Virus record (IMG/VR): IMGVR_UViG_3300042147_000020
Coordinates: 174,800-238,799 of that record
Strand: one strand, 5' to 3'
Length of the DNA: 64,000 bases
The notes beneath the pieces are model-generated. The model was not told the DNA's origin and ran no database searches. It saw only the letters and a list, made by a program, of their open reading frames with translations. Of this stretch, positions 1 to 64,000 are shown one piece after another. How positions within the stretch are numbered: position 1 is the first letter of the stretch; each line of letters begins with the position of its first letter. The position numbers and the translations under genes were made by a program.

Positions 1-942
1 GTGAACGGTGGTGACCCTTTGATGATGCCTCCGAGTTACTACTGGTCGCTGATTGACATCTTGGACCGTCATAACTGTCCTGCCACGATTGCGTTTACCA
101 CTAACCTGTGGGCGTTCTATAAAAAGCCTGAGCTGTGGGTAGACTTGTTTCGTCATCCGCGTGTGGGCGTTGCTACTTCGTTTCAATACGGTGACAAACG
201 ACTCAAGGGTGACTTGAAACCGTTCACCGAAGCTGAATTCTGGGCCTGCTCTGATCTGATGTTGGAGCTGGTGGGTTATCGACCGACGTTCATTGCGGTC
301 ATTGACAAAGACAATGAAGACTCTGTACTCGACACGGTGTTACTGGCTGCTCGTATGGGAGTAGAGGTCAAGCTGAATCACGCACTGGCTTCAGGTCCAG
401 AGGTGGACTATAAAGGTGTGGTGATGGGGAACCAAAACAAGTTCTTCACTCAAGCTGACATCTACCGACACTACTTGGCCATTTATGACGCTGGGTTAGA
501 GGAACACGAGTACAACACTAAACAGATGACCCGTCGTCTGCGTAATGGTGCAACCACCTGTCCGTTGGCTCGTAACTGCGACCAACACATCCGTGCATTA
601 CAACCGGGTGGTGGTAACTACTTCTCGTGTGGAGCTTTCGGGGATGACAATGAATACCCTATCGACTTTCAGCGTGAGATGTCTGGCGAGTTCTTTACTC
701 CGTTAGAGAGTCAACCTGAACTGTTCAGTATGAAAGACGCCTGTGCTGCGTGTCCGATGTTTGCGATCTGCAACGGGTGCAAGAAGACCATTGCCGACAC
801 CAAACGTTTGGGCCTAACTGAACACCACTGTCGCACAATGAAATCGTTGGCTCCTCGGATCATCGAGGCTAACGGTCTAACGGGTCAGTTAGAACCCACT
901 CCGTATGAAGATGAAACTCCCGTTTTGATTGCCCGAGGTTAA
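1..942 (+). CDS. Radical SAM/SPASM-domain protein, 5'-truncated (N-terminal CxxxCxxC lies outside the window)
   Basis: GGDP (GGE-like) motif at the start, FTTN strand, SPASM-type Cys set CPLARNC...SCGAF...CAACPMFAICNGC...HC. Confidence 0.8.
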   Translation: MNGGDPLMMPPSYYWSLIDILDRHNCPATIAFTTNLWAFYKKPELWVDLFRHPRVGVATSFQYGDKRLKGDLKPFTEAEFWACSDLMLELVGYRPTFIAVIDKDNEDSVLDTVLLAARMGVEVKLNHALASGPEVDYKGVVMGNQNKFFTQADIYRHYLAIYDAGLEEHEYNTKQMTRRLRNGATTCPLARNCDQHIRALQPGGGNYFSCGAFGDDNEYPIDFQREMSGEFFTPLESQPELFSMKDACAACPMFAICNGCKKTIADTKRLGLTEHHCRTMKSLAPRIIEANGLTGQLEPTPYEDETPVLIARG

Positions 943-943
943 A

Positions 944-1915
944 ATGAAGCCTGTTGTCCTCTCCGTGAATCCATGGTACTTCTGTAACTTTCGCTGCTCG
1001 TTCTGTTATCTGACCGAACAACAACTCAGTGACCGTAAACTATTACCGCTAGAACGGTTGGCGGAGATGGTAGACGAAGTACAAGCCGCAGGTTACACCG
1101 TTGAACACATCGACATCTATGGGGGTGAAGTGCTGTTACTGCCCGCTGATTACCTCAACGGGATGAAGCAAGTCTTCCACGACCGAGGGATTGACGATCT
1201 GTGTCTGATCACCAACCTGTCTCTGGTGAATGACGTAGCACTCGATGATGACTACGAGTTGTCGGTGTCGTACGATTTCGAAGCCCGTGAGAAACATGAG
1301 AAAGTCTTTGACAACATGCTTGCCTTACCTCGACAGTTTAACGTGTTGAGTTTGGTGGGTCGTAAGTTCTTGGACGTCGTTACTCCAGACGAATACGTAC
1401 ACACCCTGAACCTGCTCTCCCAGCTCTGGTGTGTGGAACTTAAGCCGTACAGCGAGAACCAAGCCAACGCTGACGCAGTGTCGTTCAAAGAGTTCGAGGA
1501 CTTCGTGTGGGCAGTGATCAAACACCCTGACCGTGAGTTCTATCTGGAGAACGAATCCCTGATTCGCAAAGCGGCTGAAACCAAGACTCGTAATGCGTTC
1601 AGTGACAATCACATCTACATCACCCCTGCGGGTCGTTACGCGGTACTGGAGTTTGATGCCAACGACCGTGAGTTCTTCTTGGAGCTGGATGACTTAGCTG
1701 GTTATCAAGCCTGGTGTGCACTTGAAAAAGAGCGGGTTACCGCCAATGAGTTTTGCAGTAAGTGTCAATTCAAAGGCGGGTGTTTATCCGAACACCTAAG
1801 AGACGTTAGGTCGTTAGAGAACTCCTGTAACGGGTTCCACGACCTGTTAGTGAGGTGGGTAGATGAAGGTAGTCCAACACAGACAGAGACTCGAGATCAC
1901 GCTCGATCTGTTTAA
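944..1915 (+). CDS. Radical SAM protein with C-terminal SPASM-like Cys cluster
   Basis: CNFRCSFC (CxxxCxxC), YGGEV, ITN; C-terminal CSKCQFKGGC...SCNG; ATG at 944 after GAGG. Confidence 0.9.
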   Translation: MKPVVLSVNPWYFCNFRCSFCYLTEQQLSDRKLLPLERLAEMVDEVQAAGYTVEHIDIYGGEVLLLPADYLNGMKQVFHDRGIDDLCLITNLSLVNDVALDDDYELSVSYDFEAREKHEKVFDNMLALPRQFNVLSLVGRKFLDVVTPDEYVHTLNLLSQLWCVELKPYSENQANADAVSFKEFEDFVWAVIKHPDREFYLENESLIRKAAETKTRNAFSDNHIYITPAGRYAVLEFDANDREFFLELDDLAGYQAWCALEKERVTANEFCSKCQFKGGCLSEHLRDVRSLENSCNGFHDLLVRWVDEGSPTQTETRDHARSV

Positions 1916-2879
1916 AGGTTGTGGTCATTCCTGCGGTGGCTGCATGATTGATAAAAGTTTGGGTGGAGACGTGAAAGATCTCCCCGAACTCTTAGCCCTG
2001 ATTCAAGAAATGGTCGGGGTGGGTTACGTAGCGTTTGACCTCGGTGTAGGACCGACGGACTACATGACTGCTGATAACCGTCTCGAAGTGATGCAGAACC
2101 GAACCTTCCAAGAGATGGCTCAACAGTTTCATCAGGTAACATTCAACGCAGCCTTCCTCGACACTAACCTGCTCAACTACGGGGTGATGTGTTACGAGAT
2201 TGATTGTGCAGTACCAGACAAGCCGATTCGCTTTCTGATCCCAGCCGTACCGGCTCATTTCAAGAATGAGAAGTTCGGCTTGATGATTAAAGAAAAGTTG
2301 GAGTACATCAAAAAGAACCTGATCGTAGCTCGACTGAACGAAGCAGGTTTTGTGGTGAACTGTACACAGGAAACTGTGGACGAGAAGTTTGAGGAGCACC
2401 TACGTAATGGGTTTGATATTGAATTCGTGGTGGACAAAGACGACATCCTCACCATCCCTTACGGACGAGCCCCAAACAAAGACTTGCTGGTGGCGCAGAA
2501 TGTTCGTCGAGTGTCTCACCGAATCAGTTCTTTCTATGCGGGGCTGAATGGGGAAGACGAACGTCGACGTAACCCTGATCTCCACTACGACACTGGGACA
2601 ATGGTTAACCTGTTGTACACCGGGGGTAAACTGTACTGGGTTCCTTTCCTCAAAGACGACTGTCCGTTCATAGACGACGACTTTGTGATCCCTCGACCTT
2701 GGACTATGGCTAACCTGTTAGAAGCCCGTAATCGCGCTCGTGATAGCTCCTTGGACTATCTGGAAGGCAGTGAGTGTATGGAGTGTCCTCACCTCGGGAG
2801 CTGTGCCGAGAAAGGCATCACCAGCATCATGCAGAAGTTGTCGATTCGGGATTGCTTAGTGGGGTTGGCCGATGTTTAA
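1863..2879 (+). CDS. Divergent radical SAM-like protein
   Basis: KGCGHSCGGC (CxxxCxxC), GPTD in place of GGE, C-terminal CMECPHLGSC...DC; SD GAGG upstream. Confidence 0.75.
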   Translation: MKVVQHRQRLEITLDLFKGCGHSCGGCMIDKSLGGDVKDLPELLALIQEMVGVGYVAFDLGVGPTDYMTADNRLEVMQNRTFQEMAQQFHQVTFNAAFLDTNLLNYGVMCYEIDCAVPDKPIRFLIPAVPAHFKNEKFGLMIKEKLEYIKKNLIVARLNEAGFVVNCTQETVDEKFEEHLRNGFDIEFVVDKDDILTIPYGRAPNKDLLVAQNVRRVSHRISSFYAGLNGEDERRRNPDLHYDTGTMVNLLYTGGKLYWVPFLKDDCPFIDDDFVIPRPWTMANLLEARNRARDSSLDYLEGSECMECPHLGSCAEKGITSIMQKLSIRDCLVGLADV

Positions 2880-3918
2880 CGAATATGGCGTGATCTCTGT
2901 CAACCTCACGATGGAGATCCTAAAAGGCTGTGGGTTCAGTTGTAGTGACTGTGCCGTACAGAAAGACTTCACTACCTCAGACATTCCTCCAGAGGACTCA
3001 CAGGACCTCCTAGGGCTACTGGATGACCTGCGTGTCAATGAAGTTCGTCTGTTTGAGTTCACTGTAGGTCCAACTGACTTTATCAGTGCCCAGAATGGCT
3101 TCGAGACCTTTAAGCATCCGTTAGTCTTGGGATTAGCTGAACGGTTTGAATCCATGACGTTGTCGTTGGCAATGTTGAGTGACAACCGCTTGGTGGAATT
3201 GGGTGGGGTGATTGACCGTATGATCCCCGAGAAGAAGTTCCGGTTGGTGATCCCTGCCACCCTAAAGAACTTACAGAAACCCAAGTACGTGGAAGCCTTA
3301 CGTCGCCGAGTACACTTGTTGCGCGACAGCCTCCATTCTGCGAAGTTCTACCAGATCTACTTGAACTCCAACATGGTACAGGAGAACCTGAACGAACTGT
3401 CGTACGAGACGGTGTCGAACTCAGGGGCGGCTGACTTAGGGGTTCGTACCACGTTGGAGCACGGCTTCGGTCATGCCCGAGCAGGCTTTCAAAACTTGTT
3501 TAACCGTGATCGGTTCATCTACGACCTGAAGCTCTACGTGGAGCGCAGTAAGGTGCTGAAGGACACCCGGTACCAACGTAAGCTGATTCCGATAACGACC
3601 GATGCGTTAGAGCTGACGTACCGTGCAGGCAAGCTTTATTACACACCGGTGGTGATTGAGAAGTTCCACATCTTTGATCCGGTGTTTGAGATCCCTAAAC
3701 CGTGGACAGCACAAGCGGTACTCGATTTCAAAGAGCAGTTGTACTACCGCATGTTAGAAAAATACGTGGTACACCCATTATGTAGAGATTGTTGCTTTGT
3801 CAACACCTGTGCTTTGGGGGATCATCATGTGGTCATGGATTACCTGAAACACGATGAGTGTTTGACCGACATGAAGAACCGCCACGATATGGATCGAAAG
3901 GATACCCACGGTGAGTGA
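2872..3918 (+). CDS. Divergent radical SAM-like protein, paralog of 1863-2879
   Basis: KGCGFSCSDC, VGPTD, LxYxxGKLY motif shared with the paralog, C-terminal CRDCCFVNTC...EC. Confidence 0.75.
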   Translation: MFNEYGVISVNLTMEILKGCGFSCSDCAVQKDFTTSDIPPEDSQDLLGLLDDLRVNEVRLFEFTVGPTDFISAQNGFETFKHPLVLGLAERFESMTLSLAMLSDNRLVELGGVIDRMIPEKKFRLVIPATLKNLQKPKYVEALRRRVHLLRDSLHSAKFYQIYLNSNMVQENLNELSYETVSNSGAADLGVRTTLEHGFGHARAGFQNLFNRDRFIYDLKLYVERSKVLKDTRYQRKLIPITTDALELTYRAGKLYYTPVVIEKFHIFDPVFEIPKPWTAQAVLDFKEQLYYRMLEKYVVHPLCRDCCFVNTCALGDHHVVMDYLKHDECLTDMKNRHDMDRKDTHGE

Positions 3919-4339
3919 ACATAAAGAGTATCAACGCCTGTACGCCCAACTGGTCACAGATCACCCCGATGACTTTGCCAAGATGGAGATCGTCGAGTCT
4001 GAGGAGCTGGTGGAGAACGCTAAGCACTACTTCCGCGAAGCCACCTTCCCGCTGATCTATCCAGCGAAGTCAATGGCTGTCGCTGTAATCTACGCCCTGT
4101 TACTGGAAGAGACTTACGGGTTACATCCGTTTGACTCCCTTAAAGACCCAGACCTATTCTTAGGTCAAGACCCATACTTCCGTCCGTATGACCAACATCC
4201 CCGTGAATACGATCAATTGATCTGGTGGGTGGCGGAACAACCGAACTGGAAAGAAATGGGCTGGGCACCAAAGACAGTTGAATACTTCTACCTTGAGTGC
4301 ACTGAAGCTGGTATCAGTAAAATCAACGAAGGGGTTTGA
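3911..4339 (+). CDS. Hypothetical accessory protein of the rSAM/oxygenase operon
   Basis: 142 aa ORF overlapping the upstream stop and abutting the next start. Confidence 0.7.
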   Translation: MSEHKEYQRLYAQLVTDHPDDFAKMEIVESEELVENAKHYFREATFPLIYPAKSMAVAVIYALLLEETYGLHPFDSLKDPDLFLGQDPYFRPYDQHPREYDQLIWWVAEQPNWKEMGWAPKTVEYFYLECTEAGISKINEGV

Positions 4340-4340
4340 A

Positions 4341-4898
4341 ATGAAATATGTTGAACCGTGGAGCACTCAATTAGCCCACTTCAATGTCGCAGACTTAGTC
4401 GACTTGGGTGCCTTGCGTGACGAGATCTTCAATCTACACTGTTTGACCGAAGGGGACGACCCAGGACAGAAGTGGATCACCTCTGAGTTCGTACCTGAAA
4501 TTATCCGCATGCGTGATGAACTGATTACCCCACGGGTGATTCAGTACGCCAAAGAGTTGTGGGACTACGACATCCCCAAGATTGAAGTAGAGACCTCGGG
4601 TAAGTGGATTCCTGAAGGTGAAGGACTGTTCCCCCACGTTCATGGTGGTTCGTGTATCAGTACGATCTTTTACCCCTCACCAACTAACTTCGGGTTGAGT
4701 TTTTTCGACCCTCGTTCCAATGCTGGCCGGGGTTATCCGAAAGAGATCCGTGATCGGTTCTTTAAAGCCTTCCCGATTGTTCCTGCGGCGGGGGACATTT
4801 GGATCTTCCCAAGTTACTTACAGCACAGTGTGTCGCACGTCCAAGAGAACGTCCGGTTGAGCATGCTGTGTGAATACTACTTGCGGGAGAACGTTTGA
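4341..4898 (+). CDS. 2OG-Fe(II) oxygenase (PF13759/TIGR02466-like), copy 1
   Basis: PHVHGGS, FDPR, IFPSYLQHSV, RLS motifs. Confidence 0.85.
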   Translation: MKYVEPWSTQLAHFNVADLVDLGALRDEIFNLHCLTEGDDPGQKWITSEFVPEIIRMRDELITPRVIQYAKELWDYDIPKIEVETSGKWIPEGEGLFPHVHGGSCISTIFYPSPTNFGLSFFDPRSNAGRGYPKEIRDRFFKAFPIVPAAGDIWIFPSYLQHSVSHVQENVRLSMLCEYYLRENV

Positions 4899-5464
4899 TG
4901 GAACTGTTCCGTCCTTGGCAAACCAGTATTGCCAGAATCAACGTGGCTGAGTTGTGTGACTTGGATCAGCTTACTCAAGAGATCCTAATTGTCTCTGCCG
5001 GCGGCACTGTAGCCGTCCCACAAGACGCTACACGCGACGATCCGTTCGTAGGTGGCATCGTTACTCTACGTGACGACGTAATCACCCCCAGAGTCATGGA
5101 GTACATTCGCACAGAGTACGGTCTCAACTGTGATCCTGAAACGGTTGCTATGGAAACGTGGGGGATGAACATCGCTCCCGGTAGTGACTTGGAAACACAC
5201 ATCCACGGTTTGTCCAACTTCACGACGGTGTTCTACCCCTGTGAGTCAGACGCTCGCTTAGTACTGGTTGATCCTCGTTTGAATGCAGCACGAGGGTTCT
5301 CTAAGTCTTTGCGTGACCGTAACTTCGGTAACCTACGAGTTGACCCTAAACCCGGAGACTTGTGGATCTTCCCAAGCTTCGTCCCCCATTCTGTGACGTC
5401 AGTAGGTAACGAGTTCCGCCTGTCTTTGGTGAACGATTACTTCCTAGACCCCACCCTCGATTAA
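4898..5464 (+). CDS. 2OG-Fe(II) oxygenase, copy 2
   Basis: THIHGLS, VDPR, IFPSFVPHSV, RLS; TGATG overlap with copy 1. Confidence 0.85.
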   Translation: MELFRPWQTSIARINVAELCDLDQLTQEILIVSAGGTVAVPQDATRDDPFVGGIVTLRDDVITPRVMEYIRTEYGLNCDPETVAMETWGMNIAPGSDLETHIHGLSNFTTVFYPCESDARLVLVDPRLNAARGFSKSLRDRNFGNLRVDPKPGDLWIFPSFVPHSVTSVGNEFRLSLVNDYFLDPTLD

Positions 5465-5475
5465 GAGACCTGAAC

Positions 5476-6030
5476 ATGGAACTGATTCAACCTTGGAACA
5501 CGTCGATCCTTAAAGCGAACGTGTCCCACATGTGTAACGTGGAAGCGATTGCCGATGAGATCCTGTCACTACACAGTCTCTCCCCACAACAGTCCACCAC
5601 GCAGTACAAAATCACCCCAGAAGAGTTCCCAGCTCTGTGTGACTTCCGTGACCGGGTGGTAACTAACCTGGTGAAAGAATTCGTCAAACAAACGATGCGT
5701 TTCGACCTGACACAGTTCACCGTCGATACGTTCGGTAAGTGGTTCGAGAAAGGCATGGATCTTTCTCCGCACACTCACGGTAGCACTGGGATCACCTCTG
5801 TGTTCTACCCGGCTGACTACAAGTCGGGAATGACCGTGTACGATCCGCGTGGTAATGCTTGCCGTGGCTACCCGCGTCAAATCCGGGACGACTACTTCGC
5901 TCCCTTTTACGTCTACCCCAAGGCTGGTGATTTGATCATCATGCCGTCGTTCTTGCAACACTACGTCCCCACCGTAGAAGACGACCTGCGTCTGTCGTTG
6001 ATCAACGATTACATGTTCCCAAGCGTATAA
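5476..6030 (+). CDS. 2OG-Fe(II) oxygenase, copy 3
   Basis: PHTHGST, YDPR, IMPSFLQHYV, RLS. Confidence 0.85.
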   Translation: MELIQPWNTSILKANVSHMCNVEAIADEILSLHSLSPQQSTTQYKITPEEFPALCDFRDRVVTNLVKEFVKQTMRFDLTQFTVDTFGKWFEKGMDLSPHTHGSTGITSVFYPADYKSGMTVYDPRGNACRGYPRQIRDDYFAPFYVYPKAGDLIIMPSFLQHYVPTVEDDLRLSLINDYMFPSV

Positions 6031-6033
6031 ACA

Positions 6034-6066
6034 GAGGAGGGGTTCGTCCCCTCCTTTTATGCCGTC
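6034..6066 (+). terminator. Intrinsic terminator closing the rSAM/oxygenase operon
   Basis: GGAGGGG-ttcgt-CCCCTCC then TTTTATGCCGTC. Confidence 0.8.
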
Positions 6067-6109
6067 ATCTTATGTAAGCTTTTAGCAAATCACGGAAGGG
6101 TGAAGCATT

Positions 6110-6787
6110 ATGTTTGAAGTCGTGGATAAGGGCGCTATTAAAGAGAAACAGCGCAAGTTGAAAGAGCTGGGCCTGTATGAAGGGAATGTGGACGGTATCT
6201 GGGGACCTCTGAGTCAAGCGGCTTGGGATAAGACTCAAGGTGACAAAGTTGTGTCTGCTCCGTTTGATACCACTCGGATCATCTGGGCCACCAAGGTCTC
6301 CAAAGAGTTCATCCTCAAAGTACGGGACATCGCCAAACGTCTTGAGATGCCCACAGAGGGCTCTAACTGGTTGATGGCGTGTATGGCCTTCGAGACCGGT
6401 GAAACCTTCTCACCGACGATCAAGAACGGTGCTGGCGCTCCTTACTACGGACTGATCCAGTTCGGTGAAGCAGCAGCCAAAGATTGTGGCACTACGGTGG
6501 CCGCTCTGGTAAAGATGACTGCTGAGCAACAGCTCGACTACGTATACAAGTTCTTCAAGCCGTACACCGGTAAGCTGAAGACCCTCAGCGACGTTTACTC
6601 TCGCATCATCTGGCCAGTGGCCGTGGGTAAGTCAGAAGACTACGTGATCTTTGACACGAAGGTACGTCCTACTGCGTACGTTCAGAACAAGGGTCTGGAC
6701 ATCAACAAGGACGGCCTCGTCACCAAAGCTGAATGTGCGGCGAAGGTCCAAGAAAAATACGTGCGTGGACTGAAGTTCGTCGCCTAA
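6110..6787 (+). CDS. Modular endolysin: N-terminal peptidoglycan-binding domain plus lysozyme/transglycosylase-like domain
   Basis: QRKLKELGLYEGNVDGIWGPLS (PG_binding_1-like); MACMAFETG catalytic Glu; GLIQF motif. Confidence 0.85.
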   Translation: MFEVVDKGAIKEKQRKLKELGLYEGNVDGIWGPLSQAAWDKTQGDKVVSAPFDTTRIIWATKVSKEFILKVRDIAKRLEMPTEGSNWLMACMAFETGETFSPTIKNGAGAPYYGLIQFGEAAAKDCGTTVAALVKMTAEQQLDYVYKFFKPYTGKLKTLSDVYSRIIWPVAVGKSEDYVIFDTKVRPTAYVQNKGLDINKDGLVTKAECAAKVQEKYVRGLKFVA

Positions 6788-6799
6788 TGGAATCTATAC

Positions 6800-8365
6800 A
6801 TGAGTAAGCTAGCCGCCTACCTCCCCTCGATGGAGGAAGAACAATACGAACCAGAAATCCGTGACGATCACACTGAGTTCTCTCAGTTCGACGTGACTAC
6901 CACTGGTGCTGAAGTTGACCAAGCACTCGCCGACCACAGTACCACTGGTGAGATCATCGCCACGTTGGAAAGTATCCTCGACGACATCGAAGCTACTGAC
7001 AGTCTGACTCCGCAGTCGCGTGTGTTTATCGGCCATTCGATTCAGTCGGTACAACACCGCATCGGCTTGGTTGTTCGCACGCCTTCGATGGAAGCGAATG
7101 ATGAAGACGGTCGCCAGATCTCCATGGAAGGGATCGCCCAAGGGTTGGCTAAACTCTGGGAAGGCACTGTTGAACTGATCCGTAAGATCCTTCGCAGCAT
7201 CCGTGACTTCTTCGCCACGATCCTCGGCTTCGGTAAACGTAAAGAGAAGCGCATCAAGTATCAACTGGAGAAGGCCAAGGAAGGTGGCAACGATGCGTCG
7301 ATCTCCAAGCTGGCTGAGAAGAACCTGCTCAAGCACTTGAAAGACGTGTCTTCGGTACAGAAGGTTCTCGACAATCTGGTAGCTACGCCACTGGGGAAGG
7401 AACGTCCAGAGCAACTGGTTCTACTGTCTCCAGCGTCAGCCCAGATCGTGGTGCGTGAAAGCGATGGTCAGGTGGACAGTTCTCGTCCAATGACGGTCAA
7501 CGGTCAAGACATCGTGGCCATGCGTAAGAAAGACGTGCAGGCCGTGAGTCATATGTCCTTGGGTCAGGTCAAACACGCTCTGATTACTGCCATGGTGGTT
7601 AACGGTGGTCGTACGTTCCTTACTAAGGAGAAGGACTTCGTCTTGATGTCTCACGAAGACGTCAACGAGATGGTGTGGGACACTGCGTTCCGGGGTAAGG
7701 AAGCCCGTCAGAAAGGTAAGGAGCTGTCAGCACTGCTGATGAAGATTGCTAATAAAGCTGAGAAAGCTTTTACTAGCGTCGATGCTTTTAACCGACACAA
7801 TGTCAACATCTCAGACGAGTTGTTAAACGCCACTCGCATTGAGCGCGCCGCTGTCTTCAAGCTCTTCCGTGAGTTCGTTGGTAAGGGCGACATGGTACCG
7901 TTGGGTTCAGCAATGTTGCGCGTAGTGGATCATCATCCTGAACACTTGCAGATTGCCAAGTTCGATCACATTCCTGTGGTCAGCGAGAACATCGGTAAAG
8001 TCGTGAAGATCAAGTTCCCACAATACGGGGAAGTGAAGAAAGCGGCTGACGGTATCGTGACGGTTACACTGTTGAGTAACTTCAACGGTTCAATCGACGC
8101 TGCACTCAAAGGCTTCGAGGACGTACTGAAAGTCTACGAGCGGTTACAAGCGTGGGCGATTAGTAATGCGAAGGGTGATAACATCATCCAACGTCAGGTC
8201 AGTAGCTGCATCCGTGAAATGTACGACGAGCCAGTGAAGTACTTCAGTTCGTACATCCGTGCGGTTGGCGTAATGGAAACAGTCGTGATTGGTTGGGGTG
8301 ATTCTATCACTCACCCGTTGAGCAAGCTGACAGATTCCAAGAACCTGATGGCTGAACTCGCCTAA
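6800..8365 (+). CDS. Virion inner-head protein (phiKZ-type paralog family)
   Basis: Acidic propeptide with SME sites (LPSMEE, TPSMEA, QISMEG) followed by amphipathic helix LWEGTVELIRKILRSIRDFF. Confidence 0.7.
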   Translation: MSKLAAYLPSMEEEQYEPEIRDDHTEFSQFDVTTTGAEVDQALADHSTTGEIIATLESILDDIEATDSLTPQSRVFIGHSIQSVQHRIGLVVRTPSMEANDEDGRQISMEGIAQGLAKLWEGTVELIRKILRSIRDFFATILGFGKRKEKRIKYQLEKAKEGGNDASISKLAEKNLLKHLKDVSSVQKVLDNLVATPLGKERPEQLVLLSPASAQIVVRESDGQVDSSRPMTVNGQDIVAMRKKDVQAVSHMSLGQVKHALITAMVVNGGRTFLTKEKDFVLMSHEDVNEMVWDTAFRGKEARQKGKELSALLMKIANKAEKAFTSVDAFNRHNVNISDELLNATRIERAAVFKLFREFVGKGDMVPLGSAMLRVVDHHPEHLQIAKFDHIPVVSENIGKVVKIKFPQYGEVKKAADGIVTVTLLSNFNGSIDAALKGFEDVLKVYERLQAWAISNAKGDNIIQRQVSSCIREMYDEPVKYFSSYIRAVGVMETVVIGWGDSITHPLSKLTDSKNLMAELA

Positions 8366-8370
8366 CACGC

Positions 8371-8408
8371 GGCATAGAGGGAGGGCTCACGCCCTCCCTC
8401 GTTATGCC
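8371..8408. terminator. Bidirectional terminator between convergent genes
   Basis: GGCATA-GAGGGAGGGC-tcac-GCCCTCCCTC-gt-TATGCC. Confidence 0.75.
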
Positions 8409-8818
8409 CCTTGTGCTCCAAGTAACAACTTCACCAGCTCCATGCCGGTACTGAAGATAGTGTTCAGGGTTTCTACGTCCATCCCACCTTCTTCACTAGA
8501 GTACATAAAGGTGGACATCGCTCCAATCACCACCATGGCCAACGCAATGATCACCGCACCGGCTTTCATAATGTTCACCCCACGGGATGAGCTTGAACCG
8601 AAGCCCTCCAGGTTACCGATGTCCATGGTCAGAATAGCGACTTGGGTTTTATCCTCCATCACTACAATCTTTTCCATAACTTGGTCACCAGTATCGGCCA
8701 AAGTAACCAGCTTGTCGTCTGGCAGATGGAAGTTGCAGATCTTCACGATCATTCCTCCCCATGACTTAGTGCCGATTGCCTCTGAACCGAGAACCCCTAG
8801 CGCGCCTCCGATGTTCAT
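8402..8818 (-). CDS. Hypothetical membrane protein
   Basis: SD GAGGGGAG; hydrophobic segment AGAVIIALAMVVIGAM. Confidence 0.65.
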   Translation of the reverse strand: MNIGGALGVLGSEAIGTKSWGGMIVKICNFHLPDDKLVTLADTGDQVMEKIVVMEDKTQVAILTMDIGNLEGFGSSSSRGVNIMKAGAVIIALAMVVIGAMSTFMYSSEEGGMDVETLNTIFSTGMELVKLLLGAQGA

Positions 8819-8849
8819 ATTGCTCCCCTCGCTCGCAATGCGTGCTATA

Positions 8850-9092
8850 TCAGCTATCCATCTGGTACCTCGAGGTAATCTGGACTCTGGTCTGAGTCTT
8901 CAACCCCTTTGCCTCTATTTCCAACTGCTGGTTGGTTCCTTCCAAGCTCTCTGCCTTTTGAGCAGCTTCGGCTAAAGCTTTAGCAGTGTCATCGTAGTAC
9001 CAATACAGTCCATAGAACAGACCGGTAACTAGAAGTAGTCGGAGACTATGTTTACCAGTCCCCCTGAAAATTAACACCATCCGTGATTTCAT
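8850..9092 (-). CDS. Small membrane-anchored coiled-coil protein
   Basis: N-terminal TM LLLVTGLFYGLYWYY then heptad-like AKALAEAAQKAESLEGTNQQLE; start overlaps the RuvC stop. Confidence 0.6.
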   Translation of the reverse strand: MKSRMVLIFRGTGKHSLRLLLVTGLFYGLYWYYDDTAKALAEAAQKAESLEGTNQQLEIEAKGLKTQTRVQITSRYQMDS

Positions 9093-9679
9093 ATCCCCGC
9101 ACCCTTAACGAAATTGATTAACGCTAAGCATTTGAAGTAACCTACGGCGATGCTGTCAGTGGAGTGCTCGTCGAGATCCTCAATGCGCTTACCAGACATG
9201 TTCCGAAAGTTAGGCAACTTCAGAATAGCCCACTTGACATCATCTTTGTTCTTGCTCTTACCAGACACGCCCACTGCCATCTTTGCCGAAGGAGGATCAA
9301 CTGTCTCCAAAGGCATGCAGAGATCGTATTCGTAGAGCGCGCGACGGATGGCAGTCTTGCATTCAACCAGTGCTTCGAAGGCCTGCGGAAATCGCCCCAA
9401 GAAGGGCGACTCACAGATCAAAGAATGAATACCAAAGTAGCGCATCCAGTTCAACAGCTCCACGCCGTGAGAATGGAGTTTAGCCCATCGACCACCGTGT
9501 ACTTCTTCTACGCCGGGATACCGACGCATGTTACGGCTCCCGTGTAGGGTGTTGACGTCCCGAAGGATAATCTCCCCAGTAAAGAGATCCACGTCGAGGA
9601 TACAAGTCCCCAAGGTGTCTGTACCAGGGTCGATAGCGCCTACACGAAAGTAACGACTGTGTTCAGGGATAAACAACAT
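9089..9679 (-). CDS. ruvC: RuvC-like Holliday junction resolvase
   Basis: GAIDPGT, LICESP, DSIAVG catalytic acidic motifs. Confidence 0.85.
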   Translation of the reverse strand: MLFIPEHSRYFRVGAIDPGTDTLGTCILDVDLFTGEIILRDVNTLHGSRNMRRYPGVEEVHGGRWAKLHSHGVELLNWMRYFGIHSLICESPFLGRFPQAFEALVECKTAIRRALYEYDLCMPLETVDPPSAKMAVGVSGKSKNKDDVKWAILKLPNFRNMSGKRIEDLDEHSTDSIAVGYFKCLALINFVKGAGI

Positions 9680-9685
9680 AAGCGA

Positions 9686-10552
9686 TTAACCGTTGTTAGC
9701 ACTCACGTAGTCGGCGTCAGACAGCAACGGCTCGGTAGCACCCAGTTCGATGTCCTGAGTGAAGCCTTTGTTAGTGAAGGCTACGGAGTGGTGAGTAGTG
9801 ATGAAGGAGTTCACCTGACAGGCGATAACTTCTTTCATGTTGAACTGCGTGTTACCTGGACCTTGAACAGTCAGGGTACGGTCAACACCGGAACACAGAC
9901 CGATCTCGGAGATCACGGCGTAGGCTTCGTTGTCGAACAGAATGCGGCAAGCGTCGATCAGCTCTTTCACGTCTTCGGCACTGAAGATCAGTGTCAAGAT
10001 ACTCGAGGTCGACAGGTAGTCGCCAGACGAACTGATCACACCGGTGTTCGACATCACTGGTGGAGTCGGGTTCAGGTTAGCCAGGTTCGGTACGTACGGT
10101 TCGGTAACTTTCTGGTCACCGTCGACGATCGTGTGGTTGATGGCCGGAGCAGTGTTCGCCAAGCTGATGCGCTTGAGGTAGTACGCCCAGTAGTTGGTAC
10201 CAGCGATGTTCAACAGTACCCGCAGTGCGTAACGACTACGTTCGATGACGGTCAGGTCATTGTCGACGCGGCGCAGTACAAAAGGCAGGTGACGGTACAG
10301 AGCAGCATCGGAAGCTCGGTGTGGCAAAGGAGATGTGTAAGGAACACCATCGGCGCCCACCATGTTCTTGTGACCGCCGTTACCGATACAGTAGTACTGC
10401 ATTGCGGGGCGTTCGAGTTCACTGAGTTCTTCATCAACAAAGACGTTGAACTTCTCGTTGAGAGTGGTGTGGTCCAGAATCGTTGGGCGTTGACCCAGAA
10501 GCAATGAGGTCTGAAGGGATGAGCCCCAGACACTACGGGTAATTGTTTTCAT
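9686..10552 (-). CDS. Virion structural protein (phiKZ-like conserved)
   Basis: Likely start MKTITRS at 10552; lies in the structural block. Confidence 0.6.
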   Translation of the reverse strand: MKTITRSVWGSSLQTSLLLGQRPTILDHTTLNEKFNVFVDEELSELERPAMQYYCIGNGGHKNMVGADGVPYTSPLPHRASDAALYRHLPFVLRRVDNDLTVIERSRYALRVLLNIAGTNYWAYYLKRISLANTAPAINHTIVDGDQKVTEPYVPNLANLNPTPPVMSNTGVISSSGDYLSTSSILTLIFSAEDVKELIDACRILFDNEAYAVISEIGLCSGVDRTLTVQGPGNTQFNMKEVIACQVNSFITTHHSVAFTNKGFTQDIELGATEPLLSDADYVSANNG

Positions 10553-10633
10553 TTGAAAAACCTTTATCAACAAGAGGTGACAGAGTCGACACAGGGCCAA
10601 CTAAATTAATCTGGTTCACAGTATAACTGTACA

Positions 10634-10668
10634 GACGGCATAGAAGGAGGCCGAAGCCTCCTCGTATG
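10634..10668 (-). terminator. Intrinsic terminator
   Basis: AGGAGGC-cgaa-GCCTCCT hairpin (TTCG loop on minus) with GACGGCATA flank. Confidence 0.7.
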
Positions 10669-10669
10669 T

Positions 10670-11242
10670 TTAAGCATCCATCGTGGTAACAGAACCCAGC
10701 GTAGTAGTACCCGCCAAGTAATCCAATTGACCACCACTCGGATCAACCACCTTAATGTAGAAACTGCCACCACCAGCGCTCTTCGGAATGAACCGAGGAG
10801 ACTTGTCAGCGACCTTCAACTCGAACACACCCGCCACAGCCATCGCAGCCGTGATCTGAGTATCGTCAGTCATCAACGTGGTCGTGTTTGGAATCAAGAC
10901 GTCTTGTGCCTCGATCACCAAACCGTACTGTACTTTGAGACTGGCTTTCAGTGTAGAGAAGCTGAAAGGGAAGTTGGCAGGGAATGGTAGTTGCACCACG
11001 CCGTTCATCAGGGTCGTGACGTTACCGCGTTTGTACTTCAGAGTCATCGCCCCTTTGTACTTACCCGGAGTCCCGTCGGTGGCTACGATCCGAGCGGTAC
11101 CCACCACTGTGATCATGTCAGCAGCGTGGGTGTAGATCAGATCCAGATGAGGAATCTCCAGATACACATCGTTCGAATCTTGGAACAATGCGATCAGCGT
11201 TTCGTCACCCGTGCTCTTTAAAACTGTTGCTAATTCCAACAC
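10670..11242 (-). CDS. Putative tail/baseplate-associated virion protein
   Basis: 190 aa ORF, SD AAGGAG, position in the structural block. Confidence 0.55.
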   Translation of the reverse strand: MLELATVLKSTGDETLIALFQDSNDVYLEIPHLDLIYTHAADMITVVGTARIVATDGTPGKYKGAMTLKYKRGNVTTLMNGVVQLPFPANFPFSFSTLKASLKVQYGLVIEAQDVLIPNTTTLMTDDTQITAAMAVAGVFELKVADKSPRFIPKSAGGGSFYIKVVDPSGGQLDYLAGTTTLGSVTTMDA

Positions 11243-11254
11243 GGCGATTACTCC

Positions 11255-12505
11255 TTACAATTTACTCAGGTTATAGTGGATCAACAGTTTGCCCCGCGCG
11301 TTAGTACAGAACTCCTCATTCAACTTCACAACGAAGATGTAACCAAAGTACACGTTGTATGCTTCAGGGTACCGTCTGTTGTAACCGTTGAACTCCACCG
11401 TGGCCCCGTAGAGGTTGTTGGGTGATGGGCGATTCACACATTTAAAGCGTGCTTCGCCCACAGCGTCTGCTTGACGATAGATGTCATTCAGGAACGCTAC
11501 ATCCAAGTTGTGAGTGAGGAACTGGTAGTCGGTTGGGAACTGGACAATCTGTGCAGGGTAGTTGTGTCCGTGGACTTGACCCAGACCTAACAACTCAGCC
11601 GGTTGCTTGAACACAATCGGGAACTCTGGAATGATGACCGGAATCCGTGAGTTGTAATAGACGACCAACGTACCCGAGACATCGGTACAGTGGGCTGGTG
11701 ACAATTGAATCACCAACACCTTAGTCGAAGCACGGTTATACGGTACCGCACCAATGTCTTCCACTCGACCGTTAAACGTCACACGAGCACCGAAGAGGTT
11801 CTTAGGTCCAGGTGTAGCAGCGTACGTCCAAGTCTGACCTACACCGACTCCAAGGTTGGCGTAGAGGGTATCCATGATGGTAGCGAGATACGCACCGTCT
11901 TGAACCGCCCCACGTTTGATCACCTTCAGATAACTACCGTAGTAGATACCGTCGGTGAAAGGTTTGTCGTAGGTGACGAAAGGACGGCCTTGGTTCTGTA
12001 CTGGATTCAACGAACCCAAGTCAGTTACCAGAGCAATGTCCGCCAAGTCTTCCCGAGGCATCAGGTTGACTACGAGTTCCCCAATCCACCGGAGAGAACG
12101 AGGAGTAGCACGCAGCCGATAACCGTGAGCATTGGCCACAGTAATGATTTCTTCATAGAAGTCGTCCGAGTCGAACTGGTAACCATAAGCATCCCGCAAG
12201 ATGTCTAGGAACGCTGAGGTGGTGGTGGGTAAGTCCATCGTGACGTTGATCTTAACGCCATCGAAGAACGTGGCTGCATCCAGCCGGTTGTATGTGAAGT
12301 CTGCCTCACCCACAAACGGGACTGGGGCAAACGGATCAAAGCTTTTACGTACCTTGAGCAGTACTTTGGTTTCACGACCAGAAACGACTGTTGGGTTCAA
12401 GATGGCAATAGTGTCGTCTTGCAACTGTATAGTGTTTCGTGAGTTGATCAGTTCAAGCAAAGCCGCTCTAGGAGATAAGTTGAGCAAACCAATCGTGTCT
12501 AGCAC
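11255..12505 (-). CDS. Putative tail-fibre/baseplate protein (phiKZ gp131-135-like family)
   Basis: GTG start after AAGGAG; FTYNRLD motif; internal duplication NLFGARVTFNG / NLYGATVEFNG. Confidence 0.55.
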   Translation of the reverse strand: MLDTIGLLNLSPRAALLELINSRNTIQLQDDTIAILNPTVVSGRETKVLLKVRKSFDPFAPVPFVGEADFTYNRLDAATFFDGVKINVTMDLPTTTSAFLDILRDAYGYQFDSDDFYEEIITVANAHGYRLRATPRSLRWIGELVVNLMPREDLADIALVTDLGSLNPVQNQGRPFVTYDKPFTDGIYYGSYLKVIKRGAVQDGAYLATIMDTLYANLGVGVGQTWTYAATPGPKNLFGARVTFNGRVEDIGAVPYNRASTKVLVIQLSPAHCTDVSGTLVVYYNSRIPVIIPEFPIVFKQPAELLGLGQVHGHNYPAQIVQFPTDYQFLTHNLDVAFLNDIYRQADAVGEARFKCVNRPSPNNLYGATVEFNGYNRRYPEAYNVYFGYIFVVKLNEEFCTNARGKLLIHYNLSKL

Positions 12506-12585
12506 TATCCTCACTCCTTTACACAAAAAAGAAAAGGCCCCCACACACCCTGTGTTAAAGGATGTGTGGAGACCCTCCGATGGGG

Positions 12586-15420
12586 TTAATCAGGTGGGTT
12601 CAATGACAAACCTAGCAGTAGAGATGCCTCAACTCCTAGCAATCGTTGTAGCACCAACCCAGGCTGTCGCGTAGTGAGGATCACGTCAGCCAGAGGGGTG
12701 GCGTACGTGAATCCAACGAGCTGAGGATTCAGTACGAGCTGGTCAGGCGACGGTGGATAGTCTAAACCACCCATGTCAGGGATCAGGTTCAGTCGGCGTT
12801 CAGTGTTCTTATAATCGAACCCTAAGCCAACATCATTGATCGCCAGTGCAGGTGGCGGTTCTGGATAATCCAACCCATCCGACTCAGCAGCTATCAACAG
12901 CGGCTGTTGTACAGGCTCATACTCAAACCCAGACAGTGTAGGACTTACGGTCAACTCGCCCTCTGGTGGCGTGTAGTCAAACCCGTCTTGAACCGCTGTC
13001 AACTCTAAGTGAGGTGGAACGATCTCGTACGTAAAGCCGTCCAATGTATCAGCCAGTACCATTGTTGGAACAGGGCTTGGGCTGTAGTCAAAACCGTTAG
13101 GCTGAACCAAGGCCAAAGCTGTTTCATCAAAGACTGGGTAATCAAACCCATTGACAGTAATCTCTTCCCACGGAATGTCCGTAGTCGGAGCGTAGTCAAA
13201 GCCGTCCAGTTGAGGAATCACCAGCGCAGTGCGGATGTGCTTGTACTCACCAATGTTAACTGGTGGCATTGCAAGGTACAGGTATTCAGGGATCGCTTGC
13301 TGATTGATGATGTCATCCAATTCCAAAGGCACAGCCTCAGGCATTGAGAAGTACACCGTCGGGATCGTCAAGCGCATGGAGAACTTGGAATAGCCGTCAG
13401 CAGCGAAGTTAACCGTATGGTCCCACTTACCACTGTCACCATGTTCACCAGCATTGTTGGTCATCTCGAAGGTAGCGTTGTCGAGAGTTTCCTCAATCTT
13501 ATCCTGTCCCACACCGTCCATGTTTTGAACGTAGACGTTAGTCTGGTGCAAATGCATGTCGCCGCTACCGTCACCGACTTGATCACCCAAACGAATGGCC
13601 GACCAATTCAACGACAGCATGTTAGTACCGCGCAGCTCACTCAAGAACTGTACAGAGTAACTGCTCAACTGAGTCAACAAGCGAATCATTGCAGCCTGAA
13701 GCTCTGCAAGGCTCACAGTGACGTGTAAGCTTGTACCGGTGGTCAGTGCCAAGAGATTGGTGTAGAGCAGCTCAAACTCCGCCTTAGAGAAGTTTGTCAC
13801 GTCCAGTTGATGTTCCTGCAACCATTGGTCGTAGGTAATCTGTGTACCGTTGTCGAGCTGACAGTTCTTGTTCTGATACAGGTGTAATGCAGCCGCTTCG
13901 GCTTGACCACGAGACTCGTAATGTTCCTGACTGGTGTAGATCCAGTTATGCTCTTTCCAAGCAAGGTGGATCTCTTTACACTTGTCGTAGAACGCTTCAA
14001 CCGATACCAAGTCATTCAAGACAGGTTGGTCTTTCAGCAAAGCATCCAGTACGTCATCAGGAACACGTTCAACCTCAGTGATCTTACGTAGGTCTTCACG
14101 TGTGGGTAGGAACTGTTTACGAACCATCACAGCGTCAGGATTAGGAACGTACACCAAGTTCTGACCCAAGGCTCTGTTCATCGCGTAGATAAACAAAATG
14201 AACGCGTCTTTGGCGTTGTACCACAACTGGTCGCCGGTCAAAGGGTTGTCAAACGAGATAATCGTTTTGTACCAACCTTCCTGAGCGAAGTACAACCAAT
14301 GGTTCAACAGTACATCAGAGAACGTCAGGGCGTAATCGTTACTGCGGTCAACGACTGAGGACTCGAGCATTTTCGTCTTGAGACGGTTACTCGAACTGTT
14401 CGTCATCTTCTCTGTGACTTCAGCAACAGTCGCAGGAATCTGATCATAGTTACCCGGTGCAATCTTAGCCGCACGGTTAACGATCTCAGTAACGGAGAAC
14501 GTGTCAATTGGGTTACCACTGGCGAAGCGCGTGAGGTCAACTCGCTTAACTTCTACAGTCGGGTACAAGTTGCCCGGCTGCTCACTTACGTTATGATGTA
14601 AATTGAACTCAGCCACCGGTAACATGCGGTGCGACATGATTTTGTCGATCAACCACTCGAAGGTATCCTGCTTACCAGCGTTGCGCTGGATGTACAGAAT
14701 GTTCCTATAAAGGAAGAGCATTTGCTCTTTGTCGAGGTGGGAGATATAAGCGTCCAGTCTCCCGTGACTGGCCAAGTACTGCCGGATGTGGAAACTGTGA
14801 ACCTGTTCCGTGTGACAGTTGGTTAACCGCGCGTCCTCAATGAACAGGGGAATGTTTAGGAACAGTATCGCTAGGTGAGCTGCTGGATAAAGATCGTCCA
14901 CCATCACGAACTCAGCCACGTTGTACCGAAGCATGAATGCGTCGATGCGATCTTGGATCTGGCTAACCAGTGAGGTTTCATTCTCTTCGATCAAGAACTG
15001 GTCGATGTAGAGGATCTTACCGTCTGGTGCGGCAATCGCTGCGTTAATGTCCACAGGATTTAAGATACCGTGAATCAGATCTCTCTGAGCAGGGTATCGT
15101 GCAACCAATTGATCATAGAAACGTGTACCGAAAGCGTAGTCCCGCAGAGTTCTGCGATGTACTGAAAGCGTTTGGACATCGAAGGAGATCTCTTCACGAG
15201 TATCCAACGACGTCACTGTCATCGGTGTGTCAGTCGAATGATAGCGTCCCGATAGGTTGAGGTAGTACTTCCAAGTGGCCGGTGCGTCCTCATCGACGTC
15301 CAGTCCCCGTTCGTTCAACCCAACGTTCATCGCGCTAGCAGTCGCTTCACTCTTGATGACAATCGTTTTCGCCATGAGAATCATGGAGTCAACGTAGAGT
15401 CTATAGTAAGCGTTGGACAC
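12586..15420 (-). CDS. Large virion/baseplate protein (phiKZ gp128-like by synteny) with C-terminal peptide repeats
   Basis: GTG start after GGAGG; WKYYLNLSGRYH motif; divergent from the portal gene. Confidence 0.7.
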   Translation of the reverse strand: MSNAYYRLYVDSMILMAKTIVIKSEATASAMNVGLNERGLDVDEDAPATWKYYLNLSGRYHSTDTPMTVTSLDTREEISFDVQTLSVHRRTLRDYAFGTRFYDQLVARYPAQRDLIHGILNPVDINAAIAAPDGKILYIDQFLIEENETSLVSQIQDRIDAFMLRYNVAEFVMVDDLYPAAHLAILFLNIPLFIEDARLTNCHTEQVHSFHIRQYLASHGRLDAYISHLDKEQMLFLYRNILYIQRNAGKQDTFEWLIDKIMSHRMLPVAEFNLHHNVSEQPGNLYPTVEVKRVDLTRFASGNPIDTFSVTEIVNRAAKIAPGNYDQIPATVAEVTEKMTNSSSNRLKTKMLESSVVDRSNDYALTFSDVLLNHWLYFAQEGWYKTIISFDNPLTGDQLWYNAKDAFILFIYAMNRALGQNLVYVPNPDAVMVRKQFLPTREDLRKITEVERVPDDVLDALLKDQPVLNDLVSVEAFYDKCKEIHLAWKEHNWIYTSQEHYESRGQAEAAALHLYQNKNCQLDNGTQITYDQWLQEHQLDVTNFSKAEFELLYTNLLALTTGTSLHVTVSLAELQAAMIRLLTQLSSYSVQFLSELRGTNMLSLNWSAIRLGDQVGDGSGDMHLHQTNVYVQNMDGVGQDKIEETLDNATFEMTNNAGEHGDSGKWDHTVNFAADGYSKFSMRLTIPTVYFSMPEAVPLELDDIINQQAIPEYLYLAMPPVNIGEYKHIRTALVIPQLDGFDYAPTTDIPWEEITVNGFDYPVFDETALALVQPNGFDYSPSPVPTMVLADTLDGFTYEIVPPHLELTAVQDGFDYTPPEGELTVSPTLSGFEYEPVQQPLLIAAESDGLDYPEPPPALAINDVGLGFDYKNTERRLNLIPDMGGLDYPPSPDQLVLNPQLVGFTYATPLADVILTTRQPGLVLQRLLGVEASLLLGLSLNPPD
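12695..13212 (-). repeat. Ten degenerate coding repeats of about 18-20 aa with a G-[FL]-[DTE]-Y core
   Basis: LDGFDY, VNGFDY, PNGFDY, LDGFTY, QDGFDY, LSGFEY, SDGLDY, GLGFDY, MGGLDY, LVGFTY. Confidence 0.85.
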
Positions 15421-15466
15421 GTCTAGGTCCTCCAATCAACTTTTAAAGCGTCACTGGGAGTAATAA

Positions 15467-18391
15467 ATGTCTGGTGCAGATTACGACAATAACCAGCTTC
15501 AGATGTTGGGGCTGGATAGTCAAAAGCGGCGTTTCGAGAAACTCGGGCTGCTCAAGAAGAAACCCCTGGCTACTGCTGTCGTCAGCAAGCTCGTTAGAAA
15601 CAACGAACATCTTGGCAACAGCAACAACGTCAACCCCACCCGTGGCGTCGACATCCCCACAACAGGTTATCTGAATAAAGTCTCGGACATTACCGCTGGT
15701 AACGTAACCGATGCAGAAAACCTTTACCAGATGCTCCCAGATACCGAACTGGCAGAACAGATTCTGGTCAGTAGTATCCTCTCACCGAAAGACATGGTTA
15801 CGACGGAGTTGAACTACGTCTGTAATGAGTCTTCCTTGAAGGGGGAGATCACTGGTGTACTCCTCAGTGTCATCGAAGAATTTTTCACCAAAGTCTATAA
15901 AATAGATCCCCAACTGCCGGGTATTTTGTCAGACGTCCTTTTCAAGAAGGGTAGTTACCCTGTTATGATCATTCCAGAGTCATCTGTGGATGAAATCATC
16001 AACGGTGAACGCAACAACGTAGGTATGGAAGGCCGGGTTGATACCCAGAGCTTGTTCACGCATTCCATCGGTGTTTTGGGTGACTCTACCTTTGAAGACG
16101 GCAAGCCCGTACCGAAAAACCGGGTCAAAGTGTCCATGGAAGACATGAACCAGTACTACACCCAGAACTTCCGCATGTTGCGTCCACGTCTGGCGAAGAA
16201 AGGGTTTGACACCAAGATCTCCGTCTCTGACAACCCGGATCTGTTGAAGGCACCGTTTGTTCATGAGCTACAACGCCGTAAACATCTGGCTGCAACCTTC
16301 AAGCGTCAAGGCTTTGGTATGGAGTCCAACAATGAGGTGTCGCGTGATGACATCGAAATGTCGTTCTACCGGCCTCGTCTACAAGCGGCCCGTCCTGTTG
16401 TTGGTGTAAAGACTGCTGGTCAAGTCAAGCGTGCAACCGTAGGACACCCTCTGGTCATGCGTCTGCCTGCTGAGTCAATCATCCCTGTACACGTTCCGGG
16501 TTCTCCAGACGAACACATCGGTTACTTCGTGATCCTCGACCCTCAGGGCAACCCTGTGGTGAAGGCTAACCGGTCTGAGTACTACAACGACCTGAACATG
16601 AACATGTCTATTAACAAGGACATGGCCAGTCAGTTGATCTCCCAAGGTCAACGTACGGTTGAAGGTTACCAGCAACGTTCGGACATCGACACCGAAGAAG
16701 CCACACGGATCTACGCACAGCTCGTAGAGGAAGACCTGATCGCTCGTCTGCGAAACGGTATCTACGCCGACAACATCGAGATCTCTCGTCCGTTGGAAGT
16801 GTACCGCATCATGTTGGCACGCACCTTTGCAAACATGACCACTCAGTTGTTGTTCGTACCGGCTGAACTGGTGACGTACTTCGCCTTTGACTACAACCGC
16901 TACGGCGTGGGTAAGTCACTACTCGAAGACAACAAGATCCTCGCTTCGCTGCGTGTAATGATGATGCTGTCCAACACCATGGCGGCTATCAAGAACTCTA
17001 CCCCTCACACGGGCCTGAACATTACACTCGACCCTACTGACCCTGATCCATCGGGGACTGTAGAGAAGTTGGTCCACAACTACACTCAGACACGTCAGGC
17101 GTCGTACCCACTGGGTGCGTCTAGTCCGGTGGACATTGTTAACTTCCTGCAAAACGCCGGTGTTGACTTGAACGTCCAAGGTTCTCCTGCGTACCCTGAG
17201 ACTCGGATGGAAGTTGAAGACCGTCAACGTTCAGTAGCTGCACCGAACACTGACCTCGAAGACAACCTGAAGAAGCAGTTCCTGATGTCGCTGGGGTTGT
17301 CCCCAGAGACGGTGGACAACGGTTACAACGTTGAGTTCGCTACTTCGATTGTGACCAGTAACTTGTTGCTGACCAAACGAGTGATGCTGTACCAAGATCT
17401 GTTCACTGCTCTGCTGGGTGAATTCATCCGTAAGTACGTGCTGAACTCCGGTAACTTGATGGACAAGCTCCGCAAGACCGTGGAAGCCAACAAGAACATG
17501 TTACAAGACGTTGACCCTACTAAGCAGAAAGCGCAATTGGCAGAAGGTGGGCAGAAGCCTACTGAAGTTGAAAGCACTGAAGCTGAAGCCATAGACGTTG
17601 ACGTTGACGCGATCGTGGCTGAGTTCATCAACTCCTTGACCGTAACCCTCCCACGTCCAGACAGCATTACTCTGGAACGTCAGATGGAAGCCTACGACAA
17701 GTACATCGAAGGTCTGGAGAAGTGCCTTGAGGCTTACTTCAACAGTGACTTCCTCGACGGTACTTCGTTGGGTGACCAGTCTGATTCTGTGGACGTTGTA
17801 AAAGCGGCTATCTTGGCGCACTTCAAACGCAAGTGGCTGCGTGATAACAACGTCATGCCTGAGCTGGCTGATCTGGTGACCTTTACGGAAGAGAAGCACC
17901 CAATGATCGACTTGCTCACTACTCACACCGAACACGTTGACGCTATCGGCGCCAGCATCCAAGGTTACATGGTTAAAGTTGCCGAGGCTCAGAAAGCTCG
18001 CAATGCACTGACCGAAGCCGTGGAAGCTGACAAAGACATCGAAGTGGGTGGTGGTGGCAGTGGCGACGACTACAGCGACGACACATCCGGTGATGATGAT
18101 CTCGGCGGTGACGACGACGGTCTAGGTGGCGATGATGACGAGTTAGGGGGTATGGACGACATGGGTGACGGAGATGATGAAGGGGGAGACCTCGACACTC
18201 CAGACGACACCGAAGGGGAAGAGGAAGAAGCTGCTACCGATGAGGAAGCGGAAGAAGAACCTGAACCGGATGCTGAGGAAGAAGAGGAGGAAGTGAGTGA
18301 AGAAGCTGACCTAGGCCAATCCAATGGCGGTGGCGGTGCACTGGCTGAGTTCTTGGAACGCAGTAAACGTGAGCGTAGAGACAACCATTAA
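15467..18391 (+). CDS. Portal protein (phiKZ gp129-like) with acidic C-terminal tail
   Basis: 974 aa; synteny with the gp128-like gene; xME sites; long D/E/G-rich C-terminus. Confidence 0.7.
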   Translation: MSGADYDNNQLQMLGLDSQKRRFEKLGLLKKKPLATAVVSKLVRNNEHLGNSNNVNPTRGVDIPTTGYLNKVSDITAGNVTDAENLYQMLPDTELAEQILVSSILSPKDMVTTELNYVCNESSLKGEITGVLLSVIEEFFTKVYKIDPQLPGILSDVLFKKGSYPVMIIPESSVDEIINGERNNVGMEGRVDTQSLFTHSIGVLGDSTFEDGKPVPKNRVKVSMEDMNQYYTQNFRMLRPRLAKKGFDTKISVSDNPDLLKAPFVHELQRRKHLAATFKRQGFGMESNNEVSRDDIEMSFYRPRLQAARPVVGVKTAGQVKRATVGHPLVMRLPAESIIPVHVPGSPDEHIGYFVILDPQGNPVVKANRSEYYNDLNMNMSINKDMASQLISQGQRTVEGYQQRSDIDTEEATRIYAQLVEEDLIARLRNGIYADNIEISRPLEVYRIMLARTFANMTTQLLFVPAELVTYFAFDYNRYGVGKSLLEDNKILASLRVMMMLSNTMAAIKNSTPHTGLNITLDPTDPDPSGTVEKLVHNYTQTRQASYPLGASSPVDIVNFLQNAGVDLNVQGSPAYPETRMEVEDRQRSVAAPNTDLEDNLKKQFLMSLGLSPETVDNGYNVEFATSIVTSNLLLTKRVMLYQDLFTALLGEFIRKYVLNSGNLMDKLRKTVEANKNMLQDVDPTKQKAQLAEGGQKPTEVESTEAEAIDVDVDAIVAEFINSLTVTLPRPDSITLERQMEAYDKYIEGLEKCLEAYFNSDFLDGTSLGDQSDSVDVVKAAILAHFKRKWLRDNNVMPELADLVTFTEEKHPMIDLLTTHTEHVDAIGASIQGYMVKVAEAQKARNALTEAVEADKDIEVGGGGSGDDYSDDTSGDDDLGGDDDGLGGDDDELGGMDDMGDGDDEGGDLDTPDDTEGEEEEAATDEEAEEEPEPDAEEEEEEVSEEADLGQSNGGGGALAEFLERSKRERRDNH

Positions 18392-18446
18392 GACGGCATA
18401 AAAGCCAAAAAAAAAGGGGTGTCAAAGCCCCTTCTTTTTATGCCGC
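18392..18446. terminator. Bidirectional terminator
   Basis: GACGGCATA...A-tract-GGGG-loop-CCCC-TTCTTTTTATGCCGC between convergent genes. Confidence 0.7.
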
Positions 18447-18449
18447 TAT

Positions 18450-18890
18450 TCAACCAACTGCGCTCATCATGTATTTACGATGGTCGCTCAAGATACGTTT
18501 GCGAATGATTGGGGCAGCGCCTTTGAAGACAATAGCCACATCACCATTAGAACAATAGTCCACGTCAGAGAACTTGATCTCGACCGCACCCTCCAACAAC
18601 CTAACGCATTGTGTTATCTCGTGGTTGTAGCATTCGCCGAATTCGTTCTGGAAAAAGAAACTACCTCCGGGTAAAGCAAACAGCACGTACAGGTCATCCG
18701 AGTGATGGGTTGCATCGTTGATAAACACTGTCATGCACGCCGTTGGGAACCCAAGGACGTGGGTGTAACGGGAGTCTCCTGCAAAGGTCTTGCCTCGGCA
18801 GAAAGGAATGTGGTGGAGTACGTCCATGCCGAACGACTCGTCTATCTGTGTCAGTGGTTCAGGGGTGAAGTACATCACAGTGACAGACAT
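18450..18890 (-). CDS. Hypothetical protein
   Basis: 146 aa ORF, SD AAGG. Confidence 0.6.
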   Translation of the reverse strand: MSVTVMYFTPEPLTQIDESFGMDVLHHIPFCRGKTFAGDSRYTHVLGFPTACMTVFINDATHHSDDLYVLFALPGGSFFFQNEFGECYNHEITQCVRLLEGAVEIKFSDVDYCSNGDVAIVFKGAAPIIRKRILSDHRKYMMSAVG

Positions 18891-18928
18891 AACAACCTTC
18901 TTAGGCTAATTGGTTATAAGAACGGGTC

Positions 18929-19216
18929 TTAGTATTCGATCGGATTGGGAACAGCAACGGGACCAACACCATTCATGCGTCGGAAGGTTACTTCAAAGAA
19001 CTTGCGGTCGTGGGTGTTCAAACACAGGTCGTTGTGACCTAGGTGTCCGTGTACTGTCCAACCAGCTTCTTCAAAGCGCATGTAGTCTTCCGCACGCGGA
19101 TAGAAGTTGAAAGCCACCGTGATGAAGTCACCAGCACTACCCATCACCGGATGTCCAAGCAACATCCTTTTACATTTCAAGGCCGCGACGAACTGACCGC
19201 GTCGTTGGTTATCCAT
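18929..19216 (-). CDS. Hypothetical protein
   Basis: Start MDNQRR after AAGGA. Confidence 0.5.
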   Translation of the reverse strand: MDNQRRGQFVAALKCKRMLLGHPVMGSAGDFITVAFNFYPRAEDYMRFEEAGWTVHGHLGHNDLCLNTHDRKFFEVTFRRMNGVGPVAVPNPIEY

Positions 19217-19272
19217 AGGTTTCCTTATTAAAGTTGGGCATAGCAGGGGACCGAAGTCCCCCACCATTTGGT

Positions 19273-21498
19273 TTACACCGATGCAGCACGCACCAGTACG
19301 GAATTCGAACCTAGGTAACCAGGTAGGATTTCCAGCACACGACCGTTGATGTCAACAACGTAGTGGTGAGAGAACTTGGTAGGTTTCTTCCCAGTACGAG
19401 TCAACAGACCGATCATTGCTTTGTGCACCGCAGGGTTTTCGCTAGCCTTCAGGACTTCTGCTGTTTTACCAGCGTACAGTTCCAGAGACCACGGTAGGTG
19501 AGTGACAGAGTTCAGCTCATAACGAGCCAGCACTTGCATCACGTCTGCTTTGTGTTCCTTGTTGAGGTTCTTGCCCAGTTTATCCAGGTAGTCCCAGTAT
19601 TCCTCACCTTTGAGGATATTGGTTACAGAGTTGATGATGTCCGTTGCGCGCTCTGTGTTCAACAGAGACCACAGCAGGCCCATTGCGTCGTTGTGCAGCT
19701 CATTGCCCAGATCGTCGATGTCCAGCACGAAGTCTTCGATCAGGCAGCGGTTGCCGTAGCCCAGGTTCACGCTCAGTGCTTGGTTGACCCGAGCAGTCAG
19801 CTCCTTAACGATGATGTTGTACAGACGAGGGGTGATCTCGTCGTTCTCGTGGTGTTCCCGCAGGAACTTGGCAGCAGCGCTCAGCGTTTGTTTCTTGCTC
19901 AGCTCTACCATCACACCGATCATGTTGCCATCAACGTTGACTGGTTTCATGTCACGGTAGTAGTACTCACGCACTTTGCCGTCGAAGTTCTCAGATCCAA
20001 CCGCAATCACTTCATTGAGGTACTTGATCTCAGCTTCGTCGAAGGAGTGTGCCCCCAACTCAGTCGGAATGATCTTCACTTCTGGGTTCTCCACAGGGAT
20101 ACTAGCCCCGTCTTCCGCCAAAACTACCTGAGGAGCATCCAGTGCAGCCACTTCATCCCAGTCTACTGGCATGACTTTCTTGGATGGGTCCAGGACGTAC
20201 GGGGTACGCGATTTGATTTCGTGTTGCAGGTATTCCATTTTCTCAGCTTCCCCAGGCGCGATTGCCTTAACAACTTCTTTAACCACACCGTCCGGGGTAC
20301 GAACGTGGAACTTCATGTGGGTGTTAGGATCGAAGGCCATATCCCATGGCTGTTCAAGAGTCCAGGTGCGAGTCCACGGGCTGTTGTGTGCAGGGCGGAT
20401 TTCTACGCCGCTGTCCAGTTGTACCAGATCGTAAGGACGGTCTTCGTCGATCGTGTCATGGTTGGTCACGCCACCGGGGCTTTGTGTTGCTACAGGCTCC
20501 ACGTAAGGTTCAGGAACAGGTTTCTGCTGTTGGCTTTCTACGCGTTCAGCAAAAGCACGTTGTTGAGCGTTCTCGTGTTGTTGCATAGCTGGTGTCCCCA
20601 TGTCCTGGAACATTTCTTCAACGATTGCGCTTGGCTGTGCAGCCGCAGGAGCGGGAGCACGCTTCGGCCAATCAGAACTGCTACGACCACCCCACTGATT
20701 CCCGAAAGCATCAGCAGCCGGTGCTGGCGCTGCCTGTGGAGCTGGTGTAGGCGCTGGCAGGGCTGGAGCGGCACTCAGACCACCCCGGCCTTGGTAACCA
20801 CCCGCATTTGGATTGAAAGTGCTTGCAGCAGGAGTACTGGTAGCACCACCAGCGAAGCGACCCCAGTTGATGTTAGGGTTTGCTGCTGGAGCAGGTGAAC
20901 GACCCTGGGCCCACTGCGGCTGTCCTTGCTGAGGCCAGGTCCCTTGTTGTGGCTGGGAGAACTGGTTCTGTTGGAAACCAGGGAACCCTTGTTGCGGTTG
21001 TGGAGCAAAGTTCTGCTGCGACTGCTGCTGAACCTGAGCGATCAACTGACCGATCTGTTGGTGACGCTGCATCAGACGGTTGATCTCAACATCAATACCC
21101 TGACCCATCATGTTCTTCAGAGCGGGATATTGATTGGCCATCATTGCGGTGGCACAAGAAACGACTTCGTTTGCTGCGTTGAGTACGAGTTGCTCCTGAG
21201 AGTTCCCCTGAGTCGTTACTGCGAAAGCTTCTGCCAGCGAAGTAGCCGAAGCCACCAACATCTGGTACAGCTCGTTCTGATAGCCATTTGCAGAGGCCAT
21301 GTTGAACAGGAAGATACGCAGTGGGTTCTTGAAAGCATTGTCCTGCAACATCTTGATCACGTAACCGTTGACGATGTCAGGGAACGCATTCTTGAAAGGA
21401 ACCTGATACGGAGCACCGGCACAGTAGAACTGCTGGTTAACATCGGTTGCCGAAACTGGCAGTTGGTTTACGTTGGGCTGGTTAAAGGTGGAAAACAT
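19273..21498 (-). CDS. Conserved-position protein with a large Q/P/G/A-rich low-complexity region
   Basis: 741 aa ORF downstream of the nvRNAP subunit; Q-rich tract visible. Confidence 0.75.
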   Translation of the reverse strand: MFSTFNQPNVNQLPVSATDVNQQFYCAGAPYQVPFKNAFPDIVNGYVIKMLQDNAFKNPLRIFLFNMASANGYQNELYQMLVASATSLAEAFAVTTQGNSQEQLVLNAANEVVSCATAMMANQYPALKNMMGQGIDVEINRLMQRHQQIGQLIAQVQQQSQQNFAPQPQQGFPGFQQNQFSQPQQGTWPQQGQPQWAQGRSPAPAANPNINWGRFAGGATSTPAASTFNPNAGGYQGRGGLSAAPALPAPTPAPQAAPAPAADAFGNQWGGRSSSDWPKRAPAPAAAQPSAIVEEMFQDMGTPAMQQHENAQQRAFAERVESQQQKPVPEPYVEPVATQSPGGVTNHDTIDEDRPYDLVQLDSGVEIRPAHNSPWTRTWTLEQPWDMAFDPNTHMKFHVRTPDGVVKEVVKAIAPGEAEKMEYLQHEIKSRTPYVLDPSKKVMPVDWDEVAALDAPQVVLAEDGASIPVENPEVKIIPTELGAHSFDEAEIKYLNEVIAVGSENFDGKVREYYYRDMKPVNVDGNMIGVMVELSKKQTLSAAAKFLREHHENDEITPRLYNIIVKELTARVNQALSVNLGYGNRCLIEDFVLDIDDLGNELHNDAMGLLWSLLNTERATDIINSVTNILKGEEYWDYLDKLGKNLNKEHKADVMQVLARYELNSVTHLPWSLELYAGKTAEVLKASENPAVHKAMIGLLTRTGKKPTKFSHHYVVDINGRVLEILPGYLGSNSVLVRAASV

Positions 21499-21621
21499 CT
21501 TGCTGCTCCGTTACTTAGACTGACCGAGGGGATTTGATGTGACCATGCTCTGCCACTGCTGATTTGGGCTTTACAGTGCAGCTCTCTACTTCCTTAAGTG
21601 CGAGACCCATGGTCACACTCC

Positions 21622-23274
21622 TTACTTGGTATATTGGATTCGACGTTGTACATCATCAATCAACGGTCGGAACTTCTCGCTACGCACAACCCGGTAGTTC
21701 GAGTCATACTGGACACAAGTGCCAATACGAGTACGACCATCAGGACTGGCTTTCGGCAGGTTGTTATACGAACCAATCTCCACGATAGACGAGTGTAGCA
21801 GTTTCGACGCATCTGTTGCAGCCGACTTACCGCTATTACGCCCTGTGCCTGTAGCGCTGGTTTGCGGGACAAGGTTAGACGTGATCTTGAAGTACATGTT
21901 ATCCCCAGGACTGGAGATACCTGCCACCTCACCGTGTTGACGGTTGATCTTGGTGATAGCGTCCAAAGTGAGGTTCCGGCGCAGTGCCAGATTGATTTCC
22001 TCTTTGATCTTTGGTTTGCGTGCTGCTTTCTGCAATGCAAACTTGAAGTGGGAGATAGCCTTGTTGATGTCGAACAGCGCATAGCGCAAGACCATCAACT
22101 CTTTATCGTACATCGTGGATTCCACGTTGTCCGACTGGATCACCATCTCAGACAGTGCTCCAATGATAAACGCAAACAGCTCGTACACGTCGTTTACCAG
22201 GATATTCTCACTTCGTAGGTCCAGCCGCGATCGTTCATCCAAGGACTCGTCCAAGGATTCGATGTGGTTCTCGACCTCTTCTGCCAGCTTGCCTTCACTT
22301 TGATTGGACCCAAAGATCAGGTGGCCAAGCAGAATACGCCAAAGACGCGTGCTGTTGATGAACTCTGGTTCTACGCGCTGTGGGAAATGATCCACTACGT
22401 AGAAGAAGCCAGCAACCAACCCAACGTTCTTGGTATTCCACGAAGCACGGGGAATGGCGATTCGCAAGTTGCTCGCGACGTAACCAATCCGACGCATTCC
22501 CCGTAGGGTTCGTGGGCACATCTGTTTCGAGCCACAGATAACCCATTCAGACTTCGGATAGAGGTCATAGTTGACTTCATCCGGATAGCCTACATGGACG
22601 TCCGTATTAGACACCATCTTGAATGTCTGCGTGACACCATACTTGCTGAACAGGTAGTGTGCCATTGTGTGTTTTGCGGTAATGCGGTTTTTCGAGTTTG
22701 CTCCCTTCTCAGGGCTACGATTGTAAACGGTGGCCCACGCCACGTTCGCAGTTTCATTCCATGCCGTCTCTACGCCGTTGTCAGCCACGTCGTACATGCG
22801 GAACGTATGGTCAAGTCGTTCAAAGGTAAGCTTCGTCACCTGCAACGGAATGAATATCGTGTTAACCCCATAGCTAATAGCCCGATCAGCCAAAACTGGA
22901 CTGATACTAAATGTACTGCCTCGAATCGTAATCAACCCCGCCTGGCGGACAAAGGGAAGATACATGTAGCGCTTCAGCAATGGTTCGTTAAAATAGCTGA
23001 AGTTGTACTCCACCAGAAACAAATCGGATCGCGCAATGTCAAACACTGGCTTGCCGGTACGCTTTGGTGTGATCTCGTTGAACTCTTCCTGGGGAGTGCA
23101 ACGACGACAGCCTTCGTATTTCAAGCCCTCTGGGAAGCTCTTTGAAATACTCCTGAACAAACCGTCCACGTAGCGTTCTACGCCACGCATCTGTTCTACC
23201 GCAAGACCAGACATGATCTTATCGTTAAAACGCGGGATAGCTCGTTCGACCAAGTTGAAGAAGTGGTTATCCAT
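21622..23274 (-). CDS. Non-virion RNA polymerase beta-subunit N-terminal part (phiKZ gp123-like)
   Basis: 550 aa; YLPFV, SPGDN..KITS, HSSIVEIGS...SPDGRTRI motifs; position next to gp122-like and capsid genes. Confidence 0.75.
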   Translation of the reverse strand: MDNHFFNLVERAIPRFNDKIMSGLAVEQMRGVERYVDGLFRSISKSFPEGLKYEGCRRCTPQEEFNEITPKRTGKPVFDIARSDLFLVEYNFSYFNEPLLKRYMYLPFVRQAGLITIRGSTFSISPVLADRAISYGVNTIFIPLQVTKLTFERLDHTFRMYDVADNGVETAWNETANVAWATVYNRSPEKGANSKNRITAKHTMAHYLFSKYGVTQTFKMVSNTDVHVGYPDEVNYDLYPKSEWVICGSKQMCPRTLRGMRRIGYVASNLRIAIPRASWNTKNVGLVAGFFYVVDHFPQRVEPEFINSTRLWRILLGHLIFGSNQSEGKLAEEVENHIESLDESLDERSRLDLRSENILVNDVYELFAFIIGALSEMVIQSDNVESTMYDKELMVLRYALFDINKAISHFKFALQKAARKPKIKEEINLALRRNLTLDAITKINRQHGEVAGISSPGDNMYFKITSNLVPQTSATGTGRNSGKSAATDASKLLHSSIVEIGSYNNLPKASPDGRTRIGTCVQYDSNYRVVRSEKFRPLIDDVQRRIQYTK

Positions 23275-23299
23275 CTCTGATCCGACCCTTACCTAACGA

Positions 23300-24472
23300 C
23301 TACTTGAAAGCTAGAAAGAGAGCCGCAATGCCTGTGGCAATGGCTGGAACCCATTTAAGAAACTCCGAAGCATCCTTCCGCACGTGGCTCCGTTCTTCAT
23401 AGTGGTCTTTACGCTCTAGTGCTGCAATGCTCCGCAGGTGCTCCACTCGCGTTTGTTCCTCCTTGAGTCTTGCTCCGGCCTCGTTGATACGTGCCTCCTC
23501 AAGTTTCCACCGATGCTCTTGTGCCTTGCGATCGCTTTCCTCCGCTAAACGTCTCTGCTCGAGATCTCTTCTCCATGTCTCAAACTCCTCCTCGCTTTTC
23601 AGTCGTTCCAGCTTATTCCGATGCTCCTGGGTTTTAAGCTCTAGCGACAGCGCTTCGAGTTCTCGTTTCTTCTCTGCGGCTATATCACCCAACACAGTTG
23701 CTTCTTCGTATGACTTAAACATACCAAGTAAAGCTTCAGCTTCTGGAAAGGCAAAGTATTCAGCCCGAGGTTTCCCAACACCACCACTCTCACTCACCGG
23801 TGCGGTCGAAGCGCGATACACGCCACTGAGCCTGCCCGGATCTTTGATAGGTTGGACTAGGTAGATCTCCTTATTGATGTTGATGTAGCGTGGCCCAAAG
23901 ATGTCTTCGTTGTCAACGATTTGTAGACTGTAACCCACCACTCCTGCTGTATTGATAGTTTCATTGTCGGCCACTAGGCGGTTACGGACGCCGTCCTGAC
24001 TGAATGGATGATGCGGGACATAGCCCCCGACCATCGTGGAAACCACGACGTCTAGGTTGACTAAGTAAAGGGAGCCTCCATTACGTTGTACATCGTCCTC
24101 ATCTATTCCATAATCCACTTGGGCGAAACACTGGCCCATGCGCTGCCTGACACTACCGCTGAGTACTGCGTCGCGTAATGCTCTCATGCCTTCAGACGTT
24201 GCATTGGATAGTCGTTCTACGTCAATATTTACACCGGACCGATACTTGATTGTGTAGCGTACTATGAACTTGCTCAGGCCTCGTACGTTCATTGGCTGAA
24301 TGACGAGGGGCATACCAGAGCGATCAACCATGGTAACGGCCTTGCGAAAGCCGTTAAAGAACTCCTTCTCGATAGAAAGCTGGGAACCGGGTCCAAGATC
24401 CAGAATACCTGGAACTTCAACTAGCGGCGCTTCACGGTTAATGAGTTGGTTGTTGGGAATGTACTGGCTCAT
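23300..24472 (-). CDS. phiKZ gp122-like protein with coiled coil and C-terminal hydrophobic anchor
   Basis: Long E/K/R-rich helix; ends WVPAIATGIAALFLAFK. Confidence 0.6.
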   Translation of the reverse strand: MSQYIPNNQLINREAPLVEVPGILDLGPGSQLSIEKEFFNGFRKAVTMVDRSGMPLVIQPMNVRGLSKFIVRYTIKYRSGVNIDVERLSNATSEGMRALRDAVLSGSVRQRMGQCFAQVDYGIDEDDVQRNGGSLYLVNLDVVVSTMVGGYVPHHPFSQDGVRNRLVADNETINTAGVVGYSLQIVDNEDIFGPRYININKEIYLVQPIKDPGRLSGVYRASTAPVSESGGVGKPRAEYFAFPEAEALLGMFKSYEEATVLGDIAAEKKRELEALSLELKTQEHRNKLERLKSEEEFETWRRDLEQRRLAEESDRKAQEHRWKLEEARINEAGARLKEEQTRVEHLRSIAALERKDHYEERSHVRKDASEFLKWVPAIATGIAALFLAFK

Positions 24473-24530
24473 CGGTATTTCCACTCAATCAGGTATTATC
24501 CCTTGATAATCCTCTTCTTAGTACACCTTG

Positions 24531-24548
24531 ATAATATACACTTGAAAT
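24531..24548 (-). promoter_or_regulatory. Early-type promoter variant (ATTTCAAGTG-TATATTAT)
   Basis: 16/18 identical to the motif at 40273-40290; upstream of the gp122/gp123-like genes. Confidence 0.6.
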
Positions 24549-24561
24549 AGCTTTGAATGCA

Positions 24562-24608
24562 GACGGCATAAAAGGAATCCCCCTGAGCCCGTAGGCCCAG
24601 GGAGTTCC
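24562..24608 (-). terminator. Terminator downstream of the major capsid gene
   Basis: Hairpin followed on minus by TTTTATGCCGTC. Confidence 0.65.
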
Positions 24609-24716
24609 AGTGTCCCCACTTAAAGGACTCACCCTATCAACCTAAGTCAATAAGGTGTTGCAACAAACACTAAGCCCGGAAGCCTAGTGGTTACCACCAG
24701 TTCAGGAAGTGCCCGC

Positions 24717-26927
24717 TTAGGGTTGAACTTCTTGAGTAGATACTGGGATCTTGTTGGTGAGGACTTTGTCCAAGCCTTTCACTTTGATGATCGCCATCAT
24801 CGGCAGGTGGTTGATCTGGAGGTTACGTGGCTGAACCATGGCCTCTGGATAGGTACCACCGTCGCGCTGAACCATCATGCTCGAAGCCAGCTCAGGAATC
24901 CAGGCGTGAACGCCGAAGGTGAGCGGGTCGATGCCTTCAACCTGACCGGTACGGGTCAGAGCGATGACGATGGTGTCCTTCATACGGCTGTCGAAAGAAC
25001 TTTCGATTTGGTATTCAGGGAACGCGATACCGAAGGTACGGCTGTCGCCGACTACCATCAGGTGACGTTGCAGAACTACGTCGGTACCGATCAGCAGTTT
25101 CGGCTGCTGAGAACCACCAACGGCAGCGTTCAGAGCTGGCTGGTAGCCCGAGTCACGGTACATGCGGTACGACACGTCACGAATGGCGTTAACCAGGATC
25201 GCGTTGATGTCTTCGGCACGGTCCATGTCACGGATCGAGGATACCTGAGCTTCCAGGTCGATTTCCTTCTCTTCGAAGAAAGGACGAACCAGGAAACGAC
25301 CGACGCCTTCCACTTCTGGAATGGTGTCGTTACGCTTGACGCTGACAGCGTAAGCACGCAGGGTTTCTGCGTAGTTCAGCAGGCGGGTCACAGCGTTGTT
25401 GGTGTTACGAACGCGAGCAGCGCTGATCAGTGCTTCCAGGTCACGTGCATCACGGTTGCTACCGGCTGGCGAAGGAGCCGAGATCGGAGCGCCCAGTGGG
25501 ATGTGGAAACGGAAGGTGCGATCGTTGGTGTCCAGCAGCAGGCCGCGAGTACGACGGTTGCTGTTGGTACGAGAAGCTTTCAGCTCGTAGGCGAGAACCT
25601 TCGAACCAGCCAGAGCAGCAACGATAGCGGCACCAGCACCAGCGGTCAGGGAGATGTCAACACCGTCTTTGTTCACGATGCTGTCAACGACTACAGGCGA
25701 GCTGTAAACGCGACCGTTACCCAGTTGGGTATCGAACTCACCGTTCAGGTTCACGGCCAGGCGAACAGTCAGTTCACCCGATACGACGCCAGCCAGTACG
25801 TCCGGAGTAACGCCGGCAACGTTCTTGGTGTTGGCATCCAGAACCAGATCCGAAGTACGGAAGTTCAGGTTCATCTCACGGTTTGCACCTTCAACCGACT
25901 TGACGAAGTGGCTGCGAGCCAGACGACGAGTGGTGAAAGCGATTACGTCAGCGCCGTCAGCGTCAGGACCAGCAGCGTCGATCTGGATGTAGATCTTATC
26001 CAGGCCAATGCTGTTGTCGATTGCGTCGGTGTGGTCAATAACGCCAGCGCCGATCAGACCAGGGTGCTGGGACAGACCCAACAGGTTCAGTTCCTGGTTG
26101 ATGGCCAGAGGAGCAGTGGTCACGTCAACGTTGGAGATGCGACGGACTTCACGAGCCAGCAGGGTTTCGTCGATGAACATGTCGGCGTTGGTGCCGTTGG
26201 CCAGAACCACTGGAACCAGAGCAGTGCTCTCGTCAGCCAGGATGGTGTGGTCCATTGCCGCGTCAACCAGGTTCTTACGATTCCAGTTGGTGGCTTTACC
26301 GGTGTTGCTGTGTTGGATGGCGTTGTGCACCAGAGTGCGACGAACGGTGATGTCCAGGCCGCCTTGTTCTGGCGGAACAACAGTGGTAGGGTAGAACATT
26401 TCGGAGAAGCTGTCCTGAACCGACGCCTTCACGTTGAACGCGATGGAGTAAGGCAGGAACTTGGCCAGTTCACGTTCGTCGAACGATTCCAGGGAAGGAG
26501 TGTCGCGAGTATCGACCGAACCGGCAGCGCCGCTCGAACCGATGTCAACAACGCCGTCAATGCCAGCGCCTTGTTCAGCCTGGGAGCGCATAGCTACGTC
26601 GGCGTAAGCAGCAGGGTCGCCTGCGGCCATGGCTGCGATCGCACCGGCTTCCAGTTGTACTTCGGTCAGCTCTTCGCCGCCTTCTTCGCCGTCTTCCATC
26701 GAAGGGCGCAGGGCTTTGAACGCATCACGGATTTCCGACGACAGGTCTTTACAGACGCGCGACAGTTCACTGTGGCCGCCTTCGTCCAGGGATTCCATGG
26801 AGATCAGGTTGGCAGTAGTGCCTTTGGAGGCGAACTCGCTACCTTGGGTAGCAACGGTTGTTTTCAGCGCAGATACCACGTTAGCCAGCGCCGAGCCAGC
26901 GGAACCTTTGTATTTCAGAAGTGACAT
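24717..26927 (-). CDS. Major capsid protein (phiKZ gp120-like)
   Basis: Start MSLLKY after TAAGGA; about 737 aa; N-terminal propeptide with ISME, PSME, PSLE sites; highly biased codon usage. Confidence 0.85.
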   Translation of the reverse strand: MSLLKYKGSAGSALANVVSALKTTVATQGSEFASKGTTANLISMESLDEGGHSELSRVCKDLSSEIRDAFKALRPSMEDGEEGGEELTEVQLEAGAIAAMAAGDPAAYADVAMRSQAEQGAGIDGVVDIGSSGAAGSVDTRDTPSLESFDERELAKFLPYSIAFNVKASVQDSFSEMFYPTTVVPPEQGGLDITVRRTLVHNAIQHSNTGKATNWNRKNLVDAAMDHTILADESTALVPVVLANGTNADMFIDETLLAREVRRISNVDVTTAPLAINQELNLLGLSQHPGLIGAGVIDHTDAIDNSIGLDKIYIQIDAAGPDADGADVIAFTTRRLARSHFVKSVEGANREMNLNFRTSDLVLDANTKNVAGVTPDVLAGVVSGELTVRLAVNLNGEFDTQLGNGRVYSSPVVVDSIVNKDGVDISLTAGAGAAIVAALAGSKVLAYELKASRTNSNRRTRGLLLDTNDRTFRFHIPLGAPISAPSPAGSNRDARDLEALISAARVRNTNNAVTRLLNYAETLRAYAVSVKRNDTIPEVEGVGRFLVRPFFEEKEIDLEAQVSSIRDMDRAEDINAILVNAIRDVSYRMYRDSGYQPALNAAVGGSQQPKLLIGTDVVLQRHLMVVGDSRTFGIAFPEYQIESSFDSRMKDTIVIALTRTGQVEGIDPLTFGVHAWIPELASSMMVQRDGGTYPEAMVQPRNLQINHLPMMAIIKVKGLDKVLTNKIPVSTQEVQP

Positions 26928-27080
26928 GTTTGAGTCCTTACTTATCGGATAAGTATAAGTGGGGTGGAATCGGCATTCTGCCTTTACCAATTGCGACCAC
27001 AACGTATTTTGTTATAGCTGCTATATAATTAAACAGATTTCACAAAACTATTGAAAAGGTCATTGAAACATAGAATATAT

Positions 27081-27611
27081 TTAAACACTCTTAACGAGGC
27101 TCAAATACTCCTTGAAAATCGGAGAGGGTGCAACCTTCTCGAGTGACGACACTGATACCCACAGGCCAATCAACTGGTCCATGAACTTCATGGCATCAGC
27201 TTTTGCGTCAGCGGCAGCTTGTCCTAAGATAGGTGTAATAATTAACGTATCGTTATTCACCAGTTGTGCTGAGAGGCTGTAGCCAGACGCTTCGGCGACA
27301 TCACGACCGATCCAAGCCTCCTCCAAACTAGGCTTGTCCTTGATTCTCAGGTACTGTAACTGATTGGAGATTTTGTCTAACTTATCTGATGCAACGCCAC
27401 TATCAGAACCGTACAGACTGACACCATCGAACGACTGGGCAACCCCCTTAGTCAGGTACGTTGCACGATCCTCATTGAGCATGAGGTATTTCGCTACGTC
27501 CTCTGTCGATAGTATAGTCGTCAACGTCTTGAGATCCATGACCGTTGCCAAATTCAGATTAGCGTATTCCAGTGAACGTTTCAGCCACTGGGGTACTAAG
27601 ATTACTTTCAT
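27081..27611 (-). CDS. phiKZ gp119-like protein
   Basis: 176 aa between the capsid and helicase genes (synteny). Confidence 0.55.
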   Translation of the reverse strand: MKVILVPQWLKRSLEYANLNLATVMDLKTLTTILSTEDVAKYLMLNEDRATYLTKGVAQSFDGVSLYGSDSGVASDKLDKISNQLQYLRIKDKPSLEEAWIGRDVAEASGYSLSAQLVNNDTLIITPILGQAAADAKADAMKFMDQLIGLWVSVSSLEKVAPSPIFKEYLSLVKSV

Positions 27612-27640
27612 TTAAAAACTCCGGGCTGGATAACAGAGAA

Positions 27641-29194
27641 ATGGATCATAAACTACTATTGGTACAGGTGATCACTCTCCTGTATCGGGAAAGTCAACTC
27701 GATAACCGGACAGCAAACTCTGCCGAGCTAGTCGGTCAGATTGTAGCCAGCATTCGTATCCCAGAAACCTCTATGGAGACAGACCGTGGTCGTGAGACCT
27801 TGGTGGGTTTGCGAGCTACCGCGATGTGGATGGCTGGTAACCCGGTTAACCAGGATTACGATAGGACTATCCTACTTCAAAGAATACGTGTAAACGTAGC
27901 GGATGAGGACGGTCTGTACCAAGCGTTTGAAGGCGCCACTGAACCTTGTGAGGACATGAACCTCATCAAGCGCATGGTGCTTGAGTATCGTTCTGAGCTT
28001 CAAGCGTACCTCAACCAGAACCAGATCACTGAGATCTTCAAGCAAGCGTCTCAGAAGGCTCTGTTCAATCCGCACACGATTGACTGGAAGAACTTCGTTA
28101 AAGATGTCATTGGTACCTTAGAACCTTTGGCTACTGTTCAGACTATTGAATCTAACCCAGCTATCGTGGGTTCGGTAGACATCAATGACGACGATGCCGT
28201 CCAAGCCTTGATGGAACAGGCCCAAGACGAACTGTCGGCTGATGGTGTATTGCGTACGGGCTGGCAAGGTATTAACAGAATGTGTGGTGATCAGGGAGGC
28301 TTCCGTCGTGGGGAGTTTATTCTGCTCGGTGCATTACAACACCAATTCAAAACAGGCTTTACTCTGAACCTGTTTAAACACATGTGCATCTATAACAAAC
28401 CGTACATGCGTGATCCACTCAAGAAACCTTTGGGTCTACACATCTCCGCAGAGAACAACCTACTCGACAACGTCATGCAGCTCTACGTGTCGCTTAAGGA
28501 GAACGAAACGGGTGAACCAGTATCAATCCGTGGGGTAGACACTGCCGAGGCTTCTGCGTACGTTAAACGTCGTCTGCGTGAAACTGGTTATGAAGTTCGT
28601 ATGTTGCGGGTTGACCCGTCGCTGTTCGGCTACCGTGACCTGTTCGACTTGGTTCAGAAATACGAATCCGAAGGTTACGAGGTTCACTTCTGTATCCTCG
28701 ACTACCTCAACATGCTATCTAAGCGTGGTTGTCAGCAAGGCCCACACGGTTTCGAGACTCGTGACTTGTTCCGTCGTGTGCGTAACTTCACTGCTCCACG
28801 TGGCATTACGTTCCTTACCCCCCATCAGCTTTCGACTCAGGCTAAAGAACTGGTTCGTTCGCAGATTGAAAACTTCGTGCAAGAGATTGCTAACAAAGGC
28901 TACTACGACTCGTGCCGTACAGTAGACCAAGAAGTTGACATGGAGATTTCGATTCACATTGAGAAAATGAATGGTGAGTCGTGGTTGACCTGTCAGCGTG
29001 GCAAACACCGTAAGATCTCCATCACCCCGGAGAAAGATCTCTACTGCGTCCTACCGTTCTCTAAGGTGGGTAACATTCGAGACGACATTCATGGAGCAGA
29101 CCGCTCTGTGCGTAAAGTGGGTGGCCGTCCTGAGAACGAGGGTGGTAGCAGTAACGTGTGGTGGGAGACTCAGGAATTTAAACAGGCGGCTTAA
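27641..29194 (+). CDS. dnaB: DnaB-like replicative helicase (phiKZ gp118-like)
   Basis: TGWQGINRMCG..GGFRRGE, Walker A variant GALQHQFKT, Walker B ILDYLNML, HQLS, RGKHR. Confidence 0.85.
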   Translation: MDHKLLLVQVITLLYRESQLDNRTANSAELVGQIVASIRIPETSMETDRGRETLVGLRATAMWMAGNPVNQDYDRTILLQRIRVNVADEDGLYQAFEGATEPCEDMNLIKRMVLEYRSELQAYLNQNQITEIFKQASQKALFNPHTIDWKNFVKDVIGTLEPLATVQTIESNPAIVGSVDINDDDAVQALMEQAQDELSADGVLRTGWQGINRMCGDQGGFRRGEFILLGALQHQFKTGFTLNLFKHMCIYNKPYMRDPLKKPLGLHISAENNLLDNVMQLYVSLKENETGEPVSIRGVDTAEASAYVKRRLRETGYEVRMLRVDPSLFGYRDLFDLVQKYESEGYEVHFCILDYLNMLSKRGCQQGPHGFETRDLFRRVRNFTAPRGITFLTPHQLSTQAKELVRSQIENFVQEIANKGYYDSCRTVDQEVDMEISIHIEKMNGESWLTCQRGKHRKISITPEKDLYCVLPFSKVGNIRDDIHGADRSVRKVGGRPENEGGSSNVWWETQEFKQAA

Positions 29195-29199
29195 CAGCC

Positions 29200-29271
29200 A
29201 AAAAAAAAAAAAGAGTCCACGCCCGGACTTGTGAGGAGAGAGCCAAGACGGCTCTCTCCTCTTTATGCCGT
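29200..29271. terminator. Double terminator: 13-nt A tract plus small hairpin (minus) and 12-bp hairpin plus TTTATGCCGT (plus)
   Basis: GAGGAGAGAGCC-aagac-GGCTCTCTCCTC; AGTCC/GGACT hairpin adjacent to A13. Confidence 0.7.
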
Positions 29272-29468
29272 TATGAGGCCGATGAAGGCTTGGTCAGTTC
29301 TTGAGCTTCCTGTACTTCTTTCAGGATTGTGTCAGCTTCGACCTGGGTGATGGCACCTTTGGCTACGTAGAAGTCAACTGCTTCCTGTTGCGTCTTGCCC
29401 GCGAAGAGCTGTGCGCCGCTAAGGATCGACTGCTTGATTTCTGCGATTGTCTCTGCTTTGCTTTTCAT
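29271..29468 (-). CDS. Small hypothetical protein
   Basis: 65 aa; 4-nt overlap with the upstream gene. Confidence 0.6.
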   Translation of the reverse strand: MKSKAETIAEIKQSILSGAQLFAGKTQQEAVDFYVAKGAITQVEADTILKEVQEAQELTKPSSAS

Positions 29469-29773
29469 TCTTCTGCCTTCAGATAGAAATACATTGAACC
29501 GACAGCATCTTCCAATGTTGGCCCGATGATGTCGATGGTTTGGTCCTCGGTCTCACCATTGGCTGTCAGTTGGACGATCGTACCTGAGGCCATGTACTGG
29601 TCTGCTTGATCATCGTCAATCAACCCAGAGGCTACCAGACGGTCTACGGCTTCTTCAATGGTCTGTCCATCGTCGAGGTGTTCGTTGATCGTAATGGTGA
29701 GACTGCGCTGAGCCATCTTCTGGATCTCAGCGAGCATTACTGGTGTAGTCAGTTCGTCATCCAAGTCAGCCAT
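29465..29773 (-). CDS. Small acidic hypothetical protein
   Basis: 102 aa; SD GAGG. Confidence 0.65.
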   Translation of the reverse strand: MADLDDELTTPVMLAEIQKMAQRSLTITINEHLDDGQTIEEAVDRLVASGLIDDDQADQYMASGTIVQLTANGETEDQTIDIIGPTLEDAVGSMYFYLKAEE

Positions 29774-29776
29774 GGT

Positions 29777-30121
29777 TTATTCCTCAGTGTCGTAACCGAG
29801 TAATGTGTTGATGTAGTCGGTACCGTCTACCAACTCAGCCAAGGTATCGGCTTGCGAGAGGTAGGTTTCGACATCGAACGACACCTTGAAGTTTTCACCA
29901 CCAGGTTTACCTTTGACCACGTAACCCATATCGCGCAGGTCATTGATCATCTTGCTGATGCTGACGTCCTTGATGCGATCACCTTGGGTCAGCCCGCGCA
30001 GTTCAGTGCGGGTAAACTCTACCACGATGTCCTTGGTGAATTCGAGTTTGAGATTGATGGCTAGACGTTTCATCATTGCAGCGTTGATGTGTTTAGCCAG
30101 GTTAGAAGTGCTGAGTGCCAT
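29777..30121 (-). CDS. Hypothetical protein
   Basis: 114 aa; SD AAGGA. Confidence 0.65.
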   Translation of the reverse strand: MALSTSNLAKHINAAMMKRLAINLKLEFTKDIVVEFTRTELRGLTQGDRIKDVSISKMINDLRDMGYVVKGKPGGENFKVSFDVETYLSQADTLAELVDGTDYINTLLGYDTEE

Positions 30122-30153
30122 GTGTTACGTTCCTTACTTAGGAGGGGAGGTTA

Positions 30154-30456
30154 TTACTTCTTGGGTTCAAGTACTACGATGTCGCGGTTGTTGCCTTTTA
30201 CTTTCAGGGTGTAGTTACCCGGAATGAAACACAGTGCCTCGCTAGTGCTGACGGTGCGTGCTCTACGAGGCGTGAACTGTTTCGCAGCCGGAGACACTGG
30301 GTCGATTACTTCGATGACGCGCGTAACGGTACGCATCATTGCCCCAGTGGGCAACAGCATGTAGTAAGTCTCGTCGATAGTGTAGCCGTCTCGTGAGGAC
30401 TTGTTGGTTGCCTTTACCCATTCGTTACGTGGAAAGCCTTCAGCTTCTTCGGACAT
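30154..30456 (-). CDS. Hypothetical protein
   Basis: 100 aa; tightly packed with neighbours. Confidence 0.6.
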   Translation of the reverse strand: MSEEAEGFPRNEWVKATNKSSRDGYTIDETYYMLLPTGAMMRTVTRVIEVIDPVSPAAKQFTPRRARTVSTSEALCFIPGNYTLKVKGNNRDIVVLEPKK

Positions 30457-30462
30457 GGTTGC

Positions 30463-30696
30463 TTACTTCGGGAAGTGTGGGGTCAGTACCCAGCCGTTAT
30501 CGTTTTGTTCCAACATCACGTTCGGAACGTAGACCATGCTTTCACCGACCTGAACGGTGATGTTCATGCCGTCCATGTGTTTGCGCTCGAAGCTTTGACT
30601 TTTAACCAGCGCCCCGTAGCCAGCAGCGCAGGCCGAAGTGGTGTTGTGGTCGTTCTCGGTAAGAGTTACCCATTCTGCTGCTTTTGTTTGTGCCAT
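30463..30696 (-). CDS. Hypothetical protein, first gene after an early promoter
   Basis: 77 aa; SD AGGAG. Confidence 0.65.
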   Translation of the reverse strand: MAQTKAAEWVTLTENDHNTTSACAAGYGALVKSQSFERKHMDGMNITVQVGESMVYVPNVMLEQNDNGWVLTPHFPK

Positions 30697-30747
30697 AAAT
30701 GCTCCTGCATTAGTAGATTGATTGAAGAGGTTATCCTATTCACCTAG

Positions 30748-30755
30748 GTAATATA
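30748..30755 (-). promoter_or_regulatory. Early promoter core TATATTAC
   Basis: Exact phiKZ-type early motif on minus, about 50 nt upstream of 30696; second partial copy CATATTAC at 30761-30768. Confidence 0.65.
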
Positions 30756-31305
30756 GGTCTGTAATATGTTTAATTCTACATACACCGGTATGCTCTCGGT
30801 AGAAGTAAAGTCTTACAGAACTCACTTAAGTAATGAACGAGCAATGATGCACGTTCTTAGAAAGCAACAATAATCTTAAAAAGGGAAGTACCACATGGAA
30901 AGCAGTCGCACGAGAACCAACGTGCCAAAACCCACGGAAGGGGGTATTGGTGTGGTGTCTCGTAATGGTACTAGGCGTTACCCTCCTTCAATCCACCTAC
31001 TCACCCAACCGGGTGTATCTGTTTGTCCCTCTCCCGAAGTCTCTACGGTTACAAACGCGATAGCCTTGCATCGGTTTAGTCATCTGTGGAACGTTCAGTT
31101 AGTGCGACAGTGGTGTTGTGAGCTAACCCCTAAGTTGTTAAGCTTTGTAGATAGAGTCGTAGACCTTCACAGAGTAGCACTTAAGGTAATTCTTTTCGGG
31201 TTCGAGTCGTCTGTTGCCAAGCCTGCAAATTCACTCCCATACCTGAACATTGATAGTATGAGATAATCACACATGTCTCCACAACCGCTGTTCCTGTGGC
31301 CAAGG

Positions 31306-31376
31306 GGCATAAAAGCCCTAATGCTCTAGTAGCCTTCTTCGGAAGGCTACTAGAGCAGTCACAGTATCTATGCCGC
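31306..31376. terminator. Strong, apparently bidirectional terminator
   Basis: 15-bp stem GCTCTAGTAGCCTTC-ttcg-GAAGGCTACTAGAGC flanked by GGCATA and TATGCC. Confidence 0.8.
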
Positions 31377-31754
31377 TTGCTTTTTAATGCCTGCGTGTGG
31401 GAACAGCCGTAGGGTGGTGAAGTACCCGTAAGTGTTACCACTGTAACCGTGAGACTTAGGGAGGTTAACTTCGAAGACTTGGACACCGCATTCTTTGAAC
31501 TTACGCTCAAGGTACGCGCCGAACGAGGCGATGAAATCAATTTCCTTGTGTTGACACGAGGAGTGTGGGTCCCCGCTGACTTCCATGTAGAAACGTTGCT
31601 TCTGGGTTGTGAACCCAGCTTTCGTACCATAGGTAAAATACCCAATGTGCGACTGAGGCAAGTTATCCGTCACATCCGTGATCAGGTAGATTTTGGTGTC
31701 TGGTAAGAAATTCAATGCTTCCCTACACTCCACCGCAGCTTTAATTGTAGCCAT
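31368..31754 (-). CDS. Hypothetical protein
   Basis: Start MATIKA after AAGGAG. Confidence 0.6.
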   Translation of the reverse strand: MATIKAAVECREALNFLPDTKIYLITDVTDNLPQSHIGYFTYGTKAGFTTQKQRFYMEVSGDPHSSCQHKEIDFIASFGAYLERKFKECGVQVFEVNLPKSHGYSGNTYGYFTTLRLFPHAGIKKQAA

Positions 31755-31890
31755 CGTGAGTACTCCTTTAGGTGATGACACAAAAACTTGTGGAGATCTG
31801 TTGCTGTGTTAAGTGTTGTCGTGGGCTAGATTATAATTAAAGCTCCACCGGGCAATGTGCCTTTTGGCAACCCGTCATCTAATACGGGGA

Positions 31891-32385
31891 TTATGTCGTC
31901 ATTTCTCCTTGTGCCCACTCAGATTCCAGTTTCCGCTTAACTGGGTTATTGGTGGGTTCCGCAGTGCGGCTTACAACGCGGTAGAAGTCCACAGCAGCCT
32001 CGATCGCGTGTGCGGTGAACTCAGGTACCTCTAATACGTGCATCGCCTCCACGAGGATGTCATCGGCTTCTGACCGAGTGATCCTTACAGGCAGACCATC
32101 GACAATGACTGTCAGGTATTCACACAAGAAGTCGTGGACTACCGCTGCTTGACCATAAATCCCCCACTGTGGAATCAACGACCAGAAGATCTGTGGGACC
32201 GAAGCCCCGTCGGTCAGGTAGCCCGCAGGGATATGTACCCAACGGTTAGACCCTTTAGTGCCGATGTAGTAGCGAAAGCCTTTCAGCACCCGCCAGTAGT
32301 CTTTACCCAGAATCTTACTCGCCTTGACGTCGTACGTCATGAACAGTTCAGCGTCAAACTTTCTGAAACTAACAATGTCCGCCAT
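31891..32385 (-). CDS. DUF1353-like protein
   Basis: IPAGYLTDGASVP..FW and AAVVHDFLC motifs. Confidence 0.75.
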   Translation of the reverse strand: MADIVSFRKFDAELFMTYDVKASKILGKDYWRVLKGFRYYIGTKGSNRWVHIPAGYLTDGASVPQIFWSLIPQWGIYGQAAVVHDFLCEYLTVIVDGLPVRITRSEADDILVEAMHVLEVPEFTAHAIEAAVDFYRVVSRTAEPTNNPVKRKLESEWAQGEMTT

Positions 32386-32424
32386 CACGGTACTCCTTCG
32401 GTAGAGGGACATCCCTCATATCGT

Positions 32425-32455
32425 GACGGCATAAAAGGGAACCGAAGTTCCCTCT
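32425..32455 (-). terminator. Intrinsic terminator
   Basis: AGGGAAC-cgaa-GTTCCCT with GACGGCATAAAA. Confidence 0.7.
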
Positions 32456-32460
32456 CAGCT

Positions 32461-32688
32461 TTAACTATGGTACTTACCGACGATGTAGGGCCAGAATGTC
32501 AAGGCCACGACGTACCAGAACAACATGATCAGCACAACCAACATGTAGTTCTGTCTGTAGGCCTTCATATACAGCCTGCGGTCTTCTCGGAGCTGCTCCG
32601 GGAACTCGGTACAGAGTGTCAATAGAAAGCCGCCCAGAATCGCGTACAGGAGCAATCCGTACAACATAGCAATCACAGCAATGTTCAT
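32461..32688 (-). CDS. Small two-TM membrane protein
   Basis: Two hydrophobic segments separated by a charged loop. Confidence 0.6.
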   Translation of the reverse strand: MNIAVIAMLYGLLLYAILGGFLLTLCTEFPEQLREDRRLYMKAYRQNYMLVVLIMLFWYVVALTFWPYIVGKYHS

Positions 32689-32783
32689 TCCCTTTTCCCC
32701 ACCCTAAGCAAAAGATCATAATGTCATAGAGTAGGGACAAAAAAAAAAAGAAGGGGACCGAAGCCCCCATTCTTTCCCTTCCT

Positions 32784-33182
32784 TTAATGTACCGTGGCTG
32801 GCGTGGTAGGTGCGTAGAACACCTGATCGCCGATGTGGTACTCTTGCAGGTAGAGACGTTTCCATGGGATCACGTTGCCAGGCTTGGATTCATCCAGCAA
32901 GCCTTCGCGTTTCTTGTGGATCGCCATTGGATTGCCGTAAGGTTGCAACGCTTTAACCAATGTTGGATCGTTCAGTACGTCCAACGAGACTTTCTTCCGG
33001 TCTTTGACTTCACGCGAGGTGAAGACTTGGTCAAGTAGACCCAGGGTCTTGAACAGGATGTTGAAGTAGACGAACCCGCCAGAAGCCTTCTTAACGGCTA
33101 CGTGGGGTTTCTCAGGATTAAATGCCTCGGTGTCAATGCCCACCGGGACAGCAACTTCACGACGAGTAGAGAGCAGGCTCAT
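32784..33182 (-). CDS. Hypothetical protein
   Basis: 132 aa ORF overlapping the DHFR end. Confidence 0.6.
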   Translation of the reverse strand: MSLLSTRREVAVPVGIDTEAFNPEKPHVAVKKASGGFVYFNILFKTLGLLDQVFTSREVKDRKKVSLDVLNDPTLVKALQPYGNPMAIHKKREGLLDESKPGNVIPWKRLYLQEYHIGDQVFYAPTTPATVH

Positions 33183-33741
33183 TTAGATCTTTCCTTTTTG
33201 TATACAGTTCAACGGTAAAAGTGGGGGTCGCAAGTAATTCTTCGTTACCCCATTCAGATGGATCGAAGCTTGGGAAGAAGGTATCGCACTCGACTTTGTG
33301 GGTCACATGCGAAATCAACATTACGTCGATCAAGTCCTTCTCTAATGCTTCTTTATATAACTGTCCGCCGCCAGCGAGGTAGATCGGTGTCCCCTCGTCG
33401 TTTAGCTCCCATGCTTTGGCGATGGCATCCTCCAAACTACGTTCGACATACAATCCCAATCGCACGTAATTGCGAACATGTTCCTTACGGGACACTACGA
33501 TGATCGTGCGTCCCGGTAAGACCTTTTGTTCCTGCGGGGTGTAAACCTTTTCTACTCTTTCACTGAGTTTGATCAGGGAATCGACTGTACGACTCCCCAT
33601 AATCAATACTCGCCCCAGTGTAGCTAAGCGGAAGTGTCGCAGTTCTGCTGGGTCTCTCCAAGGCATCCCGCCATTCAACCCGATCCCACGCATTGGTGAC
33701 ATTGCAGTGATCAAACCGATCTTTTTATCTTCAGCACTCAT
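33157..33741 (-). CDS. folA: Dihydrofolate reductase
   Basis: GIGLNGGMPW, ELRHF, IMGSRT, LPGR, AGGGQLY, CDTFFP. Confidence 0.92.
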   Translation of the reverse strand: MSAEDKKIGLITAMSPMRGIGLNGGMPWRDPAELRHFRLATLGRVLIMGSRTVDSLIKLSERVEKVYTPQEQKVLPGRTIIVVSRKEHVRNYVRLGLYVERSLEDAIAKAWELNDEGTPIYLAGGGQLYKEALEKDLIDVMLISHVTHKVECDTFFPSFDPSEWGNEELLATPTFTVELYTKRKDLNEPALYSS

Positions 33742-34388
33742 TGCTGACCCCCATTAATTGTTTTAGGCCCGATGCGATGTACGGTTGCGTTACGATCTTC
33801 AGCCACCAACCCATTCAGGTAGAAAGGCAGATCGTCGTTCATCTCAACGCCCCAATGTTTAATCAAGCCATTGTACCCACGGTTCTGGAACAGCAACACG
33901 TCAGCAGTGGCACGGCGTGGTGCACCCTCTTCACGAGGAGCGTCACGGAATGTGTAGAGCAGGTCACGACAGACACCAGTCCAGATTTCAGATTGGTTCA
34001 TACGAGCCCAGTGGTAGTCTTCTGGGGTTTCGTACCAGATCTCTACCGGGTACACCACCTTCTCGTGGATAGCGTAACCGTCGAAGCCTTGGGCACCCAA
34101 TTGAGTAGCGGGTACCGAGTAGTACAGGTAGTCCGAGATAAACCAGTTCAACGTCCGGTCTAGTTCATCGGTCTTCATGTACATCATCCCTTTCAGGACG
34201 CCTTGCTGCACGATCGGTTGGGTACGATCCCACAACTCCTTAACCATTTCCTTTACGGCACGCTTGTTAGTTTTGCTATGGAACTTGCGCACTAGCGCTA
34301 AACGCAGCAGTACGTCCAGATCGTGGAACAGTACTTCTTTCTCTTGTGCGATCTCTACTTGAATCTCGTCCACGGTAAAACTCTCCAA
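33738..34388 (-). CDS. Hypothetical protein
   Basis: 216 aa ORF coupled to folA. Confidence 0.6.
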   Translation of the reverse strand: MESFTVDEIQVEIAQEKEVLFHDLDVLLRLALVRKFHSKTNKRAVKEMVKELWDRTQPIVQQGVLKGMMYMKTDELDRTLNWFISDYLYYSVPATQLGAQGFDGYAIHEKVVYPVEIWYETPEDYHWARMNQSEIWTGVCRDLLYTFRDAPREEGAPRRATADVLLFQNRGYNGLIKHWGVEMNDDLPFYLNGLVAEDRNATVHRIGPKTINGGQQ

Positions 34389-34441
34389 CTCTGCTCAGAG
34401 TACATTGATTAGTTAAGGGGCTCTAGTGAACCCCCGTTATA

Positions 34442-34903
34442 TCAGCTTACTTTCTTGCTCGGTTCACGACAAACTCGATCCAACTCGAAGTCTGTCGGTT
34501 TGTTGCTCAGACCACTGATCTCGTGATCTGCATTCAGGTACAGGATGCACAACTTGGTGTCACTTGGGTGTTCGTGGCCAAACAACAACCACGGGCTACG
34601 CTCAGACATCATATCCAACGTAGTCATACGCTGTATACGAGCAAAGCGTTGGACTTCAACCATTACCACCCGTTCACAAGGAGCGGTGCGATCAAAGCCT
34701 TTACCCGGTACCCCATCCACCAACATTTGGTCTTTAGAAAGTCCTTGAGTGTAATCACCGCAGTCGGCGAAAAGCACAGCACGGTGTAGACTATCCACAA
34801 AACCAAAATGAACGTTCTCGATTGCAAGAGCCCCAGCCAGTGTATCCAGAGCTGCTTCACGAGTTTCATGGGGTTCACCAGTTTGGCGTACGTACGACAG
34901 CAT
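34442..34903 (-). CDS. Hypothetical protein
   Basis: ORF; start uncertain (34903 or 34936). Confidence 0.5.
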   Translation of the reverse strand: MLSYVRQTGEPHETREAALDTLAGALAIENVHFGFVDSLHRAVLFADCGDYTQGLSKDQMLVDGVPGKGFDRTAPCERVVMVEVQRFARIQRMTTLDMMSERSPWLLFGHEHPSDTKLCILYLNADHEISGLSNKPTDFELDRVCREPSKKVS

Positions 34904-35390
34904 CGGGTGTCTCCACGAGGATTTTGTCAAACTCATGATAAGGTCTGTGATGATGAGTTACGTAGGAATCATCTAGCAGTCCCTTAGGGAACTCTGGCCA
35001 GATGTGTGCTTGTGCTCGGAGTCTTGCAGTCCGCATTTCATCAGACTCCTCCAAGCAGAACATTAGCTTTCCCTGTAAACCGTTATCGAACATTCGCTGG
35101 AGACGATGAGTCAACATCATCTGTGGGTTGGGGTTGTAGCCAGCGGTAGTGAAGAACTCCCCACGACGCAACCCACCACTCAGCCCTGACTGCTGGATCT
35201 TATTCCAGCCTCCAAGGAATTGCTCTTTATGAGCATCGAACTCCTGAGACTGGATTTGTTGATACATCTTGTCCAACCAGTCCCCTCCAAACGTAAGGAC
35301 CTTTAGGTTAGCTGAGTGTTGTTGAAGTTGGGCGTACGGACTATCAGGCCACCGGCGACGAGTACCGAAGTAACGTTTATTCTTTCTCAC
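34875..35390 (-). CDS. Hypothetical protein
   Basis: 171 aa ORF overlapping the ligase end. Confidence 0.5.
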   Translation of the reverse strand: MRKNKRYFGTRRRWPDSPYAQLQQHSANLKVLTFGGDWLDKMYQQIQSQEFDAHKEQFLGGWNKIQQSGLSGGLRRGEFFTTAGYNPNPQMMLTHRLQRMFDNGLQGKLMFCLEESDEMRTARLRAQAHIWPEFPKGLLDDSYVTHHHRPYHEFDKILVETPDAVVRTPNW

Positions 35391-37488
35391 TTGACGTATC
35401 CCCCATCTTCTTAATAGCCTCGGCTACAGCATCGGTAGTTTGGTGATAACGAACTTCAGCAGCCTTCTCGTGGATCTCTGCTACGAACTTGTCGAAGTCG
35501 ACAGGATTCATAACGCGAACATCCAACTTCTCAGCCTTAGTGAGTTTAGCCCCACCACCAACACCTGCTAACAATACATCGGTTTTCTTTGTTACGTCAC
35601 TCGACACGTTAGCCCCAAACCCAGCCAGCAGGTCTTTCAACTGATCACGTGAGTAATGATCGAAGGAACCTGTGATCGCCCAGTTCTGACCCGCCAAGTC
35701 TTGGTTGGCCGCATTGAACAGGGGGTTGTGGATCTCCAGTATTTCCAGCAGCGACGTGTACATCTCTTGGTTCTTTGGATCTTTGAACCAGTTGACGAGA
35801 CTCGTAGCTGTTTCATCACCGATGTCTTTGATGCTTTCGAAGTCATCGTAAGACGCATGGGCAATTTCACTGGCTGTAGCAAACCGACGCGACAACCGCT
35901 TGGAGGTACCTTCCCCCACTTCAGGGATACCCAAGCCAAACAGGAAATTGTGAAGGTTCTGCTTACGCGACGTCTGGATCGCTACGTAGTTGTCCCGAGC
36001 CGAAGTGGCAGCAAACCCTGGGAGTTCCAAGAAATCCGCTGGAGTCAGCTTGTACAGGTCTTGTGGGCGATGGATCTTCTCAGCCTCAATCAGTGAGTCC
36101 AAGGTAGCTGGACCAACACCGTCGATGTTCAGGGCGCCACGGGAAACGAAGTGTTCGAAACGACGCTGAGTCTGCGCAGAGCATTCCCAACCGTTCTGAC
36201 ACATCAGGTCTGCACCCACCTTCACCAGCTTGGAATCACACACCGGACAGTGAGTAGGAGGCTCTATCTGAGCATGTGGAGTGTTCTTCAGCACTACCCG
36301 CAGGATCTTGGGAATCACGTCACCAGCACGGCAAACACGAATCTCATCCAGCAACCCCAGACCCAGTCGAGTGACTTCGTCGTAGTTGTGCAGTGTCACT
36401 GAGGAAACTGTAACGCCTGCCAGATGCACTGGGAGGATCTTGGCCACAGGAGTAACCTGTCCGGTGCGTCCCACTTGGTTCACCACGTTCTGGAGTACAG
36501 ACGTAGCTTCCTGTGCTTGGAACTTGAGAGCCACAGCCCAACGAGGTTCACGGCTACGGAAGCCCAACTTACGCTGGAGTGCCAGTTCGTTAACCTTAAA
36601 CACCAACCCGTCAATCTCGTAAGCGAGGTTTGGGCGGGCCAACTCCATCAACTCCATGAAGTACGCAAAGTCTTTGGCGTTGTCGATTGGGAATGTCGGG
36701 TTGACATTGAAGCCCCACTCAGCAGCCTTCTCCAGTTGCTTCTCATGGGTAGGTTTGATCTCTTGGATCATTCCGTACATGTAGAAGGTCAAACCGCGAT
36801 CCTTCACCACACCGGAGTCAGACTGGCGCAAGGTACCTGCCGCAGCATTACGCGGGTTAGCCTTGGGTTCTTGTCCCTGAGCTATCAGACGTTCGTTCAA
36901 AGCGAGGAACTGTGCTTTATGCATGGTCACTTCACCACGCACTTCCAGCACAGCAGGCCAGTCCTCACCTTTCAGATCCAGAGGGATGCCTTCAACCATA
37001 CGTAGGTTGTCGGTTACGTCTTCCCCAACTTCCCCATCACCCCGAGTTACACCTTGAGCAAACACGCCGTCAATGTAACGCAACCCCACTGCCAAACCGT
37101 CGAGTTTCACCTCACCAGTGGCTTTTGGGTCTACATGACGCTCGCCTTCAGTTTCAGTCAGCCCTGTGAGGTTGTACCACTTCATCAGGTTGTCAAAGTC
37201 AAACACGTTACCCAAGCTGAGCATCGGGATTACGTGACGGACCTTTTGGAAGCCCCGTTCTTTGGGAGTGTGACCAACCCTCTGTGTCGGAGAATCTGGT
37301 GTGACCAAATCAGGACGTTGAAGTTCGAGGGAGACCAGTTCGCGGTAATGGCGATCATAGTCAGTATCAGCAATGGTCGGAGCATCGTTGTCATGATACT
37401 CCTCGTTCCATTTATTGATCAGTCCTCGAAGTTCGAGGATTCTTTCAGGAATATCCACGGCTTCTAAGCTCCGTATTAGATTAAGCAA
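35377..37488 (-). CDS. ligA: NAD-dependent DNA ligase
   Basis: YHDND, HVIPMLSL, KLDG, EVRGE, NPRNAAAG, IDGLVFK, VGRTG, CPVC zinc finger, C-terminal BRCT (TGS...VTKKTD..GG.K); start uncertain. Confidence 0.95.
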   Translation of the reverse strand: MLNLIRSLEAVDIPERILELRGLINKWNEEYHDNDAPTIADTDYDRHYRELVSLELQRPDLVTPDSPTQRVGHTPKERGFQKVRHVIPMLSLGNVFDFDNLMKWYNLTGLTETEGERHVDPKATGEVKLDGLAVGLRYIDGVFAQGVTRGDGEVGEDVTDNLRMVEGIPLDLKGEDWPAVLEVRGEVTMHKAQFLALNERLIAQGQEPKANPRNAAAGTLRQSDSGVVKDRGLTFYMYGMIQEIKPTHEKQLEKAAEWGFNVNPTFPIDNAKDFAYFMELMELARPNLAYEIDGLVFKVNELALQRKLGFRSREPRWAVALKFQAQEATSVLQNVVNQVGRTGQVTPVAKILPVHLAGVTVSSVTLHNYDEVTRLGLGLLDEIRVCRAGDVIPKILRVVLKNTPHAQIEPPTHCPVCDSKLVKVGADLMCQNGWECSAQTQRRFEHFVSRGALNIDGVGPATLDSLIEAEKIHRPQDLYKLTPADFLELPGFAATSARDNYVAIQTSRKQNLHNFLFGLGIPEVGEGTSKRLSRRFATASEIAHASYDDFESIKDIGDETATSLVNWFKDPKNQEMYTSLLEILEIHNPLFNAANQDLAGQNWAITGSFDHYSRDQLKDLLAGFGANVSSDVTKKTDVLLAGVGGGAKLTKAEKLDVRVMNPVDFDKFVAEIHEKAAEVRYHQTTDAVAEAIKKMGDTSSEKE

Positions 37489-37530
37489 AAAAAGAGTGAG
37501 GGGTTGGCCCTCCTCACTCTTACCACGGGT

Positions 37531-38427
37531 TTAGTCGGCCAGCATATACAAGCCGGAGTAAACCTTTTGCGGTTCGTTAATCAGCGTGGCGCTGGATTCG
37601 CCGGTAGCTGAATTGTAGGTCGCCGCCAGTTCCACGATGACCATGTCCAGATCCGGCTGGTCTTCACGACGGCTGTTGTAGCCGTGTGCGCGAGGGTAGC
37701 CCGGACCACGTGGGTCTTTCGGCTGAGGAGCTTCGACGACCAGGTAACGCGAAGTCTTGTTGACCATGTGACGAACCATGTCGCCAGCTTTGAACACCGG
37801 GCGTTCCTGTTGCAGGAGCACCGCCAGTTCGTCTTCAGCCAACGCCTTGGTAGTTTTGTCACTGAGGGCAATGATCTTCTCGACTTCTACACGATCAACC
37901 GGAGACAGGCTCACACCGGTGTATTCGGACAGGTCGAAGTAGACTTCACTTTCCACAACGAAGCAGAAGACGTGTTGCTTGTCGCCCACGATGAAGTGGA
38001 GCACACGTTCGCTGTCGATGGCGAAGTCTTGGGTAGACGCCAGCACTTCACCATTCAGGTACAGAGTGGCCGTTTGGCGCAGGCCTTTCTTGGAAGCGAT
38101 GTGGGAGAACCACGCATCACGATGGTTTGTACCGCCACCGAAACCGAACGGGTTGAAGTCATGGTAAGGACGGACAGGTTTGGCCTTGAAGGACTCTTCG
38201 ATTTTGGCGATAGCTTCAGCAACTACGGAGGAGACTGGGGACATTACTGTGGTACCTTTAATAGGGGATTGAACTTGGCCAACGGTGGCTTCGGGTTTGG
38301 TGGAGGGTAGTAGTTGGATAGCGGGCCTTACAACAGCCTGTTTCGCAGCAGCAGCTTTAGCGCCTGGCTTTGGACCTGGCTTCTTGGCTGGGTTTTCGGT
38401 TTTGTCTTTCGGGATTCCGCGTGGCAT
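37531..38427 (-). CDS. Hypothetical protein with K/P/A-rich N-terminus
   Basis: 298 aa; SD AAGGA. Confidence 0.65.
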   Translation of the reverse strand: MPRGIPKDKTENPAKKPGPKPGAKAAAAKQAVVRPAIQLLPSTKPEATVGQVQSPIKGTTVMSPVSSVVAEAIAKIEESFKAKPVRPYHDFNPFGFGGGTNHRDAWFSHIASKKGLRQTATLYLNGEVLASTQDFAIDSERVLHFIVGDKQHVFCFVVESEVYFDLSEYTGVSLSPVDRVEVEKIIALSDKTTKALAEDELAVLLQQERPVFKAGDMVRHMVNKTSRYLVVEAPQPKDPRGPGYPRAHGYNSRREDQPDLDMVIVELAATYNSATGESSATLINEPQKVYSGLYMLAD

Positions 38428-38449
38428 ACTTCAGTCCTTTCTTTAGGAT

Positions 38450-38701
38450 TTAGGCTTGGTTGTGGTACTTGTTACGGATTTGCTCTACACGGAGTTTGAC
38501 TTCCATAGAGAGGTACTCTTGATGCACACTCTGATCAGCACGACCAACCAGAGTGAGTGCTTCGGAGCCGTCTTTGGACATACCCGGTGGGAATTCGATA
38601 TAATGACGACCATTCTTACTGGTGAACCTTACGCGTGAGCGAATGGTCTCCAAGAAGTTGATGGCTTGTTGCAGTTCTGCTTCGTCAATCTTCACGATCA
38701 T
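38450..38701 (-). CDS. Hypothetical protein
   Basis: 83 aa; SD GAGGAGAG. Confidence 0.6.
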   Translation of the reverse strand: MIVKIDEAELQQAINFLETIRSRVRFTSKNGRHYIEFPPGMSKDGSEALTLVGRADQSVHQEYLSMEVKLRVEQIRNKYHNQA

Positions 38702-38806
38702 GTACAGCTCTCCTCAGAGCAGTCGGATAGAGATAGGGAATAAAGAACCCCTATCTCTATTCTTTTTAAGAACAGGTTTGTTTGGTCATTATATCAGCCG
38801 GAGCTG

Positions 38807-38911
38807 TTAAGAATTACGGGTGTAGCTTTCAGCCTTGTAACGCTCGATGTTCAGATCAGAACGATTGGACTCAGGACTTTCCACCAACTTATCCAAGCCT
38901 TCCAGATTCAT
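38807..38911 (-). CDS. Micro-ORF (34 aa), not in the ORF track
   Basis: ATGA overlap with the stop of 38908-39708; MNLEGLDKLVESPESNRSDLNIERYKAESYTRNS. Confidence 0.4.
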   Translation of the reverse strand: MNLEGLDKLVESPESNRSDLNIERYKAESYTRNS

Positions 38912-39708
38912 TTGCGATTCTTCGGGTCCCATTGGGTTCCCTCCAGTAGATAGTCGAGTTTGCCTTCAGAGGCTTCCTGAATTGCTTGCTCACGATCCAG
39001 TAGGTCTTCAGGGGTCAGGACTTCAGGTTCACCCGCACACACTGGGTCTAGATACACCGCCATGGTCTCATTCCGCACAGACTGAGAGGTTTCCTTAGTC
39101 AGGTCTACGAACTGAGCGATGTGGGAGAACCGACCACCTGTAGACGGATACGGGATGTCGTAGTCGTGTCCCAAGTCTACCGGAATAGGTATCAGGTCTT
39201 CCGCTGTAGGGATATACAGTTCAACCACCCCAGTGATCCCAGGGATACTCCAGTCGGTGCGAGTGATCTTCCAGAGGTGACCAGCGTGTTGGAACAGATA
39301 CGCATTGGTTATCGTCACCTCAGGACACAGGTTAGTGTGGAAGATCGCTTCATCAGAGTCTGGAGCGACCATCCGAACCAAGTGATCCCCGAATGGGTAC
39401 AACACACCGTCTTTATAGACAGTCACCAGATCAGTAGCGTTGTTGAACTCTTCGACCTGCTCAGGGGTAGGTTTGAAAGCACGTTTGTGCGCCCCAGCAC
39501 GAACACCGATGCGATCCAGCTCCAACTGCTCACGAGCAGACAACACTTGCTCACGCTTACCGGAGTCTCTAAGGGAAACCCCTTTGATCTCGGTCAGTTC
39601 CGTAATCCCTTCATTACCCAACCGTTGGGCTACACGTTCGAGGTAATCCTTGGACGCTGATAGCCCTGGGTTATAAACCCCATTGTTCCAACCACGTTTA
39701 TCAGACAT
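38908..39708 (-). CDS. Hypothetical protein
   Basis: About 266 aa; SD GGAG. Confidence 0.65.
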   Translation of the reverse strand: MSDKRGWNNGVYNPGLSASKDYLERVAQRLGNEGITELTEIKGVSLRDSGKREQVLSAREQLELDRIGVRAGAHKRAFKPTPEQVEEFNNATDLVTVYKDGVLYPFGDHLVRMVAPDSDEAIFHTNLCPEVTITNAYLFQHAGHLWKITRTDWSIPGITGVVELYIPTAEDLIPIPVDLGHDYDIPYPSTGGRFSHIAQFVDLTKETSQSVRNETMAVYLDPVCAGEPEVLTPEDLLDREQAIQEASEGKLDYLLEGTQWDPKNRK

Positions 39709-40232
39709 CATTGGTCTCCCTTGAGAACATTCTTGATTTTGTCACGGAGAGCTTGGGACTCAGGTGACTTGGCGACCTCATCCAGAATTGCATCGGCGCC
39801 CGGAGGAACAGGACGATAGTCTTGATCCCCGTACTTCTCCCAGTGTTCACGGATTGGGTTCTTCCGTGGAACAGGTTTGTGGGATTCACGGTCGATAATG
39901 TTCAGAAGCTCTGTATCAGACAGACCGCGTACCGAGTCGCGCATGTACTCTTCGTGACCCCGTTCGTCTTCACGGGTACGGATCGGTGCTGCGCGAGAGA
40001 TTGCTTGGCGGTTCTGAGCATCGTGTTGCCGAAACATCTCTTGGCGTTGGGGAGAGACAGGGAGCGAGTCACTACCCGCCCAGGCTGTACCGAAGTGCGG
40101 CTGAAACAATTTCTCAGCCACATGGTGAGGGATCGTCAGTACGTCACGTGGACTAGCTCGCTTCGAGGCTTTCTTGATAACCTTTTTCTTTGGAGCTTTC
40201 TGCTTAACGTGACGCTTGTTAGACTTTTTCAT
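39708..40232 (-). CDS. Hypothetical protein with very basic N-terminus
   Basis: MKKSNKRHVKQKAPKKKVIKK; follows an early promoter. Confidence 0.65.
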   Translation of the reverse strand: MKKSNKRHVKQKAPKKKVIKKASKRASPRDVLTIPHHVAEKLFQPHFGTAWAGSDSLPVSPQRQEMFRQHDAQNRQAISRAAPIRTREDERGHEEYMRDSVRGLSDTELLNIIDRESHKPVPRKNPIREHWEKYGDQDYRPVPPGADAILDEVAKSPESQALRDKIKNVLKGDQ

Positions 40233-40272
40233 TCTGATCTCCTCAGATCGTTTAGGTTAGTTATGCCCTTAG

Positions 40273-40290
40273 GTAATATATACTTGAAAT
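40273..40290 (-). promoter_or_regulatory. Early promoter ATTTCAAGTA-TATATTAC
   Basis: Exact TATATTAC core plus upstream TTTCAA, 40 nt before 40232. Confidence 0.7.
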
Positions 40291-40440
40291 TTGGTTGGTT
40301 AGAGGGAGTGTTTAGTTACATACGCAGTGTACCCTATGTTGGTTTTGGGGATTGTTTTTGACAGGCAATTTTGGAACCTAATGTTATAGTCACGGACTAA
40401 TTACTGTCCCCTGTTAGTAGCCAAATTTAAGGTTTGAGTC

Positions 40441-42948
40441 ATGATTAGAGAGATGATCAAGTTTGACGGTTCCAGCGAACCCTTCATTGCCGAGAAGGCC
40501 AAGAAGTGGAGCCAGTGGGCAGGTCGTAAACTCGGCAACCGTGTGGATTGGGCTAGCATCCTCCTCGATGCGGTCAATGAGTGTCCTCCGGTCCTGAGCA
40601 CTCAAGAGTTCCAGGAAAAGCTGGTTGACGTCACTTTGCGTGGCGAGAGTTGGGCACACTACCTGATGGCAGGTAAGCTGTATGCCCCACTGATCATGAA
40701 AAAGACCTTCGGACAGACTGTACCGACTGTACGTGAACTCCACTTGTCGCTGGCCGAGAAAGGCTATATGTACAAGCTGGACTACTCGGAAGCTGAATAC
40801 GCCGAAGTAGAAAAGCTGATCCAGCACAAGAAAGACCAGACTTACCCGCATTTCCGCAGCGAATACATCTACAAGAAGTACGCTCTGCAAAACCGTATCG
40901 GCTCTGAGCGCAATGTCTACGAGACACCACAGTTCGTGTACATGCGTATGGCCATGGCTCTCTCTGAAGAGCAGCCGCGTGAACGTCGTATGACTGACGT
41001 TGCCAAGTTCTACGAGCACTTGTCGGACGCTCGTATCAATGCCCCGACTCCAAACTACGTGAACCTGGGTACTCCTCTGCGTGGTTTCGCCTCTTGCTGC
41101 ATTTACAGCAACGAAGACACCGCTGCCTCGATCGGTATCGGTCTACACATTGCTTACACCATGACCTACATGTCTGCTGGTTGCGGTACTCACCTGAACA
41201 CTCGCTCGCTGGGTGACGCCGTTCGTGGTGGCATGATCAAACACCAAGGTAAACTCCCATACGTCCGTGCTACCAAGGCGATGGTTGAGGCCAACCTGCA
41301 AAACGGGCGTGGTGGTGCTGACACGCTGACCTACAGCATGTTCGATCCTGAAAACGAAACCATGCTGCAACTCCAGAACCCGATGTCGGTGGAAGAGAAG
41401 CAGATCCGTGGTATCGACTACTCGGTCACTGTGAGCAAGTTCATCGCTCGCTTCGCTGGTGCCAAGGGCAAGCTGTTCAAGTTCAACTGCTTCACGGCTC
41501 CTGACCTGTACGAAGCCTTCTACTCGGCAGACTTCGCCAAGTTCGAAGAGCTGTACGCCAAGTATGAAGCTGATCCACTTTTCGTCAAGGAGTACTTCAA
41601 CGCTCGTGAGCTGGTACTGGTAGCTCTGACTGAAGCTCTGGAAACCGGTCGTTACTACGTGACCTGGGCTGACGAGATGAATCGTCACACCCCGTTCTAC
41701 GATTCGATCTTCGCTTCCAACCTGTGCCAAGAGATCATGCTACCTCAGCGTGGTTATCGCCACATGATGGACCTGTACTCCAGCTCGGCTGTGGGTTACA
41801 TCAAGCTGACCACTACTGACGGCAACCGCATCAAGCTGGATGCACCGCAGAAGGTCTGGGTAGATCGTGCTCCGGCGGCAAACGCTGGGCCTGGACGTAT
41901 CGGTCGTCAAGCCATTGCTGCGATCGAGTTGGGTCCTGATGAATCGTTCCGCACCGTCAAGAACGGCCTGACCTACAAAGTCGCCACTATTGACGAGATC
42001 AAGCACGAGCCAGAAGTGGCTATGTGTAACATCGGTGGTGTGGTTCCAGCCAACATCGAAAGCGACGAGCAGTGGGCAGAAGTTGCTTACTACACCTTGC
42101 TGATGATCGACATCTGTATCCACAAGGCCGAATACGAACTACCACACATCGGGTTCACCTCGAAGGCACGTATGAACGCCGGTGTTGGTCTGATGGGTGT
42201 TGCTACCTGGATGGCCAAGAACAATTACAAGTATAGCAGTCAAGAAGGTAAGAACGCTCTGTTCCACCTCGACGAAACGCACATGTACCACCTGATCACT
42301 CAGTCGATCAAGTTGGGCAAAGAGCGTGGCAATGCTGAATGGATGCACCGTACCGCTTGGCCAGAAGGTTACCTACCGCAAGACAGTGCTAACCAGAACG
42401 TACTCGAACTGGTAACGGTGGGTCCTGCTCGTGATTGGGCTCCGGTTCGTCAAGACCTGATCGACAACGAAGGCATGCGCTTCTCTTGCGTCAACTCCCA
42501 CATGCCGGGTGAGTCCAGCTCGAAAGCTGCTGGTCAACCAAACGGTCGTTACCCAGTGCGTGACGTTGTGATGACCAAGACCGACAACGGCATTGTGTCG
42601 CGTTGGGCTGCTCCTGAGGGCGACCTGTGGGGTGATCGTTACGAGATCGCATGGGACGTTCCACCAGATGACCAGATCGACAGCTACGCCGTCGGCCAGT
42701 ACTGGTGTGACCAAGGGATGTCGGCAGACCAATGGCGGCGTTTGCCACAAGGTGAGACTGTAGGTTCGGCTGAACTGCTGAAAGGCTTCTTCCGCATGAC
42801 CAAATACGGGTTCAAGTCTCGTTACTACTACAACACTCTGACCACCGAAGCCAAAGTTCTGAGCAACGGTGAGATCGTGATGGTTGAAGTGCGTAACACC
42901 GACAAGGCTCCTGAAGCTGACTGCGGCGCTGGTGGCTGCAAAATGTAA
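40441..42948 (+). CDS. nrdA: Ribonucleotide reductase class Ia alpha subunit
   Basis: ATP-cone-like N-terminus, FASCC, SNLCQE, AMCNIGG, RYYYN, C-terminal CGAGGC. Confidence 0.95.
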   Translation: MIREMIKFDGSSEPFIAEKAKKWSQWAGRKLGNRVDWASILLDAVNECPPVLSTQEFQEKLVDVTLRGESWAHYLMAGKLYAPLIMKKTFGQTVPTVRELHLSLAEKGYMYKLDYSEAEYAEVEKLIQHKKDQTYPHFRSEYIYKKYALQNRIGSERNVYETPQFVYMRMAMALSEEQPRERRMTDVAKFYEHLSDARINAPTPNYVNLGTPLRGFASCCIYSNEDTAASIGIGLHIAYTMTYMSAGCGTHLNTRSLGDAVRGGMIKHQGKLPYVRATKAMVEANLQNGRGGADTLTYSMFDPENETMLQLQNPMSVEEKQIRGIDYSVTVSKFIARFAGAKGKLFKFNCFTAPDLYEAFYSADFAKFEELYAKYEADPLFVKEYFNARELVLVALTEALETGRYYVTWADEMNRHTPFYDSIFASNLCQEIMLPQRGYRHMMDLYSSSAVGYIKLTTTDGNRIKLDAPQKVWVDRAPAANAGPGRIGRQAIAAIELGPDESFRTVKNGLTYKVATIDEIKHEPEVAMCNIGGVVPANIESDEQWAEVAYYTLLMIDICIHKAEYELPHIGFTSKARMNAGVGLMGVATWMAKNNYKYSSQEGKNALFHLDETHMYHLITQSIKLGKERGNAEWMHRTAWPEGYLPQDSANQNVLELVTVGPARDWAPVRQDLIDNEGMRFSCVNSHMPGESSSKAAGQPNGRYPVRDVVMTKTDNGIVSRWAAPEGDLWGDRYEIAWDVPPDDQIDSYAVGQYWCDQGMSADQWRRLPQGETVGSAELLKGFFRMTKYGFKSRYYYNTLTTEAKVLSNGEIVMVEVRNTDKAPEADCGAGGCKM

Positions 42949-43007
42949 TACTGGTTGGGCGTTCTGGGGAGCGCCCTTTCCTTTAATAGTCTTTAGAGAG
43001 TGTTCTC

Positions 43008-44174
43008 GTGACAGTACCAGTAATGATTCAAACGGGGTTTTCTAAAACTCCACCGCAGATTGATCCAGCCATCTTCAACACTAACAAAACGGATTACCAG
43101 AACACCAGCCTGTTGCTAGGGCAACCTGGGGGTTTGTTCGACACGGTGAATAAGCAGTTTCCACAAGTCTGGAAGTTGTACAAGACTGTGAAGTCACTCG
43201 ATTGGGATGAACTAGAGATCCCGATGTCTTCTTGTAAGGCTGAGTTCAAGTCTCTGCCTCGCACCAAATCCCAAAAGATGATCAAGTCTCTGGCTTGGCA
43301 ATGGGAAGCTGACTCTGTTGCATCTCGCAGCATCAGTCACATCGTCAGCCTGTTCAACCCGGCTCCAGAACTATGGGCCGCTTGGCAGCGTATCTCTGAC
43401 CAAGAAGTGATCCACGCGGCGACCTACTCCGAGATCGTTCGGGCTAGCTTCGACAACCCTCGTGAAGTCCTCGACAAGATCCTGGAAGTTACCGAGGCCA
43501 TGCAACGCTTGGAAACGGTTGCAATAGAGATGCGATGGATTCGTGAGCGTGGCTTGCGTTTCCAACTGGGTGAATTCCCGGCTGACCAAGAAACCTACAA
43601 CGCAGCGTTCATGTTTGCGTTCGTGATGTTTGTACTGGAACGTTTGCAGTTCATGGCATCGTTCGGTGTAACCTTCGCATTGGCCGCTGAAGACCTCTTC
43701 ATCCCGATCTGCAAGATGGTACAGAAGATCGCACAAGACGAGTACGAGACTCACTGTGCGTTGGACTTCGCTGTCCTGCAACACGAGATGACAACTGAGC
43801 GTGGGCAGATTGCTTACCAACAGTTGCGTCCTCGCATGAACCGTGTGTTGAACGAAGTCATCGCCTGTGAACTGAACTGGTCGGACTTCGTGTACTGGGA
43901 CGAGGAAACTGAAACCTACGTCGAAGACCTGAAGTACTGTTCCCGTGCTCAGCTCAAAGACTCCGTCCTGTTCCATGCAACCTACGTGTCTCGTTCGATG
44001 CGTTTGGACATGGAGTACCCGCAAGTCGAGAACCTGCCGCTCCACTACATGAAGACCTGGATGAACATGGGTGACACCCAACCTTCACCACAGGAACAAG
44101 CTAACGCTCAGTACAAGGTAAACGTCGTTGTTCGCGATGACGAAGACGTGGACTTCGATGTCTCTGGTTTCTAA
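43008..44174 (+). CDS. nrdB: Ribonucleotide reductase class Ia beta subunit
   Basis: WEADS, EVIHAATY (radical Tyr), LERLQFMASF, QDEYETH, SPQEQ. Confidence 0.92.
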   Translation: MTVPVMIQTGFSKTPPQIDPAIFNTNKTDYQNTSLLLGQPGGLFDTVNKQFPQVWKLYKTVKSLDWDELEIPMSSCKAEFKSLPRTKSQKMIKSLAWQWEADSVASRSISHIVSLFNPAPELWAAWQRISDQEVIHAATYSEIVRASFDNPREVLDKILEVTEAMQRLETVAIEMRWIRERGLRFQLGEFPADQETYNAAFMFAFVMFVLERLQFMASFGVTFALAAEDLFIPICKMVQKIAQDEYETHCALDFAVLQHEMTTERGQIAYQQLRPRMNRVLNEVIACELNWSDFVYWDEETETYVEDLKYCSRAQLKDSVLFHATYVSRSMRLDMEYPQVENLPLHYMKTWMNMGDTQPSPQEQANAQYKVNVVVRDDEDVDFDVSGF

Positions 44175-44185
44175 AGGGGTGCCTC

Positions 44186-44293
44186 ATGGAAGAATCGTTA
44201 AAGCTGTGCTTGTTGATTGCTGGCGTCGTTTTATCCATTGGTCTGTCGGGTTACTGGTTGTGGGTGTGTGGTTGTCGTAAGGGGCATTGTTGA
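44186..44293 (+). CDS. Micro membrane protein (35 aa), not in the ORF track
   Basis: SD AAGGGG; single TM; TGATG coupling to the next gene. Confidence 0.5.
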   Translation: MEESLKLCLLIAGVVLSIGLSGYWLWVCGCRKGHC

Positions 44294-44562
44294 TGGAACC
44301 GCTGTCGTTTGATATTATGGATCGTCTACGGGTTTGCTTTGAATCCAGAGAGTACAAGATCCGTCATGAACACTGTTCAGGTTACGTCCTGCTCAGTGAT
44401 GGTAAGGAACGGTACTTCAAGATCGTCAACGGTCTGTGTAAGCCCGAAGAAGTAGAACATCTGTTCAACTGTACGGGTATCGCTCAAGTCATCGTCCGTA
44501 ACGTTCCAGGGGCCTTGACCTGCGAGTACGTCAACACCGCTGAACATGGTTTCACGTACTAA
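44293..44562 (+). CDS. Hypothetical protein
   Basis: About 89 aa, last gene before the terminator. Confidence 0.55.
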   Translation: MEPLSFDIMDRLRVCFESREYKIRHEHCSGYVLLSDGKERYFKIVNGLCKPEEVEHLFNCTGIAQVIVRNVPGALTCEYVNTAEHGFTY

Positions 44563-44565
44563 CAG

Positions 44566-44609
44566 AAAAAAAAAAAAGAAGGGGTGAGAGCCCCTTCTTT
44601 TATGCCGTC
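44566..44609. terminator. Bidirectional terminator
   Basis: A-tract-GAAGGGG-tgaga-GCCCCTTC-TTTTATGCCGTC. Confidence 0.75.
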
Positions 44610-44613
44610 TTAC

Positions 44614-45228
44614 TTAGCCCGGCATTGGGTTGCACTTGTGGACGAGGAACAACAGGACATCTTCGCGCTGGTTGACCAAGTTGCCACGAGCCTCGACTTC
44701 TTCGAACTGACTACCAATCACTTCAACGCTACTGTAGAGATTGCGCTTGGCTTCCTGAAGAGTCAGGATCAAGTTAAAGCAATCCGAACGATCGGTCTCT
44801 AGGCGAGAGAACCCGCCTTGACAGTCTAGGTACTTCGCGAGGTTGTCACCGGCCCAGTGACGGATAGTCGAATCGTACGCCTGACCAGTCACGTCGAAGG
44901 CAGTGTTACGCAGGTAATCGTACCCGTGGTTCACCGCATCCCAGGTAACCCGTTGTGGTAGAATCACAATGTGACGATTCAGTTGATCCGTCTGGTGGGT
45001 CATCGCGCAACGGACGTGGATCGGACGACAGCCGAAATACGTTGGTTGGCGACGCACGTGAGCCTCCAGCGCAGCGTGTGCCTGATCCTTCAAGCTGTCA
45101 AACGAGTAAGCACCACTCGGTGGTAAAGAAGTGCTGTAATGATTCCACAGTTCCTTCAGACGACGCAGGTCAAGTTCATTGAGGATGTCTCCACCGTCAA
45201 CCGACATCGTAATATCAATAATAGCCAT
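44614..45228 (-). CDS. Hypothetical protein
   Basis: Start MAIIDI after GGAG. Confidence 0.6.
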   Translation of the reverse strand: MAIIDITMSVDGGDILNELDLRRLKELWNHYSTSLPPSGAYSFDSLKDQAHAALEAHVRRQPTYFGCRPIHVRCAMTHQTDQLNRHIVILPQRVTWDAVNHGYDYLRNTAFDVTGQAYDSTIRHWAGDNLAKYLDCQGGFSRLETDRSDCFNLILTLQEAKRNLYSSVEVIGSQFEEVEARGNLVNQREDVLLFLVHKCNPMPG

Positions 45229-45249
45229 GTGAACTCCAAAGTTCAAAGA

Positions 45250-45783
45250 TTAGTGGTTGTAGCCAGTTGGTTTGTTTGTTGCTACAGCGACTGCCAGCGG
45301 TAACTTCTTTGCGTCGAGGTTCACTGGCGCCTTTACAACGTACAACATTTTGTGGTGGCGGAAGATCACGATGCGATCACCAAGAGTCACGTTCAACACC
45401 ACCAGTTCAGACTTGGGCAAACGGTACTCAGCGGCTGAGTCCACTTGGAGCCAGCAATAAGCCGGATCGTTACAATCCCGGATGAAAGTCAGGGAGCCAC
45501 CGCTCACGATGTCAGCTTGACACAGTTCAACCATCCGAGAATCACAACGCTCTAGGATCATCTTGATCAGTTGACCACGGATTTGGTTACTGTGCTGAAG
45601 CTTAACGTCGAACTCGCCTTCTGGATAGGGTACAGAAGGGATGGCCCCCAGTTTCTTATCCAGCACGCCTTGTAGCAACTTGATATGTTCTCGCAACCGA
45701 ACAATAGACCAAGCGTCGTACTCGTGACCGCAAACACACGGTGTTTCCCAGCACTTGATACAATCAGACATTGCCATGAACAA
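45250..45783 (-). CDS. Hypothetical protein with N-terminal Cys cluster
   Basis: DCIKCWETPCVCGHEY (possible Zn site). Confidence 0.6.
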   Translation of the reverse strand: MFMAMSDCIKCWETPCVCGHEYDAWSIVRLREHIKLLQGVLDKKLGAIPSVPYPEGEFDVKLQHSNQIRGQLIKMILERCDSRMVELCQADIVSGGSLTFIRDCNDPAYCWLQVDSAAEYRLPKSELVVLNVTLGDRIVIFRHHKMLYVVKAPVNLDAKKLPLAVAVATNKPTGYNH

Positions 45784-46507
45784 TCTCCTCTTCTAGTACA
45801 ATGGATTCTTTACGGAAACGAACGAGGAACAACGCTTGACCTTTTTGATTCGGGTCTTTGACGTCTAAGTAGATGTGGTTTGTCCTCATGTGACGGAGGT
45901 ACTCGAGTTCCAGATCGCCGTAGACGATTGGTTCAGGGTGGCCCTTAGCACACGACGGCATTTTGAGCTTACCCCAGTCCCATATCCCCTCAGTTACTTT
46001 ACGTTCAATACCAACTAGGTGGACAGCCTCAACCGTCCACCCTGCCATCTGTCGCGGCATACGAGAGTCACGTCCCAGTTCCACTCGGACGATGCGTGAC
46101 TTGACTACAGGTCTACGATCACGACAGATGTAGTCCCGCTTACGAGGCGTTTGCTGAGGGATAGTCCCCAACGCTCGACCCAATTGCACGGGATGTAACT
46201 CCACAGTCTTGATGATCTTGGGAAACGGGGTCTTGTTGAAAGGCCCTAGCGTCTTGAGTTGTTCTTCCACAGGACGTACTGTACCGCCCCATGCGTGGAG
46301 AACCACCGGGTTAGAACGCTTACGACGGAAGCTGACGAGTTGATGGTAGCAGTACGTAACCGGCTGGTCTTTTTCTTCTTCACGTACCCGACAGCTTCTA
46401 ACGTAAGCTATCACCCCCTCTTCAGTTAGGAAGGCATCCACCCCAACTACTTTGGTTATCCAAGTGGAAGGAATCCACGGGGCCGTCCTTCTTAGGTAAT
46501 TAGACAT
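45764..46507 (-). CDS. Hypothetical protein
   Basis: Start MSNYLR overlapping the upstream stop. Confidence 0.55.
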   Translation of the reverse strand: MSNYLRRTAPWIPSTWITKVVGVDAFLTEEGVIAYVRSCRVREEEKDQPVTYCYHQLVSFRRKRSNPVVLHAWGGTVRPVEEQLKTLGPFNKTPFPKIIKTVELHPVQLGRALGTIPQQTPRKRDYICRDRRPVVKSRIVRVELGRDSRMPRQMAGWTVEAVHLVGIERKVTEGIWDWGKLKMPSCAKGHPEPIVYGDLELEYLRHMRTNHIYLDVKDPNQKGQALFLVRFRKESIVLEEEIVHGNV

Positions 46508-46802
46508 CTTTCTTACCGTCCTTATTCTTCGTCGCAGAGAGGTAATACTTACCCTGATACTCGTAGACCTTACACTTGTCGCCCACACTGTACCCAAAGG
46601 CTTTCGCCATCTGCTTCTCGACATAGTAAATCTGCCGGTGGTTAACCATGAAGATCGTCCGGCTTTCAACTTTACTTGCCCGAACACCAGTAATTTCACC
46701 GGTAGCGACCACCATCGCCCCAACAGTCTTGGCGAGGTTCATTGGGATGTTCAGTGTTGCTTCGCGTGGGTTAGGTCGTGAGCTGCGCTCTTGAAAACAC
46801 AT
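46500..46802 (-). CDS. Hypothetical protein
   Basis: 100 aa; SD AAGGA. Confidence 0.55.
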   Translation of the reverse strand: MCFQERSSRPNPREATLNIPMNLAKTVGAMVVATGEITGVRASKVESRTIFMVNHRQIYYVEKQMAKAFGYSVGDKCKVYEYQGKYYLSATKNKDGKKDV

Positions 46803-46818
46803 TGTTAAAGCATCCTTG

Positions 46819-46950
46819 TTATTTGGGCCAAACTATTGCAAGCAGATATTGAAAAGGAGCTGGGTCGTAAATGACCAAGCCGATTAGTGCTGCGTATACC
46901 ACACCCAACGTCCACCAAGACGCTGGGGGTACTTTACCTGAGTCAGACAT
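46819..46950 (-). CDS. Micro membrane protein (43 aa), not in the ORF track
   Basis: MSDSGKVPPASWWTLGVVYAALIGLVIYDPAPFQYLLAIVWPK fills the gap exactly. Confidence 0.5.
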   Translation of the reverse strand: MSDSGKVPPASWWTLGVVYAALIGLVIYDPAPFQYLLAIVWPK

Positions 46951-47287
46951 TCACAACCCTCACCATGCTAGACGCATCAATCATATCGGTGAAGGTGACC
47001 AACCTTTCCTTGCCGTCGTACTCGCAGATGTAGTAGTGTGGAGATCCAATCTCCTGCACTTCCCAATCCCCGGCTATGCCTTCAACCACCATCTGTTCGA
47101 TGACAGTCACTAAATCAGGATGATGGCGAGGTACGGTTTTAAAGTCAACTTTACCGTTACCATCCAATTGCGCATGTGCTATCAGCGCAGGTACTTGTTT
47201 CATCCGCTTGCACATCGCAGCGTCGAAACCCGGATTACCGTAACACCCGTGAATCACAACCTTCCAGCTCTGCTTTACGCCATCCAT
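46943..47287 (-). CDS. Conserved phage hypothetical protein
   Basis: VVIHGCYG...RHHPDLVTVIE...ICEYDGKE pattern, recalled from common phage proteins. Confidence 0.65.
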   Translation of the reverse strand: MDGVKQSWKVVIHGCYGNPGFDAAMCKRMKQVPALIAHAQLDGNGKVDFKTVPRHHPDLVTVIEQMVVEGIAGDWEVQEIGSPHYYICEYDGKERLVTFTDMIDASSMVRVVNV

Positions 47288-47290
47288 AAT

Positions 47291-47809
47291 TCAATCCTCT
47301 TCCACTCGGCACTCTTCGGCTATATGGATGTGTTTTCGCCTAGCATGGATAAACATCGAATTGACTGTTCCACCTAGACCCTTGAGTATAAACAGGAAGT
47401 TCCCATTACTCGTACCGTAGTGTCGCATCTCAGTCCCGTTGATCAACATCATCCAGTCGGCAATCTCACTGGTGACCATGTCTTCACGGGCCGGAGGGAG
47501 GTAAACTTGCTCCTCCCCAAAGACCACCGGCTCACTGTCTGGGTTCAGGACAAACAACACGTACAGGTTATTGTCCTCCAGCAGTTCATCCTCGATCCTC
47601 AGGACATTGTAGTACGGGTAATGATCGAGAGAAGGACTCTCGTATACGTTCCCCACAATTGGTACGTCAGCAAACGCCGGGATGTGTCCCAAGTAAAACA
47701 GCGTGTCATCCACCTTGGGTGTTTCATCGAAGCGATAGACCACTAATGTGACCGCCATGATTCGTCCCTTTTCATTAAGCTCTGCAACGAGCGTGTGGAT
47801 TCTTGACAC
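47291..47809 (-). CDS. Hypothetical protein
   Basis: 172 aa ORF; start may be 47758. Confidence 0.55.
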   Translation of the reverse strand: MSRIHTLVAELNEKGRIMAVTLVVYRFDETPKVDDTLFYLGHIPAFADVPIVGNVYESPSLDHYPYYNVLRIEDELLEDNNLYVLFVLNPDSEPVVFGEEQVYLPPAREDMVTSEIADWMMLINGTEMRHYGTSNGNFLFILKGLGGTVNSMFIHARRKHIHIAEECRVEED

Positions 47810-48077
47810 GTGCTACTTGGGCTGCTGTCAGATGAACCTCTTCTGGTTCTCCTTCAGCTAAGAGTTTGAGATCGACATGAAGGGTGCCGTCCCAAGCCCC
47901 ACCAGAAATGTACAACACCTCTAGGTTGGAGCAGTCGCGTTTGAAAGTACCGGTCAGCAACTTTGCTGCCTGTATCTGTCCCGTGCGTAAACGGTTCCAG
48001 CGTTTGGTGATTTCAAGGGCTGCAAACACAACAGTCAACCCATCACGACCCTTGTACGCCTTAATCTTAAAATCCAT
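47775..48077 (-). CDS. Hypothetical protein
   Basis: 100 aa ORF. Confidence 0.5.
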   Translation of the reverse strand: MDFKIKAYKGRDGLTVVFAALEITKRWNRLRTGQIQAAKLLTGTFKRDCSNLEVLYISGGAWDGTLHVDLKLLAEGEPEEVHLTAAQVARVKNPHARCRA

Positions 48078-48095
48078 CCTGTATTACCTCTTGTT

Positions 48096-48635
48096 TTAGC
48101 TTTCGCGTTTTGTCCCCCGCATAGCACGACGCTTGTCCTTCCGAGGGAACCGTTCGTTAAGTTCCTTAATAATGTCGGGGATCTGAAGCTTGACGATCCT
48201 TGCCGAACTGCTCCGAGTGGTTTGCTGTACTAATGCTAGCGCAGCATCTAGGTCATCGTCTGCCGCATCGAGAGCCGCAGTCCAGATCTCTTCCAGATCC
48301 ATCGTGTTGCTACGACAGTGTACGACTTCAGGGCCCCATGGTAGAACACGGCGAATCATACCGACTATACCGTTTGGACGACTGCTCCATTCTTCCAGCG
48401 CTCCCTCATGGGTGATTAGGTAGGCTTTGATAGTGCCTTCACTCATCACCTCAAGATCACGATCGCCGTTAAGGTACTCCAGCACGTTCAGCCCGTTGAA
48501 TTCCATTGGGATGATAAAGCCCCAGTCAGAATAGTAGTAGCTCACCGGGACTTTAGCAATCAACCCGTTTGGCTTGATCAGGTCCTGGAAGAACATGACT
48601 TCGTTACCAACTACAGCGGCGAAATTGAAAGACAT
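48096..48635 (-). CDS. Hypothetical protein, possible degenerate Ntn-hydrolase-fold partner
   Basis: 179 aa; TAATG coupling to the upstream gene. Confidence 0.55.
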   Translation of the reverse strand: MSFNFAAVVGNEVMFFQDLIKPNGLIAKVPVSYYYSDWGFIIPMEFNGLNVLEYLNGDRDLEVMSEGTIKAYLITHEGALEEWSSRPNGIVGMIRRVLPWGPEVVHCRSNTMDLEEIWTAALDAADDDLDAALALVQQTTRSSSARIVKLQIPDIIKELNERFPRKDKRRAMRGTKRES

Positions 48636-49243
48636 TACTTAGCTCTCCTTGGAGCACGAGGTTTCTTTGGCTCTTGAGCCTGCGTGGCTTCACGAGGGAA
48701 AGCATCCAGCGTAGACATCTCCAGTGCTTGTACCTCACCCCCACAGGTGTTAGCCAGCAGGCTGATACGACGGATGATCTCCGGTGCATCAAAGCCAGCC
48801 TTGTAGAACACGTTAGCGAAGTTCCCCTCAGAACCTTCAGACCAGTACTGGGTCGGATCAATAGACTGGATCACCGCCCCTTCGTCTATATCACGTTCGA
48901 TCAGCCATGCGTGTTCCTGAGTCACCAGAAACATCCGGCGGATTACTTTCACGCCCTTAGCAGACATCCCGCACAACAACCCACGTTCGACCTCGGAGAA
49001 CTCCAGCGGATTGGCGGCGTCATACGACAAATAAAAAGCGGCCAGACGAGGGACGATGAAACCCCAGACGAGGGCCATCTCCGTGGAGTTGAATTCGCCA
49101 CCCACGATGCCAAGCGCAGCACGCTTGCAGGGACTGACGAACAACTTCTGTCCGAAACCGATGTACTCATCACGACCATTGATGTTCATCAACATCTGAC
49201 TGTCAGTAGCCAGGATACCATTTAACAGAACTGCCTGTGACAT
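48635..49243 (-). CDS. HslV/proteasome-beta-like Ntn-hydrolase-fold protein
   Basis: GILATDSQ, K33, SEGSEGNFA, CGGEV motifs. Confidence 0.55.
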   Translation of the reverse strand: MSQAVLLNGILATDSQMLMNINGRDEYIGFGQKLFVSPCKRAALGIVGGEFNSTEMALVWGFIVPRLAAFYLSYDAANPLEFSEVERGLLCGMSAKGVKVIRRMFLVTQEHAWLIERDIDEGAVIQSIDPTQYWSEGSEGNFANVFYKAGFDAPEIIRRISLLANTCGGEVQALEMSTLDAFPREATQAQEPKKPRAPRRAK

Positions 49244-49263
49244 TTTACATGCTCCCTTGAGCT

Positions 49264-49301
49264 GACGGCATAAAGAGTGTGGGGTTGGCCCTCCACACTC
49301 C
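49264..49301 (-). terminator. Intrinsic terminator
   Basis: GAGTGTGG...CCACACTC stem with GACGGCATAAA. Confidence 0.7.
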
Positions 49302-49317
49302 TTGTGTTTTCTACAGC

Positions 49318-49578
49318 TTAGCCTTGGACGCGAGCTTCCAGGCAGCCAGTACGACCGGTCTTGGCCGCAGGTTTGAAGTTCGGGTGATCCGAGCCGGTCA
49401 GGGCGCCAGTGGCGTCGAAGGTCAGCTTGGTACCAACGATGGTTTCTTTCGGCAGAACACCATCGGCGATCTCGAAGGTAACCAGTTCGTTTTTGTCATT
49501 GATGACGGTCAGGGAGCAACCAGCAACTTTCACGAAAGAAACGGTGGTAGCTTTTTCCAGAGCGGTGGACAATTTCAT
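49318..49578 (-). CDS. Small hypothetical protein (early)
   Basis: Start MKLSTA after GGAAAG; promoter at 49630. Confidence 0.6.
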   Translation of the reverse strand: MKLSTALEKATTVSFVKVAGCSLTVINDKNELVTFEIADGVLPKETIVGTKLTFDATGALTGSDHPNFKPAAKTGRTGCLEARVQG

Positions 49579-49629
49579 GAACAGCTTTCCTTGTACAAGG
49601 TTTGTTTTGGTTTGGGTTATTGCACTTAA

Positions 49630-49637
49630 GTAATATA
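49630..49637 (-). promoter_or_regulatory. Early promoter core TATATTAC
   Basis: Exact motif on minus, 52 nt upstream of 49578. Confidence 0.65.
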
Positions 49638-49652
49638 TACCTAAGTTTCGTT

Positions 49653-50531
49653 TCAATCGACGAGTACGGTACCCACGTGTTCCTGCACCCCAGTGGCCTT
49701 AACAGGCTGGTTCTCGGACACCTTGAAAGTCATGAGGGTGGTGATCCCTTCAATGACATTCCCCGGATGCACACGCATGGCTGATCGGGTTGCGTCTATG
49801 TAACCGATGAAGATCACACTACCGAAGTGCGGAGACTCGATCATCTGACCTTCTTCGAACGGGGGACTAGCCATGTAGGTGTCGTACTCAACACGTAGAC
49901 GGTCACGGTTCTTTTGTTCGTAGTCAACAAAGCGAGGACTGGCTTCCCACTCACCGATGTCGACCCTTAACCCGTAGGTGCCATAACCAGCGTAATACGA
50001 GAACGCTTCGTAGTTCGGACCACCACGATCAGCCGACAGAGCAGCCACTTCGAAGATTGCTACGTTACCCCAACGGTCATGAACCTCGGTCTTACCTACG
50101 TGGACGTGTAACCCACGTTCGATGTAGATGGGGTGGTCGTCCCAATCGTAAGCAAGTCGACGGCGTTGTTGACCACGCTTGTAGGGTGTGTCGTCTTTGT
50201 AGATCTGCCAGATCAGTGTATTGAGAAGGCGATTGGGGTTTAAGTCGAGAGTCGGTGCTCCATCAGTCGACAACGACTTGAAGTCTCCGATGTCGATCAA
50301 CATATTGGCGTGGGAGTACGGGTTGAAGTACGCCAACCGATTGGCCTTACGGTCTACCGCTGTGACCAAATAAAAAGTGCCTTCGAACGGTTCGTCGTGT
50401 AGCGCCCCACGAACCATGACGTAAGGTCTGGTTCTAAGGCGAGTTTCGATCTCACGTAACGTGACTGTCATCGGAGTGGGCACCACGGTACGGCAGCCTT
50501 TCCACAGGCTATCGAAAATCTTGTTCAGCAT
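49653..50531 (-). CDS. Hypothetical protein
   Basis: 292 aa; SD AAGGAAG. Confidence 0.65.
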   Translation of the reverse strand: MLNKIFDSLWKGCRTVVPTPMTVTLREIETRLRTRPYVMVRGALHDEPFEGTFYLVTAVDRKANRLAYFNPYSHANMLIDIGDFKSLSTDGAPTLDLNPNRLLNTLIWQIYKDDTPYKRGQQRRRLAYDWDDHPIYIERGLHVHVGKTEVHDRWGNVAIFEVAALSADRGGPNYEAFSYYAGYGTYGLRVDIGEWEASPRFVDYEQKNRDRLRVEYDTYMASPPFEEGQMIESPHFGSVIFIGYIDATRSAMRVHPGNVIEGITTLMTFKVSENQPVKATGVQEHVGTVLVD

Positions 50532-50602
50532 ACGTCTTCCTTAAAAAAAAGAATCCCCGGCGAAGAAGGGGAAGGGAACATCCGCCGGGGATTGCTTAAA
50601 AC

Positions 50603-51211
50603 CTAAAACAGGTTTCGCTGTAACCCTTTGTAATTACAGTTGACAGCTTCCACAAGTTCTTCAATGAGTCCTCTGGCTTTGTGTAGCGCTTCCAGCTTCT
50701 CTGACTGGATAACCACAGGGACGTAAGCCATCTTGATCATGTTTCTTAGACGACCAGTTACGTAGTGCTCACAAATCCACTTGGGTGCGTAAGTCCGAGC
50801 CAACTCCTCTACCGCCATCTCAGCCCACCAGTCTGTCCGGTCAAACAACTTGGGGTCGTCTACCGGGATCAGAACTTCAATCTTTGGGATCGTAGAGTCA
50901 GTTACAAGCTCGGCTCTAGTCACCCGTTCGACTGACAACAAGGTCGGAACTTCACCATCATAATCTTTAGCAGGTCTGTAGAAGTAAACACCTTCCCTGA
51001 ATTGCCCGAAGTTACGGCCATAGGGATTGTTCTCCGACCACAGACTTACTTTCTCGTCCTCTACGTCAAACTCAAACTTGTAGATCGCGTAGTTGATGTC
51101 AGGTTTGACCTCGTTGTGGTAACGGTACAAGGTGATCTGTGCAATACGGCGAATCCATTCGGGATCGTTAAGATCCGTGACCATGTTTAGTGATCCGAAT
51201 AGCGTCAACAT
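50603..51211 (-). CDS. Hypothetical protein
   Basis: Start MLTLFG after GGAGGTG. Confidence 0.6.
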   Translation of the reverse strand: MLTLFGSLNMVTDLNDPEWIRRIAQITLYRYHNEVKPDINYAIYKFEFDVEDEKVSLWSENNPYGRNFGQFREGVYFYRPAKDYDGEVPTLLSVERVTRAELVTDSTIPKIEVLIPVDDPKLFDRTDWWAEMAVEELARTYAPKWICEHYVTGRLRNMIKMAYVPVVIQSEKLEALHKARGLIEELVEAVNCNYKGLQRNLF

Positions 51212-51221
51212 CGCACACCTC

Positions 51222-51830
51222 CTAGATACCGTCGAGGAACTCCTGCTGGGAGCCATGGTCAGACACGCAGGTTGGCAACTGCTCCATGATCGTTTCACCA
51301 AAGCCCATCAGGTTTGTGATCAGGGTAGCCACAGCCGTTGGGTTGACAGTCAGGGGTACGTAATCCAAACGGATCTTGTCATTCCCGACTTTACCGAACA
51401 CGTAGCCCTTAGCGCCCCACTTAGGCTTGTAGCGTTCGATCACCGCCAACACGTCAGCGTGATGATACCAGTGAGTGGAGTTCAGTACATCTTTATCCAC
51501 CACCGCCACAATGCTGACACGAGGGATGTCCTCGATGATCGGCAACCGTGCTTTCTTGACCACCTTGGTGTTGGTGATCTTGACTGGGTCACCCTTATAC
51601 GTCCAAGTGTATCCCTTGTCGTACAGGCCTAGAGCCATCTCCTTCGGATCGAGGTAATCCTTCTGGTTGATGATTTCCGATTCAGGAACGTCGATGGTCA
51701 TTTCCACCACGTTCTGATCCAGATCAGGTTTAACAGACTTTGCATCACGCCACAGGTTTAACGTGATCTCTTCACGAGCGAACAACTCGGGGAGAGGGTA
51801 GTGCATGTTCAACGCCATGAACAACTTCAT
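51222..51830 (-). CDS. Hypothetical protein
   Basis: 202 aa; SD GAGG. Confidence 0.6.
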   Translation of the reverse strand: MKLFMALNMHYPLPELFAREEITLNLWRDAKSVKPDLDQNVVEMTIDVPESEIINQKDYLDPKEMALGLYDKGYTWTYKGDPVKITNTKVVKKARLPIIEDIPRVSIVAVVDKDVLNSTHWYHHADVLAVIERYKPKWGAKGYVFGKVGNDKIRLDYVPLTVNPTAVATLITNLMGFGETIMEQLPTCVSDHGSQQEFLDGI

Positions 51831-51837
51831 GATTACC

Positions 51838-52398
51838 TCACTTACAGAACTTGTTGCTGTCGATAACAGCAGTACGACCTTTCACGTAGAACGCGTAGGT
51901 CTGTGCTGGCTTGGTTTTCATTTTACCGTATTCGCCTTCAGAGGTCTTCATCGACCACCAACCTTCAGAACCACCGATACCGAACACAACGGCGTCATTA
52001 CCTTTGTACTCGATCGTGGTGGATACTTCGATCTTGGACGTATCAATGATACGGATACCAAAGATGTCAAAGTAGTTGTACTGGTACTCACGAACGCCTG
52101 TAACTTTTTCTCCACCGACATCTACCGCACAAGGACGCATGTCAGTTACAACTTGCGTTACACGGTTTTTGTAAGCATCGTAAACAAAGTACCCCAGCAC
52201 GGAAGCTGCGATGATTACCACCACAGCGATCTGCACTTTAGTCCAGAACCAGATACGACGCAGAGCGCTTTGTTTGGTCTGGAGTTTCTCACGGGCTATG
52301 GAACCAGCATCTGGTCCATCGCTAGTTGGGTTCAAGGTGTCGACTGGAGTCACCACTGCTTCTGCTGCGGCCACCATTGGGAGGGACATGTCGTTCAT
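51838..52398 (-). CDS. Single-pass membrane protein
   Basis: TM VQIAVVVIIAASVLGYFVY. Confidence 0.65.
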   Translation of the reverse strand: MNDMSLPMVAAAEAVVTPVDTLNPTSDGPDAGSIAREKLQTKQSALRRIWFWTKVQIAVVVIIAASVLGYFVYDAYKNRVTQVVTDMRPCAVDVGGEKVTGVREYQYNYFDIFGIRIIDTSKIEVSTTIEYKGNDAVVFGIGGSEGWWSMKTSEGEYGKMKTKPAQTYAFYVKGRTAVIDSNKFCK

Positions 52399-52431
52399 GA
52401 GTGTTTTCCTTACTTAAGGTTGGGATTGCGA

Positions 52432-52956
52432 TTAGGTACGACGTTTGTACTGGTGTGCTGGAGGAATGTTCTCTGCGATCAAATTCCTCCAGACGTCTGA
52501 GTTAGCCAAGCGGATTTCCCAGAACGTGTCCGAGTTAGCGAACACGCAGTTGGTCATTACGAAGGTGAGTATCGTTGGTAGATGTTGCACTTGCATCCAA
52601 CGACTCAACCAGTTCTGGTCGGCGGAGCGGGCTTTGAACGTCTGGGCCAACGGAGACTTAGGCTTGGTGAGATCATGTTTCATCTCAGCCCAATCTTTAG
52701 CCGACAGTACAGTGTAGTACGTGGTAGGCTCAGTGATGTGTTGGGGAAGCTCCATCGCTATCTGTTTACGCTGACTGGCCAGTGTCAACAAACCGTCAGA
52801 GGCGATTTGTTGATCAGTGACCGGGGACAGTAGGTCAGTCAACGGTACTAACTTACCGAGCTTGAATGTGTCCACGTAAGCCGACAGGGATTCCACATCG
52901 TCAGTGATTACCCAGTTGTAATCTGGGCGTTTACCTGAGGGCTTGGCATCAAACAT
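52432..52956 (-). CDS. Hypothetical protein
   Basis: 174 aa; SD GAGGTG. Confidence 0.6.
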   Translation of the reverse strand: MFDAKPSGKRPDYNWVITDDVESLSAYVDTFKLGKLVPLTDLLSPVTDQQIASDGLLTLASQRKQIAMELPQHITEPTTYYTVLSAKDWAEMKHDLTKPKSPLAQTFKARSADQNWLSRWMQVQHLPTILTFVMTNCVFANSDTFWEIRLANSDVWRNLIAENIPPAHQYKRRT

Positions 52957-53512
52957 TCTTCACCACCTCTTGCGGCATCAGGATAGCTTTAGGGATCAGC
53001 AACCACGCCCCTTGGAACTTCGCGGTCATTTTGTAACCGAGGTACTCCGTGGTTTTGAGGACTTCACCGAGACGAGCGTCTTTGATGGTGAACTGCTTGG
53101 TTTCTACGGGTCCAGCATCACCGTACTCGATCGGTGCGTGGTGGATACCAAAGAACTCGAAGCCCAGACGATCCAGCTTACGCATCAGGATCGCACTCAT
53201 GGTCGGCGTGTAGTTAGACAGGGTAACGTTGTTGTAGAAACCCAGGCGTTCCAACAGCATGGTGGCCGAGAGCGGCATAGCGAAGTAGTGACTAGCACCT
53301 TCTTCTTTGAAGACCGCGAATTCGGATTTGCCACCATTCGTAATAGAAGGCAGTAGTACCGGATCGAAGCCACGGAAGAACAGATCGCCCTTCGCCCATT
53401 GTTCGATTGCAGCGTTCACGAACTGTTCGGGTGTCAGTCCTTCTGGATGGGCATCACGAATCTGACCAATCATCTTCGACAGCAGCGAGGTATTCTTTCG
53501 GTTAACAGCCAT
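52949..53512 (-). CDS. Hypothetical protein
   Basis: Start MAVNRK after GGAG, overlapping the upstream stop. Confidence 0.6.
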   Translation of the reverse strand: MAVNRKNTSLLSKMIGQIRDAHPEGLTPEQFVNAAIEQWAKGDLFFRGFDPVLLPSITNGGKSEFAVFKEEGASHYFAMPLSATMLLERLGFYNNVTLSNYTPTMSAILMRKLDRLGFEFFGIHHAPIEYGDAGPVETKQFTIKDARLGEVLKTTEYLGYKMTAKFQGAWLLIPKAILMPQEVVKNV

Positions 53513-53802
53513 TACTTTTGCTCCATAGCAGGATGAGGTTGTTGTAACATGTATCGCTTGATACCGACGATAACGTTTACTACGATGTCGCGTGCAACCG
53601 TGGATTCGCTCAAGGCGTTCTCTACCACGTCGAGGGTTTGGAAGTCCCACCACTCGTTCTTACGGGCTTCATCAACAAAGCCAACCCAGTCAATCTTCAT
53701 CTCGTGCTGGTTGATCAGGATGTCCAGAGCATTCTCCAGAGGCATCCCGTGGGTAGCTTTGAGTTGGAACAGTTTGTCCCCAGGAAAAGGTTTCTTCAAC
53801 AT
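53512..53802 (-). CDS. Stand-alone alanyl-tRNA synthetase helical-domain-like fragment
   Basis: PGDKLFQLKATHGMPLE...KIDWVGF resembles AlaRS GxxAFxLYDTYGFP...VDxxGF. Confidence 0.55.
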   Translation of the reverse strand: MLKKPFPGDKLFQLKATHGMPLENALDILINQHEMKIDWVGFVDEARKNEWWDFQTLDVVENALSESTVARDIVVNVIVGIKRYMLQQPHPAMEQK

Positions 53803-53891
53803 ACTCTTGTGGATCTCGATTTGACGTTGACGACGGACAGGCAAGCCTATTGCGAAGTGCATAACTGAATTCCGATTCGGTGTACGCTTAG

Positions 53892-53899
53892 GTAATATA
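53892..53899 (-). promoter_or_regulatory. Early promoter core TATATTAC
   Basis: Exact motif on minus, just downstream of a terminator and upstream of 53802. Confidence 0.65.
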
Positions 53900-53926
53900 G
53901 GTTTGGGATTATTTTCAATCGAACAA

Positions 53927-53963
53927 AAAGAAAAGGGCGTGAACCCTTTTCTTTTATGCCGTT
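53927..53963. terminator. Terminator hairpin
   Basis: AAAAGAAAAGGG-cgtgaa-CCCTTTTCTTTT-ATGCCGTT. Confidence 0.7.
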
Positions 53964-54546
53964 ATCCTGCTGGTGTAAGTACGCAATCTTCGAAGCACCC
54001 ACCGAGGTAGATCTCGAGATAGCGGTTAGTACCAGGCTTTTCGTGGATCAACAGGTGGATACCTTTGTCCACACGGAACTCAACCAGATAACGCCCTTGT
54101 TCGAAGAGCGTCATGATGGTGTCGTCCATGACGACGAAGAATCCACCAACCTGAGGTGTCCGAGGTTTGATGGTCGCCTGTACCGTTTTAATGAACTCTT
54201 CGGTCAGGGCTACTGATTTCTCAGCAGTAACTGGAACGACTTCACGGAACACTCGACGCACTCGAAAGAACGTACCATGGTAGTCGGACGAGCGACTCTT
54301 CACAGTGAACTCAGACATCCCAACCGCTTCATCACCAGTACCTACTTCCCAGTGGGGGTAGGAGTAACCAATGACTTGGCTGTTGTATGGAGCACCAACG
54401 AGTGCACGCTTAACGTAGTCGCGCATGTACATCGAGACACCACAACCAGTGTCAGCCAACCGAGTAACTATTGGTTGGAGTTGGTTCAGGGTGGAAGTGA
54501 TTTCACGGCGGTGTTTCATGTCCACTAAACGCTGTGGTTTTTTCAC
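53962..54546 (-). CDS. Hypothetical protein
   Basis: 194 aa; GTG start after AAGGA. Confidence 0.6.
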   Translation of the reverse strand: MKKPQRLVDMKHRREITSTLNQLQPIVTRLADTGCGVSMYMRDYVKRALVGAPYNSQVIGYSYPHWEVGTGDEAVGMSEFTVKSRSSDYHGTFFRVRRVFREVVPVTAEKSVALTEEFIKTVQATIKPRTPQVGGFFVVMDDTIMTLFEQGRYLVEFRVDKGIHLLIHEKPGTNRYLEIYLGGCFEDCVLTPAG

Positions 54547-54577
54547 AGGAACTTTCCTTTTCAGATTAGATTAAGTA

Positions 54578-55111
54578 TTACTTACGAAGCCAGCTCAGGA
54601 ATCGAGTCCACAGAGTCAGTTCAGGCATCGCTTGGATCTCTTCAGGTGGGGTCGTGGTTTCTACAGCCACCAACTCGTCAGTAGGAATACCCCAAGGGTT
54701 TTCCCCATCACGAGACTTCATCATGATTGGCTTCCAGAACTTACACGCCAGATCCGGGATGTTGTCGAAGTTGGTGAAGCCTAGGTGAATGACCGAAGCG
54801 TCACGACGAGCAGAGCCATCGCAGACCATCATCACCCGCTCACCGTTCTCACCACACCAACCCATGGCCCGAGAGGCACTACCGTTGTCTGTGTTCCAAC
54901 TCCCAGCGATCAGTCCTTCACGCTGTTCGAACTCGTTTACAAAGCTTTGGAACAGCTCAGTGAAGCGACCCTTGGACAGACGGTACACAACCACGAACTG
55001 GAAGCGCCCAGTCATCTGACGCAGGGTTAGAGGATGTTTGATCATTACTGCTCTTCGCAACTCATCCTCCAAAATCACTTCCCCGATTATATCTCTTTGC
55101 ATTGTGTTCAT
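54578..55111 (-). CDS. Hypothetical protein
   Basis: 177 aa; coupled overlap. Confidence 0.6.
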   Translation of the reverse strand: MNTMQRDIIGEVILEDELRRAVMIKHPLTLRQMTGRFQFVVVYRLSKGRFTELFQSFVNEFEQREGLIAGSWNTDNGSASRAMGWCGENGERVMMVCDGSARRDASVIHLGFTNFDNIPDLACKFWKPIMMKSRDGENPWGIPTDELVAVETTTPPEEIQAMPELTLWTRFLSWLRK

Positions 55112-55515
55112 AGTGGGGTATCCGGGTCCTTAATTGCCTTAGCCACCGCTTCATTATAAAGCGCTTCCATTTCCGGGGTGCGTTCTAACTCGTAGTCACA
55201 GTAACGGATTGTCCCTACCTGCTCAGGCGTAGCAGCACGCTCAGCAGGGAACTTGAGGATCTTCTCGAGAATGGCGTTGTCCCCATTACGATCAGCCGAC
55301 CATAAAGCAATGCTGTGCTCAGCATTGGGAACATTAACATTCGCCTCGATGTCGATCATTTGGATGCCACAGCGATCACAGAAGGCTTGGTACTCACGCA
55401 TGAAGTAGCCACGCAGGACAGTCGGTACCACCCATAGAGAGCCAGCTTTATTGAGGTTCAGTCCCCAAGTATGTTCGACCTTACGTTTACCGAGATAGAA
55501 CTTAGTCTTACGCAT
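55108..55515 (-). CDS. Hypothetical protein
   Basis: 135 aa; coupled overlap. Confidence 0.6.
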   Translation of the reverse strand: MRKTKFYLGKRKVEHTWGLNLNKAGSLWVVPTVLRGYFMREYQAFCDRCGIQMIDIEANVNVPNAEHSIALWSADRNGDNAILEKILKFPAERAATPEQVGTIRYCDYELERTPEMEALYNEAVAKAIKDPDTPL

Positions 55516-55948
55516 AACGACACCCCACGACCTCTACGCTTGGATAAAGAATCCCCGCCTTGCGGACTTCATCGGTTTTGATACTCCGACCAAACACCAT
55601 CGCTGGTGCAGTGAAGGCTGCACCCTCAGGTATCGGTGACAGACCCAGTTCTGTCTTGTCGAAGAGCTTGAACTCAGGATACTTCTCCAACAACCAGCGC
55701 CAGCCGTTGGTGTAGAGTTGCTGCTTGATAGCCAGAGTCTCTAAACCTTTGGGTGTAACCAACAATACCTCACGATCACTGTACTGCACGTACCGGTAGT
55801 CGCAATAGTCGTCAATCGCAATGTTGTCAGCGACGAAGTACTGGACAGACTTCAGGTTTGCCCGCAACCACTTCGGTACACACGGATACAACCGAGCAGC
55901 TTTGAACTGTTTTCCCGGAGTAGGGAGCATTCTAAGATTAGCAGCCAT
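55508..55948 (-). CDS. Hypothetical protein
   Basis: 146 aa; SD AAGGA. Confidence 0.6.
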   Translation of the reverse strand: MAANLRMLPTPGKQFKAARLYPCVPKWLRANLKSVQYFVADNIAIDDYCDYRYVQYSDREVLLVTPKGLETLAIKQQLYTNGWRWLLEKYPEFKLFDKTELGLSPIPEGAAFTAPAMVFGRSIKTDEVRKAGILYPSVEVVGCRYA

Positions 55949-55975
55949 TACTACATTCCTTCTAAGGGGATGGGA

Positions 55976-56173
55976 TTAGTGGAACAGTTGGTACAACAGA
56001 TTGGCCAAGCAAATAACAATAAACACGCCAAGGCCAATCCTTAGCTTTATTTCGTTACGATATTCGTCCCGGCGAGCACGGGATTGATTGAGGAGGGGAT
56101 TATTCATCGGTCTTCTCACCACTCTGGCGAGGGAAGCACACCACAGTCTTATGGATCGTACCTTGACCTCCAC
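55976..56173 (-). CDS. Small membrane protein
   Basis: C-terminal TM IGLGVFIVICLANLLY; start uncertain. Confidence 0.4.
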   Translation of the reverse strand: MEVKVRSIRLWCASLARVVRRPMNNPLLNQSRARRDEYRNEIKLRIGLGVFIVICLANLLYQLFH

Positions 56174-56351
56174 GACGGTCTTTGACGACTACCCACTCGA
56201 CACCTTCTTTACGAGCATCGGCGCCCAGAACAGCGTGGGCGGTCCTGGTACAGCCCGGTTCGTCGGTGGTTTCAAAGGACGTGGAGGTTGTTGCGATCGT
56301 GCCGTTGAAGGTCACGGTGGCGGTCAGAATTACGTTCATTAGTAGTGGCAT
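56100..56351 (-). CDS. Small hypothetical protein
   Basis: 83 aa; SD AAGGA. Confidence 0.5.
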   Translation of the reverse strand: MPLLMNVILTATVTFNGTIATTSTSFETTDEPGCTRTAHAVLGADARKEGVEWVVVKDRRGGQGTIHKTVVCFPRQSGEKTDE

Positions 56352-56407
56352 TGTTTCTATCCTTTCTTAAGGGGCATAGTTGGGAGCCCGAAGGCTCCCA
56401 ACTGGAT

Positions 56408-57727
56408 TTACACGATAACGTGCGGGATGAAGCGTTCGTTCTTCCACGACAGAGTCGGGGATTCGAATTCACGGATACACAAGGTAGCCGCTGTGGAGTC
56501 CATCATGTCGTCACGGTCTTCGACAGCGTCGGGAACCATGAACATACCGATGATGAAGTTGTGACGACCTTCGACCTGACCCGGAGGACAGTACGCTTGG
56601 TAAACACAGTCATCGGTGTACGGACCTTCCGACTCGTGCACTAATTCGTTGTGATCACCGAAGATCTTGACGTTAGACGACATGCGACCAACTAGAGGCT
56701 TCTGGACGTACGAAAGACCGGACTTGATGAACGGTTCAGGTGACATGTAGGTAGCTAGGGTAGGAACGTCATCCCACGCGCAACCATAACCCGCTGGGTC
56801 AGATTCACGCAGGTAGGTGATGTAAGCCCAGATACCTTTGTTCGAAGCAAACCAACGCCACGCAGGCTCCAGGAAGGTTACGTTACCTGCCCAGTTAGCC
56901 CACTCTTTGTAACCTTGAGGGAAGTTCTCAACCATCTCTTCCCACGGAGACAAAGCAAAGACCACGTCCAGACGACGCTCACCGATGACCCACGGCTTAT
57001 CACGACAAGCGTGATCGTAGTCGATGTCTTCGAAGGTTGCGAACAGGGTGGTGTTGTTCTGACCCAAGATCTGAGCCAGCGTTTCAGCAGTCACCATGTC
57101 TTCAAAGCTGCGCTGTTCGAACAGTACACCGACAAAGCCTGGGACTTGACCCAGCTCTTCGAGTTCGTGGATCAGCGTAGGCCAGAACATGTTGAGTTGG
57201 TCTTCCTCGTCACCAGTGAACTGTTTGCACAGGTTGGTTTGAAGGTTGACCGATTCGAACAACATGGTCGGGGTATCGCCGTTGAACTCGTAGATCCCGG
57301 TCACCTTTTCAGTGACTGGATCAAACGCAGCATCGAAGCGACCGTACAACGACTGGCGAGCAGAACCGTGGTTACGGAATGTCCACTTGGCGTAGTCAAT
57401 GAAGTACGGGTGTTTACGCAGGAAGTCACAGCCCATGAAATCCATGATGGTCGCATGGTTCTCGTTGAACAGACGACCTACTGCGTCAACCAGTTGGGCG
57501 TAGGCGCGTTCGAACATCAGTTCCATCGGAGCACACGAGGCTTGACGGATGGTGTAGAACGGCATCGCATCTTGGTTCTTGATGAAGTAATCGAAGTAAT
57601 CGGTTACATCCGCTTTGAACTTGGCGTCTGCAATCGCGCCTTCACGATAAAAGCCTTGCGACCAAGGTAGCTCTTCAACCATGATTTGGTTAAGGTCGAA
57701 GCGGATCTTCTTTTTCAAACATTGCAT
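56408..57727 (-). CDS. Glutathionylspermidine-synthase-like ATP-grasp ligase (YgiC/YjfC family)
   Basis: YGRFD, YEFNGDTPTMLFES, LEPAW..FASNKG, YVQKPLVGRMSSNV, ERFIPH. Confidence 0.88.
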   Translation of the reverse strand: MQCLKKKIRFDLNQIMVEELPWSQGFYREGAIADAKFKADVTDYFDYFIKNQDAMPFYTIRQASCAPMELMFERAYAQLVDAVGRLFNENHATIMDFMGCDFLRKHPYFIDYAKWTFRNHGSARQSLYGRFDAAFDPVTEKVTGIYEFNGDTPTMLFESVNLQTNLCKQFTGDEEDQLNMFWPTLIHELEELGQVPGFVGVLFEQRSFEDMVTAETLAQILGQNNTTLFATFEDIDYDHACRDKPWVIGERRLDVVFALSPWEEMVENFPQGYKEWANWAGNVTFLEPAWRWFASNKGIWAYITYLRESDPAGYGCAWDDVPTLATYMSPEPFIKSGLSYVQKPLVGRMSSNVKIFGDHNELVHESEGPYTDDCVYQAYCPPGQVEGRHNFIIGMFMVPDAVEDRDDMMDSTAATLCIREFESPTLSWKNERFIPHVIV

Positions 57728-57729
57728 AC

Positions 57730-58335
57730 TTAACTACTCGCTGAACCGTGGGATGCTGCGCGTGCACTGCTACCGGACATCACGCCAGTAGAGCGGGAGG
57801 AAATGACGCTGCTGGTCATGCTGCTGCGGAAGCTGGGCGAGGAGCGCACAGAAGTCCGGGCTTGGTTCATCATCATCGTGGTGTTGGCAGAACTGGCAGA
57901 GTTCACGCGACGACGACGTTCCTCTTCAGCGTACGAGCTACTACTCGACGGCCTGTAACGCTGGGAGTAGTTGTTCATACCACCCATGCTGTTCATGGCT
58001 TGGGCTAGTAAGAAGCCGGTAGCCATACCGCCCACCAGAGGCCAGACCGAATCGCTGTTCTGACCAGACGCAGTTTCCTTCACGACGTGGATCTCTTTCT
58101 CACCCTTTTCGTTATAGGTGTAGTAGACGTCTTTGACCGACGGGTCTTTGGACTGGAGTTCGGCGAGGGTTTTCTTGCGATCTTCCTCATCGGACGCCAA
58201 GGTCTGACGTACTTGCTTCTGCGCTTCGTCGTCGACGTAAGCATCTGCTTCTGCGGCAGAAGGTTGGTCCGGTTCACAACCGGCAAGGAGGACGGTACTG
58301 GCCACCATGGCCAGAGCTAGTTTGGTTTTATCCAT
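57730..58335 (-). CDS. Lipoprotein with Ser/Gly/Met-rich C-terminal tail, partner of the GspS-like gene
   Basis: Signal peptide with lipobox LLAG-C; internal hydrophobic segment; low-complexity tail; 2 nt from the ligase start. Confidence 0.75.
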   Translation of the reverse strand: MDKTKLALAMVASTVLLAGCEPDQPSAAEADAYVDDEAQKQVRQTLASDEEDRKKTLAELQSKDPSVKDVYYTYNEKGEKEIHVVKETASGQNSDSVWPLVGGMATGFLLAQAMNSMGGMNNYSQRYRPSSSSSYAEEERRRRVNSASSANTTMMMNQARTSVRSSPSFRSSMTSSVISSRSTGVMSGSSARAASHGSASS

Positions 58336-58399
58336 GGATCGAAAAAGCCTTCTACTTTATTGTGGGAGTGGAGCGAGCCTAACCCCGCCCACCGGTTTA

Positions 58400-58678
58400 T
58401 TATGCGATTGGGGTACACGAGTCGATGGTGAAGAGGACCTTTTGGGGATCACCCTCAGCAAACTCACGAAGCTTCCCTATCACCACCGTGAGATCCAACT
58501 GACCTTGTGGTGTAGGGAACCAGCTCAACAACTGATCAACCTGACGTTGCGTTTCCTCAGGGTGATAGTCGATGTAGTGTTCCGGGGCCAGGTCCACCTT
58601 TGGCAATGGCTTACCGAAATCAAACACCGTCCCTGACGGAATATCGAACAACGCCCCGACGTTAAACGGCACCTTCAT
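58400..58678 (-). CDS. Hypothetical protein
   Basis: 92 aa; overlaps the thyA stop. Confidence 0.55.
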   Translation of the reverse strand: MKVPFNVGALFDIPSGTVFDFGKPLPKVDLAPEHYIDYHPEETQRQVDQLLSWFPTPQGQLDLTVVIGKLREFAEGDPQKVLFTIDSCTPIA

Positions 58679-60240
58679 ACCGCAGCCTTCGGGAACTTGA
58701 CCTTAGCAGTGGCTTTGTAGCCCACAACCTTGATGTCGTCGAGCGTGAAGTCAAACAGGTTCTTGACGTGCGGGTTGAGTTGGATGGTTGGGTGAGAATC
58801 GGGATGACCCTCGTGTTCCAACCACTCCAGCACACCAGGCCACTGATCTTCGTAGACGTGACAGTTACCGCCAACGTAAGTGAAGGTGTCAGTCGCCATA
58901 CCCACACACTGTGCGATCATGTGGGTCAGGATCTGGTACTGAACGATGTTGAACGGGTGACCCAGTGGGATGTCGTTACTGCGCATGTAGAGCAACGAAG
59001 ACAGCTTGCGAGTAGGAACACCAGCTTCGTCTAGGAACGCCAAGGTTTCTGGATGGTGCTTCATTTGGGTTTCGTGACGACGGTCGTCATGAGTAGCGGC
59101 CAACTGGATCGCTTCTAGAGACAGGTGCTCAAACCCAGCAGGCTTGAACGTACCTAGCCACTCCAGACGCTCACGGATCGACATCGGTACCGAGAAGAAC
59201 TGACACAGCGTGTGACAAGGACGCAAAGCCATTTCATCCAGCTCACCCACATTCCAAGCAGACAGGATAATGCCTCGATCGTCTGGTTTGGTACGGAGCA
59301 TGTCGATAACGTTTTGCAGTTGGTCAATCTTGCGACTAACAACCGCCACGCTACCGTTACACGCACCACTGGACAGGTCGTCTGGGGTCAGCAACATACC
59401 ACGGAATTCGTAGCCTTGTTGCTCCAGCTTGTCGGCGTCTTCACGACACACCACGCGAGTCTGTTCCCAACCACGCCACTGATGTTGGTAGATCCGTGGG
59501 AGTTCCCCGGCTATCAGTTCCTGACGAGGGATGTCCATTGCATCCATAGCCAGATGTGCATTGGTGAAACCGCCCTGGGGATCTTCCCCGATGAGGATAC
59601 CCTTTTCCTTCGCCATTGCTTTACGCACTTCGAAGCTGAGGTCGCGGTATTCTTCGGTACCCTTCTTGACCCACGAGTCCCAGATATTGACCTTGTGTTC
59701 TTTCAGGAAACGGATGTTGGTATCACCCGAGATCATCCAGACCAGTTCGACCTTGACGCCCTCGACCCAGGTATACTTCGAGGAGACCGCATGGACCTGA
59801 CCCATGGAGATGTCGTACGTGTGAGAAGCACCCACCACAGCACGGGAGTTGACGCCGGTACGAGTGGTATCCTCGACACCTTCTTCCATGATCCGCAGAA
59901 TCAGCTCGCGAACGTTGTCATCTACAGTAGGCTGACGGGCGACTAATCCAACGATCGCTTTGTGGATGCTGCTCGGGTTGAAGTCACGCAACAATGACTT
60001 GTTGCGGATCAGCTTAGCCGATACTTCAGGACGGAACTCGAACGGGATACGTTGGTTGTCCAATTCACACAACATGTCACCGACTTGCATCGGATCGGAC
60101 TTGTTACAAAGACCGGCCATGTAGTTACCGCTCAGGGAGAGTAACTGTACACGTTGGTCGAAGGTGTAGAAGTTCGACGAGTCGTGATCGGCGATCATGC
60201 GCTTTGCCGATTCGCGTTGTTGTTCATTTGGGAAAGTCAT
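58675..60240 (-). CDS. thyA: Thymidylate synthase with N-terminal extension and insertions
   Basis: DRTGV-like TRTGV, NIWDSW, YQHQWR, IILSAWN, LRPCH, YMRSND..LGHPFNIVQY, GNCHVY. Confidence 0.92.
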   Translation of the reverse strand: MTFPNEQQRESAKRMIADHDSSNFYTFDQRVQLLSLSGNYMAGLCNKSDPMQVGDMLCELDNQRIPFEFRPEVSAKLIRNKSLLRDFNPSSIHKAIVGLVARQPTVDDNVRELILRIMEEGVEDTTRTGVNSRAVVGASHTYDISMGQVHAVSSKYTWVEGVKVELVWMISGDTNIRFLKEHKVNIWDSWVKKGTEEYRDLSFEVRKAMAKEKGILIGEDPQGGFTNAHLAMDAMDIPRQELIAGELPRIYQHQWRGWEQTRVVCREDADKLEQQGYEFRGMLLTPDDLSSGACNGSVAVVSRKIDQLQNVIDMLRTKPDDRGIILSAWNVGELDEMALRPCHTLCQFFSVPMSIRERLEWLGTFKPAGFEHLSLEAIQLAATHDDRRHETQMKHHPETLAFLDEAGVPTRKLSSLLYMRSNDIPLGHPFNIVQYQILTHMIAQCVGMATDTFTYVGGNCHVYEDQWPGVLEWLEHEGHPDSHPTIQLNPHVKNLFDFTLDDIKVVGYKATAKVKFPKAAV

Positions 60241-60251
60241 TATTCCTCTCC

Positions 60252-60668
60252 TTAGAGGTAGATGTAAGCGCATTCGTTGTTGAGAATGTGGTCGAGCATC
60301 GACCGGCGATGTATGGCGATCTCGTCCTCGTTGTTATAGATGAAGCAGTCTTGCAGGATTTCAAGGAACGCTTCAATCCGACCCGGTTGTTCAGTTGGGT
60401 GATTAAAGAAGCTGACATGTACGGACGACTCGTGATCGGGTGGAATGTCCATGTCACGGTGATGCGGTGGGATCACATTGGAGATCACAATGATAGTCCC
60501 AGTGTTCTTTGCACGAGCAAAGCAGCAGAGCAGATGTTGAGGTGCCCCGGTTTCAGGATCAGTCAACTTCACGAAGTCACCCAAAGGAGCAACTTGACGG
60601 AATCCTTCAACGTTCAAAAACAACTGACGAACCCGGTTTGGAATCAACGTAGCTTCAGCTTTCAACAT
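60252..60668 (-). CDS. Hypothetical protein
   Basis: Likely start MLKAEA after the promoter-like motif. Confidence 0.5.
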   Translation of the reverse strand: MLKAEATLIPNRVRQLFLNVEGFRQVAPLGDFVKLTDPETGAPQHLLCCFARAKNTGTIIVISNVIPPHHRDMDIPPDHESSVHVSFFNHPTEQPGRIEAFLEILQDCFIYNNEDEIAIHRRSMLDHILNNECAYIYL

Positions 60669-60716
60669 TACACTAACCTTCTGAGGTAAAAAACTTAGGG
60701 ACATTGTTGCAACTAG

Positions 60717-60734
60717 ATGATATACGTTTGAAAT
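60717..60734 (-). promoter_or_regulatory. Early-promoter-like variant ATTTCAAACG-TATATCAT
   Basis: Same TTTCAA-n4-TATAT spacing as 40273 and 24531. Confidence 0.45.
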
Positions 60735-60791
60735 ATCTTTACATGAGGGCATAGAGCCGTGGGGGATTGACCCACGACTCAAACCTTTTAC

Positions 60792-62147
60792 TTACGAAGC
60801 CAGGTCGCTCAAACGTACAGCTTCTTCTTCAGCCGTAGGTTGTACTGAATCGCTGATGCGAACCAGTTCTTCAACTGCAACTTTCATCTGGTCGTCAGTA
60901 GTGCCGACTTCGCGGTGCAGTTCAGTCAACACCTTGGTTTCAGCCGAAGGATCGACTGGAAGCTGTGTTGGGATGCTGTCGATCTGGTCAATGATCGCCT
61001 GAGCGAATGCGTCAACCGATGGAGCAGGCTTGATGGTTTCTTTATAGATCTCGGTCAGGCGGTCGATCGTACCTTGTGGATCTGGATCTTCCGCGTCGAC
61101 GGTGAAGTACAACACACCGTCGGTACCACGAGACATGCCTTCCACGTCTTCAGGAACAGTGAATTGCATCACAGGTTCAGTCAGACCGCGACCGATGTCG
61201 CCTTCAGCCAAGAACGGGGCTTCGTCGATGTGGATCAGTTCTGGACATTCGCCACGCATACGCACTGGCTCTTCAGCACTACCCTCGGCCTCTGGTGCAG
61301 CTTCGTCGTGACCGTGTTCACCAACGAACATGGCATCTACCGCAGCAGCCGCTTTGGCAGCGTCGATGATTTCGATCTGAGCGCGGATGCACAGCTTCGA
61401 CCAGTTTTCGAAGTCGTACAGGGCGTTCTCTTCTGGCAGCTCGAGATCAGCGTCCAGTTCTTCCAGGGTACGGAAGCCGACGGTGATCAGCTCTTCTTCT
61501 TTGCAGAGAACTTCAACGCCTTCTGGCAGACCGATGGACATCACGACGCCGATGTGTTGCAGACCTACTGCGTCAGTGTCGTCGCGGATGAACGCTTCGT
61601 GACCGTAAGTGTACAGGTTGCCGGATTCAGCGTACTCGGTGAAGGACATACCGTTGAAGGTAGCTTCTTCGTCCAGTTCGGTGACCATGCAAGCCAACAG
61701 GCTTTCAGTGGTGTTGAACGACCAGTCGCTGTGGAAGCGTACCGACTCGGCTTCTGGATGACCACCCAGAGCTACGGAGAACTTCTGACCCAGTAGGTCT
61801 TCGCCGATCAGCTTGGTACGCTGGTAGACGAACAACTCGAGCGAGCCATCAGGACGCTGACGGTGGATCAGGATGTACGGGATAGGGTGACGGAAGTGAG
61901 GGTCTGCTTCCAGACGAGCACGTTGAGCCAGCAGAGTACCAGGCTTCAGGGCCTCCATACGCTCACGCAGGACGTCGCGGGTTGGGTCGGACATGGCTTC
62001 ATAGCCTTGAACCGGGAACGCAGCGTCAGCGGCATCACGGAAGAAGCCGAGGATGTTGGCCTTTTTGGCTTGGTCTTTCTTCGACACCACAGGGACGTCG
62101 GTTTCCAGACCAGCTTCGTCTGGGTGCACGTTGTTTGCTTCGGACAT
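60792..62147 (-). CDS. Nudix-fold hydrolase with long acidic C-terminal extension
   Basis: HPIPYILI, YQRT, SVALGGH, ELDEE, HIGVV. Confidence 0.7.
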   Translation of the reverse strand: MSEANNVHPDEAGLETDVPVVSKKDQAKKANILGFFRDAADAAFPVQGYEAMSDPTRDVLRERMEALKPGTLLAQRARLEADPHFRHPIPYILIHRQRPDGSLELFVYQRTKLIGEDLLGQKFSVALGGHPEAESVRFHSDWSFNTTESLLACMVTELDEEATFNGMSFTEYAESGNLYTYGHEAFIRDDTDAVGLQHIGVVMSIGLPEGVEVLCKEEELITVGFRTLEELDADLELPEENALYDFENWSKLCIRAQIEIIDAAKAAAAVDAMFVGEHGHDEAAPEAEGSAEEPVRMRGECPELIHIDEAPFLAEGDIGRGLTEPVMQFTVPEDVEGMSRGTDGVLYFTVDAEDPDPQGTIDRLTEIYKETIKPAPSVDAFAQAIIDQIDSIPTQLPVDPSAETKVLTELHREVGTTDDQMKVAVEELVRISDSVQPTAEEEAVRLSDLAS

Positions 62148-62205
62148 TACGGTTCCTTAACAGTATCAGGGTTAATCACACAAGATTCGGATTCAGTGTG
62201 AGAAA

Positions 62206-62709
62206 TTACTGGCGGTTCTTACGAGCGACCGCAACCTTGGCGGCGATACCGTCAAAGAATCTACTGACCTCGTCATCGGAGATCTCTGGCTGGTATCCGA
62301 GAGTCGATTTAGCGTAGTCGAACACAGTCTCGACGATCTCACGCATTGCCGCCTCAACGTCTTTGGGGAAGCCATCACGCCATTCAGAAGGGGTGTCCAA
62401 CGACCACTCCACCGGGAAGCCCAGTTCGTCCCGATCGTGAATGATGATGTACCAACGGTACGGGTAACCATCACCGACGCGGAAGAAGAACGCGGTGTTA
62501 GTACCGTCCCGGTCACCGTAGAAGTTGTACTGACACAATTCGTCGAAGTGTTTGACCTCTTGGAACGTGATGACTTGTAGGTTCAACGTCCCACACGAAG
62601 TAGGTTTAGACCACATCATCTCACGAGGGAACTTACACTTGCGCAGCCGTTCGAGTTGTGTAGCGTAGAAGTGTAAGGTTGCACTGGATTCAGAGAAAGC
62701 CATTTTCAA
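62206..62709 (-). CDS. Hypothetical protein
   Basis: 167 aa; SD GGAGG. Confidence 0.6.
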   Translation of the reverse strand: MKMAFSESSATLHFYATQLERLRKCKFPREMMWSKPTSCGTLNLQVITFQEVKHFDELCQYNFYGDRDGTNTAFFFRVGDGYPYRWYIIIHDRDELGFPVEWSLDTPSEWRDGFPKDVEAAMREIVETVFDYAKSTLGYQPEISDDEVSRFFDGIAAKVAVARKNRQ

Positions 62710-62717
62710 AACCTCCC

Positions 62718-62754
62718 AACATAAAGGAGGGCCGAAGCCCTCCAGTATGCCGTT
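62718..62754 (-). terminator. Terminator downstream of NAMPT
   Basis: GGAGGGC-cgaa-GCCCTCC with CATA/TATGCCGTT flanks. Confidence 0.7.
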
Positions 62755-62756
62755 AC

Positions 62757-64000
62757 TTAAGCAGCACGCAGACGCGCACGGATTGTTTCCAGGTCGACAC
62801 GGTTGGTGAACTCACCGTTCTTGAAGACCGAACGCAATTCACCAGAACCTTCTTCCAGATCAGCGAAGGTCATTTCCTGCTCTTGTGCGAGGATGAAATC
62901 ACCAGCCTCGTCTTTCACAACACGCAGGAAGCCCTTAGCCGACTTCTTGGCGGTTTCGCCTTCGGTCGCTGGCGCTTTGTACAGGTCGATCAGAGTACCG
63001 CCCACGTCTACAGCAGTAGCCTTGATGGCCATGCCGAAGGTATCGCGGGTGTTGTACTGGTAAGTGTAGCTACCAATACCCAGGACCACGTTGCAGGAAG
63101 CGAAGTTCTTGCGAGCCAGCCGGCGCATGATTTCTTCGGTACGCTGAACGGTGATGCTGTCGCCGTAGATCAGACCGATGTGCTCATCGAGTACACGATA
63201 GTCGTTGTCGTTGACAGTACCGCCGAAGATCTCCCACAGGACTTCGATGGCACCCTTCTCTTCCGCCGACAGGGTGTGTGGAGTGATCAGGTAACCACCA
63301 ACCCAGTGACCTTCTTCGATGGACGCCAGTTCGCCAGCCTTACGACCAGAGAGCTTGTCTTCTGCAAGATAGATCTCACCACCGACCGCACGGAAGTAGA
63401 TCTTCTTCCGACGCTCGGTCAGGATGCCTTCGTGGTAGACCGAGTTGGTCATCAACACGATGGCTTCTGCTTCCGAGAAGACCTCCACACCACAGATGAT
63501 TTCAACAGGATCACCCGAGTCAGGACGCACGACCACTTTATTCAGGCCGGTGCTGTCTTTGGTACGTGCCATGATCTCTGGTTTGAGAGCAGGCAGTACG
63601 TCAGTCAGAACGCCCCAGAAGTTGAAGGAGTCACACACCAGCGAGCAACCGCCGTCTGGGTAGACTTCGGTGATCAGGCGGCGGATGAACTGCTTCTCGC
63701 CTTCCAAACGCAGCTCTTTGAACTCAGCTTCAGTCAGGTCAGGCAGGCCGTCGGCACGACGCTGGTGGATCATCGTGTGCAGGTTCGACAGGATGTTCGC
63801 AGTAGCCACGGCGTGTTCAGTAGCCGGGATAGTGCAAGCCACGAACTGGGTTTCTACGTTGGCACCGTAGTAGTCTTCGACATAGTCGATCGCTGTGATG
63901 GTGTCAGTACCGCAGAAGCTGGTCAAGTGAGCACTGTTCGAACGGCAGCCGTCTTCAGGTCCGCCAACGCCACGGTAGGCGAAGTCGTGACCTTGTACAG
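62757..64000 (-). CDS. nadV: Nicotinamide phosphoribosyltransferase, 5'-truncated
   Basis: HDFAYRG (read upstream of the ORF-track start), GTDT, IPATEH, VCDSFN, RPDSGDP, IYGDSIT, GIGSYTYQYNTRDT, KKSAKG. Confidence 0.92.
   Translation of the reverse strand, partial: VQGHDFAYRGVGGPEDGCRSNSAHLTSFCGTDTITAIDYVEDYYGANVETQFVACTIPATEHAVATANILSNLHTMIHQRRADGLPDLTEAEFKELRLEGEKQFIRRLITEVYPDGGCSLVCDSFNFWGVLTDVLPALKPEIMARTKDSTGLNKVVVRPDSGDPVEIICGVEVFSEAEAIVLMTNSVYHEGILTERRKKIYFRAVGGEIYLAEDKLSGRKAGELASIEEGHWVGGYLITPHTLSAEEKGAIEVLWEIFGGTVNDNDYRVLDEHIGLIYGDSITVQRTEEIMRRLARKNFASCNVVLGIGSYTYQYNTRDTFGMAIKATAVDVGGTLIDLYKAPATEGETAKKSAKGFLRVVKDEAGDFILAQEQEMTFADLEEGSGELRSVFKNGEFTNRVDLETIRARLRAA

What the first reader, a model, noticed from the sequence alone, without database searches (positions are those of the whole stretch)
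56408..58335. Captured ygiB-ygiC-like module: lipoprotein plus GspS-like ATP-grasp ligase
Seen: a lipobox protein with a Ser/Gly/Met-rich tail 2 nt upstream of a synthetase-only GspS-family gene. Established: E. coli ygiB-ygiC and yjfM-yjfC pair a lipoprotein with such a ligase, whose true substrate is unknown. Inference: a phage-borne envelope-associated peptide-ligation system, perhaps modifying the lipoprotein tail or polyamines; possible roles in membrane stress, exclusion or counter-defence.
Basis: partly seen in the sequence, partly recalled or inferred. Interest (0 to 1): 0.6.

Follow-up and report, generated by a model that had tools for sequence, protein, structure and literature searches.

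The report
Phage lipoprotein plus peptide-polyamine ligase pair
A jumbo phage carries a tightly linked gene pair, a secreted lipid-anchored protein with a conserved glycine/serine tail and a cytoplasmic ATP-dependent ligase related to E. coli's peptide-spermidine ligases; the pair recurs in many phages, and comparing them points to the tail as the ligase's long-sought natural substrate.

Summary
On the minus strand, a 201-aa lipobox protein (58335..57730) ends 2 nt before a 439-aa synthetase-only GSP_synth ATP-grasp gene (57727..56408). The window is the last 64 kb of a 239-kb IMG/VR jumbo-phage record.

The pair is real and conserved:
- The ligase lies directly downstream of the lipoprotein in 20 of 21 viral contigs fetched with the lipoprotein.
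- It is also paired in phiPMW, Lu11, HRDY3, the NoPa group, VPMCC14 and PhiW-14, and in one bacterial chromosome.

It is not a recent capture of ygiB-ygiC. The ligase sits in a deep, mostly phage-borne "long-form" clade. The lipoprotein is not DUF1190 by HMM and lacks DUF1190's four cysteines. Only the lipobox architecture and the C-terminal tail motif (usually ending Gly-Gly) are shared.

The ligase keeps all catalytic residues and the acidic pair of the GspS spermidine pocket. Its model matches YjfC. One related locus has an AdoMetDC-spermidine synthase fusion next to the pair.

Best reading: a YgiC/YjfC-type peptide-polyamine ligase module whose likely acyl substrate is the partner's tail. 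Substrate, topology and role in infection remain unproven. I rate it a new variant of a known kind, of moderate interest.

The parts
57730..58335 (-). Lipoprotein gene, 201 aa (P0001); member of PHROG 13808, a small and mostly phage-borne family
   Evidence: ORF. PHROG 13808 E 8.3e-37. No Pfam family. Only 125 cluster representatives at E<=1e-3 among 1.84 billion proteins.
58276..58335 (-). Signal peptide with lipobox L-A-G-C; the lipidated Cys20 codon is 58278..58276. The +2 residue is Glu.
   Evidence: Read from the sequence. L17, G19 and C20 are invariant. The +2 residue is Asp in 38 and Glu in 25 of 104 family members.
58051..58275 (-). Acidic extracytoplasmic domain (residues 21-95, net charge about -9): a long helix plus a three-stranded sheet, with the motif L-x-E-L-Q-x-K-D-P-x-V-K-D-V-Y-Y and no cysteines
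   Evidence: Alignments. AF2 model H27-63, E67-74, E80-87, E93-99 with pLDDT 93-96. Only weak PepSY/TseB-like shape matches. Unlike DUF1190, which has 4 invariant Cys.
57976..58050 (-). Gly/Met-rich hydrophobic segment (residues 96-120, SVWPLVGGMATGFLLAQAMNSMGGM). It is either a membrane-inserted hairpin or a transmembrane helix.
   Evidence: Kyte-Doolittle 19-residue maximum is 1.22 (family median 1.34). W98, P99, G103, G107, G118 and G119 are invariant. AF2 draws two short helices, 106-115 and 119-126, at lower confidence of 75-80.
57733..57975 (-). Basic Ser/Gly/Asn/Met-rich C-terminal part (residues 121-201, net +8). AF2 folds residues 131-179 back onto the N-terminal domain.
   Evidence: Composition and charge. 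The C-terminal part is net positive in 104 of 104 family members. AF2 gives E131-135, H137-165, H167-179 with pLDDT up to 96.
57733..57807 (-). Conserved flexible C-terminal tail motif (residues 177-201, ...SSRSTGVMSGSSARAASHGSASS). This is the only stretch alignable with DUF1190 proteins and the candidate acyl substrate of the ligase.
   Evidence: hhalign A2 against the DUF1190 alignment: 94.5% probability over query residues 177-194. The family C-terminus is GG in 61 and GS in 18 of 104. YgiB, YjfM, RSL1 ORF051 and the RAY, BIS47 and Merlin proteins end ...GG. Tail pLDDT is 55-68.
57728..57729 (-). 2-nt spacer between the lipoprotein stop codon and the ligase start codon (translational coupling is likely)
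   Evidence: Read from the sequence.
56408..57727 (-). ATP-grasp carboxylate-amine ligase, 439 aa, GSP_synth family, synthetase-only, 'long-form' phage clade
   Evidence: Pfam PF03738 E 8.8e-39. PHROG 6215 E 1.8e-101. PDB by sequence: YjfC 7uk6 E 1.9e-13, YgiC 7uk8 E 1e-10. AF2 pLDDT 92.3; Foldseek YjfC E 2.8e-25, TM 0.72/0.81. R130, D132, E147, N149, R348, R419 and E209/D210 are conserved. Clade with 100/100 support.
56378..56403 (-). GC-rich 11-bp hairpin with a UUCG loop, starting 5 nt after the ligase stop codon. It probably marks the transcript end or acts as a stabiliser. There is no U-tract.
   Evidence: Fold energy -24.4 kcal/mol, z -4.15, 0 of 200 shuffles as good. Unique in the window.

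Best explanation
This is a two-gene envelope module of the same kind as E. coli ygiB-ygiC and yjfM-yjfC, in a divergent and mainly phage-borne form.

Gene 1 encodes a lipoprotein. It is exported and lipid-anchored at Cys20. It has an acidic alpha/beta domain, a Gly/Met-rich hydrophobic segment that probably dips into a membrane, and a flexible basic Ser/Gly C-terminal tail.

Gene 2 is translationally coupled to gene 1. It encodes a cytoplasmic ATP-grasp ligase that (i) phosphorylates a peptide C-terminal carboxylate with ATP and (ii) lets a polyamine amine (spermidine or putrescine) attack the acyl-phosphate. The product is a peptidyl-polyamine amide, the chemistry of GspS and of YgiC/YjfC.

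The acyl substrate I think most likely is the C-terminal tail of the partner lipoprotein, modified in the cytoplasm before or during export. The envelope protein would then carry a polyamine-capped C-terminus that is cationic and no longer a free carboxylate.

Shown here: gene anatomy, conserved linkage, family and fold membership of the ligase, intact catalytic and amine-pocket residues, and a tail motif shared across different lipoprotein families.

Inferred: polyamine as the amine, the tail as the acyl substrate, and the timing of modification.

Unknown: the benefit to the phage. Candidates are stabilising or re-tuning the envelope during a long jumbo-phage infection, protection of the tail from tail-specific protease, and polyamine handling.

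Rough odds:
- active carboxylate-amine ligase: 0.8
- polyamine as the amine: 0.6
- partner tail as the physiological substrate: 0.3-0.35
For: Linkage:
- The ligase lies directly downstream on the same strand in 20 of 21 IMG/VR loci fetched with the lipoprotein alone.
- The pair also occurs in phiPMW, Lu11, NoPa, VPMCC14, HRDY3 and PhiW-14.
- It occurs in a phage-like region of a Pseudomonas syringae assembly and in the Corticimicrobacter populi chromosome.
- Independent phage lineages pair a genuine DUF1190 lipoprotein with a short-form ligase: Aeromonas LAh_6 and Ralstonia RSL1.

Ligase:
- Pfam, PHROG and PDB matches.
- AF2 model with pLDDT 92.3; best Foldseek matches are YjfC, GspS and YgiC.
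- R130, D132, E147, N149, R348 and R419 are invariant.
- E209/D210 align with GspS E391/E392, which line the spermidine pocket (PMC6272389).
- YgiC and YjfC have published peptide-spermidine ligase activity (cited in PMC11762307 and PMC12568646).

Polyamine link:
- An AdoMet decarboxylase-spermidine synthase fusion lies next to the pair in L040.
- Bacterial GspS-like ATP-grasp genes are linked to polyamine genes and to DUF1190 (PMC11237479).

Tail as the common denominator:
- The phage family and DUF1190 have different N-terminal domains (no Cys against four invariant Cys). They align only at the C-terminal motif, at 94.5% hhalign probability.
- 17 of 116 family members hit DUF1190 weakly, and no other Pfam family recurs.
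- The C-terminus is GG or GS in 79 of 104 members. A C-terminal Gly carboxylate is what GspS activates in glutathione (PMC6272389).

Complex prediction of the ligase with lipoprotein residues 121-201 gave weak support:
- ipSAE 0.43 (runs 0.43, 0.49, 0.37); best control 0.00.
- The mark was reached by 58 of 80 solved complexes and 2 of 110 mismatched pairs.
- At 0.60 or under it was reached by only 7 of those 80 and by both mismatches that passed.
- The runs agree in at least 51% of contacts. Partner pLDDT is 41-42.
Against: - No biochemical data exist for any phage member. The substrate assignment is inference.
- Topology problem: the ligase has no signal peptide and needs ATP, so it is cytoplasmic. 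The AF2 model folds residues 27-179 of the lipoprotein into one compact domain, so the tail would be extracytoplasmic after export. Modification would have to precede translocation, which is unusual.
- E. coli YgiB rises 3-4-fold in a mutant lacking tail-specific protease (Tsp) (PMC13435647).
- The window's own protein ends ...SASS rather than GG, the only such case of 104.
- The complex score is weak and the partner's fold is uncertain.
- Many Enterobacterales phages carry a DUF1190 lipoprotein with no ligase gene at all. Some Aeromonas T4-like phages carry a ligase with no lipoprotein directly upstream. One viral locus (L035) has a lipoprotein variant without a ligase within 4 kb. The partnership is therefore not obligatory in cis.
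- The held part of this phage's genome has no SpeD or SpeE.
Confidence: 0.45

Rival explanations
1. The ligase works on soluble substrates only. It conjugates host polyamines to a small peptide or metabolite and so buffers or depletes free polyamines during infection, for DNA condensation or packaging balance, or to blunt polyamine-dependent host responses. The lipoprotein is a separate envelope factor (membrane stabiliser, exclusion protein or sensor). It is co-transcribed with the ligase but is not its substrate.
For: - YgiC and YjfC ligate free peptides to spermidine in vitro (as cited).
- The amine-pocket acidic pair is conserved.
- A SpeD-SpeE fusion lies next to the pair in L040.
- Ligase-only phages exist (Aeromonas phage 31).
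- Lipoprotein-only phages exist (RAY, BIS47, Merlin).
- AF2 places the tail on the extracytoplasmic side, away from a cytoplasmic enzyme.
Against: - This reading does not explain why two unrelated lipoprotein N-domains share just the C-terminal tail wherever a ligase is the neighbour.
- It does not explain the near-perfect adjacency, 20 of 21 loci with a 2-nt spacer here.
- The complex prediction passed its controls, though weakly.
Confidence: 0.3
2. The lipoprotein is bitopic. Its lipidated N-terminal domain lies outside, residues 96-118 span the inner membrane, and the basic C-terminal part stays in the cytoplasm. There it docks, regulates or is modified by the ligase, giving a trans-membrane signalling or anchoring device.
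For: - The charge dipole is universal. The part before the hydrophobic segment is net negative (median -9.5) and the part after it net positive (median +10) in 104 of 104 members. This fits the positive-inside rule.
- Asp at +2, the classical inner-membrane retention signal of E. coli, occurs in 38 of 104 members.
- It solves the compartment problem for a cytoplasmic ATP-dependent enzyme.
- Weak complex support for the ligase with residues 121-201.
Against: - The hydrophobicity of the segment is only moderate (1.22 here, family median 1.34).
- AF2 confidently (pLDDT up to 96) pairs strand 131-135 with the N-terminal sheet and packs helix 137-165 against helix 27-63. That puts both halves on one side and explains the charge dipole as an intramolecular acidic-basic helix pair.
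- YgiB is described as an outer-membrane lipoprotein and rises in a mutant of the tail-specific protease Tsp.
Confidence: 0.15
3. The ligase belongs to a DNA hypermodification pathway. It attaches a polyamine or amino acid to a modified pyrimidine, as suggested by the neighbouring thymidylate-synthase homologue and by its presence in the putrescinyl-thymine phage PhiW-14.
For: - A 532-aa thymidylate-synthase homologue lies 340 nt upstream.
- PhiW-14 encodes a member of the same ligase clade.
Against: - In PhiW-14, as in the other loci, the ligase follows a lipoprotein of this family, there with a small 2-TM ORF in between.
- Other loci have no thymidylate-synthase neighbour. phiPMW and NoPa have NAMPT and Prs; C. 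populi has ExbBD and bactofilin.
- The closest characterised enzymes act on peptide carboxylates, not nucleotides.
- No nucleotide-binding additions appear in the model.
Confidence: 0.05
4. The pair is a recent horizontal capture of a host ygiB-ygiC or yjfM-yjfC operon.
For: Same gene order and overall architecture as the E. coli operons. Some other phages (LAh_6, RSL1) do carry genuine DUF1190 plus a short-form ligase that groups with YgiC/YjfC.
Against: - The window ligase is 25% identical to YgiC.
- It lies in a 27-row clade (100/100 support) separated by long branches from YgiC, YjfC and GspS.
- The lipoprotein does not hit DUF1190 and lacks its four cysteines.
- The phage-type lipoprotein was found in 1 of 301 Burkholderiales genomes sampled.
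- Most contigs carrying the family are 50-314-kb phage-like contigs.
Confidence: 0.04

Closest known systems
E. coli YjfM-YjfC and YgiB-YgiC (DUF1190 lipoprotein plus peptide-spermidine ligase; PDB 7uk6, 7uk8)
   Same: - Gene order: lipoprotein first, ligase immediately after.
- Lipobox.
- Gly/Met-rich hydrophobic stretch.
- Basic Ser/Gly tail with the ...S-R-G-G-F-G...S-S-A-R...G-G type motif.
- Synthetase-only ATP-grasp ligase with the same fold, the same catalytic residues and the E/D pair of the amine pocket.
- GSH-specific residues replaced in the same way (C338 not kept, D610 to Arg).
   Different: - The ligase is only about 25% identical and lies in a separate deep clade with a longer N-terminal part (439 aa against 386-392 aa).
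- The lipoprotein N-terminal domain is a different, Cys-free helix-plus-sheet domain and is not recognised by the DUF1190 HMM.
- The context is a phage auxiliary-metabolism region (thymidylate synthase, NAMPT, RNR), not tolC or a PspA-type operon.
E. coli bifunctional glutathionylspermidine synthetase/amidase (Gss/GspSA; PDB 2io7-2ioa)
   Same: ATP-grasp synthetase fold (Foldseek E about 1e-22). Conserved R316/D318/E330/N332/R538/R598 equivalents and E391/E392 equivalents.
   Different: - No N-terminal CHAP amidase domain.
- The equivalog model scores 28.6 bits against a cut-off of 882.
- GSH-contacting positions differ (C338 to Met, D610 to Arg), and D387/D389 are not kept.
- It should therefore not be named glutathionylspermidine synthase.
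Phage 'glutathionylspermidine synthase' genes already annotated (phiPMW gp102, Lu11 gp271, PhiW-14 gp91, PHROG 6215)
   Same: Same ligase clade and same upstream lipoprotein.
   Different: Published notes call the function unclear and do not mention the lipoprotein partner (PMC5587285). The partner, PHROG 13808, is annotated as unknown function.
YgiB-like DUF1190 lipoproteins of Enterobacterales phages (Moon/Merlin, RAY, GAP32, BIS47 and others)
   Same: Phage-borne lipoprotein with the same hydrophobic stretch and ...RGGFG...GG tail.
   Different: These are genuine DUF1190 proteins with the four cysteines. RAY, BIS47 and Merlin have no ligase gene anywhere in the genome. They may depend on a host ligase; that was not tested.

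Membership tests
GSP_synth / GspS-type ATP-grasp ligases (Pfam PF03738) | Match to the family HMM above the curated cut-off | tested here: met
   134.2 bits against a cut-off of 29.3, E 8.8e-39. The whole-genome scan gives the same single hit.
GSP_synth / GspS-type ATP-grasp ligases (Pfam PF03738) | GspS/YjfC-like three-dimensional fold | tested here: met
   AF2 pLDDT 92.3, pTM 0.92. Foldseek: YjfC 7uk6 E 2.8e-25 (TM 0.72/0.81), GspS 2io8 E 3.5e-23, YgiC 7uk8 E 7.6e-20.
GSP_synth / GspS-type ATP-grasp ligases (Pfam PF03738) | Catalytic Arg/Asp/Glu/Asn set for ATP-Mg and acyl-phosphate (GspS R316, D318, E330, N332, R538, R598; the residue list is from my own knowledge of the GspS structure papers) | tested here: met
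   The window protein has R130, D132, E147, N149, R348 and R419. All are invariant in 54 clade members and in all 18 aligned family members.
GSP_synth / GspS-type ATP-grasp ligases (Pfam PF03738) | ATP-dependent carboxylate-amine ligation activity | not testable with these tools
   Needs an enzyme assay.
Bifunctional glutathionylspermidine synthetase/amidase (NCBIfam NF007801 equivalog) | Full-length match including the N-terminal CHAP amidase domain | tested here: not met
   28.6 bits against a cut-off of 882. Only residues 335-390 match. No other Pfam domain is present.
Bifunctional glutathionylspermidine synthetase/amidase (NCBIfam NF007801 equivalog) | Glutathione-site residues (for example C338, D610) and all four acidic residues of the spermidine pocket (D387, D389, E391, E392) | tested here: not met
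   C338 to M155, D610 to R432, D387 to Q205, D389 to S207. Only E391/E392 are kept, as E209/D210. Pocket residues are from PMC6272389.
YgiC/YjfC peptide-spermidine ligases (orthologous group) | Groups with YgiC/YjfC in a phylogeny | tested here: not met
   The window protein sits in a separate 27-row clade (100/100). YgiC, YjfC, RSL1 and the Aeromonas phage ligases group with GspS on the other side of a long branch. Caveat: the tool warns of long-branch effects.
YgiC/YjfC peptide-spermidine ligases (orthologous group) | Same substitutions relative to GspS, and a lipoprotein with the DUF1190-type tail directly upstream | tested here: met
   T152, T154, L259 and R432 match YgiC and YjfC at those positions, and M155, like their Ser, replaces GspS C338. 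The upstream partner carries the tail motif.
YgiC/YjfC peptide-spermidine ligases (orthologous group) | Peptide-spermidine ligase activity | not testable with these tools
   Known for the E. coli enzymes only, from the literature.
DUF1190 (Pfam PF06693; YgiB/YjfM) | Match to the family HMM above the cut-off (22 bits) | tested here: not met
   No hit for the window protein even at E<=10 or in a six-frame scan of the phage record. 17 of 116 relatives hit weakly, best E 1.5e-5. NoPa: 14.1 bits, E 0.06, over the C-terminal half only.
DUF1190 (Pfam PF06693; YgiB/YjfM) | Four invariant cysteines in the N-terminal extracytoplasmic domain | tested here: not met
   DUF1190 alignment: C77, C87, C111 and C118 are invariant. 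The phage family has 0 Cys after the lipobox in 99 of 104 members.
DUF1190 (Pfam PF06693; YgiB/YjfM) | C-terminal S-R-G-G-F/Y-G...S-S-A-R...G-G tail after a Gly/Met-rich hydrophobic stretch | tested here: met
   Profile-profile hit at 94.5% probability, E 7.6e-8, restricted to this motif. Tails are shown. The window copy itself ends SASS, not GG.
Bacterial lipoproteins (SPase II substrates) | Lipobox [LVI][ASTVI][GAS]C at the end of a signal peptide | tested here: met
   L-A-G-C20 after a K-rich n-region and a 12-residue h-region. Invariant in homologues.
Bacterial lipoproteins (SPase II substrates) | Actual lipidation and signal-peptide cleavage; final membrane | not testable with these tools
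   Needs labelling, globomycin treatment and fractionation.

The most novel reading that the evidence does not exclude
The ligase amidates the C-terminal carboxylate of its partner lipoprotein with a polyamine before export. This would create a previously undescribed protein modification, a C-terminal peptidyl-spermidine or peptidyl-putrescine cap on an envelope lipoprotein. The same reaction would be the long-sought physiological function of E. coli YgiC/YjfC with YgiB/YjfM. Large phages would deploy their own version, or only the lipoprotein where the host supplies the ligase, to remodel the host envelope during infection.
Probability: 0.25. Interest if true: 0.8.

Novelty: new variant of a known kind. 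Interest (0 to 1): 0.55.

Why it matters
- YgiC and YjfC are widespread bacterial enzymes whose physiological peptide substrate is still unknown. YgiB sits in the tolC operon and affects envelope fitness.
- The phage modules act as a natural experiment. Two unrelated lipoprotein N-domains have kept only the same C-terminal tail next to the ligase. That narrows the search for the substrate to a short, synthesisable peptide.
- The modules are available in tractable systems: the Pseudomonas putida phages Lu11, phiPMW and NoPa.
- If the tail is the substrate, this would define a new protein C-terminal polyamine modification.
- It would also explain why more than 150 large phages carry YgiB-like lipoproteins, 138 records with genuine DUF1190 and about 20 with this variant.
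- If the tail is not the substrate, the pair remains an auxiliary polyamine-metabolism or envelope gene set in jumbo phages. That would be useful annotation but not surprising.
- In either case the usual database name, 'glutathionylspermidine synthase', is wrong for these phage genes.

Tried and rejected
- Megablast of 55000-60500 against 50,697 phage records found no match, so there is no close sequenced isolate.
- A direct DUF1190 HMM test of the window protein and of the whole phage record gave no hit.
- hhalign of the family against the single YgiB sequence aligned only the signal peptide and lipobox, which is uninformative. It needed a DUF1190 alignment.
- My first model was a transmembrane helix at 96-118 with a cytoplasmic tail. 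The AF2 model folds both halves into one domain, so I demoted it to a rival.
- Fold searches with the lipoprotein model found nothing significant in PDB (best E 0.3) and only TM 0.3 PepSY/TseB-like shapes in the ESM Atlas. No fold assignment is claimed.
- A search of the phage's own record for spermidine synthase and AdoMet decarboxylase found none. The record is 86% complete.
- The hairpin after the ligase gene was checked as a repeated regulatory element. It is unique in the window.
- The region upstream of the lipoprotein gene has no significant structure (z 0.19). There is no convincing sigma-70-like promoter near the pair.
- 'Recent capture from a host' was rejected on the tree and on rarity in bacteria.
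- The Pederick et al. 2023 paper could not be read because it is not held. Its content is cited only through papers that cite it.


Full report
**1. What is there**

The window is the last 64 kb of a 238,799-bp IMG/VR virus record estimated to be 86% complete, so this is a jumbo phage. It has no close sequenced relative at the DNA level.

The region from about 44.6 kb to the window end is a long array of minus-strand genes. Two of them make up the finding.

- ORF 58335..57730 encodes 201 aa.
- ORF 57727..56408 encodes 439 aa.
- The first ends with TAA at 57732..57730, and the second starts with ATG at 57727, leaving 2 nt between them.
- Five nucleotides after the second stop codon there is an 11-bp GC-rich hairpin with a UUCG loop (-24.4 kcal/mol, z -4.15). 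It is unique in the window.
- Recognisable genes nearby are auxiliary-metabolism genes. These are a 532-aa thymidylate-synthase homologue at 60273..58675, a NAMPT at the window end, and ribonucleotide reductase subunits at 40.4-44.2 kb.

**2. The ligase**

The 439-aa protein matches only Pfam GSP_synth (134 bits against a cut-off of 29.3) and PHROG 6215 (E 1.8e-101).

It lacks the CHAP amidase domain of the bifunctional E. coli enzyme. The Gss equivalog model scores 28.6 bits against a cut-off of 882.

Its nearest solved relatives by sequence are E. coli YjfC (7uk6, E 1.9e-13) and YgiC (7uk8, E 1e-10). An AlphaFold2 model built on 54 homologues is confident (pLDDT 92.3, pTM 0.92). Its best Foldseek matches are YjfC (E 2.8e-25, TM 0.72/0.81), GspS and YgiC.

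In an alignment with GspS, YgiC, YjfC and 14 other family members:
- The ATP-Mg/acyl-phosphate residues are all present as R130, D132, E147, N149, R348 and R419. The list of GspS positions comes from my own knowledge of the GspS structures.
- These residues are invariant across the 54-member clade alignment.
- GspS Glu391/Glu392 lie in the spermidine pocket, and Glu391 is key for spermidine binding (PMC6272389). They correspond to E209/D210, as in YgiC and YjfC.
- The other two acidic pocket residues and the glutathione-side residues are replaced: D387 to Q, D389 to S, C338 to M and D610 to R.

The protein therefore looks like an active carboxylate-amine ligase that keeps an amine (polyamine) site but not the glutathione site. 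YgiC and YjfC lack Gsp synthetase activity and have been shown to be peptide-spermidine ligases whose physiological substrate is unknown. This comes from Sui 2012 and Pederick 2023, as summarised in PMC11762307 and PMC12568646. I could not read the primary paper.

**3. The lipoprotein**

The 201-aa protein begins MDKTKLALAMVASTVLLAG-C, a standard lipobox. L17, G19 and C20 are invariant among 19 homologues.

It hits PHROG 13808 (unknown function, E 8e-37) and no Pfam family.

A profile search of 1.84 billion cluster representatives found only 125 relatives. Most come from contigs of 50-314 kb. This is a small, mainly phage-borne family.

The sequence has four parts:
- an acidic region (residues 21-95, net -9) with the motif LxELQxKDPxVKDVYY;
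- a Gly/Met-rich hydrophobic stretch (residues 96-120, Kyte-Doolittle maximum 1.22);
- a basic Ser/Asn/Met-rich region (net +8);
- a tail ...SSRSTGVMSGSSARAASHGSASS.

Across 104 family representatives with a lipobox:
- The first part is always net negative (median -9.5) and the last always net positive (median +10).
- The C-terminus is GG in 61 and GS in 18.
- The +2 residue after the lipid-modified Cys is Asp in 38 and Glu in 25.

An AlphaFold2 model on 116 sequences is unexpectedly confident (pLDDT 83.6, pTM 0.69). It folds residues 27-179 into one unit: helix 27-63, strands 67-74/80-87/93-99, short helices 106-115 and 119-126, strand 131-135 and helices 137-165/167-179. Only about the last 22 residues are left flexible.

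This model has no significant PDB match. It gives only weak PepSY/TseB-like shape matches.

**4. Relation to DUF1190 (YgiB/YjfM)**

The DUF1190 HMM does not detect the window protein. Even so, 17 of 116 family members hit it weakly (best E 1.5e-5), and no other Pfam family recurs. In the NoPa homologue the weak hit covers the hydrophobic stretch and the tail.

A profile-profile comparison against a DUF1190 alignment gives 94.5% probability (E 7.6e-8). It covers only 19 columns, the tail motif. That motif reads SxSxGxF..SSAR in phages and TVSRGGYGRSSSARG in YjfM.

The N-terminal domains are different. DUF1190 has four invariant cysteines. The phage family has none in 99 of 104 members.

The window protein is thus not a DUF1190 member by the family's own criteria. 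It shares the lipobox, the hydrophobic stretch and the tail.

**5. Linkage**

I fetched viral contigs with the lipoprotein profile alone and then looked for the ligase. The ligase lay immediately downstream on the same strand in 20 of 21 loci. The exception, L035, has a 349-aa variant of the lipoprotein.

In isolates the pair occurs in:
- Pseudomonas phages phiPMW, Lu11, HRDY3 and the NoPa group;
- Vibrio phage VPMCC14;
- Delftia phage PhiW-14.

In phiPMW, NoPa and PhiW-14, one or two tiny membrane ORFs lie between the two genes.

The pair also occurs in a phage-like region of a Pseudomonas syringae assembly. It occurs in an ordinary chromosomal context in Corticimicrobacter populi as well, next to ExbBD, bactofilin and an M23 peptidase. 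The phage-type lipoprotein was found in only 1 of 301 Burkholderiales genomes sampled, C. populi itself.

Other phage lineages pair a genuine DUF1190 lipoprotein with a short-form ligase:
- Aeromonas phage LAh_6, which also has a K+ channel, echoing the bacterial yjf-type operons described in PMC11237479.
- Ralstonia phage RSL1, whose ORF051 has a lipobox, cysteines and a ...ARGGFG...AGG tail.

The linkage is not universal:
- 138 phage records, mostly Enterobacterales phages, encode YgiB-like DUF1190 lipoproteins.
- Three that I checked in full (RAY, BIS47, Merlin) have no GSP_synth gene. They nevertheless keep the ...RGGFG...GG tail.
- Phage Moon's 'YgiB-like lipoprotein' was noted in print with its role unknown (PMC4319498).
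- Aeromonas T4-like phages have a ligase with no lipoprotein directly upstream.

**6. Origin**

In a maximum-likelihood tree of 33 ligases, the window protein falls in a 27-row clade with 100/100 support. That clade contains all the long-form phage enzymes and the few bacterial copies. Long branches separate it from the group holding YgiC, YjfC, RSL1, the Aeromonas phage ligases and GspS. The tool flags possible long-branch effects.

Identity to YgiC is 25%. Taken with the different N-terminal domain of the lipoprotein and its rarity in bacteria, this rules out a recent capture of ygiBC or yjfMC. The module is an old, separate, phage-centred variant.

**7. How it probably works**

The evidence supports an active ATP-grasp ligase of the YgiC/YjfC type.

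Polyamine as the amine is inferred from three things:
- the conserved E/D pair;
- the activity of the E. coli homologues;
- an AdoMet decarboxylase-spermidine synthase fusion gene divergently adjacent to the pair on a 155-kb phage-like contig, L040.

The window's own record has no such gene.

The most informative comparative fact is this. Wherever a ligase has a lipoprotein neighbour, the tail is conserved while the extracytoplasmic domain is not. The tail usually ends in Gly-Gly. A terminal Gly carboxylate is what GspS activates in glutathione (PMC6272389).

This points to the tail as the ligase's acyl substrate, or at least its docking site.

A complex prediction of the ligase with lipoprotein residues 121-201 gave weak support:
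- ipSAE 0.43 (runs 0.43, 0.49, 0.37) against a best control of 0.00.
- The mark was reached by 58 of 80 solved complexes and 2 of 110 mismatched pairs.
- At 0.60 or under it was reached by only 7 of those 80 and by both mismatches that passed.
- The runs agree in at least 51% of contacts, and the partner's pLDDT is 41-42.

The main difficulty is compartmentation, because the ligase must be cytoplasmic. There are two ways out.
- The tail is modified before or during Sec export. This is my preferred reading, because AF2 folds both halves of the lipoprotein together and E. coli YgiB rises in a tail-specific-protease mutant (PMC13435647).
- The hydrophobic stretch spans the inner membrane and leaves the basic part in the cytoplasm. 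This rival is supported by the universal negative/positive charge split and the frequent Asp at +2.

A third reading is that the ligase handles only soluble peptides and polyamines, and the lipoprotein is a functionally separate envelope factor.

What the phage gains is unknown. Envelope stabilisation, exclusion, protease protection of the tail and polyamine management are all open.

**8. Verdict**

- The database name 'glutathionylspermidine synthase' is not justified.
- The module is a new variant of a known kind (YgiB-YgiC/YjfM-YjfC). It is moderately interesting mainly because it turns the open question of the YgiC/YjfC substrate into a simple peptide-level experiment.
The reads tools were not used.

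Noticed in passing
window 58675-60273 (-): A 532-aa thymidylate-synthase homologue, about twice the usual length. The Pfam TS match is split into two stretches, with an N-terminal extension of about 110 aa and an internal insert. It could be a dUMP-modifying variant or an insert-bearing ThyA.
   Followed up: no
window 62757-63998 (-) and 60792-62147 (-); also L001 3229-4968 and L003 1832-3634: A NAMPT gene and a 451-aa PHROG 8902 protein with a Nudix-like box lie a few kb upstream of the pair. NAMPT plus PRPP synthetase also sit just upstream of the pair in phiPMW and NoPa. A PnuC NMN transporter precedes the DUF1190 gene in Klebsiella phage BIS47. The recurrence with NAD-salvage genes is unexplained.
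   Followed up: partly
window 56378-56403 (-): A perfect 11-bp GC-rich stem with a UUCG tetraloop starts 5 nt after the ligase stop codon (-24.4 kcal/mol, z -4.15). It has no U-tract and is unique in the window.
   Followed up: partly
L040 4573-6228 (-), next to the pair at 6303-8308: A 551-aa AdoMet decarboxylase-spermidine synthase fusion is divergently adjacent to the lipoprotein-ligase pair. It lies on a 155-kb phage-like contig from an Achromobacter denitrificans assembly.
   Followed up: partly
phage records hit (for example L044 2501-3118, L045 2501-3070, L046 2501-3079): 138 phage records, mainly Klebsiella, Erwinia, Cronobacter and Citrobacter phages including jumbo and T4-like ones, encode genuine YgiB-like DUF1190 lipoproteins. 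RAY, BIS47 and Merlin have no GSP_synth ligase anywhere in the genome, yet keep the ...RGGFG...GG tail.
   Followed up: partly
L012 1291-3424 (Aeromonas phage LAh_6): A three-gene set of two-pore K+ channel, DUF1190 lipoprotein and short-form ligase. It mirrors part of the bacterial PspA/yjf-type operon described in PMC11237479.
   Followed up: no
L001 5702-5842; L003 5664-6190; L006 3786-3980: One or two very small hydrophobic ORFs (46-90 aa, 1-2 predicted TM segments) lie between the lipoprotein and ligase genes in phiPMW, NoPa and PhiW-14. They are absent in the window and its close relatives.
   Followed up: no
L035 4001-5050: A 349-aa variant of the lipoprotein with a long Gln/Pro-rich insert and a different basic C-terminus. 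It has no ligase within 4 kb and is the only unlinked case among 21 viral loci.
   Followed up: no
L014 7387-9311 (Corticimicrobacter populi chromosome): The only clearly chromosomal copy of the long-form pair, sitting between an ExbB/ExbD cluster and a bactofilin gene followed by an M23 peptidase gene. It was the sole hit among 301 Burkholderiales genomes, which suggests phage-to-bacterium transfer.
   Followed up: partly
window 40441-44174 (+): Ribonucleotide reductase large (835 aa) and small (388 aa) subunit genes lie on the opposite strand to the minus-strand array that begins at about 44.6 kb.
   Followed up: no
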